In this document: in pieces, positions 1 to 64,000 of the stretch
How the letters are laid out: the number at the start of each line of letters is the position of its first letter
Numbering within the stretch: the first letter of the stretch is position 1
IMG/VR virus record: IMGVR_UViG_3300032290_001086
From: a virus
Taxonomy: Duplodnaviria > Caudoviricetes
DNA length: 64,000 nt
Reading direction: 5' to 3' (one strand)
Program-made: the position numbers and the translations under genes
The notes under the pieces: generated by a model
Seen by the model: the letters and a program-made list of their open reading frames with translations, nothing else
Database searches by the model: none
Told to the model about the DNA's origin: nothing

Positions 1-54
1 AGCTTCTTAGTGTTGCTGGCATATTCCGTAGAAAAAATTTGTGAGACTTATTGA
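1..54 (+). CDS. 3' end of small hydrophobic peptide (…[17 protein letters not shown]), truncated by window edge
   Basis: Open frame 1 ending TGA 52-54, which overlaps the ferredoxin ATG (TGATG coupling). Confidence 0.55.
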
Positions 55-347
55 TGGCTACTTACAACGTTACACTTCAATCCCCTGACGGCACAGAAAA
101 TACTTTCACTTGTGCTGATGACCAATACATTCTTGAAGCTGCTGATGAGGCTGGCATCGACCTTCCCTCATCCTGTCGTGCTGGTGCTTGTTCTGCTTGT
201 GCTGGAAAACTACTTAGCGGTACAGTAGATAATGAAGAACAATCTTTCCTTGATGATGAACAACTTGAAGCTGGTTGGGTTCTTACTTGCGTAGCATATC
301 CAACTAGTGATTGTACAATTTTAACCGAACAAGAAGAAAATCTTTAA
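54..347 (+). CDS. petF: Plant-type [2Fe-2S] ferredoxin
   Basis: [13 protein letters not shown] motif plus VLTCVAYP; ATG at 54. Confidence 0.97.
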
Positions 348-362
348 TTTAGGAGAACTATT

Positions 363-482
363 ATGAAATTTGGATTTACCCCTGAAGCTGAAATTCTAAA
401 TGCTCGTCTAGCAATGTTAGGATTTGTAGTTGCAATCGGCACTTACTTTACTACAGGACAAATTATTCCTGGAGTTTGGTGA
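363..482 (+). CDS. hli: High-light-inducible protein, 39 aa (not in ORF track)
   Basis: MKFGFTPEAEILNARLAMLGFVVAIGTYFTTGQIIPGVW: AExxNxRxAMxG motif and TGQIIPG tail; AGGAG RBS upstream. Confidence 0.95.
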   Translation: MKFGFTPEAEILNARLAMLGFVVAIGTYFTTGQIIPGVW

Positions 483-486
483 ACTG

Positions 487-520
487 AATAAATACAGGAG
501 GTTCAATACCTCCTTTTTTT
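487..520 (+). terminator. Intrinsic terminator with a T4 late-promoter-like AATAAATA at its 5' edge
   Basis: AATAAATA 487-494; stem AGGAGGT 496-502 / ACCTCCT 508-514; T-run to 520. Confidence 0.75.
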
Positions 521-1153
521 ATGTCTATAAAATTAACTGATGCTGCGAAACACACTGAAGGATATATGCATCAAATGGATGCATGGGAATATCTCCAGCA
601 AAATACTCCACCTAAAGTATTAGAAGAATTTGCAAAGCGATTTAGAAATGAATATAAATCTGTAGATTCTAGTGTAATTCCTCAAGCTGGAGTCAGATTA
701 ATTAAAGAATTTGAAGGTTGTCATTTAAGTGCATATTACGACCCTCTTACTGGGGGACTTCCTATTACAATTGGTTGGGGAAGTACGAAAGATTTAAATG
801 GTAAACCGTTTAAAATTACAGACAAAATTACTCAACAGCAAGCAGACCAACTGTTTGAATATCAATTAAGAAATCAATATCTTTCTCCACTTACTAAAAT
901 TCCATATTGGAATGAAATGAATGAAGAAATGCGTGGTGCATTACTTTCATTTGTATATAATCTTGGTGCTAACTTTTATGGCTCAGATGGATTTGGTACA
1001 ATCACCAAAGTATTAAAAGATAAATCTTGGCACATGGTTCCTGAAGCACTTTATCGTTATCGCAATCCAGGATCCAGTGTAGAGAAAGGACTTGCTAGAA
1101 GACGTAGAGCTGAAGGTGCTTTATGGGAAACAGGATTATCTAAGATAAAATAA
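521..1153 (+). CDS. Endolysin, GH24 phage lysozyme with N-terminal extension
   Basis: IKEFEG…AYYDP…TIGWGST catalytic region; ALLSFVYNLG and GLARRRRAE motifs. Confidence 0.9.
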   Translation: MSIKLTDAAKHTEGYMHQMDAWEYLQQNTPPKVLEEFAKRFRNEYKSVDSSVIPQAGVRLIKEFEGCHLSAYYDPLTGGLPITIGWGSTKDLNGKPFKITDKITQQQADQLFEYQLRNQYLSPLTKIPYWNEMNEEMRGALLSFVYNLGANFYGSDGFGTITKVLKDKSWHMVPEALYRYRNPGSSVEKGLARRRRAEGALWETGLSKIK

Positions 1154-1300
1154 TTTTCTTCCTTTTTTTGCTGGTCTTTTTATAAAACGAATAACCTCTG
1201 TCGATTGTTTTTTCGGTAGAGGTCTTCTATTTTCTAGAAATATTCCATCATTTGTTATAAGCCTTATGAGTATTAATAACTCAATGGTGATTATTTTCAT
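1136..1300 (-). CDS. Small basic hypothetical protein (54 aa)
   Basis: MKIITIELLILIRLITNDGIFLENRRPLPKKQ…; AAGG upstream; part of an overlapping minus-strand chain. Confidence 0.55.
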   Translation of the reverse strand: MKIITIELLILIRLITNDGIFLENRRPLPKKQSTEVIRFIKRPAKKGRKLFYLR

Positions 1301-1406
1301 CCTTACTTTCTAAGTAGTCTAGCATCATAATATAGACTATACAACCTATTGTTCCTAATAAAACTATTCCTAGTCCTATTGCAACTCCCCATGGAAATTG
1401 ATTCAT
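1281..1406 (-). CDS. Small single-pass membrane protein (41 aa)
   Basis: MNQFPWGVAIGLGIVLLGTIGCIVYIMMLDYLESKDENNHH; ATGA overlap with upstream ORF. Confidence 0.6.
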   Translation of the reverse strand: MNQFPWGVAIGLGIVLLGTIGCIVYIMMLDYLESKDENNHH

Positions 1407-1603
1407 TTTTTTTCTACTGCGTCGAGAATTCTATCCAATTTTCTTTCTTGTTCTTCTTTTACTTCCTGAAGAGTCTTTTCAATTTGAATAATTTTTTGCT
1501 CTTGGATAGTAGTCTTTTGTTGTAGCCCCCAGAAACTGGTAAATCCACCAATAATTGCAGCACCTAATAGTGAAGTTGCGATAGTTCCCATATTAAGTTC
1601 CAT
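1403..1603 (-). CDS. Membrane-anchored coiled-coil protein
   Basis: N-terminal hydrophobic helix then Q/E/K-rich heptads. Confidence 0.6.
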   Translation of the reverse strand: MELNMGTIATSLLGAAIIGGFTSFWGLQQKTTIQEQKIIQIEKTLQEVKEEQERKLDRILDAVEKK

Positions 1604-1805
1604 TGTTTGATTTACTTTCTTCTTTATGTATCCAAGTTTTTAATTCGTGTAAATATTCTCTGAGAATATTTGCTTTTTGTTGATGCCACACATCACCAGT
1701 TTTCAAAAATATTCTAGTGTGATTATCTATAGCTTTTAATGTATTGTGGATGGGAGCATTCCAAGGTTCTCTTATAGGAGTATTAAATGTCCTTCTCTCG
1801 TCCAT
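1593..1805 (-). CDS. Hypothetical cyanophage protein
   Basis: ORF track; overlaps neighbours in an operon-like chain. Confidence 0.65.
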   Translation of the reverse strand: MDERRTFNTPIREPWNAPIHNTLKAIDNHTRIFLKTGDVWHQQKANILREYLHELKTWIHKEESKSNNGT

Positions 1806-1947
1806 GTAAGTTCTGCTCCATGTAGGTATATAATTTTTCTTTCAGCTCACCAAATACATCCCACATTTCGTCAGACCCAGTTTTTTCTTGGTACGCATTA
1901 CATGCTAAAATTAAATAATCAATATCTGTTGAGTTAAGTCTGTACAT
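1783..1947 (-). CDS. Hypothetical protein (ATG at 1947 preferred over TTG 1965)
   Basis: First gene of minus-strand chain; CCTAAATA late-promoter-like box on minus strand at 1969-1976. Confidence 0.6.
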   Translation of the reverse strand: MYRLNSTDIDYLILACNAYQEKTGSDEMWDVFGELKEKLYTYMEQNLHGREKDI

Positions 1948-1985
1948 AGATCTTTTCCAACTCAATTATATTTAGGCAAACCCCC

Positions 1986-2049
1986 TTGACAGCCTTTGTA
2001 ATCTATGCTACTATAAATAAATGTTAAGGGATGGAAACATTCCTTAACA
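1986..2049 (+). promoter_or_regulatory. psbA tandem promoter (sigma70-type plus T4 late) and 5' hairpin
   Basis: TTGACA 1986-1991, 17 nt, TACTAT 2009-2014; TATAAATA 2012-2019; hairpin TGTTAAGGGATG-GAAA-CATTCCTTAACA 2022-2049. Confidence 0.8.
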
Positions 2050-2082
2050 AACATTCATAAACTCTTACGAACTTTTAAAACT

Positions 2083-3884
2083 ATGACTGCTACCATCGCT
2101 CAACGCAATGGAAGTAATACATGGGAACAGTTCTGTGAGTGGGTAACATCTACCAACAACCGTCTGTATGTCGGTTGGTTTGGAACTCTTATGATTCCTA
2201 CCCTTCTCGCTGCTACTATCTGTTTCATCGTTGCTTTCATTGCTGCTCCTCCCGTAGACATACTGCTTTAATCTGTGTCCTTCATCCGTAAGGATGATGT
2301 TAAAACTGGGTGAATTGCTGGAAACCGAAAGGCAATCAGCAGCCAAGTCCAAAGTACACTTTGGAAAGGTTCAGAGACTACCTGAGGGGTTTAGTCCCCT
2401 TAATAACAGGCTAGAGTGCCCAGCCCCTTTAATCTAATTAAAGGGTGAAGATATAGTCCAAATCTCACAGTTGACTTTTATTCGCACTTGTTGTATAAAT
2501 ATAACAGTAGGTGCGAAAACAAAATGCTCGATTTAACGGAATCACAAATTACTTGGATTGCGGGAATTTTAGAAGGTGAAGGATACTTTGGAATAGATAA
2601 TCGTTCTAAAGACCGTTATGACTCTTCTAAAGCACCACCAGCACCATATATTCGTCTTGTTATGACTGATGAAGATGTGGTTGCTAAACTAAGTAATTTT
2701 GTAGACAAACCCTATTTTGTACCCAATAGAAAAACACTCAAAGGAAAACCAGTCTATGTCCTTCATATAGGAAATAGAGAAAAAGTTCTTTTCATTTTGG
2801 AAAAAATACTTCCCCATATGGGAAATAGAAGAAGTGAAAGAATTAAAGAATGTATTTCTTATATTAATGAGTGGAAAGAGTGGGTAGAAAATGGTGGGAG
2901 AGTAGAAAACGCAAAACGAGCAAATCAAATAGGTCAACTGAAACGGTCTAAGTCGCAAGATATGACTGTTTTACTGGGATAAGAGACGGGATTCGTGAAC
3001 CAGTTGCTGGTTCTCTAATGTACGGAAACAACATCATTTCTGGTGCTGTTGTTCCTTCTAGCAATGCTATCGGTCTGCACTTCTATCCCATCTGGGAAGC
3101 CAACTCGCTTGACGAATGGCTATATAATGGTGGACCATTCCAATTGGTCGTATTCCACTTTCTAATTGGTATCTATGCCTACATGGGTCGTGAATGGGAA
3201 CTTTCTTACCGTCTTGGTATGCGTCCCTGGATTTGCGTTGCTTACTCTGCTCCTGTTGCTGCTGCTTCTGCGGTCTTCCTTGTATATCCTTTCGGTCAAG
3301 GTTCCTTCTCTGATGCAATGCCTCTTGGAATCTCAGGAACGTTTAACTACATGCTCGTCTTCCAAGCAGAACACAACATTCTTATGCATCCGTTCCATAT
3401 GCTTGGGGTTGCTGGGGTATTTGGTGGCTCTCTCTTTAGTGCTATGCACGGAAGTCTGGTTACGAGTAGCCTTGTTCGTGAAACCACAGAAGTAGAATCT
3501 CAGAACTACGGCTACAAGTTCGGTCAAGAAGAAGAGACTTATAACATCGTTGCTGCTCACGGTTATTTTGGTCGCCTTATTTTCCAATATGCTTCCTTTA
3601 ATAACTCACGTTCGCTGCACTTCTTCCTTGCTGCTTGGCCTGTAGTTGGTATCTGGTTTACTGCTCTTGGTGTTAGCACCATGGCATTCAACCTCAATGG
3701 TTTCAACTTTAACCAGTCGATTACCGATAGTCAGAATCGTGTCATCCCCACCTGGGCAGACATTCTGAATCGTGGTGGTCTTGGAATGGAAGTGATGCAT
3801 GAGCGAAACGCTCACAACTTCCCCCTCGACCTGGCTGCTGCTGAGATGACTCCTGTTGCTCTTACTGCACCAGCCATCGGCTGA
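2083..3884 (+). CDS. psbA: Photosystem II D1 protein, spliced: exon 1 2083-2261, exon 2 2984-3884 (359 aa)
   Basis: …IAAPPVD-I|[16 protein letters not shown]…[10 protein letters not shown]; joined exons give 1080 nt in frame; GREWE (Glu130, high-light D1 type). Confidence 0.98.
2471..2517 (+). promoter_or_regulatory. Intron-internal promoter(s) and RBS-occluding hairpin for the endonuclease
   Basis: TATAAATA 2494-2501 at hairpin apex; TTCGCAC 2481-2487 pairs GTGCGAA 2511-2517 over AGGTG; TTGACT 2471-2476 is 17 nt before TATAAA. Confidence 0.75.
2524..2982 (+). CDS. Intron-encoded single-motif LAGLIDADG homing endonuclease (152 aa)
   Basis: [17 protein letters not shown] motif, [11 protein letters not shown]; stop TAA immediately precedes the intron terminal G. 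Confidence 0.85.
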
Positions 3885-3889
3885 GGTAC

Positions 3890-3934
3890 TTGACAAATCT
3901 TTCCGAACCACCTACAATACGTAGGTGGTTTTTT
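3890..3934 (+). terminator. psbA terminator overlapping a sigma70-type promoter for the next gene
   Basis: Stem AACCACCTAC 3906-3915 / GTAGGTGGTT 3921-3930 plus T-run; TTGACA 3890-3895, 17 nt, TACAAT 3913-3918. Confidence 0.8.
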
Positions 3935-3954
3935 ATTATCTATGAATAAACATA

Positions 3955-4353
3955 ATGCAAATTAATTTTCAATCTCAAAGTAAAAAAACTGGAATGGAAT
4001 TTGAAAATCTTGTAGAAGAACATTTACGAGATTCCAGAAAATCAGTTCTACATAAAAATTTTAAATTTGATTCAATTGGAATAGATGTTGACTTCGTAGC
4101 AACAGATGGTCTAATAACTGAATACATCGAGGTAAAAGGTGGACTTTCTGGAGATAAAAAGAGACCAGGAGCCCAACGTACAGACAGTGTTAAAAAAGCT
4201 ATCGCAAATGGAGCTTTATTAAAGTCTATGAAACCTGATGCATACTTTGTAATTTATTTTTCTGCGAGACCAAAACCAGGAAGTTCTTCTGATTTGATGT
4301 TACAGAATGCATTAGATGCAGGATTTGTAGATGACATTCGTTATTTGACTTGA
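3955..4353 (+). CDS. PD-(D/E)xK restriction-endonuclease-like nuclease
   Basis: GxEFE…IDVDFV…YIEVKG motif order. Confidence 0.7.
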   Translation: MQINFQSQSKKTGMEFENLVEEHLRDSRKSVLHKNFKFDSIGIDVDFVATDGLITEYIEVKGGLSGDKKRPGAQRTDSVKKAIANGALLKSMKPDAYFVIYFSARPKPGSSSDLMLQNALDAGFVDDIRYLT

Positions 4354-4378
4354 CAAATTTTTAATCCTGTGCTAAGAT
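4350..4378 (+). promoter_or_regulatory. sigma70-type early promoter
   Basis: TTGACA 4350-4355, 17 nt, TG-extended TAAGAT 4373-4378. Confidence 0.7.
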
Positions 4379-4401
4379 TCAATTGCGTTAATACATAACA
4401 C

Positions 4402-4623
4402 ATGGAAGAACAAATTGTAGATATTGATGCTTCTGTCGTATCTGAAGAACAAGAATTAAATTTAGAACCTCCAGTGAAAACTAAAGAGGAAGCTAGAATT
4501 GATATGCAACGAATGAAACAATTAAATAGAGAACTTAAAAAAATTAAACGATATATGAGAAGTCCTATTCACCTTGTTCGGAAAATGGATGCCGAACAAA
4601 AAATGAAAGATTTACCTCAGTAA
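4402..4623 (+). CDS. Hypothetical protein
   Basis: ORF track, downstream of promoter. Confidence 0.7.
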   Translation: MEEQIVDIDASVVSEEQELNLEPPVKTKEEARIDMQRMKQLNRELKKIKRYMRSPIHLVRKMDAEQKMKDLPQ

Positions 4624-4644
4624 TTATTACTTAAATTATTCTTA

Positions 4645-4676
4645 AGGTTCTAATTTCTATATATAAATTAGAACCT
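4645..4676 (+). promoter_or_regulatory. 12-bp inverted repeat enclosing a late-promoter-like TATAAAT upstream of HNH gene
   Basis: AGGTTCTAATTT 4645-4656 / AAATTAGAACCT 4665-4676; TATAAAT 4662-4668. Confidence 0.6.
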
Positions 4677-4693
4677 ATTATTTTTTCATCATC

Positions 4694-5071
4694 ATGCCTT
4701 ATAAAAATAAAGAACAGCAACGAGAAGCCCAGAAACGGTGGGCACAAAAACAATCGGATGAGTTCAAAAAAATTAAATATCAACGTGAATACGATAACAA
4801 AAAATTAATGGTAGAAAAACTTAATAATTTTAAGCTTGAAAAGGGTTGCTGTGAATTGTGTGGAGAGTCTCATCCTGCTTGCTGTTTTGACTTTCACCAT
4901 GTAAATGAACTAAATAAAAAAACAGAGGTGTCAAAGCTTGCCTCTAAAGGATATAAGTGGAAAACTATTCAAGAAGAAATTGACAAATGTATTATGCTTT
5001 GTGCCCTTTGTCATAGAAAAATTCATGCTGGATTATTAGTATTAATGGAGAATAGCACCGATGGTCGGTAA
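4694..5071 (+). CDS. HNH (zinc-finger) endonuclease, probable free-standing homing endonuclease
   Basis: CELCG…DFHH…LCALCHRKIH pattern with basic N-terminal helix. Confidence 0.85.
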   Translation: MPYKNKEQQREAQKRWAQKQSDEFKKIKYQREYDNKKLMVEKLNNFKLEKGCCELCGESHPACCFDFHHVNELNKKTEVSKLASKGYKWKTIQEEIDKCIMLCALCHRKIHAGLLVLMENSTDGR

Positions 5072-5129
5072 ATCGTCTTGAAAACGATGCCAGGTTAATA
5101 GCCTGATAGTTCGATTCTATTATTCTCCG
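5047..5129 (+). tRNA. tRNA-Ser(UGA), 8/4 non-canonical fold, no encoded CCA
   Basis: Acceptor GGAGAATA/TATTCTCC, D ACCGA-TGG-TCGGT, anticodon arm ATCGT-CTTGAAA-ACGAT, long V arm, T ATAG-TTCGATT-CTAT, G discriminator. Confidence 0.9.
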
Positions 5130-5147
5130 CTTGTTCATACTTTAATT

Positions 5148-5303
5148 ATGGATGAAAAATTTTACAAAGAATTCTGCGAAAGAATTCAACATAGTATGCA
5201 AATTTCAATTAAACATGGACACAATGAATATGCACTAGGACTTAGAAAGTCTATGGTAATTGTTAATGAATTGAGACATAAGTATCATAATGATACTAAA
5301 TAA
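5148..5303 (+). CDS. Hypothetical protein (51 aa)
   Basis: MDEKFYKEFCERIQHSMQ…; fills the gap after the tRNA. Confidence 0.55.
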   Translation: MDEKFYKEFCERIQHSMQISIKHGHNEYALGLRKSMVIVNELRHKYHNDTK

Positions 5304-5327
5304 TAACACTCTATCAAAAATACTATT

Positions 5328-5519
5328 ATGAAGCAATGCCCTGCATGTAAAGTAGTTATTGAAGATGGAGTAGCAAAATTTTCACATGGAAAACCTGGAG
5401 ATTTAGAATTTCTTGCAAAAAGAGTTTGTCAGTACAGAAAAGTAGATGCTCCTTGTATAAATCCATGTTATAATGAAGAACAAGAATATCCACCTGGATA
5501 TGAAGATTTAATTTTTTAA
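5328..5519 (+). CDS. Small Cys-containing hypothetical protein
   Basis: CPAC…C…CINP. Confidence 0.65.
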   Translation: MKQCPACKVVIEDGVAKFSHGKPGDLEFLAKRVCQYRKVDAPCINPCYNEEQEYPPGYEDLIF

Positions 5520-5529
5520 AAAACACAGT

Positions 5530-5724
5530 ATGACAACTAATCAAGAAAAAACTGAAGAACTTGAAATTGAACTAGATGATAATACTGCTGCTATTGTACA
5601 TCTTATGGCAGAGGAACGTGGTATTACAGTAGAAGAATTAATCCAACAGGTTTTGGATGACGCCATTCAAAATGGATATTTTAATGATACAAATAATATT
5701 ACAGTGGATGACCCACTAGACTAA
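5530..5724 (+). CDS. Acidic hypothetical protein, possible ribbon-helix-helix
   Basis: LEIELDD…AEERGITVEELIQQVL. Confidence 0.6.
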   Translation: MTTNQEKTEELEIELDDNTAAIVHLMAEERGITVEELIQQVLDDAIQNGYFNDTNNITVDDPLD

Positions 5725-5884
5725 TGAATCTTTACTTTTATTTTTTAGTTACTGTAGCTTTAATCTGTTATCTTTGTGTTATAGATTCAAATGTAACAGA
5801 TTGGATTAATATTAAAATTAATCATTTTTTAGTTTATCTTCAACTTCAATATATAAAAATGAAGTGGAAGTTTAAACGTTTCTA

Positions 5885-5966
5885 GGGTAGGTGTCCGAGT
5901 GGTTAATGGAGGTGGACTGTAAATCCACTGGCTCTGCCTACGGGGGTTCAAATCCCTCCCTGCCCA
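5885..5966 (+). tRNA. tRNA-Tyr(GUA)
   Basis: GGGTAGG/CCTGCCC acceptor, GTGGA-CTGTAAA-TCCAC anticodon arm, GGTTCAAATCC T arm. Confidence 0.97.
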
Positions 5967-5970
5967 TCTC

Positions 5971-5999
5971 TTGATTTTTTCTTTGCCGTGTGCTATGAT
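5971..5999 (+). promoter_or_regulatory. sigma70-type promoter
   Basis: TTGATT, 17 nt, TG-extended TATGAT. Confidence 0.6.
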
Positions 6000-6026
6000 A
6001 TGCAGGCATAGAAATCTCATACCAAA

Positions 6027-6263
6027 ATGGATGTAGTAATTTACAGTAAGGAGAACTGCCCTTACTGCGACAAAATTAAAACTGTTTTTAATATTCAAAA
6101 TATTAAGTTTGTAGAATACAAACTAGACCAAGATTTTACCCGAGAAAATTTTATCTCTGAATTTGGAGTAGGGTCTACTTTTCCTAGGGTTATTATTGAT
6201 GGCACGTTGATTGGTGGTGCTTCGGAAACTGTTCGTTATATTCAGGAGAACAATCTAGTATGA
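6027..6263 (+). CDS. nrdC: Glutaredoxin
   Basis: CPYC active site, TFPRV, IGG. Confidence 0.92.
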   Translation: MDVVIYSKENCPYCDKIKTVFNIQNIKFVEYKLDQDFTRENFISEFGVGSTFPRVIIDGTLIGGASETVRYIQENNLV

Positions 6264-6970
6264 ATGCCGTATGTGAAATTTCTTCTTTCATTGATATACT
6301 GATTGATGACTTTGTAATTAATCGAAAGAAGCCTAAAGCAAATTTTATTAAATTTCTACACTCTGAAAATATTGATAGGAGAACTATTAATACCTTTGTA
6401 GAAACTAAGTCTGATTACATTGAATCTCAAATCAAAGAACTTGAACTAGCTATGAGTGGGTTGGACCCTCAAGTTAAGGAAGGTTATGGAAATTTTAGAA
6501 AGCCAGAACTTAGAGAATTCAAAGAAATGCTTGAGCAGATTGTAGATGATTTGTATTCATATAAAGATAGCAAACGAATTATTCGCAAGAGAAGGAATAT
6601 ATCTCCAGACAAACTCATTAAGTACATGAAATTGTATGAGACTGAGATTGAGATTGGTGGTCTTCCATACAAGACTCTTTCTGCAACTGAAATCATAAGT
6701 GCTAAACATGTGTTTCTTTATAATGTAGAAACTAGAGAACTTACATATTATACTGGAAGATGTCTAGGTGTAAAGCGTACTATGGTTACTGGATTTGATT
6801 CTGAAAAATCATGGGTTCGTAAACTGAGAAAGCCTGAGGAATTTCTACCAGAAGTTAATTCTTGTACAAAGTATAACATTGAACATATGAGTGGTCATCT
6901 TACTACTAAACCAAAGGTTCCTACAGGAAGAACTAATACAAAACAAATTATTCTCAAGGTAGTTAAATGA
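6260..6970 (+). CDS. Conserved T4-like cyanophage hypothetical protein
   Basis: 236-aa ORF; LRKPEE…PTGR.N C-terminus; ATGA coupling. Confidence 0.8.
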   Translation: MNAVCEISSFIDILIDDFVINRKKPKANFIKFLHSENIDRRTINTFVETKSDYIESQIKELELAMSGLDPQVKEGYGNFRKPELREFKEMLEQIVDDLYSYKDSKRIIRKRRNISPDKLIKYMKLYETEIEIGGLPYKTLSATEIISAKHVFLYNVETRELTYYTGRCLGVKRTMVTGFDSEKSWVRKLRKPEEFLPEVNSCTKYNIEHMSGHLTTKPKVPTGRTNTKQIILKVVK

Positions 6971-7134
6971 GTTCAATTCCAGAAAAGTACCTAAATAAAA
7001 ATGTAAGAGCAATGCTAAGTGGGAGGAGACAGACTTTTCAACAAAAGCCTAGCTTCCATTTTTCTAAGGTAGTTTCATTTCTTCAAAAAATCTACCGAGT
7101 GGAAGTTAAAATCTTCATTCAGGATAATACTTAG
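6967..7134 (+). CDS. Hypothetical protein (55 aa)
   Basis: MSSIPEKYLNKNVRAMLSGRR…; ATGA overlap with upstream stop. Confidence 0.55.
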   Translation: MSSIPEKYLNKNVRAMLSGRRQTFQQKPSFHFSKVVSFLQKIYRVEVKIFIQDNT

Positions 7135-7155
7135 AAACGGTAGAGGAGTAGAACC

Positions 7156-7392
7156 ATGTCAAGCTTACTAGTTCTAATTTCAGTTTTAGCGGTTGGTTTT
7201 GTTTTAATAGGTATGAGTTTTATGGTTGGGATGGTATTTGGATGGTTCGCTAATGAATATTTTAATCCTGTTACATCTGGAAACCCTAGTTCACATCCAG
7301 AAATGTATGATGAAAATGGAAACTACATTACTGAAGAATTAATTGCTGTTCGTTTTGAAGAAGAAGAGGATGAGGATGATGACGAGGATTAA
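7156..7392 (+). CDS. Membrane protein with acidic tail
   Basis: N-terminal TM helix, HPEMYDENG motif, GAGGAG RBS. Confidence 0.8.
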   Translation: MSSLLVLISVLAVGFVLIGMSFMVGMVFGWFANEYFNPVTSGNPSSHPEMYDENGNYITEELIAVRFEEEEDEDDDED

Positions 7393-7395
7393 CAC

Positions 7396-8274
7396 ATGAT
7401 ACTAGTTGATATGAATCAGTGCATGATTAGTAACTTAATGATGCAGATTAAAATTGATGATGAACTTGATGAAAATATGGTTCGCCATATGGTTTTAACA
7501 TCAGTTAAGTCATACAAGAAAAAGTTCAGTGCTGAATATGGAAAATTAGTTCTTTGCTACGATAGTAAGCATTATTGGAGAAAAGAATTTTTTCCGTACT
7601 ATAAACAAAACAGAAAAAAAGATAGAGAAAAATCATCACATAATTGGTCTCAAATTTTTGATATTCTCAATAAAATAAGAGACGAAATACGTGATAACTT
7701 TCCATACATTGTGATGGAAAGTTATGGTGCAGAAGCAGATGATATAATAGCAACTCTATCTAAATATACTTCAATCAAGAATATTAAATTACAAAAACAA
7801 GATATTCCTATAGAAAAGGTTCTAATACTTTCTGGCGATAAAGATTTTATCCAATTAAAAAAATATCCTTGTGTTTCTCAATATAATCCGCTACAGAAAA
7901 AATATGTCAGTGGAATAGATGCAAAATCTTATATTAAGGAACATATAATCAAGGGAGATAGGTCTGACGGCATTCCAAACTTTTTATCTCCTTCAGATAC
8001 TTTTGTTTCTGGCAAAAGACAGAAACCTATTAGTAAGAAAAATATTGAAAAGTGGATTCAATCTGACCCAGAATCATATTGTAATACTGAACAACTTTCT
8101 AATTATCATAGGAATTTAAAACTTATTGATTTTAGTATGATTCCCAATGAAATTGAAACTAAAATTATTGATGAATACGAACGCTTAAATAGTATTAAGC
8201 CAAACCATTTGTCGATAAATTATTTTATCAGCAACAAATTAGTCACACTATTAAATGAAATGGAGGATTTTTAA
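7396..8274 (+). CDS. rnh: T4-like RNase H (5'-3' exonuclease)
   Basis: MILVD, YWRK…YKQNR, EADDII, SGDKDFIQL, GDRSDGIPN. Confidence 0.95.
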   Translation: MILVDMNQCMISNLMMQIKIDDELDENMVRHMVLTSVKSYKKKFSAEYGKLVLCYDSKHYWRKEFFPYYKQNRKKDREKSSHNWSQIFDILNKIRDEIRDNFPYIVMESYGAEADDIIATLSKYTSIKNIKLQKQDIPIEKVLILSGDKDFIQLKKYPCVSQYNPLQKKYVSGIDAKSYIKEHIIKGDRSDGIPNFLSPSDTFVSGKRQKPISKKNIEKWIQSDPESYCNTEQLSNYHRNLKLIDFSMIPNEIETKIIDEYERLNSIKPNHLSINYFISNKLVTLLNEMEDF

Positions 8275-8277
8275 ACC

Positions 8278-8730
8278 ATGGCTGAATTACCAGTTGAGAG
8301 ACTTCTTTTATCAGAAGTTCTACAAAAAATTTCTAACGCAAAAACAAAAGCAGAAAAAGTAGCTCTACTACAGAAGTATAAAACACCTGCACTACAATCT
8401 ATTCTTATTTGGAATTTTGATGATAGTGTAAAGTCTTTACTTCCTGAAGGCGATGTTCCATACACTGTAAATGAAGCTCCAGTAGATACTGAGCATACAA
8501 GACTTCTACATGAATATAGAACTCTTTATAACTTTGTAAAGGGTGGAAATGATGGTCTACCTAATTCAAAACGAGAGACCATGTTTATTCAACTTTTAGA
8601 AAGTCTTCATAAAGATGAAGCTGCGGTTATTTGCTTAGTCAAAGATAAAAAATTAGGCAAGAGATATAAAATTACCAAGAATGCTATAGAAGAAGCATAT
8701 CCAGAAATTCAGTGGGGAAATAGGTCGTGA
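8278..8730 (+). CDS. Conserved T4-like phage hypothetical protein
   Basis: LPEGDVPY, KRETMFIQLLESLH; follows rnh. Confidence 0.8.
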   Translation: MAELPVERLLLSEVLQKISNAKTKAEKVALLQKYKTPALQSILIWNFDDSVKSLLPEGDVPYTVNEAPVDTEHTRLLHEYRTLYNFVKGGNDGLPNSKRETMFIQLLESLHKDEAAVICLVKDKKLGKRYKITKNAIEEAYPEIQWGNRS

Positions 8731-8731
8731 C

Positions 8732-8989
8732 ATGTGTAAAATCGTACATCAAGATTGCAATAAATCTCTAGCAAAAGATAAAACCCTTCCATTGAATTCT
8801 TATATTGTCACATACGTACTTGACAATGAGACAAAATATGATATAGTAGTATGTAACAAACGAGCACAAATCTTTGACCTGTATTGGGATACGTACCGAG
8901 AAGGTCTAAAAGATATTCGTTGGACTGATGGAAAAGTCAACCCAAAATTTTGGGGAGTTGAACCAAAAGAAACTAAAAAGAAAAAGTAA
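8732..8989 (+). CDS. Hypothetical cyanophage protein
   Basis: ORF track, operonic spacing. Confidence 0.75.
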   Translation: MCKIVHQDCNKSLAKDKTLPLNSYIVTYVLDNETKYDIVVCNKRAQIFDLYWDTYREGLKDIRWTDGKVNPKFWGVEPKETKKKK

Positions 8990-8991
8990 TT

Positions 8992-9744
8992 ATGAAACCA
9001 ATTAAAGCAAAAGACCTACTTGAACTTGATACAAGACTTGAAGTTGTAAAACTTCAAGGATATCCAATTCCAGAACAAGTCATTTGGCAAGCAGGTAAAG
9101 GTGATTATTCTGAAGTTCCTATTCATACAGTGAAGGTTCCTCCCAACCAAGAATGCGGTGAGTGGATTGTTGAACAACTACTTGCAAACGAACGTGGACA
9201 TTGGGGACCTATTGAGCATCCTCAGATTACATTTTCTTGTGCTGGCTTTGTTCACAATGTAATTGTTCAAGCAAGAACTCATCGTATTGGAACAAGTTGG
9301 GATGTTCAATCTCAGCGATACACTGGAAAACGTGTAGTTAAAGTTGCTAACGGTCAACTTCCTATTGAAGATGTATTTTATGTTCGCCCAGAAGGTTTCT
9401 ATACCAATCGTAAAGGGAAGAAATATGAATGGACTCAAGAACATAGAGCGAGAAAACTTGGACGTATTCTAAGTGAATGTCAAGAGTATGCTGAGTATTA
9501 TGAGCAAGGAATGTGTGAAGAGCATATTCGTGACTACCTTCCTCAAGCAATCCGTCAAAACTTTGTAGTGTCCTTTAACCTTCGTTCTATGCTTCACTTT
9601 ATGGACCTTCGTTCTAAGCTTGATGCTCAAGTTGAAATTCAAGCATTATGTGATGCATTTATCCCTGAGCTTGAGAAGTGGGCTCCCAACGTCTGGAAAT
9701 ATTATGAAGAAAAACGTCTGCATAGGGCACGGCTGAGTCCCTGA
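8992..9744 (+). CDS. thyX: FAD-dependent thymidylate synthase
   Basis: GHWGPIEH, RTHR…QSQRY signature, NLRS…FMDLR…AQVEI. Confidence 0.95.
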   Translation: MKPIKAKDLLELDTRLEVVKLQGYPIPEQVIWQAGKGDYSEVPIHTVKVPPNQECGEWIVEQLLANERGHWGPIEHPQITFSCAGFVHNVIVQARTHRIGTSWDVQSQRYTGKRVVKVANGQLPIEDVFYVRPEGFYTNRKGKKYEWTQEHRARKLGRILSECQEYAEYYEQGMCEEHIRDYLPQAIRQNFVVSFNLRSMLHFMDLRSKLDAQVEIQALCDAFIPELEKWAPNVWKYYEEKRLHRARLSP

Positions 9745-9774
9745 TGCTATACTAGAATTATCTAAACTTACATT

Positions 9775-10323
9775 ATGAACATCTTTTATTTGAATTACAA
9801 TCCAGTTGTGTGTGCTCAAGAGCATTGTGATAAGCATGTTGTTAAAATGATTGTTGAATATGCACAACTTCTTTCTACCGCTCATCGAGTTCTTGACGGT
9901 ATTGGTTATGTTGAACTTTCTGAAAAGAATCGTAAAGTCAAACGATTCAAACTCGATGAACCACGAGAATCAAATCTCTATAAAGCTTGTCATATTAACC
10001 ACCCTTCTGCTGTCTGGGCTAGGAGTTCTAAATCACATTACAAGTGGCTATACGAACTCTTTGAACAGTGCTGTATTGAATACACCAGGAGATATGGCAA
10101 GTTTCATGCTACTGAATCTTTGAGAGCATATCTAAAATATTCTCCCAATAATCTTCCTGACTTTGGTTGGCAAGACCCCCCTCCTGCCATGCCCGATAAA
10201 TACAAAGTAGCTGATTCAATTCAGTCTTACAAAAATTATTACATTGGGGACAAAGTTTCATTTGCGAAATGGAAATCTCCATCAACAATTCCTGAATGGT
10301 TTAAAACAAATGCCAACATATAG
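9775..10323 (+). CDS. Pyrimidine-dimer DNA glycosylase (endonuclease V)-like protein
   Basis: MNIFYL…HCDKHVVKMIVEYAQLLSTAH, NHPSAVW, AMPDKYK. Confidence 0.7.
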   Translation: MNIFYLNYNPVVCAQEHCDKHVVKMIVEYAQLLSTAHRVLDGIGYVELSEKNRKVKRFKLDEPRESNLYKACHINHPSAVWARSSKSHYKWLYELFEQCCIEYTRRYGKFHATESLRAYLKYSPNNLPDFGWQDPPPAMPDKYKVADSIQSYKNYYIGDKVSFAKWKSPSTIPEWFKTNANI

Positions 10324-10540
10324 ATTTAGAGATAATAACACGGGTGAACATTTTGATAAATGGATGTACATGGCTGAACGAGAAACGTACTTGGCGGAAA
10401 ATCCTCACCTTACACAAGTCCCCACAGGACTTAATGTAGTTGGTGGGGTTGGAGAAATGAAAAACCAAGCTCCAGATACTTTTAAAGACGTTCTTCGTCG
10501 CATCAAATCAAACCATGCACATTCAACTATAGACGTATGA
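10310..10540 (+). CDS. FmdB-like small regulatory protein (start MPTY at 10310)
   Basis: MPTYRF N-terminus; precedes phoH as in T4-like phages. Confidence 0.7.
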   Translation: MPTYRFRDNNTGEHFDKWMYMAERETYLAENPHLTQVPTGLNVVGGVGEMKNQAPDTFKDVLRRIKSNHAHSTIDV

Positions 10541-11292
10541 CCAGTTCACGCAGAAGAAAACCCGACCAATCATTTGCTGATATTCCAGCTAAAAAAATGA
10601 GAAGAAAAAGACCAATTGATAATGAGCACATGAGGAATATTTCTCCTCTTACTCCAGCTCAAGAAAAGGTATTTGAGGAATATTCTAATGAAAAGAATCT
10701 TTTTCTTTATGGTGCTGCAGGCACTGGTAAAACTTTCGTTAGTTTATATCTTGCTCTCAAGGATGTCTTGAATGAAAAAACTCCATATGACAAAGTTTAT
10801 ATGGTTCGTTCTTTAGTATCCACTAGAGAAATTGGATTTCTTCCTGGAGACCATGAAGACAAGTCAAGTCTTTATCAAATTCCATATAAGAACATGGTGA
10901 AGTACATGTTTGAAATGCCAGATGAAGCATCGTTTGAAGCTTTATACGGCAATCTCAAAGGTCAAGGAACAATTAGTTTCTGGAGTACTTCTTTTATTCG
11001 TGGTACAACACTTGACAACTGTGTTATAATTGTAGATGAAAGTCAGAATCTTAACTTCCATGAGTTAGATTCGATTATCACTCGTGTTGGTCAGGACACT
11101 AAAATTATTTTCTGTGGCGATGTAAATCAAACAGACTTAATTAAAACCAACGAAAGAAATGGCATTTTAAATTTTATGAGTATTCTTCAAACAATGGAAG
11201 AATTTTCTATGATTGAATTTGGTATTGAAGATATCGTTCGTTCTGGTCTTATCAAGAGTTATCTAATTAGTAAAATGAATTTAGGACTGTAA
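10537..11292 (+). CDS. phoH: PhoH-family ATPase
   Basis: GAAGTGKT, IGFLPG, FIRGTT, DESQN, GDVNQTDL. Confidence 0.95.
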   Translation: MTSSRRRKPDQSFADIPAKKMRRKRPIDNEHMRNISPLTPAQEKVFEEYSNEKNLFLYGAAGTGKTFVSLYLALKDVLNEKTPYDKVYMVRSLVSTREIGFLPGDHEDKSSLYQIPYKNMVKYMFEMPDEASFEALYGNLKGQGTISFWSTSFIRGTTLDNCVIIVDESQNLNFHELDSIITRVGQDTKIIFCGDVNQTDLIKTNERNGILNFMSILQTMEEFSMIEFGIEDIVRSGLIKSYLISKMNLGL

Positions 11293-11960
11293 TGTTTGTA
11301 CATTTAAATAATGCTTCTTTGATTGATTTACAAGCTGAAACAACAGGTAACGGAAGGTACTATGTCACCCCTGCAGGTGATAAGTATCCTTCCGTTACTA
11401 CTGTTATTGGGGCAAAATCAAAAAAATCTATTCTCCAATGGAGAAAAAGAGTAGGAGAAAAAGAAGCTAATCGTATTTCTTCCAGAGCTGCACTTAGGGG
11501 AACTAATCTTCATCTAATAAATGAAGATTACCTAAATAATATATTCAATGAAGAGAAGTACAAGGATAAAGTGCTTCCTCTATACATGTTTAAATGTTTA
11601 AAACCTTTTCTAGATAAAATTAATAATATCCATACTCTAGAGGGGGCATTGTATAGCGATAAATTAAAGCTTGCTGGAAGAGTCGATTGCATTGCAGAAT
11701 ACGAGAATGAGCTTGCAATTATAGATTTCAAAACATCTACTGAACCAAAGAAGCGAGAATGGATTGACAATTACATAGCTCAGGAATGTGCATACGCAAT
11801 GATGTATTATGAACGTACTGGGATTAAAGTAAAGAAACTCGTAACTCTAATTGCATGTGAGGATGGAGAAATTCAAGTCTTTCAGGAATATGACATTAAG
11901 AAATATATGAGCGTGTTATTAGATTACATTAGAGAATGGAAAATGCAAACTAATCCCTAG
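11292..11960 (+). CDS. PD-(D/E)xK exonuclease
   Basis: YPSVTTV, RGTNLH, AGRVDCI…IIDFKTS, Q..AYA. Confidence 0.9.
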   Translation: MFVHLNNASLIDLQAETTGNGRYYVTPAGDKYPSVTTVIGAKSKKSILQWRKRVGEKEANRISSRAALRGTNLHLINEDYLNNIFNEEKYKDKVLPLYMFKCLKPFLDKINNIHTLEGALYSDKLKLAGRVDCIAEYENELAIIDFKTSTEPKKREWIDNYIAQECAYAMMYYERTGIKVKKLVTLIACEDGEIQVFQEYDIKKYMSVLLDYIREWKMQTNP

Positions 11961-11966
11961 GTTCTA

Positions 11967-12272
11967 ATGGAGAATACAAAACAAATAAAATTAAAACAAC
12001 CTGTTATTCCTAACACTGAAACTTTTGAACAATTTATTGAAGACAAATTTATGACAGCTACAAAATTTTCTATGGAAGTTGAAGAAATTGTTCGCTCTAA
12101 TCAGGGCGGACTTAATTATATTGAAGCAGTTCTTGTTTACTGCGAAAAATATAATATTGAATTGGAGAACGTGTCAAAATTAATTTCAAAACCGTTAAAG
12201 GAAAAAATTAAAGTTGATGCACAACGAATGAACTTTATGAAAAAATCATCGAGAGCAAGACTTCCTCTATGA
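11967..12272 (+). CDS. gp33: Late-transcription co-activator gp33
   Basis: FSMEVE…YIEAV..YCE…LISKPLKEKI…A..MNF…LPL; synteny with 59 and 32. Confidence 0.85.
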   Translation: MENTKQIKLKQPVIPNTETFEQFIEDKFMTATKFSMEVEEIVRSNQGGLNYIEAVLVYCEKYNIELENVSKLISKPLKEKIKVDAQRMNFMKKSSRARLPL

Positions 12273-12853
12273 ATGGTTTTGAAGTTTATAGATTATATCT
12301 ATCTATAAAATTACATTTTACAAAAGAAGATTTTGATTTTTTTCTATGTAACGGAAAAGCTAGAGCATCAGTTCAATCTTTTGAAAAAAGAAAAGATTGT
12401 TATTTTTTTAAAAAGTTAGCAACAAAATTTTCAAGGGATGAACTCATCCAATATTTTGTTGCTAACTTTATTGATAATGAGCATACTTGGATTGGAAGTA
12501 TTTCAAAGATTGAAAATTCTAAAGTTTATCCTACTTGGAAAAAAAGAATTCAAAGTATGTCATTTATCTTTGAGAGTGAGATTATAGAATTATTAAATGA
12601 ACATAGCTTTGAAGATATATTTACAGTTACTGGTACACACCCACCATTAATAACAAAATATATGTCTGGAAGAGTGAGTTTAGAAACTCTTGTTATATTA
12701 AATAAGTTATTAAATTACATTCCTGATTTTAATAAAAAAATAACTGAGCCTATTATATGGCCAGATTTAAAAAGAAAGGTAGTAAAATACGAACCTTTCA
12801 TATCTATAGAGAGAACTAAATACAAGAAGATACTCTTAGATAAAGTAAATTAA
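12269..12853 (+). CDS. gp59: Helicase loader gp59
   Basis: YLSIKLHFT..YD/FDFF…F.KRKD.YFF.KL; SLETLVIL. Confidence 0.9.
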   Translation: MNGFEVYRLYLSIKLHFTKEDFDFFLCNGKARASVQSFEKRKDCYFFKKLATKFSRDELIQYFVANFIDNEHTWIGSISKIENSKVYPTWKKRIQSMSFIFESEIIELLNEHSFEDIFTVTGTHPPLITKYMSGRVSLETLVILNKLLNYIPDFNKKITEPIIWPDLKRKVVKYEPFISIERTKYKKILLDKVN

Positions 12854-13188
12854 TGTCTTTCTTTGAACAAGATTTAATTAAAAGTGAGTTAGAAGAAATG
12901 ATGAATCTCTACATGGAGATACGTGAAAGCTTGGCTAACCCATTGAGTCAAACATTAGAAACTAAAAAAGAGTGTCTAGGTAAATTAGAGAGATTGGTAG
13001 AGTTACAAGAATTATTATACTTTAGAGCAAAATATTCAGAAGATTCTGAAGCAAAAGAATTTGCATCTACATTGAGAGACTCTGCAGTATTCTTAGGAAT
13101 ACCTCCAGGAACTGATTTGTCTGAAATATTTACACATATGAAACAAGACATCGCCAGTGCTCTGGAGAAGCTTGACAAGCCGACCTAA
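12853..13188 (+). CDS. Conserved cyanophage helical protein
   Basis: MSFFEQ…; sits between 59 and 32. Confidence 0.75.
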   Translation: MSFFEQDLIKSELEEMMNLYMEIRESLANPLSQTLETKKECLGKLERLVELQELLYFRAKYSEDSEAKEFASTLRDSAVFLGIPPGTDLSEIFTHMKQDIASALEKLDKPT

Positions 13189-13269
13189 CCCTGCTATACT
13201 AGTCATGTATTCGGTGGACAACGCTGAATCCAAACAATCCAATTAATCCAACTAATACGGAGAATCCAA
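13172..13269 (+). promoter_or_regulatory. Gene 32 promoter and probable autogenous translational operator
   Basis: TTGACA 13172-13177, 17 nt, TATACT 13195-13200; hairpin 13209-13229; AATCCAA repeats. Confidence 0.75.
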
Positions 13270-14163
13270 ATGTCATTTGCAACTCTAAAGCGTAATTCAT
13301 CTTCAGTCTTTGATAAGCTAACTAAAGAGATTGAAAAAAGTGCTTCATCTGAAGGTGGTTCAGATGAACGTCTCTGGAAGCCAGAAGTAGACAAAGCTGG
13401 AAATGGTTATGCTGTAATTCGATTCCTACCTGCTACAGAAGAAGGTGGTATTCCCTGGGCCAAACTATACTCCCATGCATTCCAAGGTCCTGGTGGATGG
13501 TATATCGAAAACTCACTCACCACACTAAATCAGAAAGACCCAGTAGGAGAACTCAATCGCCAGCTCTGGAATAGTGGTAGTGAAAAGGATAAAGAAACTG
13601 CACGTAAGCAGAAGCGTAAGCTGTCATACTACAGCAATATCTACGTACTAAAAGACCCTGCAAATCCAGATAACGAAGGTAAAGTATTTCTATACAAGTA
13701 CGGCAAGAAGATTCACGATAAAATCATCGAAGCAATGCAACCAGCATTTGCAGATGAAACTCCAGTAAACCCATTTGACCTTTGGGATGGTGCTGATTTC
13801 AAACTAAAGATTCGTAAGGTAGATGGCTATTGGAATTATGATAAGTCTGAGTTTGCATCTACTGGAACTCTAGGTAACTTTGACGATGACCAACTAGAAA
13901 AAATCTACAACAAGATTCATACTCTTGAAGAGTTTACTTCTGGAAGTAACTTCAAAACTTACGAAGAACTAGAGCGTAGGCTTCAATCAGTTCTAAGTCC
14001 TTCTAAGGTATCCGCATTTAAAGCTGATGCCGAAACAATGGAGGAAGAGGAACAAATGGTAGAAGAAGTCTCTCGTCCAACTGTAGCTTCTCGTGTAAGC
14101 TCTACTAATGATGATGAAGATGATACCCTAAGTTACTTCGCTCGACTAGCTGAAGAAGACTGA
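13270..14163 (+). CDS. gp32: Single-stranded DNA-binding protein gp32
   Basis: GNGYAVIRFLP, GGWYIENS, FLYKYGKKI, GADFKLKI…NYDKSEF, acidic tail. Confidence 0.97.
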   Translation: MSFATLKRNSSSVFDKLTKEIEKSASSEGGSDERLWKPEVDKAGNGYAVIRFLPATEEGGIPWAKLYSHAFQGPGGWYIENSLTTLNQKDPVGELNRQLWNSGSEKDKETARKQKRKLSYYSNIYVLKDPANPDNEGKVFLYKYGKKIHDKIIEAMQPAFADETPVNPFDLWDGADFKLKIRKVDGYWNYDKSEFASTGTLGNFDDDQLEKIYNKIHTLEEFTSGSNFKTYEELERRLQSVLSPSKVSAFKADAETMEEEEQMVEEVSRPTVASRVSSTNDDEDDTLSYFARLAEED

Positions 14164-14181
14164 ATTAATTAGTAAAACAAT

Positions 14182-14206
14182 GGGGGGCGTAAGCCCCCCT
14201 TTTTTT
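14182..14206 (+). terminator. Intrinsic terminator between convergent gp32 and gp53
   Basis: GGGGGGC-GTAA-GCCCCCC then T-run. Confidence 0.9.
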
Positions 14207-14888
14207 ATTTTATATCTGGAAGTCTGACACCAAGTTCATCTATATTATACTCAGTATCATATGCAAATAGTTTTGCAATTTCTTCTTTCATCTTTGTTAG
14301 ATATTTTTTTTGAATTAAAAATATATCTTTTTTATTTTCATTTTTATCATATTCAAATTCTCTGAATGTAACTCTACGTAATACTTGGGGAGCTGCTAAA
14401 GTTTTAACAACTTGACCATCTTTAAATGTAAATGTGTACTGGTTTCCCCTTGAGTCTTTTGGATAATAATTAGGATTATTTTGTTCTGTTCTACCTTCGT
14501 TCAGTTCAATGATAACTCCACCAGGAAGAACTACTGCTCCAGCAGTATTTTTAATCTGAAAGGTTTCCCAATGTTTGATATTATTTTGTCTTGGACCATA
14601 TTGCTTTTCTATTGAAACATCTAATTCGACCGCATCAACTGGCCAATCATTGTTAATATCAATAATATTATTTAAAAGTAAAATAGTCCAATACCATTCT
14701 GTAGATCCATACTTATCATATGAGATAGATTCTGGAGTTTCTCCATCTTTGATAGTATATTTAAATGAGTTAATGTATAACGCATTTATGTTATCTCTAA
14801 ATCTTACTCTTCGGAATAAATTTTTTGATAACTTTGCTCCTCCCTTTACTTGAGGATAATAAATGTTTGGCTGTGAATCAAAGAACAT
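14205..14888 (-). CDS. gp53: Baseplate wedge protein gp53
   Basis: Y.IKDGETPESIS…YG…YWTILLLNNI.D…DWP. Confidence 0.88.
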   Translation of the reverse strand: MFFDSQPNIYYPQVKGGAKLSKNLFRRVRFRDNINALYINSFKYTIKDGETPESISYDKYGSTEWYWTILLLNNIIDINNDWPVDAVELDVSIEKQYGPRQNNIKHWETFQIKNTAGAVVLPGGVIIELNEGRTEQNNPNYYPKDSRGNQYTFTFKDGQVVKTLAAPQVLRRVTFREFEYDKNENKKDIFLIQKKYLTKMKEEIAKLFAYDTEYNIDELGVRLPDIK

Positions 14889-14889
14889 T

Positions 14890-15882
14890 TTAGTATCCTC
14901 CCTCTCCTGTTCCGAACTCTGTTACCTCTACACCAGTAATAATTTCTGTTTCTTTGAAGTCTAATGTCAAGTTATATGCAACTGGTGCTGGTCCTAATTT
15001 GTTTGAATAATGTGTAGCCCATACTCCATCTGGAGTGTAATCAATACTTACATTTGTAAGCACACAGGGTTTAATTTTGGGTAAACTTTTAATATCATTA
15101 TTGTTATTATTGTATACCCAATTCAAGTTAAAGATTCTTGGTACAGATAACCATCTGTCACTAAGTTCATTAAATGAGTTTCCTTCTTCTCCTTCAAATG
15201 CAGAAGTTCCACTATAATTAGGGAGTGCATGATATCTTAATGCTTTAATAATATTATCAATTTTAATTTGCTCGGATTCACTTCTAGGAACTAATTTCCA
15301 GGTGAAGTTAAAGTTTCTCATGCTTACTCCGCCGAAAATTTGTTCCTTATATGGATTTAAAACTTTTCCAGCGATACCTTGAGTCAATGCTTCACCACTA
15401 ATACCAATACTTTTTTCACTTAATTGTTTTAATAACATTCCAGCAAGACCATTTTGTGCCAAGGTCTGTAAGTTTGTTCCAATTGCATCCGTATTAGAAT
15501 CGGTAAATCCTTTTGCAATAGAAGGTAAAATCTTTCCAATAGCTCCAATACTTTGCTCTCCCCAATCCATTGAATCTGAGTAATTTACTTTTTCTGGAAT
15601 TGGTAGTAGAATCGTAGCTAAAGATTTTTTTGCTTTTGCTCCAGAAGACAATTGAACATTACTTAGTGTTCCTTTGTAAGAGGAGGATGTCCCTGGAGTG
15701 GAACTGCTAGATTCGGATGCAGCCATTCCTCCCAATCCAGATTGTGTGATTGGAGTGAAGTCTACAATATCAATCTTTAATAGGTCATACTTAGCAACAG
15801 TATCTGGCCAATATAAGTTTTTGAACTGTTGACCTCCTTGACCTTCTGCAGGTGGGGCGTAACTTTTTGAACCAGTACTCAT
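14890..15882 (-). CDS. gp48: Baseplate tail-tube cap gp48
   Basis: ILLPIP, NPYKEQIF.GV.MRNFNFTWKLVPRS..E, CVLTNVSIDYTP, L.F.ETEI. Confidence 0.85.
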   Translation of the reverse strand: MSTGSKSYAPPAEGQGGQQFKNLYWPDTVAKYDLLKIDIVDFTPITQSGLGGMAASESSSSTPGTSSSYKGTLSNVQLSSGAKAKKSLATILLPIPEKVNYSDSMDWGEQSIGAIGKILPSIAKGFTDSNTDAIGTNLQTLAQNGLAGMLLKQLSEKSIGISGEALTQGIAGKVLNPYKEQIFGGVSMRNFNFTWKLVPRSESEQIKIDNIIKALRYHALPNYSGTSAFEGEEGNSFNELSDRWLSVPRIFNLNWVYNNNNNDIKSLPKIKPCVLTNVSIDYTPDGVWATHYSNKLGPAPVAYNLTLDFKETEIITGVEVTEFGTGEGGY

Positions 15883-15927
15883 AAATAGTAGGTATAGATT
15901 GACATTTATAAACTATTTATGAGTACT
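15874..15927. promoter_or_regulatory. Face-to-face late promoters in a perfect 16-bp inverted repeat
   Basis: AGTACTCATAAATAGT 15874-15889 / ACTATTTATGAGTACT 15912-15927; CATAAATA on both strands. Confidence 0.75.
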
Positions 15928-16356
15928 TTAAAGGGAAAATTTTCTCCTAGAAATATTCATAAGTACAGAGGTGATTATAGAAATATAATTTACAGATCTT
16001 CATGGGAACTTAAATTCATGAAGTATTGCGATGAAAGAGCTACTGTACTTGAGTGGGGAAGTGAAGAAATAGTAATTCCTTATAGATCTCCTTTAGATAA
16101 TAGAATTCACAGATATTTTGTCGATTTTTATGTGAAAATAAAAGATTCAAATAATAACATTACAAAATATTTAATTGAGATTAAGCCAAAAAAACAAACA
16201 GTAGAACCAAAGATTTCAAACAGAAAAACAAAAAGTTACATTTATGAAGTAACTGAATACGTAAAAAATCAAGCAAAGTGGTCTGCGGCTGAGGATTTTT
16301 GTCGAGATAGAAATTGGAAGTTTATGATACTCACCGAAAAGGAATTAAAGGTATGA
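15919..16356 (+). CDS. gp4: Head completion protein gp4 (TnsA-endonuclease-like)
   Basis: YRSSWE, WGSEE..IPY, HRYFVDF, IEIKP, NQAKW. Confidence 0.92.
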   Translation: MSTLKGKFSPRNIHKYRGDYRNIIYRSSWELKFMKYCDERATVLEWGSEEIVIPYRSPLDNRIHRYFVDFYVKIKDSNNNITKYLIEIKPKKQTVEPKISNRKTKSYIYEVTEYVKNQAKWSAAEDFCRDRNWKFMILTEKELKV

Positions 16357-16955
16357 CATCATCTTTCAGAAATATGGTTCCACGATCTCCTTCCAATATA
16401 AGAGGAGGAGATAATATAAGTACTGGATTTGGTACTCCAGATCTTAGTGGTAATATTTTTTCAGACGTTAAAAAATTAGCCAGAGGAAGAGAAAGAAGCT
16501 ATTCTTGGTATCGTGATACAATAAGGATGGTTTCTAAGAAAAGTGATATTTACAAAACCTTATCTACTTGTAATGAAACTCTATCTCCAGTTGGAAGTAA
16601 ATTATATTTTTTTGAATATAATGCAACCTGGGCAAAAAAATTAAAGTATTATGATGAGTTTCCTTTAGTATACATGCTCCAGGGGGGACCAAAATTTTTT
16701 GGAGCTAATTTACATTATCTTACATATGCAAGAAGAGTTCAAGTAATAGAAAGTATTTTGAATGGAACACCAACAATTCCTAAACAGTGCTTTCATAATT
16801 ATGTTTATGAAGGTCTTGAAACACCATTATTTGAAATAAATACTGATGATTGGAAAACCGCAATCTTCATACCAAATGAAAGTTTTGTTACAAGGAGAAG
16901 AGGATTGTATCAACGAGTAAGTAAGTCTTTTGTTTGGGGAGATAGTAGCCAATGA
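16353..16955 (+). CDS. gp2: DNA end protector gp2-like (ATG 16353 preferred)
   Basis: YFFEYNA…L.YYDEFPLV…F.GANLHYL. Confidence 0.8.
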   Translation: MTSSFRNMVPRSPSNIRGGDNISTGFGTPDLSGNIFSDVKKLARGRERSYSWYRDTIRMVSKKSDIYKTLSTCNETLSPVGSKLYFFEYNATWAKKLKYYDEFPLVYMLQGGPKFFGANLHYLTYARRVQVIESILNGTPTIPKQCFHNYVYEGLETPLFEINTDDWKTAIFIPNESFVTRRRGLYQRVSKSFVWGDSSQ

Positions 16956-17794
16956 CAACTAGAGCTTTTGATAGAAATATTGGAACTCTTAAAGAGTTCA
17001 AGTCTTATGTATCTAAATTTGGATACAGTATTAATAACTTTTATGATGTTCATTTTGACTTAACCAATTCCACTGGAGTTTTAAATAATATACTCAAAAG
17101 AGTTCCTGGGGGTGGTCAGCCAAATGCCAATGATCCATCCAACATGACTGGATTGATGAGATTCTATGCAGAAGAATGTTCTATTCCAGGATTTCAAATT
17201 TCCACAGGAGAATATCGTATTAATAATTCTCCCCAATTAAAATATGCATATGGAATTGTAAATAATGAAATTACATTTTCATTTATTGGGGATGCAAATT
17301 CAGAGATTAGAAAAACTTTTGATGCATGGCAAAGTTATATCTATGCACACAATGTTCCAAATTCACGACAAGCTACATCAGGAGTTTTAAATGTAAATCG
17401 CAAGCAAAATTTAGGCAGAACTAGATATAGAGATGAATATGTTACTGATATTTTAGTTGTCAAGTTTGAAAAAGCTAATCAATTTGAGGTTACTAGTAAA
17501 GGTAATACTATATTAAGTGATTTAGAAAGATCTGGAACATATATGAAATCTACTGACATAATTCCAGATTATAAACCAAAATCTTTACAGGAGAATATAA
17601 GTAATTTTGAAAAAGCAAAACCATTATATTCTGTACGATTAATGAATGCATTCCCTACAAATATTTCTTCAATCGGACTTTCTAGTGGTGCTTCAGAAAT
17701 TGTAAAAGTGCAAGTTACATTTGAATATGAGACTGCAGTTACAAGTGCCCATAATAATGGAACCGTACAAGGAAGCATAGAAACAATTATCTAA
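16952..17794 (+). CDS. Tail tube initiator / tube-like protein (gp54/gp19 family)
   Basis: CSIPG, IRK.FDAWQ, L.NAFPTNISSI.L…V.VTF.YE. Confidence 0.7.
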   Translation: MTTRAFDRNIGTLKEFKSYVSKFGYSINNFYDVHFDLTNSTGVLNNILKRVPGGGQPNANDPSNMTGLMRFYAEECSIPGFQISTGEYRINNSPQLKYAYGIVNNEITFSFIGDANSEIRKTFDAWQSYIYAHNVPNSRQATSGVLNVNRKQNLGRTRYRDEYVTDILVVKFEKANQFEVTSKGNTILSDLERSGTYMKSTDIIPDYKPKSLQENISNFEKAKPLYSVRLMNAFPTNISSIGLSSGASEIVKVQVTFEYETAVTSAHNNGTVQGSIETII

Positions 17795-17836
17795 AAGTAA
17801 CCTAAATAATTTCAAATTATGTTATAGTTTTATACT

Positions 17837-18547
17837 ATGCCTTTACCAAAATTAGTTGCCCCAACATATGAGTTGGAACTTCCTTCAACTGGAGATACAA
17901 TTAAATATAGACCATTTCTAGTAAAAGAAGAAAAAATTCTTCTTCTTGCTATGGAATCTGAAGATGAAAAACAAATGACCAATGCAGTGAAAACTATTTT
18001 AAAGAACTGCATTTCTTCAAAAATTAAAGTAGATGATTTAGCAACATTTGATATCGAGTATCTATTTTTAAATATTCGTGCAAAGTCTGTTGGAGAAGAA
18101 ATTGAATTAAATGTTCCATGTCCAGATGATAATCAAACTGTGGTTCCAGTTAAAATTAATGTAGAAGATATTAAGGTACAAAAATCAAAAGATCATAATA
18201 GAATTATTGAATTGAATGATTCGGTGTCTGTAGTCATGAAATATCCTAGTATGGAAACTTTTGTGAAGACTAATCTTTCTTCTAATGGAACTGCAGAAGA
18301 TGTATTTGAAATTGCTGCATCTTGTATTGAGCAGGTTGTAGAAGGTGAAGATGTATATGAAACCAAGAGTTTCTCTAAAAAAGAAATTAATGATTTCCTT
18401 GATAGCTTAGACACGGCACAGTTCTTAAAAATTCAACAGTTTTTTGAAACTATGCCAAAACTTTCTCACACTATTAAAGTGACAAATCCAAATACTGATG
18501 TTACAAGTGATGTAGTAATTGAAGGTCTAGCAAGTTTTTTCGCATAG
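17837..18547 (+). CDS. gp26: Baseplate hub assembly protein gp26
   Basis: MPLPKL..PTYELELPS…YRPFLVKEEKILL, FDIEYLFLNIRAKSVGE, EGLASFF. Confidence 0.92.
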   Translation: MPLPKLVAPTYELELPSTGDTIKYRPFLVKEEKILLLAMESEDEKQMTNAVKTILKNCISSKIKVDDLATFDIEYLFLNIRAKSVGEEIELNVPCPDDNQTVVPVKINVEDIKVQKSKDHNRIIELNDSVSVVMKYPSMETFVKTNLSSNGTAEDVFEIAASCIEQVVEGEDVYETKSFSKKEINDFLDSLDTAQFLKIQQFFETMPKLSHTIKVTNPNTDVTSDVVIEGLASFFA

Positions 18548-18729
18548 CCCTAGCTCATGAAACCTTAGAAAATTATTTTAGAATTAATTTTATATTGATA
18601 CAACATCATAAGTGGAATCTAAGTGAGCTAGAATTAATGATACCATGGGAACGAGAAGTTTATGTTCAAATGTTAATTGATTATATTGAAGACGAAAATA
18701 ACAGACAAAAAACAACGCAGTCATTATAA
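18535..18729 (+). CDS. gp51: gp51-like hub assembly segment, in -1 frame to gp26, lacking a proper start (probable frameshift extension; not in ORF track)
   Basis: RIALAHETLENYFRINFILIQHHKWNLSELELMIPWEREVYVQML; frame opens after TGA 18520-18522; first TTG 18595, first ATG 18637. Confidence 0.8.
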   Translation, partial: FFRIALAHETLENYFRINFILIQHHKWNLSELELMIPWEREVYVQMLIDYIEDENNRQKTTQSL

Positions 18730-18732
18730 TAG

Positions 18733-21700
18733 ATGGCACAACTCAAACCTTCAATGAAATCATTTGGCCAAGCATTAACTGGTCAAAAATTAAAATCCTC
18801 TTATATTAATCAATCAGCTTTTACTTCAAGTACTGCTGTAATGAGTGCTCCTGGAATGTCAACACCAGGAGCATTTTCTGCTGCAGAGTTAGGTGAATTA
18901 TCTTCCATTAAAAAGAATTTAGTTTCGTTGGTTGCCATCGAAAAAAAGTATAATGATTTTCTTGGTGATAAAATTATAAAATTTGCAAGATCAGAAGAAA
19001 GAACAAAACTTAAAAAGAGAGAATCTTCACAAGAAACCAAAGATAAAACAGAAAAGAAAGCAAAAGTTAATCCTGTTGTAAAAGGAGCCATGAAAGGTCT
19101 TGACGGACTTGTTGGCTTTTTTGGAGATTTATTTAAATGGTTTATTGGATATAAAATTGTAGAGTGGGTATCAAAACCAGAAAATTTAAAAAAGATTCAA
19201 GACTTTGCTAAATTATTTGTAGGAATATTTAAATTTATTAGCAACGTTGTAGGATTTGGCGTTGACAAAATAATGTCAGGTCTTAGCCATTTAGTTGATG
19301 GTGGTGGAATTACAAGAGTATTTGGCGCTCTTGAAATGATCGTTGGATTCTTCACTTTAAAGTGGTTATTGAATCCGACCAAAATAATTTCTGATATTAA
19401 AATGATCGGGACATTATTTACAAAAATAATTCCGAACGCAATTAATGGAGTATTAAATTTCTTTACTAATTTAATACCTTCAGTTGCAACACAAGCTGTA
19501 GATACTGCAGTAAACGAAGGGTTGAAAGGAGCAGCTGCTGCAGGAACAGAAGCTGTTAAAACCGCTGCAGGACAGGTCACAGAGCAGGCAGCAAAGTCTG
19601 GAGGCAAAGCAGCAGCAGAGGGTGCTGCTAAGGGTGCTGCAAAAGGAGCAGGAGCAGTCGCAGCAAAAGGTGCCGCAAAGGGAGCAGCCAAGGGTGCAGG
19701 TAAGTCGTTACTGAAAAAACTTCCTGTTATAGGAGCAGTCACAGGAGGAATCTTTGCAGTAGATAGAGCATCTAAAGGTGATTGGGTTGGAGCTGGGATG
19801 GAGGCTGCATCTGGTGTAGCTTCTTTGTTACCTGGATGGGGAACTGCAGCATCAATAGGTATTGACGCAGCATTGGTAGCAAGAGATCTTGCCAAGGAAA
19901 AGGAAAAAGAAGATAAAAAAATTCCAAAATTAGCAAAAGGTGGTATTGTAACTAAACCTACTAAAGCAATAGTAGGAGAAGCTGGACCAGAAGCAATTCT
20001 TCCTTTAGATAAATTAACTTCATTTACAGGAAAAGGTATTGAATCAGATGTAGGAAAAATAATTCCTAAATTTATGAAGATGTTGACGATTCCTTTCACT
20101 TTAGTTGGTGCTGGAATTATTGCATTAATGTCATCTTCATTAGCAGTAATTCCTGGCATCGGACCATTGATGCTGCCATTGATTTCTAGTATTGCTTCCA
20201 CTTTTGGCATTCCTCCTTCTATAGTTAAAGGAGTATCCAAGTTTGTAAAAAATCCAATAGAAGCAGTAAAGGGAGGAGCTAGTAATATATCTAAATTGTT
20301 TGGGGATACTTCTCCTAGAGTATCAAAACAAAAGGGAGGAAAATTTACCCCATCAAACGATACTTCAGTTAGAGGATTGCTTGCTAATATTTTGGGAGCA
20401 TTGGCAAGTAAAAATTCAGATCAACCAGTACCAAGTACACCTTCACCTTCTGGTGGATCTCCTTCTGGTGGATCTCCTTCTGGTACTGGTGGTTCAAGTC
20501 CTCCTCCAGGAGCAGGTACAGCAACTGCCACGGACAATGCAAAAGAATCAATAAAAAAGGCTGGTGGATTGCGAGAGGATGGAACTCTGAAAGGAGTTCA
20601 AGGTACTTTTATAGACAAGGGTAGGGGAGGAAAAGAATATTCTCCTGGAGGTGGTCTAAAAGCAGTAATTAATGGAAACCGAAAGTATTGGTATGATGCT
20701 ACTGGAAATGTATTTAAATGGGAAAAACCAGGAGATCCTTTAACAGATATTACATCAACTAAATTATTTGATTCAAAAACTTTAGGAGGTCCATTAGTAA
20801 GAATTCCTAGCACAGGAGAAGTTAAAATTCTAAAAGGATTGTTTGGTGGAGATCAAACTGCAGTTGGAATGTATAATTATGCAGTAGGTAAAGTATTAAA
20901 ATCTAGACCTACGAAAGGACCCAAAGGAACATCTGGTTCGGATGTTTGGGAAGCTCCAACTGAAGGAATTTATGGAAAACCTGCAAAATTTAATAGTGGT
21001 GGTAGAGTAAAGGGCTCTGGTATTGGAGATAAACAGCCTGCATTACTTGAACCAGAAGAGTATGTATTGAATAAAAATTTAGTTAAAGCTATGGGTGGAC
21101 CGAAGGTTTTAGATCCTTTAAATTTCAATCTTCATCCTAGATTTGGTACATCTAAAATTGCACAGATTCAAAGAAATGAAGAAAAAGCAAGTGGTGATGG
21201 AAGACCAAGAACAAGAATGCTTCAAATTGGAGGAGCAGCAATATTAGAAGGTGCGAAAAAAATAGCTGGAATGGGAAAGGGACAAGGTAATATGTGTGCC
21301 GCAACCACCAGAGCTGCATTAAGAGCTGCTGGACATCCTGATGCAGGAAAGGTTACTCAGAAAGGGGATTTAGACGCAGAAGGAACAAAATACAATGGAG
21401 TTAATTTTGCTGCATCTTTTGCAGGAAGTGATATGGGATCTATTATTAAAAATACTTCAGGATTGCAGGCTGGTGATGTTGTGTTGTGGAAAGGAGGAAA
21501 TGGTTATCCTTCTGGGGCTATTACTCACGTTGGTATTAAAGGAGAAGGAAATGATCTTTGGCATCATGGCAGATCAGCTGGATTTAGAAAAGCTAGTATG
21601 TACACTAGTTCTGGAGGACAGACATTTGCAGCAGGAGTAAGATTAGGAGGAACTGGTACTGTAGGTGGTGGTCCTGGATCTACTTCAGAAACCCAAGAAT

Positions 21701-22044
21701 CTGAAGTTTCTTGGGCAGATATTACTAAGAGTTTAGGAAGTTTATATAAAGGTTTAACTGGAACTCCTTCTCAAACAATTCCTCCTGCTCCTACGTTACC
21801 TCTTGCTCCTGCTCCAACCACATCTATTCCTTCATCATCTACTAGATTACAACAAGCACAACAAACTTCAAATCAAAATAAAGCAACACAACAAGCTTCT
21901 ACAACAAAACCATCTGGAGGTAATGTAGTCAGTCTTTCTCAAGGAACTAATGTAATCAATCAAACTCAGGTTGAAACTTTAGCTCCAGCTCTTGGAAATA
22001 CTATTCCTCCCACACCTTTAACTGTATTCCCTGCAACTCCATAA
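18733..22044 (+). CDS. Tape-measure/hub-like protein with C-terminal CHAP/NlpC-P60-like peptidoglycan hydrolase
   Basis: Amphipathic repeats, GGIVT.PT.A.VGEAGPEAILPL, MCAATT…QAGDVVLW…THVGI. Confidence 0.7.
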   Translation: MAQLKPSMKSFGQALTGQKLKSSYINQSAFTSSTAVMSAPGMSTPGAFSAAELGELSSIKKNLVSLVAIEKKYNDFLGDKIIKFARSEERTKLKKRESSQETKDKTEKKAKVNPVVKGAMKGLDGLVGFFGDLFKWFIGYKIVEWVSKPENLKKIQDFAKLFVGIFKFISNVVGFGVDKIMSGLSHLVDGGGITRVFGALEMIVGFFTLKWLLNPTKIISDIKMIGTLFTKIIPNAINGVLNFFTNLIPSVATQAVDTAVNEGLKGAAAAGTEAVKTAAGQVTEQAAKSGGKAAAEGAAKGAAKGAGAVAAKGAAKGAAKGAGKSLLKKLPVIGAVTGGIFAVDRASKGDWVGAGMEAASGVASLLPGWGTAASIGIDAALVARDLAKEKEKEDKKIPKLAKGGIVTKPTKAIVGEAGPEAILPLDKLTSFTGKGIESDVGKIIPKFMKMLTIPFTLVGAGIIALMSSSLAVIPGIGPLMLPLISSIASTFGIPPSIVKGVSKFVKNPIEAVKGGASNISKLFGDTSPRVSKQKGGKFTPSNDTSVRGLLANILGALASKNSDQPVPSTPSPSGGSPSGGSPSGTGGSSPPPGAGTATATDNAKESIKKAGGLREDGTLKGVQGTFIDKGRGGKEYSPGGGLKAVINGNRKYWYDATGNVFKWEKPGDPLTDITSTKLFDSKTLGGPLVRIPSTGEVKILKGLFGGDQTAVGMYNYAVGKVLKSRPTKGPKGTSGSDVWEAPTEGIYGKPAKFNSGGRVKGSGIGDKQPALLEPEEYVLNKNLVKAMGGPKVLDPLNFNLHPRFGTSKIAQIQRNEEKASGDGRPRTRMLQIGGAAILEGAKKIAGMGKGQGNMCAATTRAALRAAGHPDAGKVTQKGDLDAEGTKYNGVNFAASFAGSDMGSIIKNTSGLQAGDVVLWKGGNGYPSGAITHVGIKGEGNDLWHHGRSAGFRKASMYTSSGGQTFAAGVRLGGTGTVGGGPGSTSETQESEVSWADITKSLGSLYKGLTGTPSQTIPPAPTLPLAPAPTTSIPSSSTRLQQAQQTSNQNKATQQASTTKPSGGNVVSLSQGTNVINQTQVETLAPALGNTIPPTPLTVFPATP
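20446..20484 (+). repeat. 15-nt tandem repeat (2.6 copies; PSGGS linker)
   Basis: CCTTCTGGTGGATCT x2 plus CCTTCTGGT. Confidence 0.85.
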
Positions 22045-22045
22045 G

Positions 22046-24889
22046 ATGGCTATTTCTTCACCAATAAAACCATCTCCATTTTTAGTACCTGCAAGGCTTA
22101 AAGAACTTAAAGCCATAAATGTTTTGTCTAAAAAATTATATGAACATAAAAGAGATAGATTTTTGTTAGAGAAACGTTTATATAAACTTGAGCAAAAATC
22201 TCTAGAGAAAAGACAACTACAAGAAAGAGAGTCTTCTCAAGAATCTAAGAAAAAATTATCTTTAAAATCATCTGCTAAAAGATTTGTAAGGAATAAAGCA
22301 GTTGGATTAGGATCATTTTTATTTGATTTATTACAATTTTTTATTACGTATAAAGTAGTAGAATGGGTATCGAAACCAGAGAATAAGAAAAAAGTTTTAG
22401 CTATTACTAAAGCATTAAAGGGAATTTTTGATTTCCTTAGCTGGTTTGTGACTGGAACTATAGACAATGCATTTAGTGGATTGCATAGTGTTTTATTTGG
22501 AGAAACTTTATTAGAAAGATTTTTAGGATTTTTTAAATTAGTAGTAGGTCTTCTTGGATTTAGATACTTACTGCGTCCTGGAAAACTGTTTAAAGATTTA
22601 GGATTTGTTATAAAAAATAGTGGTAAAATATTAGATGTATTTACCTCTTTTAGAAAAGCTGGAATAAAAGAAGGGTCTGAAAAATTATTACAAACTCTTC
22701 CAAAAACTGCAGAAGTTTTCAAAAGAGGATTAACCAGAGGAATTACAAGAGGACTACTAAAGGTATTTGGAAAAGGTGGAGTTAGATTATTATCAAAAAT
22801 ATTTGGACCTGCTTTTAGAGCAGTAAAAAATATCATACTGGGTCCAATTAAAACTTTTGCAAAAACAACTGTAAAGGGTATTCCTATTGTAGGACCTTTA
22901 TTAGATCTCGGAATTAATTTAGCTTTAGGAGATCCAATAGATAAGGCCATTGTAAAGGCTGCAGGTTCTGCATTAGGAATGGGTCTTGGTGGATTGATAG
23001 GATCCGCATTCCCAGGACCAGGAACTATAATTGGTGGAGCTTTAGGAGGATTACTAGGAGATTGGGCTGCAGATAAATTATATGGATGGGTGAAAGGATT
23101 ATTTAATAAGAAAGAAGAAAATACTCCGCAGTTAGCAGTAGGAGGTATTGTAACTCAACCAACTAAAGCAATAATTGGGGAAGCTGGTCCTGAGGCAGTA
23201 ATTCCATTACCACAACTATTTTCTGGATCTATATTTTCTGCTCCATTAGCAGTATTAGCATCGTCTTTGATTGGCGGTATTAATGCAGTATTATTTTCTA
23301 TGGGAGCAGTTGGTAATATTATAAGACCATTTGCTCAACAATTATTTGCACCTTTTGTTAGAGATTTTGGTATCAAACGATTTACATTTTCTTCTAAGTT
23401 AGGAAACACTGTAATAGATGCTGCCACATTAACAACGAAAGCTAGTGCTAAAGAAGGAGATGATACAAAATTAAATGATATTGTTGGAAAAAATAAAAAA
23501 GTAAACTTATTAGGAGATAAAAAATCTGATAAAAAGATTAGATATAATGCTGGAAATAGTATTAGAGAATTACTTGCAGATATATTCAATAACATAATTA
23601 ATTTAGATTTTAATTCTGGAACTGCTACGCCAGGGGGAGGCGGTGGCGGTGGCGGTGCAGATCAAGCATTGACTGCGGCAGAATTGGATGCCATTAAAGC
23701 TTCATCTGCAGATAAAAGAGCTGCCGCACACCTTGCTACACTTGAAGCATCTGCACCTCAACATGTCGCTGATGTATATCAAGTAATTTTAAATCGAGCT
23801 GCTGGACAAAGTGGAGGTATTCCTTCTGTTATTACCGCAAAAGAACAATTTTCTCCTTATTCTGCTGCAATATATGGTGGTAGTGCTGATGATGCAGCAT
23901 CAAAAAAATATGGAGGACTTGGGTTAACTAAAAAAGAATTGTTTGATTTGGCAGGAAAGTCAGACGGAATTCAACAATTAACAAATAGATTCCAAGCTGG
24001 TAATCCTAAAGTTGCAGCTCAGGTATTATCTGATTTTGAAAAGAATGGACCACTATCACAAAATGCAAAGAAATTTGTTGGTGGTTCTCAGTATTTTATG
24101 GGATATAAAGTTACGGGAAACGATAGAAGAAGACCAGATGGAGGAAATTGGTTTAGAGATAGATACCAAACTGGAGGTGTAGTTGCTACTCAAGGACATC
24201 CAGATACTGGTCCTGGATATACAATACAAGGTACTAATGATGTAAATGGAAGACCAGTTGTATTCTCTCGGGATGCTGCTTTTGGATTTGCAAAAATGAT
24301 GAAAGATTCTGGTGGAGTAGTTAAAGGAACTGATATTGCAAGTAGTAAGAGAAGCCCTAAAAAGAATACTGATGTGCGTGGAGCCACAAGATCCAAACAT
24401 TTATATGGAATTGGCATGGATATTCATGGGTCCTCAAAAGAATGGATTAAAAAGAATGGTGGAAAGTATGGATGGAACTGGGCTCCATATGGTGGTCCTG
24501 GAGATCATGGGGGACACTTTACATTTGGAGGTCAAGGAATTCAGCCATCAGACGTACCTTCACAAAATCAAGAATCCCCTGCAAGTGATACTGGAACTCC
24601 AGAAGTTTCTTGGGGAGAGATTACAAAAAATCTATCTGATTTATATAAAGGATTGACAGGAACTCCAAAAACTAATGGAGCTGCATTGCAACGTAGTAGT
24701 ATGGATATGATTCAAACTCAACAAATGATTACAACTGCATACAGCTCAGATACATATATTATAACTCCTCCAACTACTATAGCAAGTACAGTAAATGTAG
24801 TAGGACCATTACCACAAAATACACCTAGTATGAATACTTCATTTGCATATCTTGATAGTTCTTCCAGTTACCTTCATAGTAGACTATAA
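22046..24889 (+). CDS. Second tape-measure/hub-like paralog with SleB-like (Hydrolase_2) and peptidase M15-like domains
   Basis: VYQVILNR…VIT..EQFS; RS…SKHLYG.GMDI…H.F; shares motifs with upstream gene. Confidence 0.7.
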   Translation: MAISSPIKPSPFLVPARLKELKAINVLSKKLYEHKRDRFLLEKRLYKLEQKSLEKRQLQERESSQESKKKLSLKSSAKRFVRNKAVGLGSFLFDLLQFFITYKVVEWVSKPENKKKVLAITKALKGIFDFLSWFVTGTIDNAFSGLHSVLFGETLLERFLGFFKLVVGLLGFRYLLRPGKLFKDLGFVIKNSGKILDVFTSFRKAGIKEGSEKLLQTLPKTAEVFKRGLTRGITRGLLKVFGKGGVRLLSKIFGPAFRAVKNIILGPIKTFAKTTVKGIPIVGPLLDLGINLALGDPIDKAIVKAAGSALGMGLGGLIGSAFPGPGTIIGGALGGLLGDWAADKLYGWVKGLFNKKEENTPQLAVGGIVTQPTKAIIGEAGPEAVIPLPQLFSGSIFSAPLAVLASSLIGGINAVLFSMGAVGNIIRPFAQQLFAPFVRDFGIKRFTFSSKLGNTVIDAATLTTKASAKEGDDTKLNDIVGKNKKVNLLGDKKSDKKIRYNAGNSIRELLADIFNNIINLDFNSGTATPGGGGGGGGADQALTAAELDAIKASSADKRAAAHLATLEASAPQHVADVYQVILNRAAGQSGGIPSVITAKEQFSPYSAAIYGGSADDAASKKYGGLGLTKKELFDLAGKSDGIQQLTNRFQAGNPKVAAQVLSDFEKNGPLSQNAKKFVGGSQYFMGYKVTGNDRRRPDGGNWFRDRYQTGGVVATQGHPDTGPGYTIQGTNDVNGRPVVFSRDAAFGFAKMMKDSGGVVKGTDIASSKRSPKKNTDVRGATRSKHLYGIGMDIHGSSKEWIKKNGGKYGWNWAPYGGPGDHGGHFTFGGQGIQPSDVPSQNQESPASDTGTPEVSWGEITKNLSDLYKGLTGTPKTNGAALQRSSMDMIQTQQMITTAYSSDTYIITPPTTIASTVNVVGPLPQNTPSMNTSFAYLDSSSSYLHSRL

Positions 24890-26238
24890 TGCAAGCAAAA
24901 TTTTCTGGAGATTTTTCTCTAAAAACTGTAAAACTATTTCCAATTGTTATCGAAGGAACTCCATCCAAAGATAAGTATTTTGATATTAAAGAATTAGTTC
25001 AAGAAATTTCAATTTATGAAAGTGTAATTTCTGCTAGTCTTTATTGTCAGATTGTTGTAACTGATATTGCAGAGAACCTTATTAGCTCTTTACCTTTAAT
25101 GGGTCAAGAGAGAATTCAACTTGAAATTTCTACGTCTACTGCTGATTATGATTTAAATTTTTATATCTTTAAAATTGATGGTCGTGTGATGCAGGAGAAA
25201 AATCAAGCATATGTAATTCATTTGGTAAGTCTGGAAGCTCTTTATAATGAGTCTACTAGAATTATGCAAAGAGTTGATGGGATAAAATCTCATGATTTTA
25301 TAACCCAACAAATGACTGCAAGAACTGCAAATGGAGGAATTTTTACTAAGAAAAAAGTTGATGCTGATGAGACATTATATCCATTTAACATGTATGTACC
25401 TAACTGGAGAATATTTGATACTGCAATATGGATGGCTAGAAGGAGTGTTCCTACAGCGTATAAAAACTCAGTTGGATATTTGTTCTTTGAGACTTTTGAT
25501 GGATTTAAATTTAAATCTATAGATAATTTATATCATCAACCAACATACCCAAATGCAAACACAAAATATACTTTTGCTCAAGGTAATACTGGTGCTAAAG
25601 GAACTACTCAAAATAATTATAGAATATTAAACTATTCATCCCCAAAAGCTTTTGATATTTTTGAAGATTTAAGGAATGGTGCTTTTTGCCATAGATCTGT
25701 TTATGTAGATATAAACAATAGAATTTATAGAGTATTTAATACTAACGCTGCAAAGTATTGGAATGATATGAACCATTTAGATAATTTAAAACCATTTAGA
25801 ATGGATAGTGAAGATAAAGTATTGCAGTTCCCAACAAGAATAATTTATAGACCAACTACACTAAGTACATTTGGTTGGAAAGAAATTGATGATACCGAAG
25901 ATAAAAATATAGATCAAGTGAATAAAACTTATGAAAAATCAATTTATAGATATTACTTTTTAGAGTATAATAAATTAGAAATAACTATTCCAGGAGATTT
26001 AAAAATTAGTGCGGGCAACACAATATCCGTTTCTATTCCATCTCCAAAAAGAAATTCTGATGGCAGTGTACAGGAAGATAAAAGAATTAGTGGAAAGTAT
26101 CTAGTACATTCCGTTAGGCATACTATCCTAAATAGAACTGAACTAAGAACTACTATAACTTTAGCTAGAGATTCTTTTGGTGGGAATAATATTCCAGATG
26201 TAGTTCCATCAACAGGTCAAACTAATTTAGGAAGTTAA
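24889..26238 (+). CDS. Baseplate hub protein, gp27-like
   Basis: ISIYESV…LPLMGQE, YLFFET..GF.FKSI, IPGD….GNTI, SGKYLV..VRH. Confidence 0.7.
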   Translation: MQAKFSGDFSLKTVKLFPIVIEGTPSKDKYFDIKELVQEISIYESVISASLYCQIVVTDIAENLISSLPLMGQERIQLEISTSTADYDLNFYIFKIDGRVMQEKNQAYVIHLVSLEALYNESTRIMQRVDGIKSHDFITQQMTARTANGGIFTKKKVDADETLYPFNMYVPNWRIFDTAIWMARRSVPTAYKNSVGYLFFETFDGFKFKSIDNLYHQPTYPNANTKYTFAQGNTGAKGTTQNNYRILNYSSPKAFDIFEDLRNGAFCHRSVYVDINNRIYRVFNTNAAKYWNDMNHLDNLKPFRMDSEDKVLQFPTRIIYRPTTLSTFGWKEIDDTEDKNIDQVNKTYEKSIYRYYFLEYNKLEITIPGDLKISAGNTISVSIPSPKRNSDGSVQEDKRISGKYLVHSVRHTILNRTELRTTITLARDSFGGNNIPDVVPSTGQTNLGS

Positions 26239-26242
26239 ACAA

Positions 26243-26461
26243 ATGGAAAAAAGAACATTACAACAACATATTAATGATGATATAAAAGAAATAGATTGTC
26301 CAGTTACTAATGGGCAACGTCGTCGTCATTTAGAATCTGAGTTAGAACAACTAGAAAGATATCAAGAAAAGAACCCAGATAAAACTGAGGATCCTACAAG
26401 TCTAGAACTATATTGTAGTGATAACCCAGCCGCTCCAGAATGTCTTATATACGAAGTTTGA
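26243..26461 (+). CDS. cp12: CP12 Calvin-cycle inhibitor (phage type)
   Basis: DPTSLELYCSDNPAAPECLIYE C-terminal Cys pair; QRRRH.E.ELE.L. Confidence 0.9.
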   Translation: MEKRTLQQHINDDIKEIDCPVTNGQRRRHLESELEQLERYQEKNPDKTEDPTSLELYCSDNPAAPECLIYEV

Positions 26462-26464
26462 TAC

Positions 26465-28951
26465 ATGTCAATAAATCCTACATTACAGACTCCTGCTTTC
26501 CTAGGTAATAATGATTTTACTTGGTGGTTAGGAACAGTAGAAAACTCTGACGATAGAGATGCAAAATTAGGAAGAGTAAAAGTAAATATTCTTGGGTTTC
26601 ATCGTTCGGATGAAAAGCCAGATAATCTTCCATGGGCATTAGTATTGCAGCCAACTACAAATCCAGCAGTAGGTGGAATTGGAAATGCTGCTAATTGCTT
26701 GAAGCCTGGAAGTTTTGTTATGGGATTCTTTTTAGATTACCCAGATTGTCAACAACCTGTTGTGATGGGAACTTTTTATAGTCAAATAAAAAAAGTAATC
26801 GAACCAGACACTCAACAAGCTAGAGATAATCCAGGGGCTGTACACATTAGAAAGTCTAAAGGTTCCACCGAAACTGGACAACCACAAGAATCGGAAAATG
26901 TAGTTCCTACTGCAGAAAAAGCTAGTAATACAACATCAGAAACTGGTGGAGGAATTCCAGTTTCTGATAGCATTGCTGCTAAATCTTCTCCTGCATCTCC
27001 ATCAAACCCTTCTGGAAGAGTGGGTGCTGTTCCAATTGCAGATGGAAAAGATGGTCCACTAAAAATAATTAGTGAACAAATTAAGATGTGTATTGAAGAA
27101 CTTGGTAATATTTTCAAGACGGGTAAAGTATATCAACCAAATAAAGGTAATCCAGTATTAACTTCAGATATATCTAAAGAACAACAATATATTCCAATAT
27201 CTAATGTTAACGACTTTCCAGATTTCGGAAAAATAAAAATAGGAAGTGAATATATTGGGTATAATGGAAAGAATGAATATTCTCTGACAAATATTGTTAG
27301 AGGAATGAATTCAACAAAACCATCTCAATATACAAAAGGAACAAAGGTTACATACATACCAAAAACAGATAGTCCAATAGAAATTGTTGGCAAATTCACT
27401 GATAAAGTTGTAGATATTAAGTCTGCCGTAAATGCTTGTATATCTGTTATACGAAATTTAGTTTGGTATATTGTAAATGAAATAAAATCTTTCTTAATGA
27501 AAGAAGTAACAAAATATTTAAATATTCTTGGTCTTTCTTCAGTTAGTCCAATTCCATTTTTTGTAAAAACGGTAACTGAAGTAATCATTCAAGTACTAAG
27601 AACTATTGGATGTACTTTAGATGAAGCTCTCGTTGATGCAATAATGGGAGGAATCGAAGGATTTATTAATGAATTTGTAGAAAATTTAGCAGATCAGTTA
27701 ATAAGACAAACAGAACAATTTATTAATTTTGCAGAACAATGTATAAATGATGTATTTGGTTCTATTTTTCAGTTAACATCTATTGCAACTCAGATTGCCG
27801 ATGCAGTAGCTGGAATTACAGATTTAATATCTTCAGTTTCAAATATTGGAAATGCTGGAGATTTATTTGATAGTAATGGTATGGTTAATGCTGCAGCATT
27901 AGGTAGCGTTGGAAATATTGTTGGGTTTATTTTAAACTTACTTGGAATTGGTTGTAATAGAACTACTGATTCTCCATTGCAAATTACATGGGAAGATTGC
28001 CAGTTAACTGAAAATAATTGTAATCCATTTAATTTTGTTGTTACTGGTGGTATACCTGGAAGATGGAATCCAGAATATTCTAAATTATTTGTACAAACTT
28101 CTGAATCTGGACATACTATTGTAATGGACGATACTCCACATAGCAATAGACTTGTAATCGAAGCTGGTGGTAGTAAAACTGGATTTCATATTTTAGATAA
28201 TGGAGACATTGAAGTAACAAATAGTAATAATAAAACTGAAATAACTTTCGGCAAACAAAAGGTTATAATAAAAGGAGATGTATATACTGAAGTTAAAGGT
28301 AATTATCATTTACAAGTAGATGGAAATTATCATCTTAACGTTAATGGTCAGTATAACGTATATGCAAACAGAGAAAGCAAAATTACATATGGAGGAGAAC
28401 ATGAAACAATATTTAAAAGTGATTCAAAACTAAGTGCTGCTAATGGACTTGGAATTGCAGGATCTAAAATTGGATTTAGTGCTTCTGGACAATTAGATAT
28501 ACATACACCAACTTTATCTACTTATGTAACAGAACAAAATCATTTATGTACTGGATCTTGGAACTTGTATGCAAACTTTAAAAATGATTATATTGCATTG
28601 AATAAATTTTGTTTAGTCGGCGGAAATAAAACTTCATTACGAGCAGGATTAAATTCTGATATCGGTACAGGAGCTTCGCAAAAATATCAAGCAACAGCAG
28701 AGACTGTGTGGAAAGGAGGATTATATAGTCAAACTATAATAGGAGCATCAAATCAAGTTAAGATGTCAGTAGATAATAAAACCACAGTTGGAACTACTAC
28801 CGATAATTTATTTGCTACTAGATTAAAATCCGTTGTTGGCACAGACTTTAAAACTATGACTGGATTGAATTTTGACTTATCCGAAGGAATTGATTTTAAT
28901 TTATCCGATGCATTAACATTCACTCAATCTCCTGCTATAATGAACGCTTAA
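26465..28951 (+). CDS. gp5: Baseplate central spike gp5-like protein
   Basis: WWLG.VE…LGRVKV.I.G.H…LPWA…GFFLD…QQPVVMG OB domain; SGH….DDTP; V.GNY beta-helix repeats. Confidence 0.88.
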   Translation: MSINPTLQTPAFLGNNDFTWWLGTVENSDDRDAKLGRVKVNILGFHRSDEKPDNLPWALVLQPTTNPAVGGIGNAANCLKPGSFVMGFFLDYPDCQQPVVMGTFYSQIKKVIEPDTQQARDNPGAVHIRKSKGSTETGQPQESENVVPTAEKASNTTSETGGGIPVSDSIAAKSSPASPSNPSGRVGAVPIADGKDGPLKIISEQIKMCIEELGNIFKTGKVYQPNKGNPVLTSDISKEQQYIPISNVNDFPDFGKIKIGSEYIGYNGKNEYSLTNIVRGMNSTKPSQYTKGTKVTYIPKTDSPIEIVGKFTDKVVDIKSAVNACISVIRNLVWYIVNEIKSFLMKEVTKYLNILGLSSVSPIPFFVKTVTEVIIQVLRTIGCTLDEALVDAIMGGIEGFINEFVENLADQLIRQTEQFINFAEQCINDVFGSIFQLTSIATQIADAVAGITDLISSVSNIGNAGDLFDSNGMVNAAALGSVGNIVGFILNLLGIGCNRTTDSPLQITWEDCQLTENNCNPFNFVVTGGIPGRWNPEYSKLFVQTSESGHTIVMDDTPHSNRLVIEAGGSKTGFHILDNGDIEVTNSNNKTEITFGKQKVIIKGDVYTEVKGNYHLQVDGNYHLNVNGQYNVYANRESKITYGGEHETIFKSDSKLSAANGLGIAGSKIGFSASGQLDIHTPTLSTYVTEQNHLCTGSWNLYANFKNDYIALNKFCLVGGNKTSLRAGLNSDIGTGASQKYQATAETVWKGGLYSQTIIGASNQVKMSVDNKTTVGTTTDNLFATRLKSVVGTDFKTMTGLNFDLSEGIDFNLSDALTFTQSPAIMNA

Positions 28952-28969
28952 ATATAATTTACTTAGTAC

Positions 28970-28998
28970 TTGACAGGTCGATCTGTCTGTGCTATACT
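28970..28998 (+). promoter_or_regulatory. sigma70-type promoter
   Basis: TTGACA, 17 nt, TG-extended TATACT. Confidence 0.8.
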
Positions 28999-29022
28999 AT
29001 ACAAGTAAATCGAATACACCTT

Positions 29023-29208
29023 ATGCAAATCACAGACTACTCAACTTTAGGTAGGGTTGAAATTGATATGTTGTCTAGAGTTATTCATTTACACGGTGAT
29101 GATGGTGAATACCTTAAAGTAGAAGAATCTAATCCAGAGGATTTTACTAAGATGTGTGCGTTCGTCAATCAAACTCTGACCCCAGATATGATTGAGTACA
29201 AGTATTGA
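29023..29208 (+). CDS. Hypothetical cyanophage protein
   Basis: ORF track, downstream of promoter. Confidence 0.7.
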   Translation: MQITDYSTLGRVEIDMLSRVIHLHGDDGEYLKVEESNPEDFTKMCAFVNQTLTPDMIEYKY

Positions 29209-29233
29209 CAAAATACGGAATCCATATTATGAT
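29205..29233 (+). promoter_or_regulatory. sigma70-type promoter for tRNA-Leu transcript
   Basis: TTGACA 29205-29210, 17 nt, TATGAT 29228-29233. Confidence 0.75.
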
Positions 29234-29352
29234 AGTCTTGTCCGTGTGAAGGAAGTTTAAAAAATGACACTTTACTTAGTCATTTAAATACAAATCTCAA
29301 AATAGTTTTTGATGTTAATCTTTTCATAAGAGTATTTTGAGATTTTTTTTAC

Positions 29353-29436
29353 GGGAGCGTGGCGTAATTGGTAGCCGCATCAGACTTAAAATCTGCTGGT
29401 CGTATGACCGTGGGGGTTCGAGTCCCCCCGCTCCTA
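29353..29436 (+). tRNA. tRNA-Leu(UAA)
   Basis: GGGAGCG/CGCTCCT acceptor, CAGA-CTTAAAA-TCTG anticodon arm, long V arm, GGTTCGAGTCC. Confidence 0.97.
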
Positions 29437-29444
29437 TATAAATA
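29437..29444 (+). promoter_or_regulatory. T4 late promoter for speD
   Basis: TATAAATA. Confidence 0.7.
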
Positions 29445-29470
29445 ACCCTGTATTATTTTTAGTTGGTATA

Positions 29471-29806
29471 TTGGAAAAGCTAGGTAAGCATTGTGTTGCA
29501 GAGGTATATGGCTGCCCGCATGAAATTTTAAATAATGAGCAACTTCTAGTGGAAACATTTAAAGAAGCTATTATACTTTCTGGGGCTACCTTGTTGAATA
29601 TAGCATCGCATAAATTTGATCCGCAAGGAGTTACTATAGTTGCGTTATTATCTGAAAGTCATATAAGTATACACACTTGGCCAGAGTTAGGAAGTGCTGC
29701 TTTGGATGTGTTTACTTGTGGTATCAGTCAACCAGAACTAGCTTTGCTTCATTGTGTTGAAGTATTGAAACCAACAAATTATAACATGAAATGCTTTGAT
29801 AGATAA
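29471..29806 (+). CDS. speD: Pyruvoyl-dependent S-adenosylmethionine decarboxylase family proenzyme (TTG start)
   Basis: LGKH, HKF.PQGVT…LSESHISIHTWPE…DVFTCG. Confidence 0.92.
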   Translation: MEKLGKHCVAEVYGCPHEILNNEQLLVETFKEAIILSGATLLNIASHKFDPQGVTIVALLSESHISIHTWPELGSAALDVFTCGISQPELALLHCVEVLKPTNYNMKCFDR

Positions 29807-29811
29807 TTCTG

Positions 29812-29819
29812 TATAAATA
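29812..29819 (+). promoter_or_regulatory. T4 late promoter for the giant gene
   Basis: TATAAATA 35 nt upstream of ATG 29855. Confidence 0.75.
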
Positions 29820-29854
29820 AACTTAGATTTCAAGCTCTCTACGGAAATAGAAAT

Positions 29855-32800
29855 ATGGCTCTAACTAGAGTAACTTCTGGTGGTATTGCAGAAGGCGTAG
29901 TTATTAGATTTAGTGGAAACGGCACTCCAGAATACCGTGTGCCAGGATCACCTGCAATTACGTTTGAGAACGACACAGATACAGGCGTATACAATCCAAA
30001 TCCAAATGAACTTGCAATTACTACTGGAGGAACTGCTAGACTAATTTTCAAGTCTGATGGTCAGATTGTTACTGGGAACGGAACTTCTCTTGGAGGTACT
30101 AACCCAGACTTCGCAAATGCTACAAATATTGTTCTTTACGTTAACCAGTCAGATAAGAACGCAACTGATGTAGAGACAAACGACGGCGGTAATATTAACA
30201 GACCTTTTAAAACAATTGAGAGAGGACTTGTAGAAGCAGCAAGAAAGAGTTATGTAGCACAAGGACAAGACAGATTTGAAGCGTACACCATTATGGTGTT
30301 ACCTGGAGATTATACAATTGATAACCGTCCAGGTATTGATGTAACTACTAACCCACTTGCTGCTTCTGCATCAGAAACCCCAGGATCTTCTGCAACAACT
30401 GGAAATCTTGCAACAGGATCTGCATGGAGATTTAACCCAAGAAATGGTGGGGTCATTGTACCTAGAGGTACTTCTATTGTTGGTTATGACCTAAGAAAGA
30501 CAGTTATTCGTCCTAAGTATGTTCCATCACCAATTTCTGATGACGGAAGCATAACAAGTGACAACTATGTGATTAGTGGTGTCATGTATGATGCTGCTAA
30601 TATGATTCAGAAGGCTCGTGGATTTATTGTAGAGCAAGCATTTTTACATGCAAAGCAACTATATCCTTCCATTGGAAATATCAATGAAACTTGCAAAAGA
30701 GATATTGGATACATTGTAGATGCTGTTATTACTGACCTTAGAGAAGGTGGTAACGCAAATTCATTTGTAGCTGGTGAATTCTATACTGATGGAACTTCAC
30801 TAAGATTTATTGCTGATGGTACTGAAAAAATTGCGACTCTAGCTGCATTCAATAAAGCTAGAGATATCATGCTTCATGCTATTAATGCATGGATTACTAA
30901 TAATGTTCCTGCTAATTATAGCTTTACTGAGATTACAACTGGAGCTACTCCAGGTCTCAAGCCTTCATATACTAGTACTGGTGTAAATAAGGATTATTCT
31001 ACTGGTAGCACATATGATTCTTCATGTGCTACTGCAGAGTCTGCAATTATTAGTTTAATGGGTATTATTACTGGCATTGTCAGTAATCCAGATACTTATA
31101 CCGAGTTATACAAGAAAGTTCTAGGTGTTGGGTTCCAAACATCAATCTTTAAAGTAACTGGTGGCTGCTACTTCTGGCAGATGACCTTTAAAGATGCCAA
31201 GACAAATCCATTAAATTCTGTAACCTATAATGGAAGTGGAATTCCAACATTCACTCAAGCAACTACGCCATTCTATTCTCACCACAGAGTTGTTTCATTT
31301 ACTTATGCAGATCAAAGAACAACTGATGGTGAACTAGATAAGTACTATAAGAGAATTGACTCTTGGGCTGCAGATATTACTGTTGGCAATGAGCCAAGAA
31401 TTGCACGTCCAGAAGAATATACTATCGTTGGTGATGCTTCTACTAAGCAAAGTATTGATACTGTAAACTCTGCATCTCCTTACATCTTTAACTGTTCACT
31501 ACGTTCTATCCTCGGTCTTTGCGGTATGCATACCGATGGTAGTAAAGTTAAAGAGAGTAGCTTCAAGTCTATGGTTGTTGCTCAGTTCACTGGAATTTCT
31601 CTACAGAAAGATCCAAACGCATACTGGCAACCAAGAAACGCAACTGGTAGAGTATATACAGATTCTCTTACAACATTCCAAACTGGAGATTCAATACGAA
31701 ACGTAGAAAATGAATCTGAGAGTATAGACAATCTTGGCCCAATCTATGCAGATCCAAACGCAGAATATAAGCATGATTGGAGACACTTCCACATTAAAGC
31801 TTCTGAAGGTGCATTCATTCAGGTAGTTTCGGTTTTCGCAGTTGGCTATGCGGACCAATTCTTGGCAGTTAATGGTGGTGATATGTCCATCACCAACTCT
31901 AACTCTAACTTTGGACATATTGCACTCAGAGCAGTTGGAAACAAATTTACTGTAGATCCACCTTCTGCATATGGTAAAATTACAGCACTTATTCCTCCTG
32001 CTGGTATTTCCAATACTTCACAGTATACTGAAATTTATCCAATTGCAACTGACATTACTTGGAAAGCAAACCTTGGAGAATCCGCAGAAAAAACTCAGCC
32101 ATTCTGGGGACAGGCAAAGACTAACTTTAGTACTGCTAATGGAAACTTCTTTAAATTATATCTTGAAATTCCAGGAGTACAGGCAGAATCAGATATTCCA
32201 GAACTTGTAGTAGAATCAAAAGATGTAAATACTGGAAATATAGTAGTTAAAAGATTCTTAACATTTGGCGCAAATAATAACTACAATTTATTCAGAGATT
32301 ATTACACCACTGCTGGGGTGCAAGCTCAGGCAGATTGTAAAATTTCTAACCAAGTAGATACTGCTACTGGTGGAGTTTCAAACTACGAAGCAGTCATTGA
32401 ACTTGCTGCATCAGCTACTGGGGATAATACAACTAACGTACCAGGCAACCTTCAGAGACAAGGTTACTTCTGGGATCCAAGTAGACAAAAAGTTTATTTA
32501 AAAATCAACCCAAATTACACCTCATCTAGAACATATGTTGCAGACTTCTTATTTTCTAGCGTAATTGAAACTCAATTCGTAACAGTAACAGAAACTCTTC
32601 CAGATGGAAGCAGCCAGGTTGTTTCTAGAACTGAGGATGTAAATGTACTAGAATGGTGGGATTCATTCCCAGGAAGTATTACATCTGCGAAGTTTGTTGA
32701 TGCTAGAGCAGCAAATCCAAATGATTTACTCTGGAGAGTTAAGTACGTTATTCCTAAGGATTATAGAGATCCAGATTTGAAAGTTCTTACTCCAAAGCCA

Positions 32801-35800
32801 CCAGAAAAGAGATTTATTATTAAAGGTACTGCTCCAGGAAATGATGGATACGGTATTCCATATAGTAGCTATAGGTTTACAATTTGGGATGTACAAGAAA
32901 TTGATACTTGGGAAAGAGATGTTAGAGATGGTGTATACTATCTAACAGTATTAAGAGCTGATGTTGATAAATTTATGGATGGTGATAGTGGTTCATATAA
33001 GAACTCACCAATCACATTAACTCGTGATGATCAATATCAAACTATTGTTGCAGATGGACTATCTGAACTTTATAGAAATGATAATAATTATAGAGTATCT
33101 ACTAACGTAAACTACCTATATCCTTCAACTAACGAAGAAGGTAATATCACTAATGCAAGAACAATTTGGAACCCACCACAAACAGATTCACGTTGTATTG
33201 TTGAATATCTCAGTGGGCAGGGTGCTAATGGAGCATATAGACCAAAAGATGTTTCTGTACCTAACAAAAAATATTATAATACATCAGTATCAACCACTCC
33301 ATTCTATGAAGTTCCTGCATTAACATCTGTTACTGCAGAAGCTTGCCATAGACTTGTAGCAGCATTAAATCTTTGCTATGTTAAAAACGTATCTACTACA
33401 TCTACCCAAATTAAGGTAGCTCCAGTTTGCAGTTGGGATGCTAGAACTACATTTGGAACTCAAACTATTAATGGTACTGCTAATACTGCATTATTCAATT
33501 CAGTATCTACTACGTTCAATATCTATGGTGATGTAAGTGAAAGCAATCCTACAAACTATAGATGGGGTTCTGGTAAATCATTCAACTCAACTAGTGATTT
33601 AAATCAATATGGTGTTAATGGATCTGAAGAAGATAGAAAGATTGTCTGTTGTTCATATTCACCTTCAGTTACAAATATTACAAATGGTAATGAAGTAACT
33701 AACGAAAGTAATACTATTCTTTCTCTAGGTCCAGTAGTACCTCTTTACAGACCATCTATTCTTCGTGCATCTTCACATACATGGGAATACATTGGTATTG
33801 GTCCTGGTAACTATTCAACTGGTTTCCCAAATCTACAGACCAGAGTTCTCAAGCCATATGAGCAATTCATTGTTCAGGGATATGAAAATGGTGGTGGTTT
33901 CATTGCATCATCAGGTACAAACTCTGCTGGTGACTTCTACATCGGAAACCAAGTTATTCAAGCTGGTGGTCAGTCCACTACAACTCTAAACGTACCAAAA
34001 GTTCGTAAATCTTCAGAATCAAACTCAGTTGATTTTACTGATATTGAAAACAGAATTGCAAACAACGTTATTAACGTTATTGCATCTGAAAATAGAAGTT
34101 CTGCTAGCCAGAATCTTCTCAAGGGGCTTTCAAACTTCTTCACTACTGCAAGATTAACTGTTTCTGATAGAGCTAATATTCAAACTCTATACATCACTGA
34201 TAAACTTTATATTGCAAATACTAAGATTCTCAACGGAGATAAGTTCCCAGAAGGCGGTCCCGAAGGATATGGTTTTGCTAAGGGTGCAAGACCAGAAAAG
34301 ACTGGTTTTATTGCAACTGATACTAATGATAGACTTTATGTATCTCCTAAATTCCTTGATGCATGGAGAATTAAGAAGAAGATTCTATCTGCTTCAAACG
34401 TTAACCTAGATAACAACAGAATCTATATTGAACCACTCAGCAGAACATTTATTAATTCTATACAAACTAGTTTAACTACCGCTCTCACAATTCCAACATT
34501 ATTCAATGGAAGCCTTGTAAGAAATATAGTTGGTGGTGTAACTTATGGTGTATTAACTATTACTGGTGGTGCAACTGCAACTTCTCTAAATCTATACGTT
34601 GGAATGAAAATTGCTCAGTATGTAACTTCTGGAAGTGCTGTTCTTACTGGCGAGGCAAGAATTAAATCAATTGATTCCACAACTCAGGTTACTTTAGAAA
34701 ATGTAACTGCTGTTCCCGCAACTTCAACTTCTGGTCAATTCTATGGAATTGATAGAATCAGATTGTTTGATACCAGTGGATTACCTCCATTTGGTAGAAT
34801 TGATCTTGAAATGTCAATCAACCAAATTACTGCAGAAGATTATATTCTTGATTCTGGCATTAAGTACTACTTCAATCCTACTATTAATATTTCTTTACAG
34901 TATGATGATATTGATTATACTAATAACACTCTTGAAGTAACAACAATTCAAAATTACCTTTCATATTATGATTATGTACGTAGTGTTCTACCAGCTTCTA
35001 GTGCGTTCAATCTACATACAATTACAAGAAATTATTCCTCAGTTCTACCTGTAATTGATAGTGATGCAACTTTAACTGATACTCAGTATCTAAGTGGAAC
35101 TATTACTGGAGTAACTGCACATCCAACTGCAGGACTAATTTCAAACACTTCAATTCCTTCAAGTATTGTTGATGTTCCTAGAAATGATTTCTTAGTAAGA
35201 ATCGGCGTAAGCTCCACATTCTATAATACTGTTCCTTCCAGAGGTGCAGTAACCATTAGAAGAAGTGTGTCTGGATCAGTAAGATATACAACATTGGTAT
35301 ACTTCAAGAATACTAATTTCTCCAATCAACTTTGTATTCTAAGAAGAATTGATACTCAATCTAAGAGTGATAGCTCATTTACTTACAGCACTAGCGATCC
35401 ATTCACTAAGATCTTCTTTACTGGTTCTACTTGCTATGCATCTTATGGAGATAAGTGGACGTTTGAATCCGCATTCATTCCTTCAGTAGAAACAATTACG
35501 GAAGATGTAGACATCGAAAGTGCAACTCTATACACATTACCAGAAAAGCCTGTTCCATATACTGGAGATGTAGATACAACATATACAGATTCTATTGTTC
35601 CAAACCCAGTAACCTCAAAAGCTCTTGGTGCAAACTTACAGACCAAGCGTGCAGTTAAGACCTTCCAGCCATTTGAAACCCTAACTCAAGCAGCTAAGTT
35701 TGCAGAAGAGTCTGCATTTGGTCCAACTGATGAAATTGAAATTCTAATGAAGCCTGGTTACTACAGACTTGTTGGATCTACATTCCCATGTCAAGTTAGA

Positions 35801-38800
35801 ATTAATGGTTCTGGAGTAACAAGCACTACAGAGCAATACTCTAAAGAATTTGCTAAGAGATCTGCTGGAAGAATCGGTGGATATGCATTAACAGATGTTC
35901 GTTCTGGAGATAGCGTAAACTTCTTTAGAAGTGCAGATTTCAGTAACAACTATGCAGGTAGAACTGACTTACTCTATGTTTCAACTGGTGGAAGAAATAT
36001 TACTTCTACTGGTGGTCTAGACATTAGTAATGTACACTTCTTAGGTCTCAATGAAGCTATCACAAGAAATGAGATTCTTGATAACTCATACTCTGATGAT
36101 ACACAAGTTATTATTTCAAGAAGAAGAGTAAGAAAAGCATGGTATGTTAAGAAGTCAACTGGATTCCCAACAAGCACTGCTGGTGTTCTTGGTGGACTTG
36201 GTTTCCATGCAACTTATGCAAGTACAACTGGAAAACCATCATTTAGTTATACTGTAAATGATGCAGGATTAACTGATGAATCTGGTGTAATTGTAGCTCC
36301 AGCAGTAGATGTTAATAATGTTGCAAAAGATGCTAGGTACATGGTTATCACATTTACTGCAACTAACTTTAGCAGCACATCTGGTTCTCCAAGTGATAAC
36401 CAAAGATTTAATTGGATTAAAGATTATGTAATTCCTGGAACTACGTTATTCTATTTCCCAAATAATACTGGAACTAGTGCTACTGTAGATTCTACTACTA
36501 GAAAGACTAGAGTTCTTGATGTAAGAAAGAACTTTACTGGAACTACTCTTACTAGCATTCAAGTTTATGTTGCGATGTACGATGGTGGTGGATTTACTTC
36601 AGAAGATGAAGATTTAAATATCAGTGAGATTAATGATCTAACTAATGGACTCTATTTTGTATTTGTTAATCGTGATGGTGATGAGTTTGTAACTCTTACT
36701 TACAACTGGTGTTTAGAAATGAGACGCCAGTTACTGCCAAAAACATTTACAACTTCTGGAGAAGGATATGATCCAACTTCAGTTGACACCCCAGAAATTT
36801 ATGGAATCATTGCAGGTTACACTAGAGATACTCTAAACTTAGTTATCGACCTTAATCCTACTGCAGATTTTGGTGGAATCAGAACATTCTCATTCACTAC
36901 TGCAGGAGCTGCAGCTGGAGATGAAACTTATAATGGAATTACTCCAGTAAGTCCACCTACATCTGGAGGAACTGGAGCACAATTTACAGTCACCAGAAGT
37001 GGTGGAGTATATAGCGTACTTATAGCAGAGGCTGGTTCTGGATATAAGATTGGTGATATAATCACACTTTCTGGAACTGCAGTTGGTGGTGGATCTAATA
37101 TCACTGTAACAGTTGGAGCAATTACTCCTGCTAAGTCTAGATATACAGGTGCAGGAATTATGGGCAAGCACCCATCTATTCTTGTTAAGATCGGTGATAC
37201 AAGTGAAGAATATAGTGTAACTATTCCAACCACACCTAATGGATTCCTAAGAACTTATGGATTTACAAATGATAGATTCTATCTATTGGAAGTAAACTCC
37301 GCTGTTATTGGAAGTACTACTGATAATATTGGTGTAAATGGTACTGTAGTTGGTGGATTCTCTGGTTATGGTTTCTCTGATATTAATGGATATAGTGCTC
37401 TAGACGGAGGAACATTTACATTTGAAGGTAAGACTTATCCTCAATCTGCAAGAAGAAAGACTGTATTTTCAAGCAGAGCTGAGCTTGATGCTGTTGCTAA
37501 GTATAATCTATATCAGTCTGGAGGTAATCAATCTGCAAATCCATACGGATACTACAGAAGTGGTGCTCTCGGAATGACCACAAGAGGCAGAGAAATTTTC
37601 ATTAACTATGCACAAAATTATAGAATTTCTAGAAAGAAATTCCCAACTTCTGCTCCTCCTTCAGTCGGAAATCTAGGTACTACTTTAATTAGAGTAAATG
37701 GTATTCCTGGAAGTACAAACCAAGTAACTCTTAGTGATGTAACTGTCGGTGCATTCTCAGATTCTAGTGACAGATCCAACACATATGGTGGTGGATATAA
37801 CGGGGGTCTAATTGCAATTAATAATGGCCAAATTAATATCCGTGGTCTCAGAATTAGAGGTAATTTAATTCTTGATTGGTCCAGTCTTCTAACTGCTGGT
37901 GGAGCTTCTAGATTAAATTCAAATAATAAATTTGGATATGGTCACTCTGTAGATTTAATTGAGCCTAGAGAAACTTCCTATGTAACTGGAATTGGTGCTA
38001 ATAATTATAGAAGATTGAATGTAAGTAAGGATGATATTAACTTCCAGTACTATACGACATATACAAGAACAAATAATATGTATATTGAGCCTAATTTCCT
38101 ACCAACTGGAAAGAGGGTTGATTATGACTCAAGAGCATTCCCAATCACAACCATTGCTGCAATTCCTAAATTTGATGACCAAACTTTAAATTATAAGACT
38201 CAAGTTATACTAGATGAGAAGTTTAGCACACAAAGACTGATTTATGCATCAAGTGGTGCAAATACAAGTGGATATAATCTAAGATATAATAACACTACTA
38301 CAACTATTCCTGCTAATACTCCTGGAGGACATCCAAACTCTGCTAAGGAACTTCTCAGAAAAACTCTGGTATTTACTCTTCCTTATAGCACTGAAAATGA
38401 GCAAAATATTGCAGAAAATATCGCTAAAAATGTATTCCCTAACTTTACTAAAATTGTAAGATTTGGTAACACTGATTCTGTTCTTGCTACTGTTACTCAA
38501 CTTTCATTCTATAATCAACTAGGAGTAGCATATTTTGAGATTACTTTCAGTGGAAATATTGAATATAATAATCTAGATAAGACAGATGGCACTCCATCAA
38601 ATTGGACTGGATTTGAACTTCAATTACTAACTAACTATATTCCATCCCAGAGATTTAATTATCTTGCTACACTAACAACAAGATATAAGAAGATTGCAAA
38701 CTCTGATGTTATCAGTTCTACTGGTGCTGCAGTTGGAACATATTCAAGACTAGAAATTGGATATGATGCTGCACAGAAGCGTTCTGTATTTGCAGAAAAT

Positions 38801-41800
38801 AAAGATTTAAAGGTGGAATATATTGGAAACGGTATTCCTAATATAACTAGAGCTTCTGTAGTCACATTTACTAATACAAATAAAGCTCCTGCTCAATCAG
38901 AAGGAGATAAAATTAAAGTATTGATGGAAACTGATGCAAGTGGAAAGATTCTTTCTATGGATATTATTTCTCTTGGAATCAATAATAACCCAGATGAAAT
39001 TTCAGAATATTCTACTGGAGGTAATGGATATAAGCTTACCGTACAAAAGAGTGCAAGAGTAAGAACTCAAATAACTGATATTGATTATGAAATGTTTGCT
39101 CCTGGAGAAGTTACAGTTGCTCCTTCTAACAATACATTTATTGTTAATAACTTTATTGAAACCAGTTTAACTGGAATCAAGGCTTCCTTACAACGTGCCA
39201 AGTCAATCATTGCTCCTGGTAATTACATTCTCTATGGTGGTCAATATTATAAGATTGCTAAGAGCCAGCCAAATAAGCCATATCTATCTGTATATCAGTA
39301 TGTAAATCCAGCAAATATTGAAGATATTAGAACTTCTCTAGTAGTAAGACTAGAAGAAGAAAGCTATAATATCACTTACAGCAGAACATTAGGTGCTGCA
39401 TATAATAATGAACTAATTACTAGATTTGAACTTTATGAAGATGATAATGTTCTAAGATACTGGCCAGATGCTGGACGACTAGAAATTGGTGAACTTGAAC
39501 TTGCAGACTTTACAAAACAGTATATTGATGGATTTACTGGGTATAGACTAACTCTTGATAGAAGCAATACTAAATATTGGCCTTCCTATATTCATGATTG
39601 GGATGGTATTGATATCGTAGAAACAATTATTGCTGGAGATCCTACTGCTCCAACACTTGCAGCCCCTGGAATATCTGTAAATAATGTTGTTGCTACTGAA
39701 CTCAGACTAGCAGATCCTGTGGATGCTACATGTTCAACTTATAAGAGAATCAAGTCTGTCGGTTATGAAGAATTAAATAGTCAATACTTTACTCATAGTG
39801 GTATTGCTACTACAAATAGAGCATATGTTGATATTGTAAGTTCTACATCAACTTTAGCTGAAGATTTCCAGAAGTACGAAATTGGTCAGACAATTAGCAT
39901 TCCATTTAGAAATCTTCAGCACGGATATTATAGAAGAGGGTATAATAATTTCTATGATTCATATCCACAACTTTATAAGTTTAAGGTAACAGCTTCAGTT
40001 GGTACTGAAGGTAGTGCAAGTTCAACTAACCGTGAAGGAGATAACTTAATTACTGGTATTCTCTATAATACTAAGCCAGCAACAACAGATCAGGCATCAC
40101 AGACAAATGATACTTCAGGAAGAATTTACTTCCAGAATATTGCTGGAATGTCTCAAATTCTAAACTCTACAAATACCTATACAGGAACTTCTACAAATAG
40201 AAAAACTACGTATCAAATTTCTGACTACGTTGATCCACTTTCAGTAGTACAAGCAACTAGAGGTATAGATTCACTTCCTGGGGTTCCTTTAAATGGAAAT
40301 CTAACTACTGGTGAAGGAACTCTTTCTGGAGTAACTCTAAATGTTGGTTCACGAACAATCACCACTACTAGTGGAATTGGAATAGTTCCTGGATTAAGAG
40401 TTATCCATCCAAATCTAAGTGAAGAATGCAGAATTAGCACTGTAAGAAGAACTGGAACCTCTCCAAACTTTACTTATGAAATAAATCTAAACTCGGGTCC
40501 AACTGCAAATATCACTAATGGTACAATAACATTTGCAGCAAATGAGCCTGTAATTCTAAAAATTGATCATCCTCTACTTGCAGATCTTCCAGTGGGAACT
40601 GAATTCCATATTGTACCTACATTCAACCAAGAAGGAACTACATTAACTAGATTCGTACAAATCTATAAGAGCAGAATTGTTGACATTCAAGCTATTGGTG
40701 GAAGTGATAATGTTATTAGACTTTATCTAGCAGATCCTCTTACTTTTGGTGGAACAAATTATATCACTGATGCTGCAAATGAAAATAGCATGACACACCC
40801 AGATTCCAGACATTATGGTTTCTGTTCTATAAACATGGGTGGTTGGTCATATCCAAGAAGTGGAGGAAGCTATTTTAATTCTAATGCTGTGAGGACATTA
40901 ACTCAGGCAGATCAACTTAAACTTCCTAACTATTCAAATAGAATTAAGTCTGGGGACATTCTAAGATATACATATGAAGCAAACACTGTTATTCAGGGTA
41001 TTTCAACAAGTTCTGTAAATCTTGGAAGAGCAAATAATTTCTTAAGATTATCTTCAATTGCGGTTGATCAAGGTGATTCCATTAAAGCTCTATTTAATAA
41101 GAAAACTGAATACTATGGAACTAGAGACATTTATAGAACTCAAGGTACTTATGTCGTAACACATAGAAGATATCTTGACCAATATGGCGATTCTACTGAT
41201 GATTATCGTTTCAATAACTCATATTCTACAGCAGGAGGAACCTTCTTTACAACATATGCTAAGACAACTGATGTACAAGCAAGTGGAGGTGCTTCAACAA
41301 TTACATTGACTGATGTTAGTGGAATTGTAGTTGGTGATGTTGTTACTGGAACTAACATTGGTTCTAATAGAAGTGTCACTGCAATTAACGGAAATATAAT
41401 TAGTATCAGTCCTTCTACTACTGGAATTGTTGCAAGTGGAACTACATTAACATTCTATGGATTATCCACGGCTACTCCTACAACATCATATTCATTTAAT
41501 GGGACTACTTATTACATAGATTATGGTATTAGTGGACAAACTAGTGGTTCTCCAACACCTGCTGCCACTGCAATTAGTGTTTGGACTCAAACAGGTAATG
41601 CATGGGGTACATATTACTTTAATGGAACTACATTAGTTCAAAATACTACTGACCCATGGAAACAATCTATTGTTCTTTCTGGTCCAAAAGATAAGCCTGG
41701 AGTTAGAAATAGACAAAGTTTTGGTGAAAATGCGGAGATTACATTTACAGTTGATCAATTTGGTGGAATAGAAACATTATCTATTACTAACGGAGGAACT

Positions 41801-44800
41801 GGATATAGAATTAATGATTATCTCATCATCAAAGGTGGATTATTTAACTTTAATAACCCAAGATATTCTAGTGATCTATATCTTTATATCAGTAAAGTGG
41901 ACCCAACTGGTAGAATTCTATCTTTCATTCCAAGATTTAGACTATCTTCTCCACTAGATAATAGAATTGTCGATTTTGATTTTGTTCACTCAGGTGCAAC
42001 ACCTACATGGACTGCTACAAATACTGCTACTGTATCAATAAGTGCGGTAAACCATGGATATGTAAATGGCGATATTGTAAATCTAACATTTAGTTTATCA
42101 ACTGGATCTAATATTGCTTCTACTGGTCAATATAAGGTTATCAATGCAACACCAGATGCATTTAATATTACTAACCCAACTTCGTTAACTGGAACAAATA
42201 CTGGAAATGTTAATATTGGAACTGATAAATTCTATTATCAATCATTAACTACAAATACTGCTGCTACAACTTCATCTACTATACTTCCTGTTTCTAGTGT
42301 TTCTGGAATCAATGTTGGAGATAAATTGTTTGGATTGGGTACTAATGTAGAAGTAGTATCTGTTGATAGTGATACTCAAATTACTTTAAACACTGCAGTA
42401 AGTGCTCCAGCTCCAGTTACATTAACAGTTACAAATTATATTTCTACAGGTACTACTACAATAACTGCAACAGTTTCTTCTACTACTGGAATTTTAGTTG
42501 GTGATGTAGTTGTTATTTCAGGTGCTACTGGCACTGAACCAACTAAATTAAACGGAACTTGGGAAGTTGCATCAGTACCATCTGGAACTACATTTACATT
42601 TGTTGTAAATACTCCTATTACTACTGGTACATATACAACTGGTCTTGGAACTGCAATTGAATCTACTCCATTAGTATTTACTACATTCTTACCAGATGAA
42701 ACAATGTATATTGATAATGTGAATGGAAGTGATATCTTCTTGATGGCAAGATATACTATTAATGGATTAATTCGTCAAACTATAGAGTATACAGTATCAT
42801 ATCTTGGAGGATTTACTGCTGGTCAAAGAGTAGTATTTACAACTCCAAAACCATCTCTGAAGACTGTATCTGGTGTTGTAACTGCAGTTACTTCTGTAGA
42901 TGCAAATGGTTACTCCACTGTTACAGTAGATACCGCAGACAATATTCTATATTCTACACATCCAACAAAAGAAGATTGGCTATCTGTAAGTGATATTCTC
43001 GTTTCACATCAAAATGATCTGTTTGCATATGATGGTCCAGTAGCACAAAGATTTATTCACAGTGAATACGGTGGGGGATTACAATTCTCAGACTTCAGCA
43101 TCTGGAATAGTTACTACAGAAATGGAAGTGAAAATAAAGGTTATGGAATTTATGGAAGCTTTGGATGGGTAGGTAATTTTGCGAGATCTATTGATGGTGC
43201 AAGAATGATTGGTTTAACTTCAAGTGGTGCATTAAGTATTAACTGGAGTAGACAAAGAGCAAATAGTATTTGGCAAGTTGCACAACCAATTAGACCAGGA
43301 TGGACCCACACTGGGGTATCAAATTCAACCGAACTTACCACATCTGCATTCTCTCCAAACTTCGCTTATGTATATTGCCATGGGTCGGATACATTCTTCA
43401 ACTCTGCATATCCATTCTATGTAATGGAAAATGGTCAGGCAATCACAAATGCAGGACAACCAAATACAATCAAGCACACAAATCTAAATACTGAAAATCT
43501 ACTACTTACTCTTAATAATGCTGCACCAGCTTACAGCCCAACTTGGTCCAGTGGATTCTACCATACTGGAGGAATTGGATCTCTAAATTATGGAATGTAT
43601 AAGTGGTCATCTACTTTTGATTCTACCAAGCCTTCTAGAATTAGAAATCTGAATAAGGTTTCATGGAGGTATCAAGATGCTAAGTTTAGAGGAGGTGTTT
43701 CTGGAAAATGGGGAGATCTTAGAGCTGGAACTGGTGTAAACACCAGACTACAAGAATCAATGATTATGAATTATGTTCAACCATATCAACTCTGTGCATA
43801 TGATTCTTCAAGAATGGTAAGAGTTGCTAACTATACCATCACTAGCCTATTCAGCACTGCTCTGAATACAACTGGTGCATCTGGTTCAAATGGTCTAGTA
43901 AGCTTAACATTTGCACCTCAAGGTTCAGCTCCATACTTCCCAGGTCAAAAGATTATCGTTTCTGGAATGACTCCTGCATCATATAATGGAACCTGGACAG
44001 TTGTAAGTTGCTCAACTACAAATGTAACATTCTATTCAAATGCATCTGGCAACCAAACTGTAGCGGGAACTATCACACCAATTATCACAGATATAAACTT
44101 CAATGCTAATATTTTTGATGGTAGAGTTCTCACTACTGGAACTGATCAGATTGTTGCAGGTAAAGATTACTTTATCGGTGGAGTAACTGGTGCGGTTGCA
44201 AACGCTATTGGAACTGATTATACTCCAGATGTTGACTTTACTGTATTCGGTGCTCCTAATAATAAGGTTGGTACAGTGTTCACTGCTACAATCACTGGAA
44301 TTCCACCAATTAAGGGAGGAGGTACTGCTAGAAGCTTCGTTGATATGAGTGGAAAGATTTCTAAGAATGATGCAATCTACACTTCTGCAGATGGTGTAAA
44401 CTTTACATTCATTGGATTTGTAAATTCTATACTCAACACAACAAGAGTAAGATTGAGTGCTCCAATTGCTGCAATCTCTTCTGCTGCTAATGTGTATGTC
44501 CTGAGAGTACGTGGTCTCAAGACAACTACATTTGATAACTCAGTTACAAATAGAGGTTTAACAAACCTCAAGGGTGAAAACGTTCTATCATCTGAAATGG
44601 CAGGATGTAACCAATATAACGTGGCAATGGTTATTAGCAGAAGAACTTACAATACTACACCACTAATTAATACTGAAAACACTGTTCAACCTATCGGAAA
44701 TAGATGGTGGTGGGGTGGAGGTGAGGTAGGACATCTATCTGTAAGACCTACATTTGGTGATCTATCAGCATTTGAATGGACTCCAATGAATATAAATATG

Positions 44801-44890
44801 ACTAGATTTAATAAGAAAGTCCACTTAGAATCTACCGTTACCGTAAACGCTAGCGGTTCTACAATTGGACTAGATAGTGTATACATCTAA
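29855..44890 (+). CDS. Giant (5011 aa) virion structural / tail-fibre-like protein
   Basis: MALTR start, RPFKTIER, PRGTSIVGYDLRKT, VSVFAVG, RASSHTWEYIG motifs of cyanophage fibre proteins; T/S/G-rich; late promoter. Confidence 0.8.
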   Translation: MALTRVTSGGIAEGVVIRFSGNGTPEYRVPGSPAITFENDTDTGVYNPNPNELAITTGGTARLIFKSDGQIVTGNGTSLGGTNPDFANATNIVLYVNQSDKNATDVETNDGGNINRPFKTIERGLVEAARKSYVAQGQDRFEAYTIMVLPGDYTIDNRPGIDVTTNPLAASASETPGSSATTGNLATGSAWRFNPRNGGVIVPRGTSIVGYDLRKTVIRPKYVPSPISDDGSITSDNYVISGVMYDAANMIQKARGFIVEQAFLHAKQLYPSIGNINETCKRDIGYIVDAVITDLREGGNANSFVAGEFYTDGTSLRFIADGTEKIATLAAFNKARDIMLHAINAWITNNVPANYSFTEITTGATPGLKPSYTSTGVNKDYSTGSTYDSSCATAESAIISLMGIITGIVSNPDTYTELYKKVLGVGFQTSIFKVTGGCYFWQMTFKDAKTNPLNSVTYNGSGIPTFTQATTPFYSHHRVVSFTYADQRTTDGELDKYYKRIDSWAADITVGNEPRIARPEEYTIVGDASTKQSIDTVNSASPYIFNCSLRSILGLCGMHTDGSKVKESSFKSMVVAQFTGISLQKDPNAYWQPRNATGRVYTDSLTTFQTGDSIRNVENESESIDNLGPIYADPNAEYKHDWRHFHIKASEGAFIQVVSVFAVGYADQFLAVNGGDMSITNSNSNFGHIALRAVGNKFTVDPPSAYGKITALIPPAGISNTSQYTEIYPIATDITWKANLGESAEKTQPFWGQAKTNFSTANGNFFKLYLEIPGVQAESDIPELVVESKDVNTGNIVVKRFLTFGANNNYNLFRDYYTTAGVQAQADCKISNQVDTATGGVSNYEAVIELAASATGDNTTNVPGNLQRQGYFWDPSRQKVYLKINPNYTSSRTYVADFLFSSVIETQFVTVTETLPDGSSQVVSRTEDVNVLEWWDSFPGSITSAKFVDARAANPNDLLWRVKYVIPKDYRDPDLKVLTPKPPEKRFIIKGTAPGNDGYGIPYSSYRFTIWDVQEIDTWERDVRDGVYYLTVLRADVDKFMDGDSGSYKNSPITLTRDDQYQTIVADGLSELYRNDNNYRVSTNVNYLYPSTNEEGNITNARTIWNPPQTDSRCIVEYLSGQGANGAYRPKDVSVPNKKYYNTSVSTTPFYEVPALTSVTAEACHRLVAALNLCYVKNVSTTSTQIKVAPVCSWDARTTFGTQTINGTANTALFNSVSTTFNIYGDVSESNPTNYRWGSGKSFNSTSDLNQYGVNGSEEDRKIVCCSYSPSVTNITNGNEVTNESNTILSLGPVVPLYRPSILRASSHTWEYIGIGPGNYSTGFPNLQTRVLKPYEQFIVQGYENGGGFIASSGTNSAGDFYIGNQVIQAGGQSTTTLNVPKVRKSSESNSVDFTDIENRIANNVINVIASENRSSASQNLLKGLSNFFTTARLTVSDRANIQTLYITDKLYIANTKILNGDKFPEGGPEGYGFAKGARPEKTGFIATDTNDRLYVSPKFLDAWRIKKKILSASNVNLDNNRIYIEPLSRTFINSIQTSLTTALTIPTLFNGSLVRNIVGGVTYGVLTITGGATATSLNLYVGMKIAQYVTSGSAVLTGEARIKSIDSTTQVTLENVTAVPATSTSGQFYGIDRIRLFDTSGLPPFGRIDLEMSINQITAEDYILDSGIKYYFNPTINISLQYDDIDYTNNTLEVTTIQNYLSYYDYVRSVLPASSAFNLHTITRNYSSVLPVIDSDATLTDTQYLSGTITGVTAHPTAGLISNTSIPSSIVDVPRNDFLVRIGVSSTFYNTVPSRGAVTIRRSVSGSVRYTTLVYFKNTNFSNQLCILRRIDTQSKSDSSFTYSTSDPFTKIFFTGSTCYASYGDKWTFESAFIPSVETITEDVDIESATLYTLPEKPVPYTGDVDTTYTDSIVPNPVTSKALGANLQTKRAVKTFQPFETLTQAAKFAEESAFGPTDEIEILMKPGYYRLVGSTFPCQVRINGSGVTSTTEQYSKEFAKRSAGRIGGYALTDVRSGDSVNFFRSADFSNNYAGRTDLLYVSTGGRNITSTGGLDISNVHFLGLNEAITRNEILDNSYSDDTQVIISRRRVRKAWYVKKSTGFPTSTAGVLGGLGFHATYASTTGKPSFSYTVNDAGLTDESGVIVAPAVDVNNVAKDARYMVITFTATNFSSTSGSPSDNQRFNWIKDYVIPGTTLFYFPNNTGTSATVDSTTRKTRVLDVRKNFTGTTLTSIQVYVAMYDGGGFTSEDEDLNISEINDLTNGLYFVFVNRDGDEFVTLTYNWCLEMRRQLLPKTFTTSGEGYDPTSVDTPEIYGIIAGYTRDTLNLVIDLNPTADFGGIRTFSFTTAGAAAGDETYNGITPVSPPTSGGTGAQFTVTRSGGVYSVLIAEAGSGYKIGDIITLSGTAVGGGSNITVTVGAITPAKSRYTGAGIMGKHPSILVKIGDTSEEYSVTIPTTPNGFLRTYGFTNDRFYLLEVNSAVIGSTTDNIGVNGTVVGGFSGYGFSDINGYSALDGGTFTFEGKTYPQSARRKTVFSSRAELDAVAKYNLYQSGGNQSANPYGYYRSGALGMTTRGREIFINYAQNYRISRKKFPTSAPPSVGNLGTTLIRVNGIPGSTNQVTLSDVTVGAFSDSSDRSNTYGGGYNGGLIAINNGQINIRGLRIRGNLILDWSSLLTAGGASRLNSNNKFGYGHSVDLIEPRETSYVTGIGANNYRRLNVSKDDINFQYYTTYTRTNNMYIEPNFLPTGKRVDYDSRAFPITTIAAIPKFDDQTLNYKTQVILDEKFSTQRLIYASSGANTSGYNLRYNNTTTTIPANTPGGHPNSAKELLRKTLVFTLPYSTENEQNIAENIAKNVFPNFTKIVRFGNTDSVLATVTQLSFYNQLGVAYFEITFSGNIEYNNLDKTDGTPSNWTGFELQLLTNYIPSQRFNYLATLTTRYKKIANSDVISSTGAAVGTYSRLEIGYDAAQKRSVFAENKDLKVEYIGNGIPNITRASVVTFTNTNKAPAQSEGDKIKVLMETDASGKILSMDIISLGINNNPDEISEYSTGGNGYKLTVQKSARVRTQITDIDYEMFAPGEVTVAPSNNTFIVNNFIETSLTGIKASLQRAKSIIAPGNYILYGGQYYKIAKSQPNKPYLSVYQYVNPANIEDIRTSLVVRLEEESYNITYSRTLGAAYNNELITRFELYEDDNVLRYWPDAGRLEIGELELADFTKQYIDGFTGYRLTLDRSNTKYWPSYIHDWDGIDIVETIIAGDPTAPTLAAPGISVNNVVATELRLADPVDATCSTYKRIKSVGYEELNSQYFTHSGIATTNRAYVDIVSSTSTLAEDFQKYEIGQTISIPFRNLQHGYYRRGYNNFYDSYPQLYKFKVTASVGTEGSASSTNREGDNLITGILYNTKPATTDQASQTNDTSGRIYFQNIAGMSQILNSTNTYTGTSTNRKTTYQISDYVDPLSVVQATRGIDSLPGVPLNGNLTTGEGTLSGVTLNVGSRTITTTSGIGIVPGLRVIHPNLSEECRISTVRRTGTSPNFTYEINLNSGPTANITNGTITFAANEPVILKIDHPLLADLPVGTEFHIVPTFNQEGTTLTRFVQIYKSRIVDIQAIGGSDNVIRLYLADPLTFGGTNYITDAANENSMTHPDSRHYGFCSINMGGWSYPRSGGSYFNSNAVRTLTQADQLKLPNYSNRIKSGDILRYTYEANTVIQGISTSSVNLGRANNFLRLSSIAVDQGDSIKALFNKKTEYYGTRDIYRTQGTYVVTHRRYLDQYGDSTDDYRFNNSYSTAGGTFFTTYAKTTDVQASGGASTITLTDVSGIVVGDVVTGTNIGSNRSVTAINGNIISISPSTTGIVASGTTLTFYGLSTATPTTSYSFNGTTYYIDYGISGQTSGSPTPAATAISVWTQTGNAWGTYYFNGTTLVQNTTDPWKQSIVLSGPKDKPGVRNRQSFGENAEITFTVDQFGGIETLSITNGGTGYRINDYLIIKGGLFNFNNPRYSSDLYLYISKVDPTGRILSFIPRFRLSSPLDNRIVDFDFVHSGATPTWTATNTATVSISAVNHGYVNGDIVNLTFSLSTGSNIASTGQYKVINATPDAFNITNPTSLTGTNTGNVNIGTDKFYYQSLTTNTAATTSSTILPVSSVSGINVGDKLFGLGTNVEVVSVDSDTQITLNTAVSAPAPVTLTVTNYISTGTTTITATVSSTTGILVGDVVVISGATGTEPTKLNGTWEVASVPSGTTFTFVVNTPITTGTYTTGLGTAIESTPLVFTTFLPDETMYIDNVNGSDIFLMARYTINGLIRQTIEYTVSYLGGFTAGQRVVFTTPKPSLKTVSGVVTAVTSVDANGYSTVTVDTADNILYSTHPTKEDWLSVSDILVSHQNDLFAYDGPVAQRFIHSEYGGGLQFSDFSIWNSYYRNGSENKGYGIYGSFGWVGNFARSIDGARMIGLTSSGALSINWSRQRANSIWQVAQPIRPGWTHTGVSNSTELTTSAFSPNFAYVYCHGSDTFFNSAYPFYVMENGQAITNAGQPNTIKHTNLNTENLLLTLNNAAPAYSPTWSSGFYHTGGIGSLNYGMYKWSSTFDSTKPSRIRNLNKVSWRYQDAKFRGGVSGKWGDLRAGTGVNTRLQESMIMNYVQPYQLCAYDSSRMVRVANYTITSLFSTALNTTGASGSNGLVSLTFAPQGSAPYFPGQKIIVSGMTPASYNGTWTVVSCSTTNVTFYSNASGNQTVAGTITPIITDINFNANIFDGRVLTTGTDQIVAGKDYFIGGVTGAVANAIGTDYTPDVDFTVFGAPNNKVGTVFTATITGIPPIKGGGTARSFVDMSGKISKNDAIYTSADGVNFTFIGFVNSILNTTRVRLSAPIAAISSAANVYVLRVRGLKTTTFDNSVTNRGLTNLKGENVLSSEMAGCNQYNVAMVISRRTYNTTPLINTENTVQPIGNRWWWGGGEVGHLSVRPTFGDLSAFEWTPMNINMTRFNKKVHLESTVTVNASGSTIGLDSVYI

Positions 44891-44905
44891 AATTCGGAGT
44901 GAACC

Positions 44906-45373
44906 ATGTCATTTTTTCTAACTGAAGACCAAGAGGGACTCGTAAATGAGTTCCTCGATAGGGAGAATCGTAAAATTTGTGAAAAACAATTAGAGTCTGA
45001 AGAAATCCCAGAGGAATTCAAAGATCTAATTAGAAAAACTATTGAAACTGATTCTCCTCTTCCATTTTTTAATCCTGGAATTGGATATTATTCCATTTCT
45101 TTTACTCCAGTAGACAAAGGAAACAGAATTTATATTCATCATCATCTAACCAATGTTTCTGAAGCAATCTATGATCCTTCTAGAGTTATAATTGATGATG
45201 GAGATCAAGTTGAAGAAGGTGAGGATGCAATTAATGCAGAAGTAATTCATCCGACAGCAGAAACTGATTACGAAGAGTTAAAATCTGCTCTGCCCGAACA
45301 TATAAATTATGATATTCCTGAAAATACGCAAGAATTTAAAGAAAATGGATATTACATTCCATCAAATGAATGA
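44906..45373 (+). CDS. Acidic hypothetical protein
   Basis: ORF track, GGAG RBS. Confidence 0.75.
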   Translation: MSFFLTEDQEGLVNEFLDRENRKICEKQLESEEIPEEFKDLIRKTIETDSPLPFFNPGIGYYSISFTPVDKGNRIYIHHHLTNVSEAIYDPSRVIIDDGDQVEEGEDAINAEVIHPTAETDYEELKSALPEHINYDIPENTQEFKENGYYIPSNE

Positions 45374-45375
45374 TC

Positions 45376-45410
45376 AATAAATAAAAGAGGGATATATATC
45401 CCTCTTTTTT
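45376..45410 (+). terminator. Palindromic terminator with abutting late-promoter-like box
   Basis: AATAAATA 45376-45383; perfect palindrome AAAAGAGGGATAT/ATATCCCTCTTTT 45383-45408 plus T-run. Confidence 0.75.
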
Positions 45411-45428
45411 AATAGGTATATACCGCAC

Positions 45429-46118
45429 ATGGCAACAAATATTCGATTAAAATCCAGTGCAGTAGCTGGGAAAACACCCACACTTTCAGACCTTTCCCCT
45501 AGAGAGTTAGCAGTTAATACTGTTGATGGCAAATTATTCATTAGAAAAGGTACTGGAATCGGTACAGATACGATCCGAGATTTATCTGATCATGGTTCCA
45601 TAGATGGTCTTGCAGATGATGATCATCTACAGTACATTCACACTACAAATACCAGAACTGGTGTTACAGCAGAATTTAACACTACTGGTAAAATTACTAC
45701 AACTAATAGTATTGGGATAGGAATCTCGTCTCCAACTGAAAAATTAGATGTAAATGGAAAAATTAAAACAAATGATTCAGTTCTTATAAGTGATTCTCAA
45801 TTAAAATGTACAACAACCACAGTTACATCATCCACTGCACAGTTTGAAGCAGATTCTTTTTCAGCTTCAACCTTTAGAACAACTAAATACTTAGTACAGG
45901 TACGACAAACAGGAACTTCTAATTTTTATAGTGCAGAGGTGTTAGTTCTTCATGATGGAACAAATGTGTATCTCACTCAGTATGGAACACTTAACACAGA
46001 AATCTCACCTGTTTCTTCTATTGATGCTGATATAAATTCTGGAAATGTTAGATTATTAATAACCCCTGCGGTTTCCGACACTACAACAAAAATCTCTAGA
46101 ATTTCACTAACAGCATAG
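45429..46118 (+). CDS. Short fibre-like virion protein
   Basis: IRLK.S…P…ELAVNT.DGKLF N-terminal fibre anchor; IGI..P.EKLDV.G repeat; C-terminal LHDGT..Y..YG domain. Confidence 0.75.
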   Translation: MATNIRLKSSAVAGKTPTLSDLSPRELAVNTVDGKLFIRKGTGIGTDTIRDLSDHGSIDGLADDDHLQYIHTTNTRTGVTAEFNTTGKITTTNSIGIGISSPTEKLDVNGKIKTNDSVLISDSQLKCTTTTVTSSTAQFEADSFSASTFRTTKYLVQVRQTGTSNFYSAEVLVLHDGTNVYLTQYGTLNTEISPVSSIDADINSGNVRLLITPAVSDTTTKISRISLTA

Positions 46119-46130
46119 GAGAAATAACAA

Positions 46131-47897
46131 ATGGCTACACTAAGACCATTAGACATTCAATACGGGTTAACTCTAAATGGTACTTTAGTACTTGATAGAG
46201 AAAGAAACCTTGCGGTAGAAAATGCTAGCATTAAAAACCTCCAAGTAACTGGAACTTTAACTGCTGTAAATTCTACAGAAACATATATTAAAGATAACAA
46301 CATACTCCTAAATTCGGGTATTGAAGCGGGAGCAATTACTACTTTAGGAACAATTACTGGTGGTACTAATTATACCACAGGAAATTATAAAAATGTCCCA
46401 CTTTCTGTAGTATCTGGAACTGCTGGTGTAGGTGCAACTGCTGATATTACAGTAAATGCTTCTGGAGCAGTATCTGCAGTAACAATTGTAAATGGTGGTT
46501 ATGGATATGCTACAAACACTGTATTTACTGTAGCTGCAGCTGATATTGATTCAGATTCAACTCCAAACGGTTCTGGATTCCAGGTTACAGTAACTGCAGT
46601 TTCTGCAGGTTCTGCATCAACAGATGCATTTATTACAGTAGCAAGAGGTACTACTGGCAGTGATGTTGCTTTAAAGTGGGATGAGACTACCACTGACAGA
46701 TGGCAATTAACTAACGATGGGACAAATTATTATAGCATTTACGTAACTAATGATGCTTCAACTGCTGCAACTGGAGATAAATTAGTTCTTCGTGATTCTT
46801 CAGGTAATATTAACGTTGCAACTATTGGTGCTTCAGTAGGAACATTTAGTGGAGACGTTGCTGTTAACGGTGGAGATATTACAACCACCGTAACTGGCGC
46901 TACAACTATTTTCAATACTAATACTACTGATCTCAGTATTGGTGGTGCTGCAACTACATTAGCACTTGCAAATACTGGTACTGGAGCAAGAACTGTTAAT
47001 ATCGCTACTGGTGCAACTGGCGGTGCATCTACATTAACATTTGGTGGAGGAGTTTCTGGTAATACTCTAAAGATTGCTAGCACTGCTGCAGGTACAGTAA
47101 ACGTAACTACTGATGTTACTACTGGCATTGCAAATATCTTTACTTCATTAACTACTGGTACTCTAAACATTGCTACAGGTGGAGCTTCAGCAATTAACCT
47201 CGGTGGTGCAGCAGCGGCTGTTGTTATTGGTACTGCAACTGGAAACTCTTCATTTGCTATTAGAAGTAATGGTGCTGGTGGCACTGCGTCTATTACTTCA
47301 AACGTTACTACTGGAACAGTTGATCTATTTACTGGAACAACTACAGGTTCAGTAAACTTGGCTACTGGTGGTGCATCTACCACTACTATTGGTGGTGCTG
47401 GAGCAACCGTTAATATCGGTGGTACTGCAGGAAACTCAACATTATCAGTAAGAGGTAATGGTACTGGAGGTTCTGCAACACTTGCAACAAACGTAACAAC
47501 TGGTACTGCAAACGTATTTACATCTGTTACTGGTACTTTAAACCTTGGTGGTGTTGGATCTACAATCTATATGGGAACTCAGGCAGCAATTACTGGAACT
47601 ACCACAACTGTTGCTACAACTACTCAAACTGCAACTGATACATTTACTGCCGCAACATTTAGAAGCTGTGAATACCTAGTTCAAATTGTACAAGGTTCTG
47701 CATATCAAATTAGTAAAATTCTACTTACTCATGACGGAACTACAGCATACATTACTGAATATGGTACTGTAACTTCTGGAAGTGTTCTTGGAACACTTGA
47801 TGCTGACATTGCAACTGGAAGTGTAAGACTATTAGTAACAATGGGTTCTGCTACAACTGCAAGTGTCAAAGTAGCAAGAACAAGCATTGTTGTATAA
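46131..47897 (+). CDS. Tail-fibre-like protein
   Basis: G/T/A-rich NIATG repeats; same C-terminal HDGT..Y..EYG domain as upstream gene. Confidence 0.75.
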   Translation: MATLRPLDIQYGLTLNGTLVLDRERNLAVENASIKNLQVTGTLTAVNSTETYIKDNNILLNSGIEAGAITTLGTITGGTNYTTGNYKNVPLSVVSGTAGVGATADITVNASGAVSAVTIVNGGYGYATNTVFTVAAADIDSDSTPNGSGFQVTVTAVSAGSASTDAFITVARGTTGSDVALKWDETTTDRWQLTNDGTNYYSIYVTNDASTAATGDKLVLRDSSGNINVATIGASVGTFSGDVAVNGGDITTTVTGATTIFNTNTTDLSIGGAATTLALANTGTGARTVNIATGATGGASTLTFGGGVSGNTLKIASTAAGTVNVTTDVTTGIANIFTSLTTGTLNIATGGASAINLGGAAAAVVIGTATGNSSFAIRSNGAGGTASITSNVTTGTVDLFTGTTTGSVNLATGGASTTTIGGAGATVNIGGTAGNSTLSVRGNGTGGSATLATNVTTGTANVFTSVTGTLNLGGVGSTIYMGTQAAITGTTTTVATTTQTATDTFTAATFRSCEYLVQIVQGSAYQISKILLTHDGTTAYITEYGTVTSGSVLGTLDADIATGSVRLLVTMGSATTASVKVARTSIVV

Positions 47898-47908
47898 AGG
47901 AGGTTTAG

Positions 47909-48460
47909 ATGGCTACTAGAAGAGATTTTACAATTAGTTATGGTCTTCAGGCTGATCAGTCTGGGGTTGGAACCAATACTTTATATGTTGATTATGTGAA
48001 TGATAAGGTTGGTGTTTCAACTACAAGTCCATCACATAAATTAACTGTTAGTGGAGATCTTGGAGTCGGTGCTGTAGCAAATATCAGCACCAACCACATG
48101 TTGGATATTGCGAGCACTAAGGGAAGTGCAACCCAATCTGCAATTAGAGCATTATATCCTTTAGGTGGTAGTCTGACTAATACTGAATTTGCAGCATTAG
48201 CACACCGAAGTGGAGCATGGAGAGCACTATTTGTAAACCAAGGTAATGCTGCACATGGTCTGTATGTAACTGCAGCAAATAATTATATAAGTGGAAATTT
48301 AGGACTAAATGGAGCTGCCCCAAATTATCTACTTGATGTTAATGGTGATGCTAGAATTACTTCTACAAACAGATTAAGGTTTGGAGGAACTTCTACTTCT
48401 TCTAATTATTTTATTCAGTACAACTCAACTGCAAATAGTTTGGATTTTGTAGCAGGTTAA
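47909..48460 (+). CDS. Fibre-like virion protein
   Basis: VGVSTTSP..KL.V.G and LGL…P…LDV.G repeats; GGAGG RBS. Confidence 0.7.
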   Translation: MATRRDFTISYGLQADQSGVGTNTLYVDYVNDKVGVSTTSPSHKLTVSGDLGVGAVANISTNHMLDIASTKGSATQSAIRALYPLGGSLTNTEFAALAHRSGAWRALFVNQGNAAHGLYVTAANNYISGNLGLNGAAPNYLLDVNGDARITSTNRLRFGGTSTSSNYFIQYNSTANSLDFVAG

Positions 48461-48464
48461 TATT

Positions 48465-49967
48465 ATGGGTGTTGTAGGAAGATTGGATCAATATGCATCA
48501 ATGCTTGTAACAGAGTTTGATGAATATTCTATGGCTGAGAATTTAGTATTACAGACTTCTGAAATTGGTAACAACTCTGGCACATATCTTAATGGGGGAA
48601 TTGTAGGATTAAATACAACTGCAACTACTTCCCCAAATGGTTTAAATGAAGCAACACTTGTAGATAATAATGGAAATGTAAATCAATATGTCTACTCTCA
48701 ACAAACTGCATTAACAACAAATACAACATACACTTATAGTATTCATATTAAACAAGGAACAAAACCAGATTTTCAAGTCACAATAGATGAAAATAGTTTT
48801 GGTGGAAAAAGATATTATGTAGGATTTACATATTCAAATGAAACTGTAACATCGGGTATAACTGGTGGTGCTAATGATGGTGTAGTTGTAGGTTCTACTG
48901 CGACTAAACTGACAAATGGTTGGTATAGGTTATCTTTAACATTTACTACAAGCACCAATACAGTAAGTACTTTTGTTGATATGATTAATAGATTTGGTAA
49001 TACTCCTGGTTCAAATTATGTTTGGGGAAGGCAACTTGAAAAAGGAAGTGTTGCAACAGATTACACACCAACAACAAGCACAGCAATTAGTAGAGTTTTA
49101 CCAGCAACAACAAACACAAATATCACAAATCTTGGAACATATTATGCTTCTGGATTTGATGAGAATGTTGGTTTTACTACTTTCCTTTCTGCAAATGTCT
49201 TTGCTCCTTATGATCCTGTGTATGATGAGTTTGGTGGAACTCTATTTGGTCCTGGACAAGGAAGATATATGAGACAAAATACTGATAAGTCAGTGATTGT
49301 TTATAATGAGATTGATGAAATTACTGACTTTAGAAATATTGTAAGAACTGGATTGGTTCTAGATTTAGATGCAGGAATGAATTCTTCTTTCAATAATACT
49401 GGAACTACTTGGAATGATTTAAGTGGTAATGGAAAAAATGCAACAGCACAAAATGGAGTTGGGTATATTACATCGAATGGTAGCGGATTAACTTTTGATG
49501 GAACTGACGACCATTTTATTATTTCTCAAAGAGAAACATCATCTCAATTTACATATGAAGCATTTTTAATGCCAACAAATGTATCAAAAGACCAAATGTA
49601 TGCAGGAACGACTTCTGATGGGTTTTATTTAAGAATAACAGGTTCAAAAGCATTTTTGTCGATAAGTGCTGGTAGTCAAAGAACTTTAACGCACGATACG
49701 ACACTACAAAATAATCAAGTTTATCATATTGTTTCTATCTACAATGGAGTTCAATTAAAAATATATGTAAATAATGTTTTAACTTCAGGAACTGTTATAA
49801 ATGCAACAATGTCTGCTTGGGGTGTAGATAGGATAGGTAGATGGAGAGATGTGGACCAAAGAAGTTTTGTTGGAAACATTTATTGTTTGAGAGCATATAA
49901 CAGAGAACTTTCAGAATCAGAAATCTTACAAAATTATAATGCTCTCAAACATAGATTCGGTCTTTGA
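48465..49967 (+). CDS. Virion protein with carbohydrate-binding-like and C-terminal LamG/concanavalin-like domains
   Basis: NGWYRLS…WG.QLE.G..AT.Y.PT; GLVL.LDAG…W.DLSGNG…FDG.DD…YNR.LS..EI.QNYNA…RFG. Confidence 0.8.
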   Translation: MGVVGRLDQYASMLVTEFDEYSMAENLVLQTSEIGNNSGTYLNGGIVGLNTTATTSPNGLNEATLVDNNGNVNQYVYSQQTALTTNTTYTYSIHIKQGTKPDFQVTIDENSFGGKRYYVGFTYSNETVTSGITGGANDGVVVGSTATKLTNGWYRLSLTFTTSTNTVSTFVDMINRFGNTPGSNYVWGRQLEKGSVATDYTPTTSTAISRVLPATTNTNITNLGTYYASGFDENVGFTTFLSANVFAPYDPVYDEFGGTLFGPGQGRYMRQNTDKSVIVYNEIDEITDFRNIVRTGLVLDLDAGMNSSFNNTGTTWNDLSGNGKNATAQNGVGYITSNGSGLTFDGTDDHFIISQRETSSQFTYEAFLMPTNVSKDQMYAGTTSDGFYLRITGSKAFLSISAGSQRTLTHDTTLQNNQVYHIVSIYNGVQLKIYVNNVLTSGTVINATMSAWGVDRIGRWRDVDQRSFVGNIYCLRAYNRELSESEILQNYNALKHRFGL

Positions 49968-50031
49968 TACCAATAAATAATATAAAGTAATCATATTGTA
50001 ATGAAGTTCAATCTTTCACTAGAATTTTAAG

Positions 50032-53000
50032 ATGGCACAGTTAAAAAACGGAACCAGAGTATATGGCAATGCTACAGTTGATAATAATTTAACTGTAACT
50101 AGTGGTAATATTGGTGTTGGTACTGCAGCTGCACAAACAAGACTTCATGCATATGTATCAACTTCAGATACTGTTGCAGGTAGAATAACACCCTTAGATG
50201 TTTTAACAATTGAATCAGAAAATACTGGTGCTATAGAATTTGCTGGATTTGGTCAAGGATTGGTTTTTAGAGGATCAACTTATAGCAATAATACACAACG
50301 AACTCTTGGTAGAATTTTACATCAAATTAATGATGACTCTATTAATACTACACGAGGTACTTCATTAGCTTTTCAGACTTTAGATACTGCAGGATCTACA
50401 AGTGATCCGACTACAAAATTATTGATTGATTGGGCTGGAAATACAATAGTTGTTGGAGATTTAACAGTATCTGGGGGGGATATTACTACTGCAGCTGCAA
50501 TTAATTCAACTCTATTCAGTAATACCACAACTGGAACTATTGGAATTGGTGGAGCATTAACTACAGGTACATTAACATTAGGTTCCGCTAATGGTTCTGG
50601 AACAATTGCAATTGGTAATACTGGAACTGCAGCGGCACAAGCTGTAAACATTGCAACTGCAACCACTGGAACTATTACAATTGGTGGTACTGGTGCCAAT
50701 GCAGTTCAATTACCAACAGGTAAAACAAAAGTTGGACAAACATTCTTAATACAAGGTGGTGCAGTAAATATTACTTTACCAACTGCAGCAGGAACTCTTG
50801 CAACTTTAGCAGATATAACCGCAGCAACTGGATTATCTGCGTCAACATCTTCTACTCAATCTGGATACTTTGGAGATATTTTCTTATTTGATGATTCTAC
50901 TCCATCTCATTATTTACAAATAACAAACAGTGCCAATTTAACTGCTGCTAGAAGTTTAAGTGTAAATGTAAATGATGCCAACAGAACAGTATCATTAAGT
51001 GGAGATTTAACTTTAGCAAATAGTTTAACAACTTCTGGCAACTTTGCTCTAACATTAACAACTACTGCTGCTACTAACGTTACATTACCTACTTCAGGTA
51101 CTCTTGCAGTTTTAGGTGCTAATACATTTACTGATCAACAACTTATTGAATTTGCTACATCTGCAACGGGTGGGCATTTATATGCAAGAGGTTCTTCTGG
51201 AGCAGTTCAGCGAGAAGGTAAGATAAGACTCGGAGGAACTTTCCATACAAGTGCTGATACTGGAACTAGGTTAATTGCATCTCTTCGTGCTGGATTTTCT
51301 GCCAGTGCTTGGGGAAATGAATATCTTGATTTCTATTTAAATAATGCTACTAATGATACTGCATCTGATGCAAACCAAGGCAGGGTAATGAGACTTGCTT
51401 ATGGTGGTAATGTTCTTATAGGTTCAGCAACAGCAACAGGAACAGCATCACAACCACTTCAGGTTACTGGAGGTGCTTATATTTCTGGTAATCTTGGAGT
51501 TGGTGTTACTAATCCATCTACAAAATTAGATGTTGCTGGAGTAGGTCAGTTTGTAAACACAAATAACCAAATACTTTTACATACAGGTACTAATGTTCCT
51601 ACAGTAATTTTAAGAAACGATGGTAGTGATTACTATCATCTATTAAGTGCTGCAGGAACAACTCCTTCTGGAACTTGGAACACTTTAAGACCCCTCACAA
51701 TTAATTTGGTAAATGGGGCAGTTTCTGTTGCGAATACTTCTTCAAACGTATTTACTGTAACATCACAAATAGCTTCTTCTACAGCTTGGGTTTTGAAAGG
51801 AATTACAACTGGAATTGCAAATGATAGTGGTCTTTACCAAGATGCATCAAACAATATGCAACTTGCTGCAAGAGATGGTTCTGGAACATTGAGATTAGTT
51901 TTAGATTCAAATAACACTTCAGGTTCTTATTTAAACACAACTGCTGGATTTGCAATTGGAAGCAATTCAACAACTCCTGGATATACTACATTAGCAACTA
52001 ATCTTAGATTAGGTGTTAGCACAAAGACAGGAACTTATTCAAACTCTGCTGGTGGAACAGTTATTACTATAACTTGCACTAACCATGGACTGACAACTGG
52101 AGATTCAGTTTATATTGATTATACTTCTGGAACTGCAGGGGATTCATATTACAACCAAGTAACAGTAACAAACTCAAGTACATTCACTGTAACTGGCGGT
52201 GTTATTGCTGCAGCCAACTCTGCTCAATCTTGCACTATTTACCCAGAAACACAAATTAGATTCCCTGGGGCATTTGGAGATGGTGGTAATACTTTTGATC
52301 ACACAGTAATTTCTGAAAGAATTTATGGTGCTGGTGATGATTCTGAATTACTTATATACAAAGGTAATGATGGTGGAACATCTATTCAAGACAATATAAG
52401 ACTTGCTGCTACCGGCGATATTTATTTTCATAGCGGTACTGGAACGGGTGTGTATAGTGGTTATATTAATTCCTTTGGAAATTCTTTAGCATCTTCTACA
52501 GTTTCCATTCTTGCTTCTGGTAACGTTGGAGTTGGTACAGTTAATCCAGGTGCAAAACTTGAAGTTTTTGGTACGTCAAGATTTGGCGGAACTACAAGTG
52601 CTGGAAGAAGGGCAGATATAGCAACTGATGGTATTTTAACTCTTGCGTATGGAAATAATACAAATACTTCTAACTTAATTCTTCAAAATATTTCTGATGT
52701 TACTTCTACAACAAATCATGGAAATAGTATTTTATGGCAATTTGGAACTAATACTACAACAACTGCAATTAGTGCGGGAAGAATTAATATTCTTAAAGAA
52801 CAACAGTGGACTACTACTGCTTCTACACAAGATTCATATTTTTCAGTTGACCTTGCAGTTGATGGAACTTTAACTGAAAAATTAAAAGTTACTTCTGCTG
52901 GTAATCTTACAGCTGGCGGAAGCGTCACTGCAAGTAATGATGTAAGCCTTGGAGGAGAACTTAATTTTTCTAATGCAACCAATAAATATATTGATTTTTA

Positions 53001-56000
53001 TACTACAGATGATGTAACTAATTACACTGCACATTTAAGACTTGTTAATAATACCTCAAGTTCATTCCATCTCGGAATGACTATGACAAGAGGTGGTGCA
53101 GTTACATTATATCATAATAATAGTGCTAAACTTGCAACCTCTGCTGATGGAGCTTCGGTAACTGGAAACTTAACTGTATCTGGAGGAGGTATCACTACTG
53201 GGGCCGCAGTTGCTAGTAATTTATTTGGTACTACTACAACGGCAGCCATTGAAATTGGCGGAGCACTAACCACAGGAGCTATAAGAATAGGTTCTACTAC
53301 TGGCTCAGGAGCAATTAATATTGGTAATACAGGTACTGCAGCAGCACAAGCAGTTAATATTGCAACTGCAACTACTGGTACTATTACAATTGGTGGTGCT
53401 ACTTCACTAGTAAATATTGCAACTGGTTCTGCAACGGGAACTGTACAAATTGGAACTACCACTGCAGCAGCACAACAAATTATTATTGGATCTGGAACTA
53501 CGAGTACTATATCTATTGGTGGTACTGGTTCTCCAGTAAATATCGCAACTGGTGCTTCGACGGGAGCCATACAGATCGGAAGTACCACAGCATCTGCTCA
53601 GAACATTACAATTGGTGGAACTACAACGGGAACTATTAATATAGGCTCAGTATCTGGTGCGAACACTATCAACGTAGGAAGTACAAGTTCCACTGCAGTT
53701 AATCTACCAACAGGTAAAACAAAAGTTGGTCAGACATTCCTACTGCAAGGTGGTGCTGTAAATATCACGCTACCTACTGCTGCTGGTACTTTAGTTGGTT
53801 CTGGAGATACTACTTTACCGTCATCTATTACAGCTTCTTCACTGACTTCTGTAGGAACTTTAACTGGATTAACTGTAACTGGTACTGGAACTAATGCTAT
53901 TTCATTAACTACAGGAACAACTGGCGTATTAACTCTAGATTCTGGTTCAACTGGAGGTATTAACATTGGCACTAATACCAACGCTAAAACTATTACTATT
54001 GGTAACGCTACTGGTGCTACGTCAGTGGTCTTAAATTGTGGTACTGGCGCTTTAAACATCGGTTCTAATGCAATTGCTAGAACCATAACAGTTGGAAACT
54101 CCACTGGTGCATCTACTCTTGCCCTAAATGCTGGTACTGGTTTTATTAGATTTAATACACATATTGCAGATTCAAATGGTAATGAATTAATTAAGTTCCC
54201 TACTGCAGTTGCAAGTGCTGTTAATGAAATTACTATATCAAATGCGCCGACTGGCATTGATCCTACTATTGAAGCTTCAGGATCAGATACCGATGTCAGT
54301 TTAGGTATTTATCCCAAGGGGACAGGGTATCTTTATTTGGGGAAAAACTCTGTAGGATCACCTTTACTAACAGTAACTCAAACCCAGTTTCAATCGGTTG
54401 CCTCTACAAATCTATTTCAGGGGTCTGTTGACGTAAATGGCACTCTAAGTGTAGCAAACCCATCTGCAACGCAGTCAAGAATTAATCATCTTAATAATGT
54501 AGATACAATCGTAATTGATAACGGAAATAATACTTATAACTACAAAATTGCCCCAAATGGGAGTTCCACAGATAGTTATTTTGCAGTTACAGGAATTCCT
54601 GGAACACTATCTCCCTCTATAGCCACAGTTGTTGTTGGATCTACATTTAATCCCACAAATATTAGATCCACAGAAAATTATATTAACAATCCAGTTGTAA
54701 TAGGAAGAACTGATCTAGCTTTAACTGGACCAGTTACGGCATTTAACACAACTCCTACAGTCGCAGGACTTGGATATAGAGATGGCGTAAACACATTTTT
54801 AACAACATCTGCTGAGAGTGGTTTTCTAGCTAGAGTTACTTTACTAGTTGGAGGAGGAATTATAAGATCTGTAGTATCAACCCCACTTAGAGAAGGTGCC
54901 GCATATCGTGAATCTGAAGTACTATCAGTTAATACTCCAGAATCAATTGTTGGTATAACTAGTGCCACTGGAAGTGGATCAAATGCGACTGTTAATTTCT
55001 TACGAGTCACTCCTATTGATTGCACTTCTAGTGGAAGTGGAACTACTGTAACTTTAACTTTTGCAGTACAACAAACATATGCACCATATCCAGTTGGGTC
55101 TACAATCACAGTAACTGGATTGAGTGTTGCAGGTCATAATGGAACATTTACCGTCACTGGTTGTACTACTACTACTGTTACATACACCAACGCAACTACT
55201 GGATCAGGAACAGGAGGAACTGTTTCAATTCACCCATTCACTACAGCTCATAGAGTAACTATTACTCTTGTTACTCCAACAAATTACAACGCAACTAATG
55301 TTGCTGTCATAAGTTCTACAGCTACATCTGTTACTTATGCATTCCCAGGAGCTGCCACAACTACTCCAGGAACCACAGGTACACTAGCTCAAGGAACTAC
55401 AGTTACAACCACAGGACAAGTTACTGTGTCCACTGTAAGAAAAGCGGGACTTTCTATATTAAATAGCTCTTTAAACACCATAAGACTTGAAGCGACAGAA
55501 ACAACATCAACAACTTCGTCTACTATTCTTGGAAATATAGTATTCTCAGCTAAAGACCTTAATTCAGGAGGGTATGGAGATAAAGTTCAACTTCGTGGAG
55601 TAGCAGAAGGAACTCAAGGAGGAGGAAGATTAGAAGTATGGACCTCGCAAAGCGGACTAGAACCTTCTTTAGGATTTGCTTTTACTGGAACTAATGAGTT
55701 TAAACTCTATAACAGTACTGGAACTTTTAGTCATACATTTACAAACAGTCCGACTGGCAATAGAATTCTTACGATCCCCGACGTTACGACAACCCTAGTT
55801 GGAACAGACGCAACTCAGACTTTATCAAATAAAACCTACCTAATCCCATTTACTCAAGGTGCTGGAACAGCATTAACAGCAACACAAGAAACAACAAATC
55901 AACCATTATTCCCTGTTCCTGGAGATACTATTACTTTAGCTGCTGGTGTATATGAAGTTAAAATGCTTGTTTTCGTGACTAGAGGTGCAACTTCTACTAC

Positions 56001-56358
56001 TGCATCACAACTAAGAATAAACCTTCTTGGAGCTGGCACTGCAGCAGGAACATTTACTGGAATTGCTATTGGATTCAATGCTGGCACTGGTGCATCAACT
56101 GCGTATCATTTTTCTGCTGTTAATATCAACACAAACAATACAGTAGCACCTTCTATCACAACTGCAGCAGGTAGTTATCAAACTGAAATTTCTGGAATAA
56201 TTAAAATTACCACAGCGGGAACATTTATTCCTGCATATGGATTAACAGCAGTATTAACTAGTGCAACTACAACAACAACATGTAGTGCAACAAACTACAT
56301 GAGACTTATTCCAATAAGCACATCTGGAACTACTACAGTTCAGGGTGGGTGGGCATAA
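50032..56358 (+). CDS. Long tail fibre protein (2108 aa)
   Basis: GN.G.GT..P..KL.V.G repeats, I.IG repeats, internal duplication; AATAAATA 49972-49979 upstream. Confidence 0.8.
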   Translation: MAQLKNGTRVYGNATVDNNLTVTSGNIGVGTAAAQTRLHAYVSTSDTVAGRITPLDVLTIESENTGAIEFAGFGQGLVFRGSTYSNNTQRTLGRILHQINDDSINTTRGTSLAFQTLDTAGSTSDPTTKLLIDWAGNTIVVGDLTVSGGDITTAAAINSTLFSNTTTGTIGIGGALTTGTLTLGSANGSGTIAIGNTGTAAAQAVNIATATTGTITIGGTGANAVQLPTGKTKVGQTFLIQGGAVNITLPTAAGTLATLADITAATGLSASTSSTQSGYFGDIFLFDDSTPSHYLQITNSANLTAARSLSVNVNDANRTVSLSGDLTLANSLTTSGNFALTLTTTAATNVTLPTSGTLAVLGANTFTDQQLIEFATSATGGHLYARGSSGAVQREGKIRLGGTFHTSADTGTRLIASLRAGFSASAWGNEYLDFYLNNATNDTASDANQGRVMRLAYGGNVLIGSATATGTASQPLQVTGGAYISGNLGVGVTNPSTKLDVAGVGQFVNTNNQILLHTGTNVPTVILRNDGSDYYHLLSAAGTTPSGTWNTLRPLTINLVNGAVSVANTSSNVFTVTSQIASSTAWVLKGITTGIANDSGLYQDASNNMQLAARDGSGTLRLVLDSNNTSGSYLNTTAGFAIGSNSTTPGYTTLATNLRLGVSTKTGTYSNSAGGTVITITCTNHGLTTGDSVYIDYTSGTAGDSYYNQVTVTNSSTFTVTGGVIAAANSAQSCTIYPETQIRFPGAFGDGGNTFDHTVISERIYGAGDDSELLIYKGNDGGTSIQDNIRLAATGDIYFHSGTGTGVYSGYINSFGNSLASSTVSILASGNVGVGTVNPGAKLEVFGTSRFGGTTSAGRRADIATDGILTLAYGNNTNTSNLILQNISDVTSTTNHGNSILWQFGTNTTTTAISAGRINILKEQQWTTTASTQDSYFSVDLAVDGTLTEKLKVTSAGNLTAGGSVTASNDVSLGGELNFSNATNKYIDFYTTDDVTNYTAHLRLVNNTSSSFHLGMTMTRGGAVTLYHNNSAKLATSADGASVTGNLTVSGGGITTGAAVASNLFGTTTTAAIEIGGALTTGAIRIGSTTGSGAINIGNTGTAAAQAVNIATATTGTITIGGATSLVNIATGSATGTVQIGTTTAAAQQIIIGSGTTSTISIGGTGSPVNIATGASTGAIQIGSTTASAQNITIGGTTTGTINIGSVSGANTINVGSTSSTAVNLPTGKTKVGQTFLLQGGAVNITLPTAAGTLVGSGDTTLPSSITASSLTSVGTLTGLTVTGTGTNAISLTTGTTGVLTLDSGSTGGINIGTNTNAKTITIGNATGATSVVLNCGTGALNIGSNAIARTITVGNSTGASTLALNAGTGFIRFNTHIADSNGNELIKFPTAVASAVNEITISNAPTGIDPTIEASGSDTDVSLGIYPKGTGYLYLGKNSVGSPLLTVTQTQFQSVASTNLFQGSVDVNGTLSVANPSATQSRINHLNNVDTIVIDNGNNTYNYKIAPNGSSTDSYFAVTGIPGTLSPSIATVVVGSTFNPTNIRSTENYINNPVVIGRTDLALTGPVTAFNTTPTVAGLGYRDGVNTFLTTSAESGFLARVTLLVGGGIIRSVVSTPLREGAAYRESEVLSVNTPESIVGITSATGSGSNATVNFLRVTPIDCTSSGSGTTVTLTFAVQQTYAPYPVGSTITVTGLSVAGHNGTFTVTGCTTTTVTYTNATTGSGTGGTVSIHPFTTAHRVTITLVTPTNYNATNVAVISSTATSVTYAFPGAATTTPGTTGTLAQGTTVTTTGQVTVSTVRKAGLSILNSSLNTIRLEATETTSTTSSTILGNIVFSAKDLNSGGYGDKVQLRGVAEGTQGGGRLEVWTSQSGLEPSLGFAFTGTNEFKLYNSTGTFSHTFTNSPTGNRILTIPDVTTTLVGTDATQTLSNKTYLIPFTQGAGTALTATQETTNQPLFPVPGDTITLAAGVYEVKMLVFVTRGATSTTASQLRINLLGAGTAAGTFTGIAIGFNAGTGASTAYHFSAVNINTNNTVAPSITTAAGSYQTEISGIIKITTAGTFIPAYGLTAVLTSATTTTTCSATNYMRLIPISTSGTTTVQGGWA

Positions 56359-56402
56359 ATAAAGCAGGAATAGAACATTAACAAATAAGAGGATTTTTAC
56401 TC

Positions 56403-59240
56403 ATGTCAAGAAAGGCAATACTTGAAACTTATTATACATTTACTCCCTCAACTAATACTATTGTAATTCCTCGTGCTATTCCAAGGGAAAGATTAATTTT
56501 AATTACTAATGTAACTACAAATACGGTAATCTATAATTTTTCAGATTCTAATTTAAAAGCAACGTCATATACAGTAAGTGGAACCTTAGATACTACAACT
56601 TTAGTTTTATCATATTCTACTTCTGGAATGAGTTCTACTGATAAACTTCAGATTATAGTTGATGAATATGATGAGAAATTTTCTCCATCGGAAACCTACA
56701 TGGATCCAGTTGGAAAAATGCGTGTGTCCACCCCACAGGCATTAATTGATACTGACTTTGAATATGGAACACAGCCAACAAAATGGGAAACAACAGCTTT
56801 ATTAAATAATAAACCATCTGTGTTTTATGATGCTACTGCACCTATCACAGGAATAACGGCAATTACTGGAGCTGATACTAGAACAGTTACAGTTGCATTA
56901 CCAAATACAACTGGACTTACTGTAGGAACACCAATATTTGTACAAGATACAACAGATGCAATTGCAAATGGATGGCAATTAATTGAAGCTGTTACATTAA
57001 ATACTAATTTTACTTATGTTGCTAGAGCTAACGTAACAAATGGTTCTATCTTAGATGCATCTAAAACTTATTTGTTTATAGGATCATTTTTTACTGGATC
57101 TCAAATTCCAGTAAGTGCAACTGCTGGTGCTGCATTTACAAACGTCGGAACACTTGTAACCTGCACAACTACTAATGCACACGGGTTATCAGTTGGAGAT
57201 GGAATTTTTGTCAAAGATACTAGTGCAACTACAAACCCACCCAATGGAGCATTCTTTGTAAAGACTGTTCCTACATCTAATACATTTACATTTGATGTGG
57301 ATCTTGCTCCAACTGGAACTATAACCGCAACTGGAGGAAGTCAAAATTTATATCCTAGACCATATGCTACTTCAATTCATAGAGCTTTTGATGGTGGAGT
57401 AAGCTTTTCTGCAGGTACTCCATATCATGGTAATCAACTTATTCGTCAAACTAGAAGATATTTCAGATATCAATCTGGTAAAGGAGTACAATTTAGTACA
57501 GGAACTAATTTAAAACCAGCTATTCAAATTGATAATATAACATCTTCTACAACAACAGTAACTGTAACTACCAAATTTCCCCATAATTTAGGACCAGGAT
57601 GTACAATTACTGTTTCTGGAGCAGATCAATCTGCATATAATGGAACATTCGCTGTAGCAACAATTACTGGAGAACTAACGTTTACATATACTGCGTTATC
57701 AACTCCTTCTGCTACCCCAGCCACTGGATTTCCAATTACAATTTCTCCAACAAATTGGTATGGTGCTAAAATTCGTATTGGAATGTTTGATGAGCAAAAT
57801 GGATTTTTCTATGAATATGATGGGCAAACACTTTATGCTGTAAGAAGATCTAGTACAGATCAACTTTCTGGAGGAGTTTCTGTAACAAATGGATCAGCAA
57901 CAATCACAGGAACTGCAACTAAATTTTCATCTGAATTAAAACCAGGAGATTATATTACTATTCGTGGAATGAGTTATATTGTTATTTCAATTGCAAGTAA
58001 TACTCAATTATTTGTTTCCCCAGAATATAAAGGAACTACAATTTCTGGAGGAAAAATTGTTGCAACCAAGAGGACTCAACAAAGAATTCCACAAACTCAA
58101 TGGAATATTGATAGGTGTGATGGAACTGGATATTCTGGATATAATGTTGATTTAACAAAAATGCAGATGCTTTATATAGATTATTCTTGGTATGGAGCAG
58201 GTGCAATTCGTTTTGGATTTAAAAATCAACGAGGTGAAATTATATATGGACATAGAATTGCAAACGCTAATTATAGAACTGAAGCATATATGCGTTCAGG
58301 TAACTTACCTGCAAGATACGAATGTAATACAATTCCTCCAATTACTTATCTAACAGCAACTCTTGCAAACACAAATACTACGTCTATGACTGTTAATGAC
58401 ACATCTGAATTTCCATCTTCAGGAACAGTTATGATTCGTGCAGCTGGAAATACTGGAGCTGTAATAGAATATGTAAATTATACTGGAAAAACAGCAACAA
58501 CATTAACTGGCCTTAGTAGAGCAGTTACTAATTTAACTGGACCTGGAGGATTAACAGGAGGTGGTGGTACAGGAACTGCAGCAACATTTACATTTAGTGC
58601 AACCGCACCAATTTCAGTAGAATTGCATTCTCCACAAACTGCAGCAAATGTTGGCCACTGGGGGTCTTCAGTAATCATGGATGGAAGATATGATGATGAT
58701 AAATCATTCCTATTTACTGCAGGAATGGTTAATTCATTATCTGTTAATTCTGCGGTTACAAATGCTCTTCTCTCAGTTAGATTGGCTCCAAGTGTAGATT
58801 CTGGATTTACTGGAATTTTAGGACAAAGAGAATTGATTAATCGAATGCAATTAACTCTTCGTGAAGTTGGTATTTTTTCTGCTGGAACTTTTTTGATTAA
58901 TATAGTTCTTAATGGAAGATCTTCTGTGGCAACAAACTTTACTTCAGCTGGTGGCTCATCACTTTCTCAGTTGTGTTTGCATACAGCTGGAACAACTATT
59001 ACTGGAGGAGAACCAATTTATTCTTTCTTTGTAACTAATGGAATTCTTACAAAAGAATTAAATCTAGTTAGAGATTTAGGTAACTCTATCTTGGGTGGTG
59101 GAAACTCATTAGCTCATCCAACAGGAACCGCAAATATATATCCAGATGGTCCAGATATTGTTACAGTTACTGCAAGAAATCTTGGGGCTACTGCAGCAAC
59201 AATTAATGCAAGATTATCCTGGACAGAAGCTCAAGCTTAA
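56403..59240 (+). CDS. Virion structural protein (945 aa)
   Basis: DPVGKMRVSTPQALIDTDFEYG, RQTRRYFRYQSGKG, YSWYGAG, NLPARYE; CATAAATA 56354-56361 upstream. Confidence 0.8.
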   Translation: MSRKAILETYYTFTPSTNTIVIPRAIPRERLILITNVTTNTVIYNFSDSNLKATSYTVSGTLDTTTLVLSYSTSGMSSTDKLQIIVDEYDEKFSPSETYMDPVGKMRVSTPQALIDTDFEYGTQPTKWETTALLNNKPSVFYDATAPITGITAITGADTRTVTVALPNTTGLTVGTPIFVQDTTDAIANGWQLIEAVTLNTNFTYVARANVTNGSILDASKTYLFIGSFFTGSQIPVSATAGAAFTNVGTLVTCTTTNAHGLSVGDGIFVKDTSATTNPPNGAFFVKTVPTSNTFTFDVDLAPTGTITATGGSQNLYPRPYATSIHRAFDGGVSFSAGTPYHGNQLIRQTRRYFRYQSGKGVQFSTGTNLKPAIQIDNITSSTTTVTVTTKFPHNLGPGCTITVSGADQSAYNGTFAVATITGELTFTYTALSTPSATPATGFPITISPTNWYGAKIRIGMFDEQNGFFYEYDGQTLYAVRRSSTDQLSGGVSVTNGSATITGTATKFSSELKPGDYITIRGMSYIVISIASNTQLFVSPEYKGTTISGGKIVATKRTQQRIPQTQWNIDRCDGTGYSGYNVDLTKMQMLYIDYSWYGAGAIRFGFKNQRGEIIYGHRIANANYRTEAYMRSGNLPARYECNTIPPITYLTATLANTNTTSMTVNDTSEFPSSGTVMIRAAGNTGAVIEYVNYTGKTATTLTGLSRAVTNLTGPGGLTGGGGTGTAATFTFSATAPISVELHSPQTAANVGHWGSSVIMDGRYDDDKSFLFTAGMVNSLSVNSAVTNALLSVRLAPSVDSGFTGILGQRELINRMQLTLREVGIFSAGTFLINIVLNGRSSVATNFTSAGGSSLSQLCLHTAGTTITGGEPIYSFFVTNGILTKELNLVRDLGNSILGGGNSLAHPTGTANIYPDGPDIVTVTARNLGATAATINARLSWTEAQA

Positions 59241-59286
59241 TAGTAACTTATATACTTAGATATTATTTCTGACCCTTAACAGAGTC

Positions 59287-59315
59287 ATTATACACAAATC
59301 CAGAGGTCTTGTCAA
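59287..59315 (-). promoter_or_regulatory. Consensus sigma70 promoter on minus strand
   Basis: Reverse complement reads TTGACA, 17 nt, TG-TATAAT. Confidence 0.8.
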
Positions 59316-59319
59316 GGGG

Positions 59320-59348
59320 TTGACAAACCTGAATAAATATTCTATGAT
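59320..59348 (+). promoter_or_regulatory. sigma70-type early promoter
   Basis: TTGACA 59320-59325, 17 nt, TATGAT 59343-59348. Confidence 0.75.
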
Positions 59349-59376
59349 GACAACATCAAACAATTGGAGTTTAACT

Positions 59377-59571
59377 ATGTCTAATCCAGATAAAATTAAA
59401 GAAAGTTTTGAAGAACAACTAAAGAATGCAAACGAGCAAATCGAAAAGCTTCAAGCTGAGCTGTCTCGTCTAACCGAATATCGTGTTAAGCTTATTGGTG
59501 GTCTAGAAACTCTTCAACTACTAGAACAACCAGAGGGAGCAGAAGAAGCAGAATATTCTGAAGAAAACTGA
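59377..59571 (+). CDS. Small coiled-coil protein (ATG 59377)
   Basis: GGAG RBS before 59377; heptad pattern. Confidence 0.75.
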   Translation: MSNPDKIKESFEEQLKNANEQIEKLQAELSRLTEYRVKLIGGLETLQLLEQPEGAEEAEYSEEN

Positions 59572-59843
59572 TGAAAAATTTCTCTGATGAAATTAAGCAA
59601 GAACTTTTAGATAAATTAAAAGGTCTTACTGAAACAGTATCAGATTCGTTATCTGATTTTTCTAAAGGAAAACCAGTATTTGTTCCCGAACAAACTCAGC
59701 AAATGAGAATGTCAATTTGCAGAAATTGTGATGATTTTAATTCTAACACCACTCAATGTAGACGTTGTGGGTGTTTTATGTCTGCAAAAACTAAACTTCG
59801 TCAAGGTTCTTGTCCCATCGGAAAATGGGGTAAAGTTCTATGA
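59571..59843 (+). CDS. Cys-rich zinc-ribbon-like protein
   Basis: R..IC..C…C..CGCFM.AKT.L…CP.GKW. Confidence 0.8.
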   Translation: MKNFSDEIKQELLDKLKGLTETVSDSLSDFSKGKPVFVPEQTQQMRMSICRNCDDFNSNTTQCRRCGCFMSAKTKLRQGSCPIGKWGKVL

Positions 59844-59992
59844 ATAAAACAAAAATTTTAGATAACATTCTAAAAGACCGATGTGATAGGTTTCAACACC
59901 TTATTGAAGAAGGTCGGTATGAAGATGCAATTTCAATTGGAGAGGAATTTGACGAATGGATAGCAGTATGCCAGAGTTGGCCGACAGAATAG
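59840..59992 (+). CDS. Hypothetical protein (50 aa)
   Basis: ATGA coupling; MNKTKILDNILKDRCDRF…EEFDEW. Confidence 0.6.
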   Translation: MNKTKILDNILKDRCDRFQHLIEEGRYEDAISIGEEFDEWIAVCQSWPTE

Positions 59993-60102
59993 AAATTCTG
60001 GAAATCCAACTCAAAGAACTGCAAATGTTAGTCAATAAGATTATTCTTATGATACATATTGCAGATACTGATTTGAAAAATCAAACTCATTTATTGGACT
60101 GA
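59968..60102 (+). CDS. Hypothetical protein (44 aa)
   Basis: MPELADRIEILEIQLKELQ…; fills gap before next promoter. Confidence 0.45.
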   Translation: MPELADRIEILEIQLKELQMLVNKIILMIHIADTDLKNQTHLLD

Positions 60103-60127
60103 TAAAATTTACTAATGTCCAATCCCC

Positions 60128-60156
60128 TTGACAATTCACCAAGCCTCATATATATT
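60128..60156 (+). promoter_or_regulatory. sigma70-type promoter
   Basis: TTGACA 60128-60133, 17 nt, TATATT. Confidence 0.6.
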
Positions 60157-60181
60157 ATTACATGTTCGACAGGATTCAATC

Positions 60182-60346
60182 ATGGCTTACCTGAGTTACC
60201 GAGGGTCAATTCTAGATGAAATTCGGGATGAAATCAAACTTGATTCCATTTACCGTAAAAAAGGACTTGACAAGTATGATGAAGAGTCCTATGATGATTT
60301 CTCTAACGACTACGATTACGATTACACTTTCGATTACGCAGACTAA
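60182..60346 (+). CDS. Small protein with Asp/Tyr-rich tail (ATG 60182)
   Basis: AGGA RBS; ends DDFSNDYDYDYTFDYAD. Confidence 0.65.
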   Translation: MAYLSYRGSILDEIRDEIKLDSIYRKKGLDKYDEESYDDFSNDYDYDYTFDYAD

Positions 60347-60355
60347 TTACTAACT

Positions 60356-60538
60356 ATGGGACGCACATTTCGTAAAGGAAACAAATCTCAACCTGGAAGC
60401 CTTTCTGAGCTACGCCAAAACGCATCAATTCAAGACCTTGAATATGATGAAGGATTTCAGGAATACAAAATTTCTGGACTCAAACGCTGGAATCGTAATG
60501 AATCCACGTTCCGAGATTATGACGATTATGATTCTTAA
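60356..60538 (+). CDS. Hypothetical protein
   Basis: MGRTFRK start, acidic end. Confidence 0.65.
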   Translation: MGRTFRKGNKSQPGSLSELRQNASIQDLEYDEGFQEYKISGLKRWNRNESTFRDYDDYDS

Positions 60539-60547
60539 TTTCTTTAC

Positions 60548-60571
60548 GGGAACTCATTGAGTTCCCTTTTT
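60548..60571 (+). terminator. Intrinsic terminator
   Basis: GGGAACTC-ATT-GAGTTCCC then TTTTT. Confidence 0.8.
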
Positions 60572-60576
60572 CTATC

Positions 60577-60762
60577 ATGACACATTACGACAAACTCATT
60601 GATACAATTAAAGACCATCTATATGGTTATTACATTAGTGGTCAGCATAATGATGGCTGGGATGAAGCAGATGCACAGGAATCAGCTTCAATGATTCTTC
60701 AGGCAGTAGAAGAATTTCAAACAAAACGTGCCAACTTAGGTCAATGGAGAGCAAGTGACTGA
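60577..60762 (+). CDS. Hypothetical protein
   Basis: ORF track. Confidence 0.7.
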   Translation: MTHYDKLIDTIKDHLYGYYISGQHNDGWDEADAQESASMILQAVEEFQTKRANLGQWRASD

Positions 60763-60922
60763 ATTCACTATAGAACAACGAAAAATCATTTTTAAGGCTG
60801 TTCGCTATTATCAAATGAACAAAGTGCCATTAAATGGAAAAGAGTATCAGCTTTGTGATGAAATATTAAATCATTTATTCACAGAAGTTAATCAGAGCAA
60901 TGAAATACGGAGACATAGTTAA
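60755..60922 (+). CDS. Hypothetical protein (55 aa, GTG start)
   Basis: GGAG RBS; MTEFTIEQRKIIFKAVRYYQ…CDEIL. Confidence 0.6.
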   Translation: MTEFTIEQRKIIFKAVRYYQMNKVPLNGKEYQLCDEILNHLFTEVNQSNEIRRHS

Positions 60923-61106
60923 ATTTTTAGGATGTTCGCAAGAACAAATTAGATGGGGGTCTAATGATGACCCAACTGGTATTTTAATAGTTGGAGACAA
61001 ATATTTTGTTGAGAAGGTAAGTGTGCATTCTCAGCATACAAAAATAGAATTACGAGGAGTAAGAGGAAAATTCAATTCTGCGTGTTTTGAAGTAGTAGAA
61101 AAATGA
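60900..61106 (+). CDS. Hypothetical protein, SH3-like beta pattern
   Basis: EQIRWG.NDDP…G.FNS.CFE. Confidence 0.7.
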   Translation: MKYGDIVKFLGCSQEQIRWGSNDDPTGILIVGDKYFVEKVSVHSQHTKIELRGVRGKFNSACFEVVEK

Positions 61107-61243
61107 TTTATGATAATGATAAATTAAATGAAATTTATCGTGATACCTGGCCAAATCTTGGCTGGGCTATTAAAGATAGACAAAACGTGCAAAAACCTAC
61201 TGAATCTGAACCTAAAAATGGCAATCCTACAGGACCCACTTAA
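61103..61243 (+). CDS. Hypothetical protein (46 aa)
   Basis: ATGA coupling; LNEIYRDTWPNLGWA. Confidence 0.55.
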   Translation: MIYDNDKLNEIYRDTWPNLGWAIKDRQNVQKPTESEPKNGNPTGPT

Positions 61244-61418
61244 ATTTGGATTTTATTATGTAGAATATACATATATGAATGAAAAGAAGAAAGCAGTATA
61301 TTTTCAATTAGAGTCTGCTCAAGAAGCAATGATAAAAATGATTCAACAAGGAATTGAATGTCATGGTCTTCATGAGTGGAAGCAAAAACCACAAATTATG
61401 AGTATTAAAAAATCATGA
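61218..61418 (+). CDS. Hypothetical protein (ATG 61218 preferred)
   Basis: MAILQDPLKFGFYYVEY…; coupled to next ORF. Confidence 0.6.
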   Translation: MAILQDPLKFGFYYVEYTYMNEKKKAVYFQLESAQEAMIKMIQQGIECHGLHEWKQKPQIMSIKKS

Positions 61419-61621
61419 CTGAAAGAGCACAAAAGTTAATGAAAGAAATCTGGAATGAACGAAATACTGGTGCAGATACAGAAGAGAAATTAGTAGCTGC
61501 AATTATTCGTAGAGTTGCAGAACATTCTCGTACTTTTGTTGCTCAAAAGATGAATAATCTTTCAGTTATTGATAAAAACGATTTAATTTCTTTGTCAACT
61601 GAAATTGAAAACCTACAATGA
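61415..61621 (+). CDS. Hypothetical protein
   Basis: ATGA coupling at both ends. Confidence 0.7.
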   Translation: MTERAQKLMKEIWNERNTGADTEEKLVAAIIRRVAEHSRTFVAQKMNNLSVIDKNDLISLSTEIENLQ

Positions 61622-61923
61622 GTAAGTTCCAATCAACTATTTCAACTGTTGCTGCTCTTGCAAGTATTTTTGGTGCTGCTGCGGCAGGCTGGAAACTTTC
61701 AGAAGCAAACTCTACACAACCACCAACAGTTTTAGACCAGAAGATTAATCAGCTAGACCAGAAACTTGAAGATTTAACTAAACCAGCTCCAGCAGTAGAA
61801 ACTCCTGCTCCTCAACCAGTTAGTCTTCCGCCACAACAGGTATTGACACAAACTCCACCTCCTGCTATACTACCACCACCAATCACTCCACCCCCACCAG
61901 TACCAACGGACACTACACCATGA
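61618..61923 (+). CDS. Membrane-anchored proline-rich protein
   Basis: Hydrophobic N-terminus, short coiled coil, poly-Pro tail. Confidence 0.7.
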   Translation: MSKFQSTISTVAALASIFGAAAAGWKLSEANSTQPPTVLDQKINQLDQKLEDLTKPAPAVETPAPQPVSLPPQQVLTQTPPPAILPPPITPPPPVPTDTTP

Positions 61924-62978
61924 ACACTGTACGTAAACTTGCCAGTATTGCTGAAATCACCTACATCAAACCCATTGAGGGTGCTGATGCTATTGAATGT
62001 GCCATCGTGAATGGTGGTTGGCCAGTAGTTGTCAAAAAAGGTGAGTATAAGGTTGGTGATGTTGCTATCTATCTTGAGATTGATAGTTGGGTTCCTCATG
62101 AACTAGCTCCATTTCTCAGCAGTGACAAAGAACCTCGTGAATATAATAGTGTAAAGGGTGAGCGTCTTCGCACTGTTAAACTTCGTGGTCAAGTAAGTCA
62201 GGGTCTTCTGCTTCCCATCAATCTTAATTCTCCACTTGCCGACCAAGTTTCTTTGGGTGATGATGTTACTGAAATGCTGGGTATTCAGAAGTGGGAACCA
62301 CCTATTCCTGCTCAACTTCAGGGTACAATGAAGGGTAACTTTCCACACTTCATTCCTAAAACTGACCAAGAACGTTGCCAGAATCTTCGTAAACACATCT
62401 TTGAAACTCACAAAGATGAAATCTATGAAGTAACTACCAAACTTGATGGTAGTAGTATGACTGTGTATGTCAAGGATGGTGAAATTGGTGTGTGCTCTCG
62501 TAATATTGACCTTGTAGAAACTGAAGGCAATAGTTTCTGGAAATCAGCACATCAACAGAATATTCTTTATGCTCTTCGTACAGTCAGTGAAGACAAAGGT
62601 GAAGAGTATGCTATTCAGGGTGAACTGATTGGTGAAGGTATTCAGGGCAATCCTGAAAAACTAACTGGTCAACGTTTCTACTTGTTTGACATCTACAGTA
62701 TCACTGAAGGTCGTTATCTTCGGACAGATGAACGCTACAGCATTCTGGATAAGATGAATAACATCTATGGTGCTGATATTGAGCATGTTCCTATCATTGA
62801 TGGTCATTTTCGTGTTGCTCAAGCATATGACACTATTGATGAACTTCTGGAATATGCAGAAGGTCCTTCTCTGAACCCACAAACTAAGCGTGAAGGTTTG
62901 GTATTCAAGTCGTGGGAAAGTGATTTCACGTTCAAAGCTATTGCTAACTCGTATCTACTGAAGCATAAAGACCGATGA
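61920..62978 (+). CDS. ATP-dependent RNA ligase, DRB0094/Rnl5 type
   Basis: N-terminal OB-like RKLASI…I.PI.GAD.IE; motif I TKLDGSS; IQGEL.G; REGLVFK; FKAI.N.YL. Confidence 0.9.
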   Translation: MNTVRKLASIAEITYIKPIEGADAIECAIVNGGWPVVVKKGEYKVGDVAIYLEIDSWVPHELAPFLSSDKEPREYNSVKGERLRTVKLRGQVSQGLLLPINLNSPLADQVSLGDDVTEMLGIQKWEPPIPAQLQGTMKGNFPHFIPKTDQERCQNLRKHIFETHKDEIYEVTTKLDGSSMTVYVKDGEIGVCSRNIDLVETEGNSFWKSAHQQNILYALRTVSEDKGEEYAIQGELIGEGIQGNPEKLTGQRFYLFDIYSITEGRYLRTDERYSILDKMNNIYGADIEHVPIIDGHFRVAQAYDTIDELLEYAEGPSLNPQTKREGLVFKSWESDFTFKAIANSYLLKHKDR

Positions 62979-63256
62979 ACGAAGAAGAACTCCCAGTATC
63001 AAACGAATTCATTACATTTGTAAGAATTCAACTTGACCACGAACAAAAGCAACAACTCAATCGTTTCCTGAACCTTCATTATCTTGGTGATGTGAATTGT
63101 AATGAGTATGATGAGAACTTCAAACTTGTTGCCAAATACCCAGAGAAAGAAACAGAAGAGTTCAAAAATGCTATGTGGAGAGCAAATATGGTTCACGATT
63201 ATCAAGTCAAAGTTGTGTATGATGTAAATGGTAAATGTAAATTGGAGTTGCTATGA
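62975..63256 (+). CDS. Hypothetical protein
   Basis: ATGA coupling. Confidence 0.7.
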   Translation: MNEEELPVSNEFITFVRIQLDHEQKQQLNRFLNLHYLGDVNCNEYDENFKLVAKYPEKETEEFKNAMWRANMVHDYQVKVVYDVNGKCKLELL

Positions 63257-63432
63257 AACCTTATCTTTTGATTGCTGGATACAACTATTATCCTGCTTCT
63301 GGAACTTCTGACTGGATTGGAACTTTTTCTACAAAAGAAGAAGCAGAAGAAGAATGGGAACATCTCAAAAAACAAGAGTATCCCGAAGAATGGTATGAGA
63401 TTGTAAATCTTTCTGAATGGATGTATGACTAA
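63253..63432 (+). CDS. Hypothetical protein (59 aa)
   Basis: MKPYLLIAGYNYYP..G..DWIG.F…WYEIVNL; GGAG RBS, ATGA coupling. Confidence 0.7.
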   Translation: MKPYLLIAGYNYYPASGTSDWIGTFSTKEEAEEEWEHLKKQEYPEEWYEIVNLSEWMYD

Positions 63433-63691
63433 CAAACTCTTTCAATACGATAAAAAAGTTTGGGATGATGGTGATACTGACTACACTTGGCAGTTTGGTA
63501 TCATCAACAACAAAACATTATTCTGGGTGAATTATGAGAACCCCAGTAGTTTAGTCCATAGTAATGGTGGATTACACATCCTACTCTCATTTTTTACTTC
63601 TTCTTCTTTATTTGGAGCAGATTTTCAAGTTGGTAAGGTTGGTTTGAGTTTTAACTTTTTTACTGAATACTTTGATGGGTGGGATGACTAA
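63425..63691 (+). CDS. Hypothetical protein
   Basis: ORF track. Confidence 0.65.
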   Translation: MTNKLFQYDKKVWDDGDTDYTWQFGIINNKTLFWVNYENPSSLVHSNGGLHILLSFFTSSSLFGADFQVGKVGLSFNFFTEYFDGWDD

Positions 63692-63866
63692 ACTCTACAA
63701 TCGTCCTATGAACTTCTTTGAGAAAATCCAAGTTGGTTGGTGGTGGATAGGACAAATCTTTGAGGAATGGTGCTATACTATGAGAAGTGAAGATGGAGAA
63801 TTCTTTAACTATCTTCAAAGTGATTATGTCCGTTATGAGCAGGAGATGTATTATGACCACGAATAA
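63684..63866 (+). CDS. Hypothetical protein
   Basis: MTKLYNRPMNFFEK…; GG-rich RBS. Confidence 0.6.
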   Translation: MTKLYNRPMNFFEKIQVGWWWIGQIFEEWCYTMRSEDGEFFNYLQSDYVRYEQEMYYDHE

Positions 63867-64000
63867 AGAACGGGCAGAAGAACTCCTAAAAGTTATTTGT
63901 AAAAGTGAAGCACACAATACTGCTTGGATGCTTCAAGAAGTTCTTCAACATCTTCGTAAGCAACTATCAGGACAAAATCCTGTTGATTTTAAGGATGAAC
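63853..64000 (+). CDS. Hypothetical protein, truncated by window end
   Basis: AGGAG RBS; MTTNKERAEELLK… open to 64000. Confidence 0.6.
   Translation, partial: MTTNKERAEELLKVICKSEAHNTAWMLQEVLQHLRKQLSGQNPVDFKDE

Follow-up and report, generated by a model that had tools for sequence, protein, structure and literature searches.

The psbA gene of a T4-like cyanomyovirus is interrupted after nt 179 by what is very probably an active, mobile group I intron of the IA type, carrying a nuclease cassette in its L9 loop. The gene lies on a 64,000-nt stretch of viral DNA (the window), which also encodes T4-type gp32, baseplate hub and exonuclease proteins; all features described below are on the + strand. 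Exon 1 (179 nt, positions 2083-2261, ending in ...GUAGACAU) and exon 2 (901 nt with the stop codon, positions 2984-3884) were delimited from the ORF list, the sequence and the joined coding sequence. Together they amount to 1080 nt and encode a D1 protein of 359 residues reading ...AAPPVDIDGIREP..., which is identical at 344 of 359 positions (96%) to the intron-less D1 of the isolated phage S-CREM1. The predicted ligated junction is ...GUAGACAU/AGACGGG..., or, in its longer form, ...GTAGACAT/AGACGGG... (the slash marking the exon border). If left unspliced, the frame of exon 1 runs into a UAA stop at 2269-2271, inside the intron. A first-pass annotation, made from the sequence, had proposed that splicing restores the PPVDI-DGIREP stretch and a 359-residue D1, and the joined exons bear this out.

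Intron boundaries and ribozyme fold

The intron spans positions 2262-2983 (722 nt, with G2983 as terminal G), as defined by Rfam family RF00028, the boundaries and a pairing model. The RF00028 covariance model scores 85.5 bits at 2252-2481 (E 2.9e-21, gathering score 50 bits) and is matched over its full length (model span 1-253). Identical boundaries recur in 27 loci, and the terminal G is present in all 27 introns examined. The coordinates and splice junctions of the first-pass annotation were right throughout, as was its use of the P1 U.G pair, P10 and the terminal G as splice-site markers.

The pairing model comprises 72 pairs, which were tested on 20 distinct homologous introns: 98% of the cells are paired, and 24 of the 72 pairs display changes on both sides. 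None of 500 shuffles matches the observed values, and slid controls are 35-44% paired. The covariation stems mostly from two to three clades and thus reflects few independent events. P1 (2257-2279) is formed by GACAU (2257-2261) and GUGUC (2275-2279), with the U2261.G2275 pair at the 5' splice site; it is invariant, U.G pair included, in 20/20 sequences. P10 associates the UCU guide (2272-2274) with the AGA of exon 2 (2984-2986) through 3 bp, and its pair at alignment columns 23/803 covaries with the first exon-2 base, being G-C in 14 cases and U-A in 6.

The ribozyme core (2283-2459), traced on the Rfam alignment, contains P2 with its GUAA loop, P3, P4, P5, P6/P6a, P7, P7.1/P7.1a and P8, together with the R and S elements. 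Compensatory changes affect three pairs in P2, six in P6a, two in P7.1, three in P7.1a and one in P8, while P3, P4 and P5 exhibit no variation and are hence uninformative in this respect. P5 is only 2 bp long, and its loop, L5, is a GAAA tetraloop (2327-2330).

Downstream of the core, the 5' strand of P9.0 (AUCUCA, 2462-2467) pairs with UGGGAU (2975-2980) and closes an L9 insertion of ~500 nt. The 3' strand belongs to a terminal segment (2975-2983) in which it overlaps the stop codon of the intron ORF, followed by G2983. This long-range helix covaries among three variants, AUCUCA/UGGGAU, ACAUCUA/UAGAUGU and AACUUCA/UGAAGUU, the last being found in the ORF-less form of the intron. The P9.1 hairpin (2940-2972), located within the final ORF codons, is 99-100% paired, displays both-side changes in two pairs and is unchanged in ORF-less introns. 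It harbors an 11-nt GAAA-tetraloop-receptor motif (UCUAAG, 2947-2952, with UAUGA, 2961-2965); from the motifs alone, a tertiary contact between L5 and P9.1 may be inferred.

Comparison of the homologous sequences thus supports P1, P2, P6a, P7.1, P8, P10 and the long-range P9.0, most of them by compensatory changes. In the folded ribozyme, P1, whose U.G pair marks the 5' splice site, would be joined by the P3-P8 core, the P7.1 hairpin and P9.0, the last of these returning the distant 3' end (G2983 and the 3-bp P10) to the core. The intron would then excise itself from the pre-mRNA, leaving a message for an intact 359-residue D1.

The nuclease cassette in L9

The L9 insertion carries an ORF of 152 codons (2524-2982; ATG at 2524, TAA at 2980-2982), whose stop codon sits one base before the terminal G of the intron. 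It is assigned as a single-motif LAGLIDADG homing endonuclease gene on the basis of its motif, its predicted fold and dimer, and its dN/dS values. The motif reads IAGILEGEG, with the acidic residue at motif position 8 in place; residues 13, G14, L16, E17, G18 and E19 do not vary among 34 sequences, E19 being the glutamate at the catalytic position. The dN/dS of the ORF (0.03-0.32) indicates purifying selection. The window protein by itself stays below threshold in profile and sequence searches, with 14.8 bits against the Pfam LAGLIDADG_1 profile (cut-off 23.1) and marginal PDB matches only (E 0.05), and the family assignment is therefore founded on the motif, the fold and homologues at 61-69% identity that carry PF14528.

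The AlphaFold model of the protein (pLDDT 88.5) has the alpha-beta-beta-alpha-beta-beta-alpha fold of the family. Its top Foldseek matches are I-CvuI, I-CreI, I-TnaI, I-MsoI and I-CeuI, all homodimeric LAGLIDADG enzymes (E ~1e-6, TM 0.55-0.62), and the first 40 or more matches are all LAGLIDADG enzymes, with a probability of 1.00. Homodimer prediction returned a value of 0.76, as compared to 0.02 for the best of three controls, a result that may reflect memory of solved I-CreI-type dimers; this level was attained by 20 of 30 proteins whose solved structures are pairs of one chain, and by 1 of 23 whose structures are single chains. The dimer runs agree on 100% of the contacts, with a partner pLDDT of at least 81, and the predicted interface is the motif helix (residues 6-19), placing E19 opposite E19. 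On these models, the protein belongs to the single-motif LAGLIDADG enzymes of the I-CreI type and is predicted to act as a homodimer, in keeping with the earlier proposal that the intron has its own LAGLIDADG endonuclease. It resembles the enzymes of chloroplast 23S rRNA group I introns (I-CreI, I-CvuI, I-MsoI) by its single motif, its size of ~150 residues, its predicted fold and its motif-helix dimer, but shares only 12-18% identity with them, and its target lies in a protein-coding phage gene. The final codons of the ORF read through pre-existing parts of the ribozyme, namely P9.1 and the 3' side of the P9.0 helix.

Upstream of the ORF, the cassette starts with a leader hairpin (2481-2517; -15.1 kcal/mol, z -4.1) that exhibits compensatory changes in five pairs and is missing from ORF-less introns. 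Its apex presents a TATAAATA box (2494-2501), invariant in 20 sequences, and its 3' strand contains AGGUG (2509-2513). In phage T4, according to Gott et al. (1988) and Gibb & Edgell (2010), the td intron ORF is reportedly expressed from a late promoter, its ribosome-binding site being sequestered in the pre-mRNA. The window resembles this system in that a T4-type phage carries an IA-type intron, with the TATAAATA box just 5' of the intron ORF, in a hairpin spanning the putative ribosome-binding region. The two differ in that I-TevI is a GIY-YIG enzyme encoded in P6a whereas the window ORF encodes a LAGLIDADG protein in L9, and td-like regulation is read here from sequence only. By analogy, the nuclease gene would be transcribed late from the TATAAATA box, and in the full-length pre-mRNA the hairpin would mask the ribosome-binding region, as for td/I-TevI. 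On the + strand of the window, 9 of 14 NATAAATA boxes are found 23-64 nt upstream of ORF starts, structural genes among these; across the window as a whole, TATAAATA shows no enrichment (5 copies against 8.8 expected). Alternatively, the invariant TATAAATA box could be an RNA tertiary element.

Candidate target site, homing and competing explanations

The candidate intron-less target, CTCCCGTAGAC/ATAGACGGGAT, is pseudo-palindromic around a centre located 2 nt 5' of the insertion site. Its symmetry score of 7/11 is equalled or exceeded at only 7 of 1058 centres in the coding sequence. The site is also I-CreI-like, both by its pseudo-palindromic character and by an insertion point that borders the central 4 bp. 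The nuclease would cleave this intron-less sequence as a homodimer, and repair of the break from an intron-bearing allele would copy the intron with ~30-40 nt of flanking exon.

The comparison of alleles fits this scheme. In two loci, L007 and L008, the intron is 99.9-100% identical to that of the window, yet identity falls to 89% in exon 1 and to 83% in exon 2 of psbA, and the sequence flanking the intron is identical for no more than 32 nt on the upstream side and 39 nt on the downstream side. A near-identical intron within diverged exons, bordered by short identical flanks, is a homing signature. A further locus, L011, is a mosaic. To judge from these sequences, the intron has moved between distinct phage psbA genes in recent times, in line with the self-mobile intron of the first-pass annotation. 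The site is polymorphic for intron presence: psbA alleles that lack this intron exist, among them an exact-site type in L093-L096 and the types of S-CREM1, S-PM2 and S-SRM01, and two loci possess ORF-less introns at site 179 (261 nt in L046, 254 nt in L050). These short versions reveal an insertion of the nuclease cassette into L9. In the contig DNA examined for L046 and L050, no free-standing LAGLIDADG gene was found beside the ORF-less introns.

It might be argued that the intron still splices while the LAGLIDADG protein serves mainly or only as a maturase, the element no longer being mobile. LAGLIDADG proteins with maturase-like activity are known, such as that of the Thermotoga 23S intron (PMC3984707); I-TnaI is among the top structural matches, and a ribozyme combining a very short P5 with a 500-nt L9 insertion might need help in folding. 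Such a role is nonetheless very improbable as the main function: E19, at the catalytic position, is invariant, ORF-less introns of 254 and 261 nt are maintained at site 179 in the absence of the protein, and the presence of an identical intron in exons 11-17% diverged, with short identical flanks, speaks for a recent transfer at the DNA level. An extension of the nuclease's role raised in the first-pass annotation, as a weapon deployed by the phage against the host psbA in addition to homing between phages, is very improbable as well. The PPVDIDG region is universal in D1, so that the psbA of any host contains a related DNA sequence; the intron-less alleles, however, depart from the occupied site by several synonymous changes. 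Moreover, no close relative of the nuclease or of the intron was detected among 185,579 prokaryote species (one genome each), and hence there is no sign of an invasion of host genes. The protein search of these genomes retrieved nothing closer than 28-33% identity; the relatives came from MAGs of Actinomycetota and Chloroflexota, none from cyanobacteria.

That the split psbA might be an assembly artefact or a dead pseudogene has nothing in its favor and is almost entirely discounted. The same architecture is repeated in ~30 independent contigs from many samples, and the exons join in frame into a full-length D1, 96% identical to that of an isolate, which refutes this explanation. Active homing between phage psbA genes is the preferred reading.

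Relatives in phages and chloroplasts

Introns and ORFs identical in kind, all at site 179, were found in ~30 viral metagenome contigs. A scan of viral contigs with a junction pattern returned 51 loci, including ~39 chance matches in unrelated genes, and its psbA loci alone were used; the commonest clade, with its 7-nt spacer, fell outside the gap range of the scan. The intron with its nuclease ORF is absent from 50,697 GenBank phage records, in which a DNA search with the whole intron uncovered only ribozyme-core similarity, to introns of S-PM2, S-RSM88, S-SRM01 and crAss-like phages. LAGLIDADG genes are not rare in phages, relatives occurring in 146 GenBank phage records, mostly as free-standing genes. 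No published description of a LAGLIDADG intron at psbA site 179 in a phage was found. Prior cataloguing of this site with a LAGLIDADG ORF, which the first-pass annotation had named as lowering the novelty, applies in part: the element is widespread in viral metagenome contigs, yet its nuclease ORF is annotated there just as a "hypothetical protein".

The psbA intron of cyanophage S-PM2 exemplifies collaborative homing with the free-standing nuclease F-CphI (PMC6083498). It is carried by the same gene in a similar phage, and its ribozyme core is 83% identical over 111 nt to that of the window. It is nevertheless located at nt 1002 and, as stated in the first-pass annotation, is small (212 nt), ORF-less and close to the 3' end, as opposed to an intron at nt 179 with an internal LAGLIDADG ORF. 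The S-PM2 nuclease is of the Endo VII type and encoded downstream of psbA; in the window, the place directly 3' of psbA is taken by an ORF of 132 residues with no relationship to F-CphI. This ORF exhibits only a weak UPF0102 match, and was rejected as an F-CphI-like partner nuclease for lack of similarity (E 0.5) and of any PHROG match. The cyanomyoviruses S-SRM01 and S-CBWM1 also possess psbA group I introns bearing endonuclease ORFs (PMC8557907). Intron 2 of S-SRM01 shares 76% core identity with the window intron, but the S-SRM01 introns are inserted after ~nt 276, after ...NIVA and at ~nt 1002, none at 179, and their ORFs are HNH or Endo VII-like.

The closest counterparts by position are found in green-algal chloroplasts, where the first-pass annotation had rightly placed psbA introns at about this site; Pseudendoclonium, too, has a positional homologue. 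At site 179 of Oedogonium cardiacum, the group I intron Oc.psbA.1 bears in its L9 a LAGLIDADG ORF of 184 codons with one motif (PMC2442088, Table 4), and the Ulva chloroplast psbA-179 intron, 695 bp long, is also a group I intron with a single-motif LAGLIDADG ORF (PMC10151680, Table 2). Compared through these published tables, the window intron shares with both the gene, the insertion site at nt 179, the group I class and the single-motif LAGLIDADG type, and with Oedogonium the location of the ORF in L9. The sizes differ (722 bp for the window against 695 bp in Ulva; 152 codons against 184 in Oedogonium), and the algal introns reside in a eukaryotic organelle, the window intron in a bacterial virus. 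A single lineage uniting the cyanophage and chloroplast elements, suggested by the shared site, L9 ORF and nuclease type, is conceivable though rather doubtful. A profile search yielded no chloroplast-named protein in the best 120 of 764 matches, and the nearest Atlas clusters are viral. Alternatively, an ORF-less intron and a free-standing LAGLIDADG gene of phage origin may have been combined independently at the PVDIDG-coding site, which is palindromic by nature. If the single lineage holds true, a homing intron has crossed between a cyanobacterial virus and a eukaryotic organelle.

The element is real and mechanistically an ordinary selfish element, with a positional twin known in green-algal chloroplasts. 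Its novelty is modest, given the algal counterparts at site 179, the commonness of LAGLIDADG proteins in phages and the widespread metagenome copies. It reveals that the cyanophage psbA, a key auxiliary metabolic gene and an ecological marker in wide use, hosts homing introns at more sites than the usually cited S-PM2 case, and that the LAGLIDADG-bearing form is plentiful in viral metagenomes, hidden under the label "hypothetical protein". Amplicon and metagenome surveys of psbA will mis-call or split the genes that carry such introns. Site 179 also offers a natural series, from the intron-less allele to the ORF-less intron and to the intron with an L9 nuclease cassette whose frame has fused into the ribozyme helices, and it raises the testable question of whether introns have been exchanged with chloroplast psbA, where the identical site is occupied.

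The split psbA gene and its ribozyme

The psbA gene spans positions 2083-3884 of the window in two exons. Exon 1 (2083-2261, 179 nt) terminates in ...CCCGTAGACAT and exon 2 (from 2984 to 3884) opens with AGACGGGATTCGT; joined by script, they yield 1080 nt encoding a 359-residue D1 protein that contains ...AAPPVDIDGIREP... and is identical at 344 of 359 positions to D1 of Synechococcus phage S-CREM1, whose gene has no interruption. The sequence separating the exons (2262-2983, 722 nt) matches the Rfam group I intron model end to end (85.5 bits, E 2.9e-21, for a gathering score of 50). The intron proposed in the first-pass annotation is confirmed to the base. The closest psbA sequences are those of Synechococcus phages, and the neighbouring genes (ferredoxin, phage lysozyme, gp32-type SSB, baseplate hub, exonuclease and RNA ligase) designate the source as a T4-like cyanomyovirus.

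Upstream of psbA, at 1986-2019, there is a sigma-70-like promoter (TTGACA, 17 nt, TACTAT) together with an overlapping TATAAATA box of T4-late type (2012-2019), the motif being the T4 late-promoter box; this overlap suggests that psbA may be read both early and late. The same motif is found 36 nt upstream of a single ORF of 5011 residues (29855-44890). Directly downstream of psbA, a 132-residue ORF (3955-4353) occupies the position of F-CphI in phage S-PM2; it exhibits a weak match to UPF0102 (nuclease-fold, E 0.007), no PHROG match and no similarity to F-CphI. A free-standing HNH endonuclease ORF (4694-5071; phrog_3106, E 1.3e-24) ends inside or adjoining a tRNA-Ser(tga) gene (5047-5130; region 4694-5130), and a tRNA-Tyr gene lies at 5885-5966.

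For the ribozyme, 20 distinct introns, each aligned together with 10 nt of exon on either side, were scored against a hand-drawn structure. The 72-pair model displays standard pairs in 98% of cells and both-sided changes in 24 pairs; none of 500 shuffles equalled the observed values, and slid controls were 35-44% paired. No variation occurs in helices P1 (GACAU/GUGUC, whose U.G pair lies at the splice site), P3, P4, P5 and P6, and compensatory changes are present in P2, P6a, P7.1, P7.1a and P8. P10 is particularly informative: in the window clade a UCU guide forms it with exon-2 AGA, and in the other clade UCG pairs with CGA, so that a synonymous Ile-codon change covaries with the intron guide sequence. 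For P9.0, the long-range helix closing L9, three variants are observed in which the two strands change together (AACUUCA/UGAAGUU, ACAUCUA/UAGAUGU and AUCUCA/UGGGAU). An extra hairpin, P7.1, separates P7 from P3' and points to an intron of probable IA type, in agreement with the IA1 label of its algal positional homologue.

In the P9.1 hairpin (2940-2972), pairing is 99-100% and two pairs are altered on both sides. The hairpin's internal loop forms the canonical 11-nt receptor motif for a GAAA tetraloop, and L5 reads GAAA without variation (2327-2330). In the related intron 2 of phage S-SRM01 (L001, ~3020-3050 and 3170-3185) the two are swapped: P5 has the receptor motif CCUAAG...UAUGG, and L9 has the GAAA loop. 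From these motifs and their reversal, we infer an L5-P9.1 tertiary contact in the window intron.

Placement and proposed expression of the intron ORF

The intron ORF runs from an ATG at 2524 to a TAA at 2980-2982 and encodes 152 residues. In two viral contigs, L046 and L050, site 179 is occupied by introns that lack an ORF (261 and 254 nt, respectively). Following P7, these display AACUUCA (P9.0 5' strand), a P9 hairpin CAGA-GUAA-UCUG, a hairpin CCUAAGUC-UUAU-GAUAUGG and a short spacer, and they finish with UGAAGUU (P9.0 3' strand) and the terminal G. Where an intron does bear the ORF, ~500 nt comprising a leader hairpin and the ORF stand in place of the small P9 hairpin. The conserved CCUAAG...UAUGG hairpin (2940-2972) lies within the reading frame, which continues into the P9.0 3' strand (2975-2980), itself overlapping the stop codon. 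Beside the ORF-less intron, both contigs harbor further psbA introns with HNH-type ORFs (L046 9900-12600, L050 6800-10000); their psbA is multi-intron, as in some green algae.

The leader hairpin (2481-2517; -15.1 kcal/mol, z -4.1) possesses a covarying stem, an apex carrying the invariant TGTATAAATA, and AGGUG in its 3' strand, 10 nt before the ATG. The intron's late-type box is located 23 nt upstream of the nuclease ATG. On the + strand of the window, 9 of 14 NATAAATA boxes sit 23-64 nt upstream of ORF starts, large structural genes included; the exact 8-mer is not enriched across the window (5 found versus 8.8 expected). In phage T4, the td precursor RNA does not express the I-TevI ORF, which depends on a late transcript initiated inside a hairpin. 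The window hairpin, with its box at the apex and AGGUG in the 3' strand, appears to mirror this arrangement; by analogy, the nuclease would not be made from the pre-mRNA, its expression depending on a late transcript initiated within the leader hairpin.

The nuclease and its candidate target site

The encoded protein scores 14.8 bits against Pfam LAGLIDADG_1, under the 23.1 cut-off, and its matches to PDB sequences are marginal. Its assignment to the LAGLIDADG family is supported by the motif (residue 13, G14, L16, E17, G18 and E19 are invariant in 34 relatives), by homologues 61-69% identical that carry PF14528, by the predicted fold, and by dN/dS values of 0.03-0.32 versus relatives. For the AlphaFold model (pLDDT 88.5), the first 40+ Foldseek matches in the PDB are all LAGLIDADG enzymes, headed by the homodimeric I-CvuI, I-CreI, I-TnaI, I-MsoI and I-CeuI (E ~1e-6, TM 0.55-0.62). 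A two-copy complex prediction reached 0.76, and the highest of three controls scored 0.02. Of 30 proteins with structures solved as pairs of one chain, 20 attained the mark of the window protein, as did 1 of 23 with single-chain structures; since I-CreI-type dimers are already solved, this result may stem from resemblance to known structures and not amount to an independent test. The dimer runs agree in 100% of contacts, with partner pLDDT of at least 81, and the two copies are predicted to meet through the motif helix (residues 6-19), E19 adjoining E19.

Spliced psbA is pseudo-palindromic around GAC|AT, centred 2 nt 5' of the insertion site (7 of 11 positions symmetric), a symmetry equalled at only 7 of 1058 centres in psbA and due to the P-V-D-I-D-G codons. 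For this enzyme family, such geometry would fit a homodimer cutting a central 4 bp.

Among 20 homologues, third-codon-position diversity falls to 0.11-0.17 bits at codons 17-24 and 117-124 (2572-2595 and 2872-2895), versus ~0.5-0.8 bits elsewhere, which suggests that the nuclease gene is under constraint at the nucleotide level there or contains a recombination hot spot. For many actinophages and cyanophages, the RefSeq copy of a record reads 'HNH endonuclease' where the GenBank original has 'LAGLIDADG endonuclease', and PHROG 5046, matched by the window protein, bears the same misleading label.

Mobility and comparison with chloroplast introns

Two viral contigs, L007 and L008, harbor introns 99.9-100% identical to that of the window within exons only 89% (exon 1) and 83% (exon 2) identical. 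The identical flanks extend 32 nt upstream and 39 nt downstream, with ~1 mismatch in 5 beyond. This is the footprint expected of homing with short co-conversion. Intron-less alleles also exist: site 179 is uninterrupted, with differing synonymous bases, in isolates S-CREM1, S-PM2 and S-SRM01, and the exact 26-nt target is unoccupied in four viral contigs. The earlier reading of a self-mobile intron is supported. A mosaic intron in L011 (IMGVR_UViG_3300005805_000226, 1103-1825), 92-98% like the window's in the ribozyme 5' part and 3' end, and only 73-75% identical in the middle of the ORF, where it resembles the other clade, indicates recombination between intron variants.

The first-pass annotation considered that a wide cataloguing of the same site and nuclease in cyanophages would reduce novelty. 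A nuclease relative does lie between ...PPVD and DGIREP... of psbA, hence at the same insertion site, in four metagenome loci and ~30 IMG/VR contigs; but the 75 cluster-level metagenome relatives of the ORF, including clusters of 386 and 63 members, are all unnamed or 'hypothetical'. No close relative was found in 185,579 prokaryote species (one genome each). In GenBank phages (50,697 records), relatives are only 25-38% identical, mostly free-standing genes of actinophages and cyanophages; mycobacteriophage LittleE has one in the region of its capsid genes.

According to a review, the enzymes of phage introns belong mostly to the GIY-YIG, HNH, PD-(D/E)xK or EDxHD types (PMC3984707). As noted in the first-pass annotation, the S-PM2 psbA intron is small, devoid of ORF and reliant on the free-standing F-CphI (PMC6083498); it measures 212 nt, lies at nt 1002 and has a related core, 83% identical to the window's over 111 nt. 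Phage S-SRM01 (L001, MW015081.1) has three psbA group I introns (1322-3800; Rfam 39, 92 and 82 bits), none at the window's site, and its record annotates D1 fragments and nucleases only. Intron 1 follows ...AIGLH, at about nt 276, and shares its site number with an IA1 intron widespread in Chlorophyceae (PMC2997540). One nuclease-bearing psbA intron has been described in S-SRM01 and another in S-CBWM1 (PMC8557907).

The closest described elements are chloroplast introns, in line with the green-algal plastid psbA introns that the first-pass annotation placed at about this site: Oedogonium Oc.psbA.1 (site 179, IA1, an L9 ORF of 184 codons with one LAGLIDADG motif; PMC2442088 Table 4) and Ulva psbA-179 (single-motif LAGLIDADG, 695 bp; PMC10151680 Table 2). 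The best 120 of 764 profile matches include no chloroplast-named protein and the nearest Atlas clusters are viral, so the phage element may alternatively have been assembled independently from a phage LAGLIDADG gene. The element is a phage-borne counterpart of the algal psbA-179 intron. A full-text literature search combining psbA, LAGLIDADG and cyanophage retrieved no paper describing it in a phage. Mechanistically ordinary, and abundant in viral metagenomes yet unannotated, the element provides a clean natural series for the fusion of a nuclease cassette into a ribozyme and a means of testing whether introns move between cyanophages and chloroplasts.

Follow-up and report, generated by a model that had tools for sequence, protein, structure and literature searches.

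The gp26-like gene in this stretch of viral DNA, which comes from a cyanophage-like relative of T4, very probably contains a programmed -1 ribosomal frameshift, by which short and long forms of a tail/hub assembly chaperone are produced from a single gene. Most ribosomes would read AGU UUU UUC GCA and terminate at UAG, yielding a gp26-like short form of 236 aa, and a fraction would slip back by one base with two Phe tRNAs on U UUU UUC (positions 18535-18541 of the window, that is, of the whole 64,000 nucleotides analysed), go on to read CGC AUA GCC and add 62 residues. The resulting long form of 297 aa would have the same first 235 residues followed by a gp51-like helical module, and the two would constitute a chaperone pair comparable to G/GT of phage lambda and, in T4, to gp26 as the short form and gp51 as the long one, acting on the tape-measure-like proteins encoded immediately downstream. 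The reading starts from the anatomy of the junction, its conservation among relatives, the colinearity of the fusion and T4 gp51, and the resemblance of the N-terminal domain to chaperone folds; from these we infer that ribosomes do slip here, with what efficiency they may do so and which stimulators may act.

The gp26-like gene in its short form, the TAC-N reading, occupies positions 17837-18547 on the + strand (236 aa; PF12322 T4_baseplate) and ends ...GCA AGT TTT TTC GCA TAG. The slippery heptamer T TTT TTC at 18535-18541 lies in X XXY YYZ register with this ORF, and the 0-frame stop TAG (18545-18547) follows one codon past it. The -1 frame is shut upstream by a TGA at 18520-18522, so that the shift has to come after this point, and is open only from 18523 to the TAA at 18727-18729, reading RSSKFF-RIALAHETLENYFRINFILIQHH...; the 0 and -1 frames overlap by just 25 nt (18523-18547), with the heptamer inside. 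The -1 frame extension (18541-18729, + strand) comprises 62 codons and the TAA and encodes the gp51-like C-terminal module, and the fusion of 235 + 62 = 297 aa has the predicted junction peptide ...ASFFRIALAHETLENYFR. The heptamer, its register and the opening at 18523 had all been claimed in the original prediction and are borne out by the sequence, the ORF list and the frame translation, as are the product sizes that it gave (236 and approximately 297 aa) and its placing of the -1 stop 3 nt before the tape-measure-like gene, the ATG of which is at 18733. It had also held that a conserved-looking gp51-like block precedes any TTG or ATG, and this is indeed the case: no ATG, GTG or TTG occurs upstream of the conserved H..LE.YF..NF block in the -1 frame of the window, the earliest canonical start being a TTG at 18595, downstream of the block and 18 codons past the slip site. 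TTTTTTC on its own is present at chance frequency in this AT-rich window (36 copies observed vs 33.5 expected) and the significance of the signal therefore lies in its position, register and conservation.

The genes at and around the junction form a tail cluster on the + strand. The gp26-like protein matches PF12322 with an E value of 2e-75 (residues 9-236 aligned to positions 2-219 of a 219-position profile) and phrog_150 with one of 2e-83. For the -1 segment there is a match to phrog_634, 'baseplate hub assembly catalyst' (E 5e-27), and a second one to the gp26 profile phrog_150 (positions 230-276); no model in the local Pfam covers the extension and NCBIfam has no family for any of the proteins. 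The accession PF28602 stands in precomputed Pfam lists for fused proteins. Directly 5' of gp26 is a tail-tube-like gene (16952-17794; gp48/gp54/gp19-like) with matches to PF23849 Phage_TTP_2 (E 2e-11) and the tail tube family phrog_45 (E 5e-31), and such an upstream neighbour is also found in S-SCSM1, HTVC008M, KVP40, phiM12 and PX29. Downstream are two paralogous genes, at 18733-22044 (1103 aa) and 22046-24889 (947 aa), the products of which share 31% identity over approximately 460 aa (E 1e-35). The first matches long phrog families labelled 'endolysin' or unknown as well as phrog_10093, tail length tape measure, and its homologues in HTVC008M, phiM12 and RHph_I1_18 are annotated as tape measure; the second matches the tape measure families phrog_10093 and phrog_12798. 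The 1103-aa gene is accordingly termed tape-measure-like on the basis of weak phrog matches and the annotation of homologues, and a BLASTP comparison of its product with T4 gp29 gave no significant similarity. The order tail-tube-like, gp26, tape-measure-like is common to eight named relatives, and a tblastn search within the 64-kb window found no second copy of either PF12322 or the gp51-like segment.

Conservation was assessed in two samples of relatives, one of 94 loci (85 distinct junctions, with 82 loci informative for frame) and another, much more divergent, of 77 loci (61 distinct junctions), and in the named phages KVP40, PX29, phiM12, pf16, ACP17, RHph_I1_18, HTVC008M and syn9; a scan of viral contigs with KVP40 as the seed yielded no more than two loci. 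The original prediction had proposed that the heptamer be sought at gp26 ends, and it is there almost without exception, with an in-register T TTT TTN at 92 of the 94 loci of sample 1 and T TTT TTY at all 77 of sample 2, the loci being phylogenetically related and the junction counts not equivalent to independent events. The -1 relation of the gp51-like segment holds at 80 of 82 informative loci in the first sample, at 77 of 77 in the second and in each of the named phages, and a relative frame that varies among homologues, named in the prediction as a sign against it, is not what is seen. The codon ahead of the two Phe codons (FF) is always NNT in both samples even though the amino acid may be S, N, A, D, T or H (background T3 0.69 in sample 1 and 0.52 in sample 2) and TTT is without exception the first Phe codon (backgrounds 0.71 and 0.66 respectively). 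The T-run is exactly six in 82/85 and 52/61 distinct junctions (134/146 together), the 0-frame stop is exactly one codon past the heptamer in 81/85 distinct junctions of sample 1 and 0-8 codons past it in sample 2, an upstream -1 frame stop lies 0-5 codons ahead of the FF codons in relatives, and there are zero indels across 90 aligned columns 3' of the heptamer. The FF residues do not by themselves force the heptamer, because an internal conserved FF in the same genes is encoded by T TTT TTC in 0 of 84 cases and the terminal FF of T4 gp26 is written G TTC TTT, which is not slippery, the long form of T4 being a separate gene. There are a few exceptions to the general arrangement. S-SCSM1 keeps the T-run, but its gp51-like segment has its own ATG and lies in the +1 frame, which is open across the run, Vibriophage K475 has a stop-start overlap, TAATG, and no heptamer, and locus L033 is a natural in-frame fusion of 297 aa.

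The extension carries the traces that translation would leave. Arg (CGN) is found at the first -1 codon in 75 of 85 junctions of sample 1, and it is this conservation that accounts for the last base of the heptamer being C in 81 of the 85. Third positions of the -1 frame have a variability of 1.21 bits vs 0.79 and 0.65 at the other codon positions, calculated for the 18 codons upstream of the earliest start codon in the window, with the third-position excess apparent from the first codon on. Together, the Arg conservation and the third-position variability argue that the codons directly past the heptamer are translated. The first three -1 codons show conservation of the encoded residues (R, I/L/V, S/A/G), and the fourth column is Met in 59/85 junctions and Leu in 22 in sample 1, and mostly Leu in sample 2. 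An ATG at this column is the first start codon in 50 of the 85 sample 1 junctions, and the phages that carry it could additionally make a small gp51 as a separate protein. An independent gp51 start was the other finding that the original prediction regarded as adverse, and the TTG at 18595, the first candidate in the window, is TTA in the closest relative (L005); in sample 2, 43 of 61 junctions lack a canonical start ahead of the conserved H..L motif. Since S-SCSM1 and K475 have the arrangements described above and sample 1 has its ATGs, a free small gp51 may be functional in some lineages. GenBank records for S-CAM1, S-MbCM7 and S-BM3 do not annotate the segment, many other cyanophages have an annotated small gp51, and a frameshift join was found in none of the GenBank records examined for relatives.

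Sequence patterns close to the heptamer suggest what might stimulate slippage. In the window a candidate Shine-Dalgarno-like element, GAAGG (18521-18525, + strand), ends 9 nt 5' of the heptamer, and in sample 1 relatives a GAGG ends 10 nt 5' of it, the Glu codon concerned being GAG in 63/85 junctions and GAA in 16, as compared with 31% GAG in the rest of the gene. Sample 2 has GAGGGN in 33/61 junctions (33 vs 7) against a background of 30%. The motif coincides with the codons of a conserved Glu-Gly, and the version in the window is the weaker one. The GAGG-like motif is a possible stimulator, as is the adjacent 0-frame stop. In E. coli dnaX a Shine-Dalgarno-like element 10 nt 5' of A AAA AAG acts with a 3' hairpin. 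Most relatives resemble dnaX in the spacing of the motif and in the synonymous preference for GAG, and differ from it in the 3' element: RNAalifold analysis of 37 sequences predicted no pairs for a conserved 3' stem-loop or pseudoknot, and the window's own fold is not unusual (z-score -1.3).

An important consideration is whether the same observations could arise by other routes. Were the polymerase to add one U at the run of six T, some mRNAs would encode the 297-aa fusion in-frame, and the signal is, after all, a homopolymer T-run that S-SCSM1 has kept with a +1 extension, such that gain or loss of a U could serve either frame. However, efficient slippage by bacterial polymerases takes runs of about 8-9 or more, and the run at these junctions is seldom longer than six; moreover it is always in X XXY YYZ register, the GAGG enrichment at synonymous sites 10 nt upstream would be a signal at the level of the ribosome, and the 0-frame stop hugs the heptamer. 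The PRFect paper takes the 'other mechanism' of the 2022 publication to be two separate genes and not slippage. Transcriptional slippage is for these reasons considered unlikely. The protein produced by transcriptional slippage would be identical to that produced by ribosomal frameshifting. A slightly less probable explanation again is that there is no recoding, gp51 being a separate protein of approximately 60 aa made by re-initiation past the gp26 stop, from a non-canonical start in the case of the window, and the T-run a mere product of the conserved FF and AT-rich codon usage. The frequent Met at the fourth -1 codon, near the gp26 stop, the small gp51 annotated in many cyanophages and the apparent use of their own ATG by K475 and S-SCSM1 can be cited in its favour, but the alternation of Met and Leu at that column fits a hydrophobic position rather than a start codon, the three preceding codons are conserved as protein, and neither the window nor the majority of sample 2 junctions offers a start before the conserved residues. 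The internal FF control and T4 gp26 have FF with no heptamer, and T4 gp51 shows the module functioning when appended C-terminally to a gp26-like domain.

It might also be argued that one continuous gene has been broken by a sequencing or assembly error or by a recent inactivating indel, given that L033 is fused in-frame and that 12 fused singleton proteins occur in a large protein collection. Against this, the same heptamer and the same frame recur in approximately 157/159 informative, independently assembled loci and the break is present in finished genomes from several families, while fused forms occur as rare singletons, differ in their junctions and in several cases read an upstream frame error; this explanation is regarded as extremely improbable.

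The fold of the proteins was examined by structure modelling. An AF2 model of residues 1-100 of the gp26-like protein was compared against 48,161 chains, and the top three matches, all of them tail assembly chaperone structures, were 3fgx (Z 7.8, rmsd 3.1, 80 aligned), the HK97 chaperone 2ob9 (Z 7.4, rmsd 3.5, 83 aligned) and YqbN, 3klu (Z 7.2, rmsd 3.6, 85 aligned), the next match beyond these having a Z of 4.9; Foldseek also ranked 2ob9 first (probability 0.80, E 0.13). The Z scores are moderate, and the comparison supports rather than proves the assignment of an HK97 gp10-like chaperone fold to the modelled N-terminal domain. The model has an extra domain at residues ~90-235 and the -1 extension is predicted to form three helices behind a disordered linker; a Foldseek search of the PDB with the whole 297-aa model returned nothing meaningful.

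Long-tailed phages reportedly share a conserved -1 frameshift in their tail chaperone genes, of which lambda G/GT is the standard case (Levin et al. 1993; Xu, Hendrix and Duda 2004), and phage P2 is said to have an equivalent in E/E+E' (Christie et al. 2002). The arrangement described here resembles lambda G/GT in having two overlapping ORFs just 5' of the tape measure gene, products with a shared N-terminus, a first ORF that carries an X XXY YYZ heptamer close to its end and a second ORF in the -1 frame that lacks its own start, and HK97 gp10 in the fold of the N-terminal domain. P2, too, uses a T-rich heptamer. It differs from the classical chaperones in that gp26 is about twice their size and has the extra domain at ~90-235, from lambda G in having no detectable sequence similarity to it, and from lambda G/GT in that the 0-frame stop is one codon past the heptamer.

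The closest comparison is with T4, whose gp26 (208 aa) and gp51 (249 aa) are both baseplate hub assembly chaperones. T4 gp51 contains a full PF12322 domain (residues 1-201, E 4e-52), its residues 147-246 match phrog_634, and it can be aligned over its whole length with L033, the natural fusion, by way of which the -1 segment is placed on the T4 gp51 C-terminus. The short form, like T4 gp26, is a complete PF12322 protein. The predicted long form has the same order of parts as T4 gp51 and is colinear with it, PF12322 being followed by the Y..NF...H..YSL.E.E.M.P.ERE module. In T4, however, the two forms are separate, divergently transcribed paralogous genes and the gp26 FF is not slippery, whereas here the window contains no separate gene for the long form, which would have to come from recoding; in addition, the pair here lies directly upstream of the tape-measure-like genes, while T4 has genes 27 and 28 between 51 and 29. 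According to a review (PMC3004832), the two T4 proteins serve in assembly and are not part of the virion. A 2022 study (Vladimirov, Gautam and Davidson, Virology 566:9; doi 10.1016/j.virol.2021.11.003) is cited for identifying them as tail assembly chaperones of the T4-like group, and two papers that cite it credit it with poly-T -1 signals in T4-like chaperone genes and with the two-gene variant of T4. Judged by these citations, the frameshift described here is of an already published kind. The original prediction's reading of gp26 and gp51 as G/GT analogues has been strengthened by the colinearity of T4 gp51 with the fusion and by the N-domain fold, but its presentation of this as a recasting was not new, the same recasting being credited to Vladimirov et al. 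2022.

A wider proposal is put forward tentatively and with some doubt, namely that the frameshift may be ancestral across the T4 superfamily, with T4 gene 51 a derived duplication, and that it may be driven in the absence of 3' RNA structure by a synonymously selected GAGG 10 nt upstream together with the adjacent stop. The superfamily in this sense takes in cyanophages, pelagiphages and vibrio, aeromonas, rhizobium, pseudomonas and acidovorax phages. The GAGG plus stop architecture and the +1-frame variant of S-SCSM1 were not found credited to any paper. What is added to the published picture is a possible 5' stimulator and a set of controls, namely the FF inside the genes, the codons used for FF in T4, the counts of frame relations and the match in fold. 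T4 looked exceptional to a near-universal tail-chaperone frameshift because its two forms are split into genes 26 and 51. Recognition of the frameshift would correct an annotation problem in hundreds of cyanophage and other T4-like genomes, in which the small 'gp51' is now called from an arbitrary internal start or omitted altogether.

Ribosomal -1 frameshifting is the probable means by which the virus would make a fusion of its gp26-like and gp51-like proteins. The gene concerned lies in a T4-type tail and hub module on the + strand of the window, where a DNA end protector gene (16314-16955, +) and a tail-tube-like gene (16952-17794, +) are followed by the gp26-like gene itself (17837-18547, +; 236 aa; PF12322, T4_baseplate, E 2e-75; phrog_150, the gp26 profile, E 2e-83) and by two tape-measure-like paralogues (18733-22044, +, 1103 aa; 22046-24889, +, 947 aa). 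These tandem paralogues (18733-24889) are 31% identical across the first ~460 aa and both carry the motif GGIVT.PT.AI.GEAGPEA..PL; their C-terminal halves are unlike, with a weak Peptidase_M15 match in the second. The gp26-like gene ends GCA AGT TTT TTC GCA TAG, and the slippery heptamer T TTT TTC (18535-18541, +) stands in X XXY YYZ register with it. The -1 frame is closed upstream by TGA at 18520-18522 and is open from 18523 to TAA at 18727-18729, so that the 0 and -1 frames share only 25 nt, with the heptamer inside. A -1 slip would add 62 codons, beginning RIALAHETLENYFRINFILIQHH, and the predicted products are a short form of 236 aa and a long form of 235 + 62 = 297 aa. The added segment matches phrog_634 at E 5e-27 (annotated "baseplate hub assembly catalyst") and also the final 47 positions of phrog_150 (E 6e-5). 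When heptamer, register, -1 opening and product sizes were re-derived from the sequence, the description given in the original prediction proved accurate in every detail.

TTTTTTC alone is not above chance in the window (36 copies against 33.5 expected), and the case for the heptamer's significance is comparative, not drawn from that count. Two samples of relatives' gp26 ends were compared. The first comprised 80 IMG/VR loci (gp26 55-82% identical) plus named phages, with 85 distinct junctions, and an in-register T TTT TTN was found at the gp26 end in 92 of 94 loci. The codon before the two Phe codons was AGT, TCT, AAT, GCT or GAT, representing four amino acids with the third base always T, and the first Phe codon was TTT without exception, against gene backgrounds of 0.69 for T-ending codons in those families and 0.71 for Phe TTT. 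The T-run was exactly six in 82 of the 85 junctions, and the 0-frame stop came one codon past the heptamer in 81 of them. The second sample, seeded with phiM12 gp26, spanned much greater diversity, with 61 distinct junctions among 77 informative loci at 30-40% identity; all 77 had an in-register T TTT TTY with a gp51-like segment in the -1 frame (backgrounds: T-ending 0.52, Phe TTT 0.66). The check that the original prediction proposed, on conservation of TTTTTT(C/T) and of the -1 register at gp26 ends, thus comes out in its favour in both samples. Finished genomes with the same arrangement are those of syn9, HTVC008M, KVP40, PX29, phiM12, pf16, ACP17 and RHph_I1_18. In the last, a Rhizobium phage (L093, 1899-1935), the heptamer reads T TTT TTA and nine more codons follow in the 0 frame before its stop; therefore tight heptamer-stop spacing is not universal. 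A conserved Phe-Phe does not in itself force the heptamer, as two controls show: a second conserved FF within the same genes has mixed codons, with T TTT TTC in 0 of 84, and in T4 gp26 the terminal FF is retained but spelled GAG TTC TTT, which is non-slippery.

Several observations say that the -1 segment would be translated from the heptamer onward. It opens with an Arg codon (CGN) in 75 of the 85 junctions of sample 1, which also accounts for the C that ends the heptamer in 81 of 85; after the Arg come I/L/V and then S/A/G. An alignment of 37 sequences extends 90 columns past the heptamer with zero gaps, and over the 18 codons ahead of the window's first canonical start (TTG 18595) variability in the -1 frame is 0.79 bits at the first codon position, 0.65 at the second and 1.21 at the third. 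Neither ATG, GTG nor TTG precedes the conserved H..L motif in 43 of the 61 junctions of sample 2, and in many the -1-frame stop lies just 0-5 codons upstream of FF, pinning frame entry to the heptamer. GenBank records for S-CAM1, S-MbCM7 and S-BM3 leave the gp51-like segment unannotated, with a ~180-nt gap between gp26 and the next gene.

In the proposed mechanism the ribosome would slip -1 on U UUU UUC and then read the gp51-like extension, an interpretation supported by heptamer conservation, the -1 register and colinearity with T4 gp51. No conserved 3' RNA structure was found by the heptamer in either the relatives' alignment or the window's own fold. Candidate stimulators are the 0-frame stop one codon downstream and a Shine-Dalgarno-like GAGG. 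The Glu codon of a conserved E-G-L is GAG in 63/85 and 33/40, compared with ~30% GAG elsewhere in the genes, and this preference places a GAGG ending 10 nt upstream of the heptamer; the dnaX stimulator has the same spacing. The GAGG may act as a 5' stimulator; in the window itself the motif is GAAGG, which is weaker and lies 9 nt upstream. The same fusion protein would result from transcriptional slippage on the T-run, but this is unlikely, a run of six T being short for such slippage and the register, the Shine-Dalgarno-like bias and the adjacent stop all favouring the ribosome.

It is possible that a small gp51 is initiated independently in some relatives. In 50 of the 85 sample 1 junctions the fourth -1 codon is ATG and provides the earliest start, but that column alternates between Met and Leu. 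The distant relative Vibrio phage K475 (OZ196443.1; L094, 1102-2105) is without the heptamer, its gp26 ending ACG CTT TTT GCG TAA, and the ATG of its gp51-like ORF overlaps the gp26 stop (TAATG). This overlap points to translational coupling, which in this lineage would yield a small gp51 as a free protein. In the closest named relative, Synechococcus phage S-SCSM1 (MK867354.2; L001, 2205-2404), T TTT TTC is kept at the gp26 end; the -1 frame shuts after 4 codons and the gp51-like segment, with its own ATG, is in the +1 frame, open across the T-run. This junction may reflect a genuine variant of the +1/-2 or slippage kind, a gp51 with initiation of its own, or an assembly that is wrong by 1 nt. 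On the sequence evidence, independent initiation cannot explain the window, whose TTG 18595, a start that would have told against a fusion, reads TTA in L005, the closest relative; frameshifting remains the preferred reading there.

In T4 (L088, NC_000866.4) genes 26 and 51 are separate and divergent (5803-6429 and 6480-7229), whereas the long form in the window would need a frameshift. T4 gp26 has the C-terminus ...RGLKEFFELL. T4 gp51 (249 aa), a paralogue of T4 gp26, has the PF12322 domain in full (residues 1-201, E 4e-52) and then a phrog_634-matching tail, and it reads uninterrupted across the equivalent junction. Over its entire length it aligns with L033 (IMGVR_UViG_3300049043_000112, 1501-2394, on a 236-kb viral contig), in which gp26 and gp51 are naturally fused in frame as a 297-aa protein. 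Given this composition and colinearity, the cyanophage "gp51" is no more than the C-terminal module of the T4 protein, whose true counterpart is the predicted frameshift product. The L033 junction, TCT TTT TGG TTA GGA ATG, has no slippery heptamer and is equivalent to a 2-nt deletion relative to its neighbours; unless it is an assembly error, this phage would make the long form only. Natural fusions are rare, 12 singleton proteins in a collection of 5.8 billion, and their junctions are heterogeneous, several resembling upstream frame errors. In precomputed domain lists for the proteins P0001-P0010, the gp51-like extension is assigned to the Pfam entry PF28602.

The AlphaFold model of L033 (pLDDT 82.7) has a confident domain at residues 1-235, a disordered linker (241-247) and, at the C-terminus, a module of three helices. 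When window residues 1-100 were modelled (pLDDT 82.6) and aligned to 48,161 PDB representatives, the top three were 3fgx (Z 7.8, rmsd 3.1, 80 aligned), the HK97 tail assembly chaperone 2ob9 (Z 7.4, 3.5, 83) and YqbN, 3klu (Z 7.2, 3.6, 85); below these the score dropped to 4.9, with unrelated rows appearing from 4.4 downward. These chaperone-family structures, at moderate scores, span most of the modelled domain and are clearly separate from the other rows. Independently, Foldseek placed 2ob9 first (probability 0.80).

The recasting of gp26/gp51 as analogues of lambda G/GT is supported, but it is apparently not new. Vladimirov et al. 2022, as summarised by a citing paper, describe some T4-like phages with a short gene and a longer fused gene and no frameshift, and PMC12846349 cites the same work for poly-T -1 frameshift signals in the tail assembly chaperone (TAC-N) genes of T4-like phages. 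Since two papers cite it for these points, the chaperone pair, the two-gene solution of T4 and the poly-T signals in relatives appear to have been published. Seemingly unreported are the lack of 3' structure at the heptamer, the bias at synonymous sites that speaks for a GAGG stimulator on the 5' side, and the variants in which the segment lies in the +1 frame (S-SCSM1), is fused (L033) or has its own start (K475).
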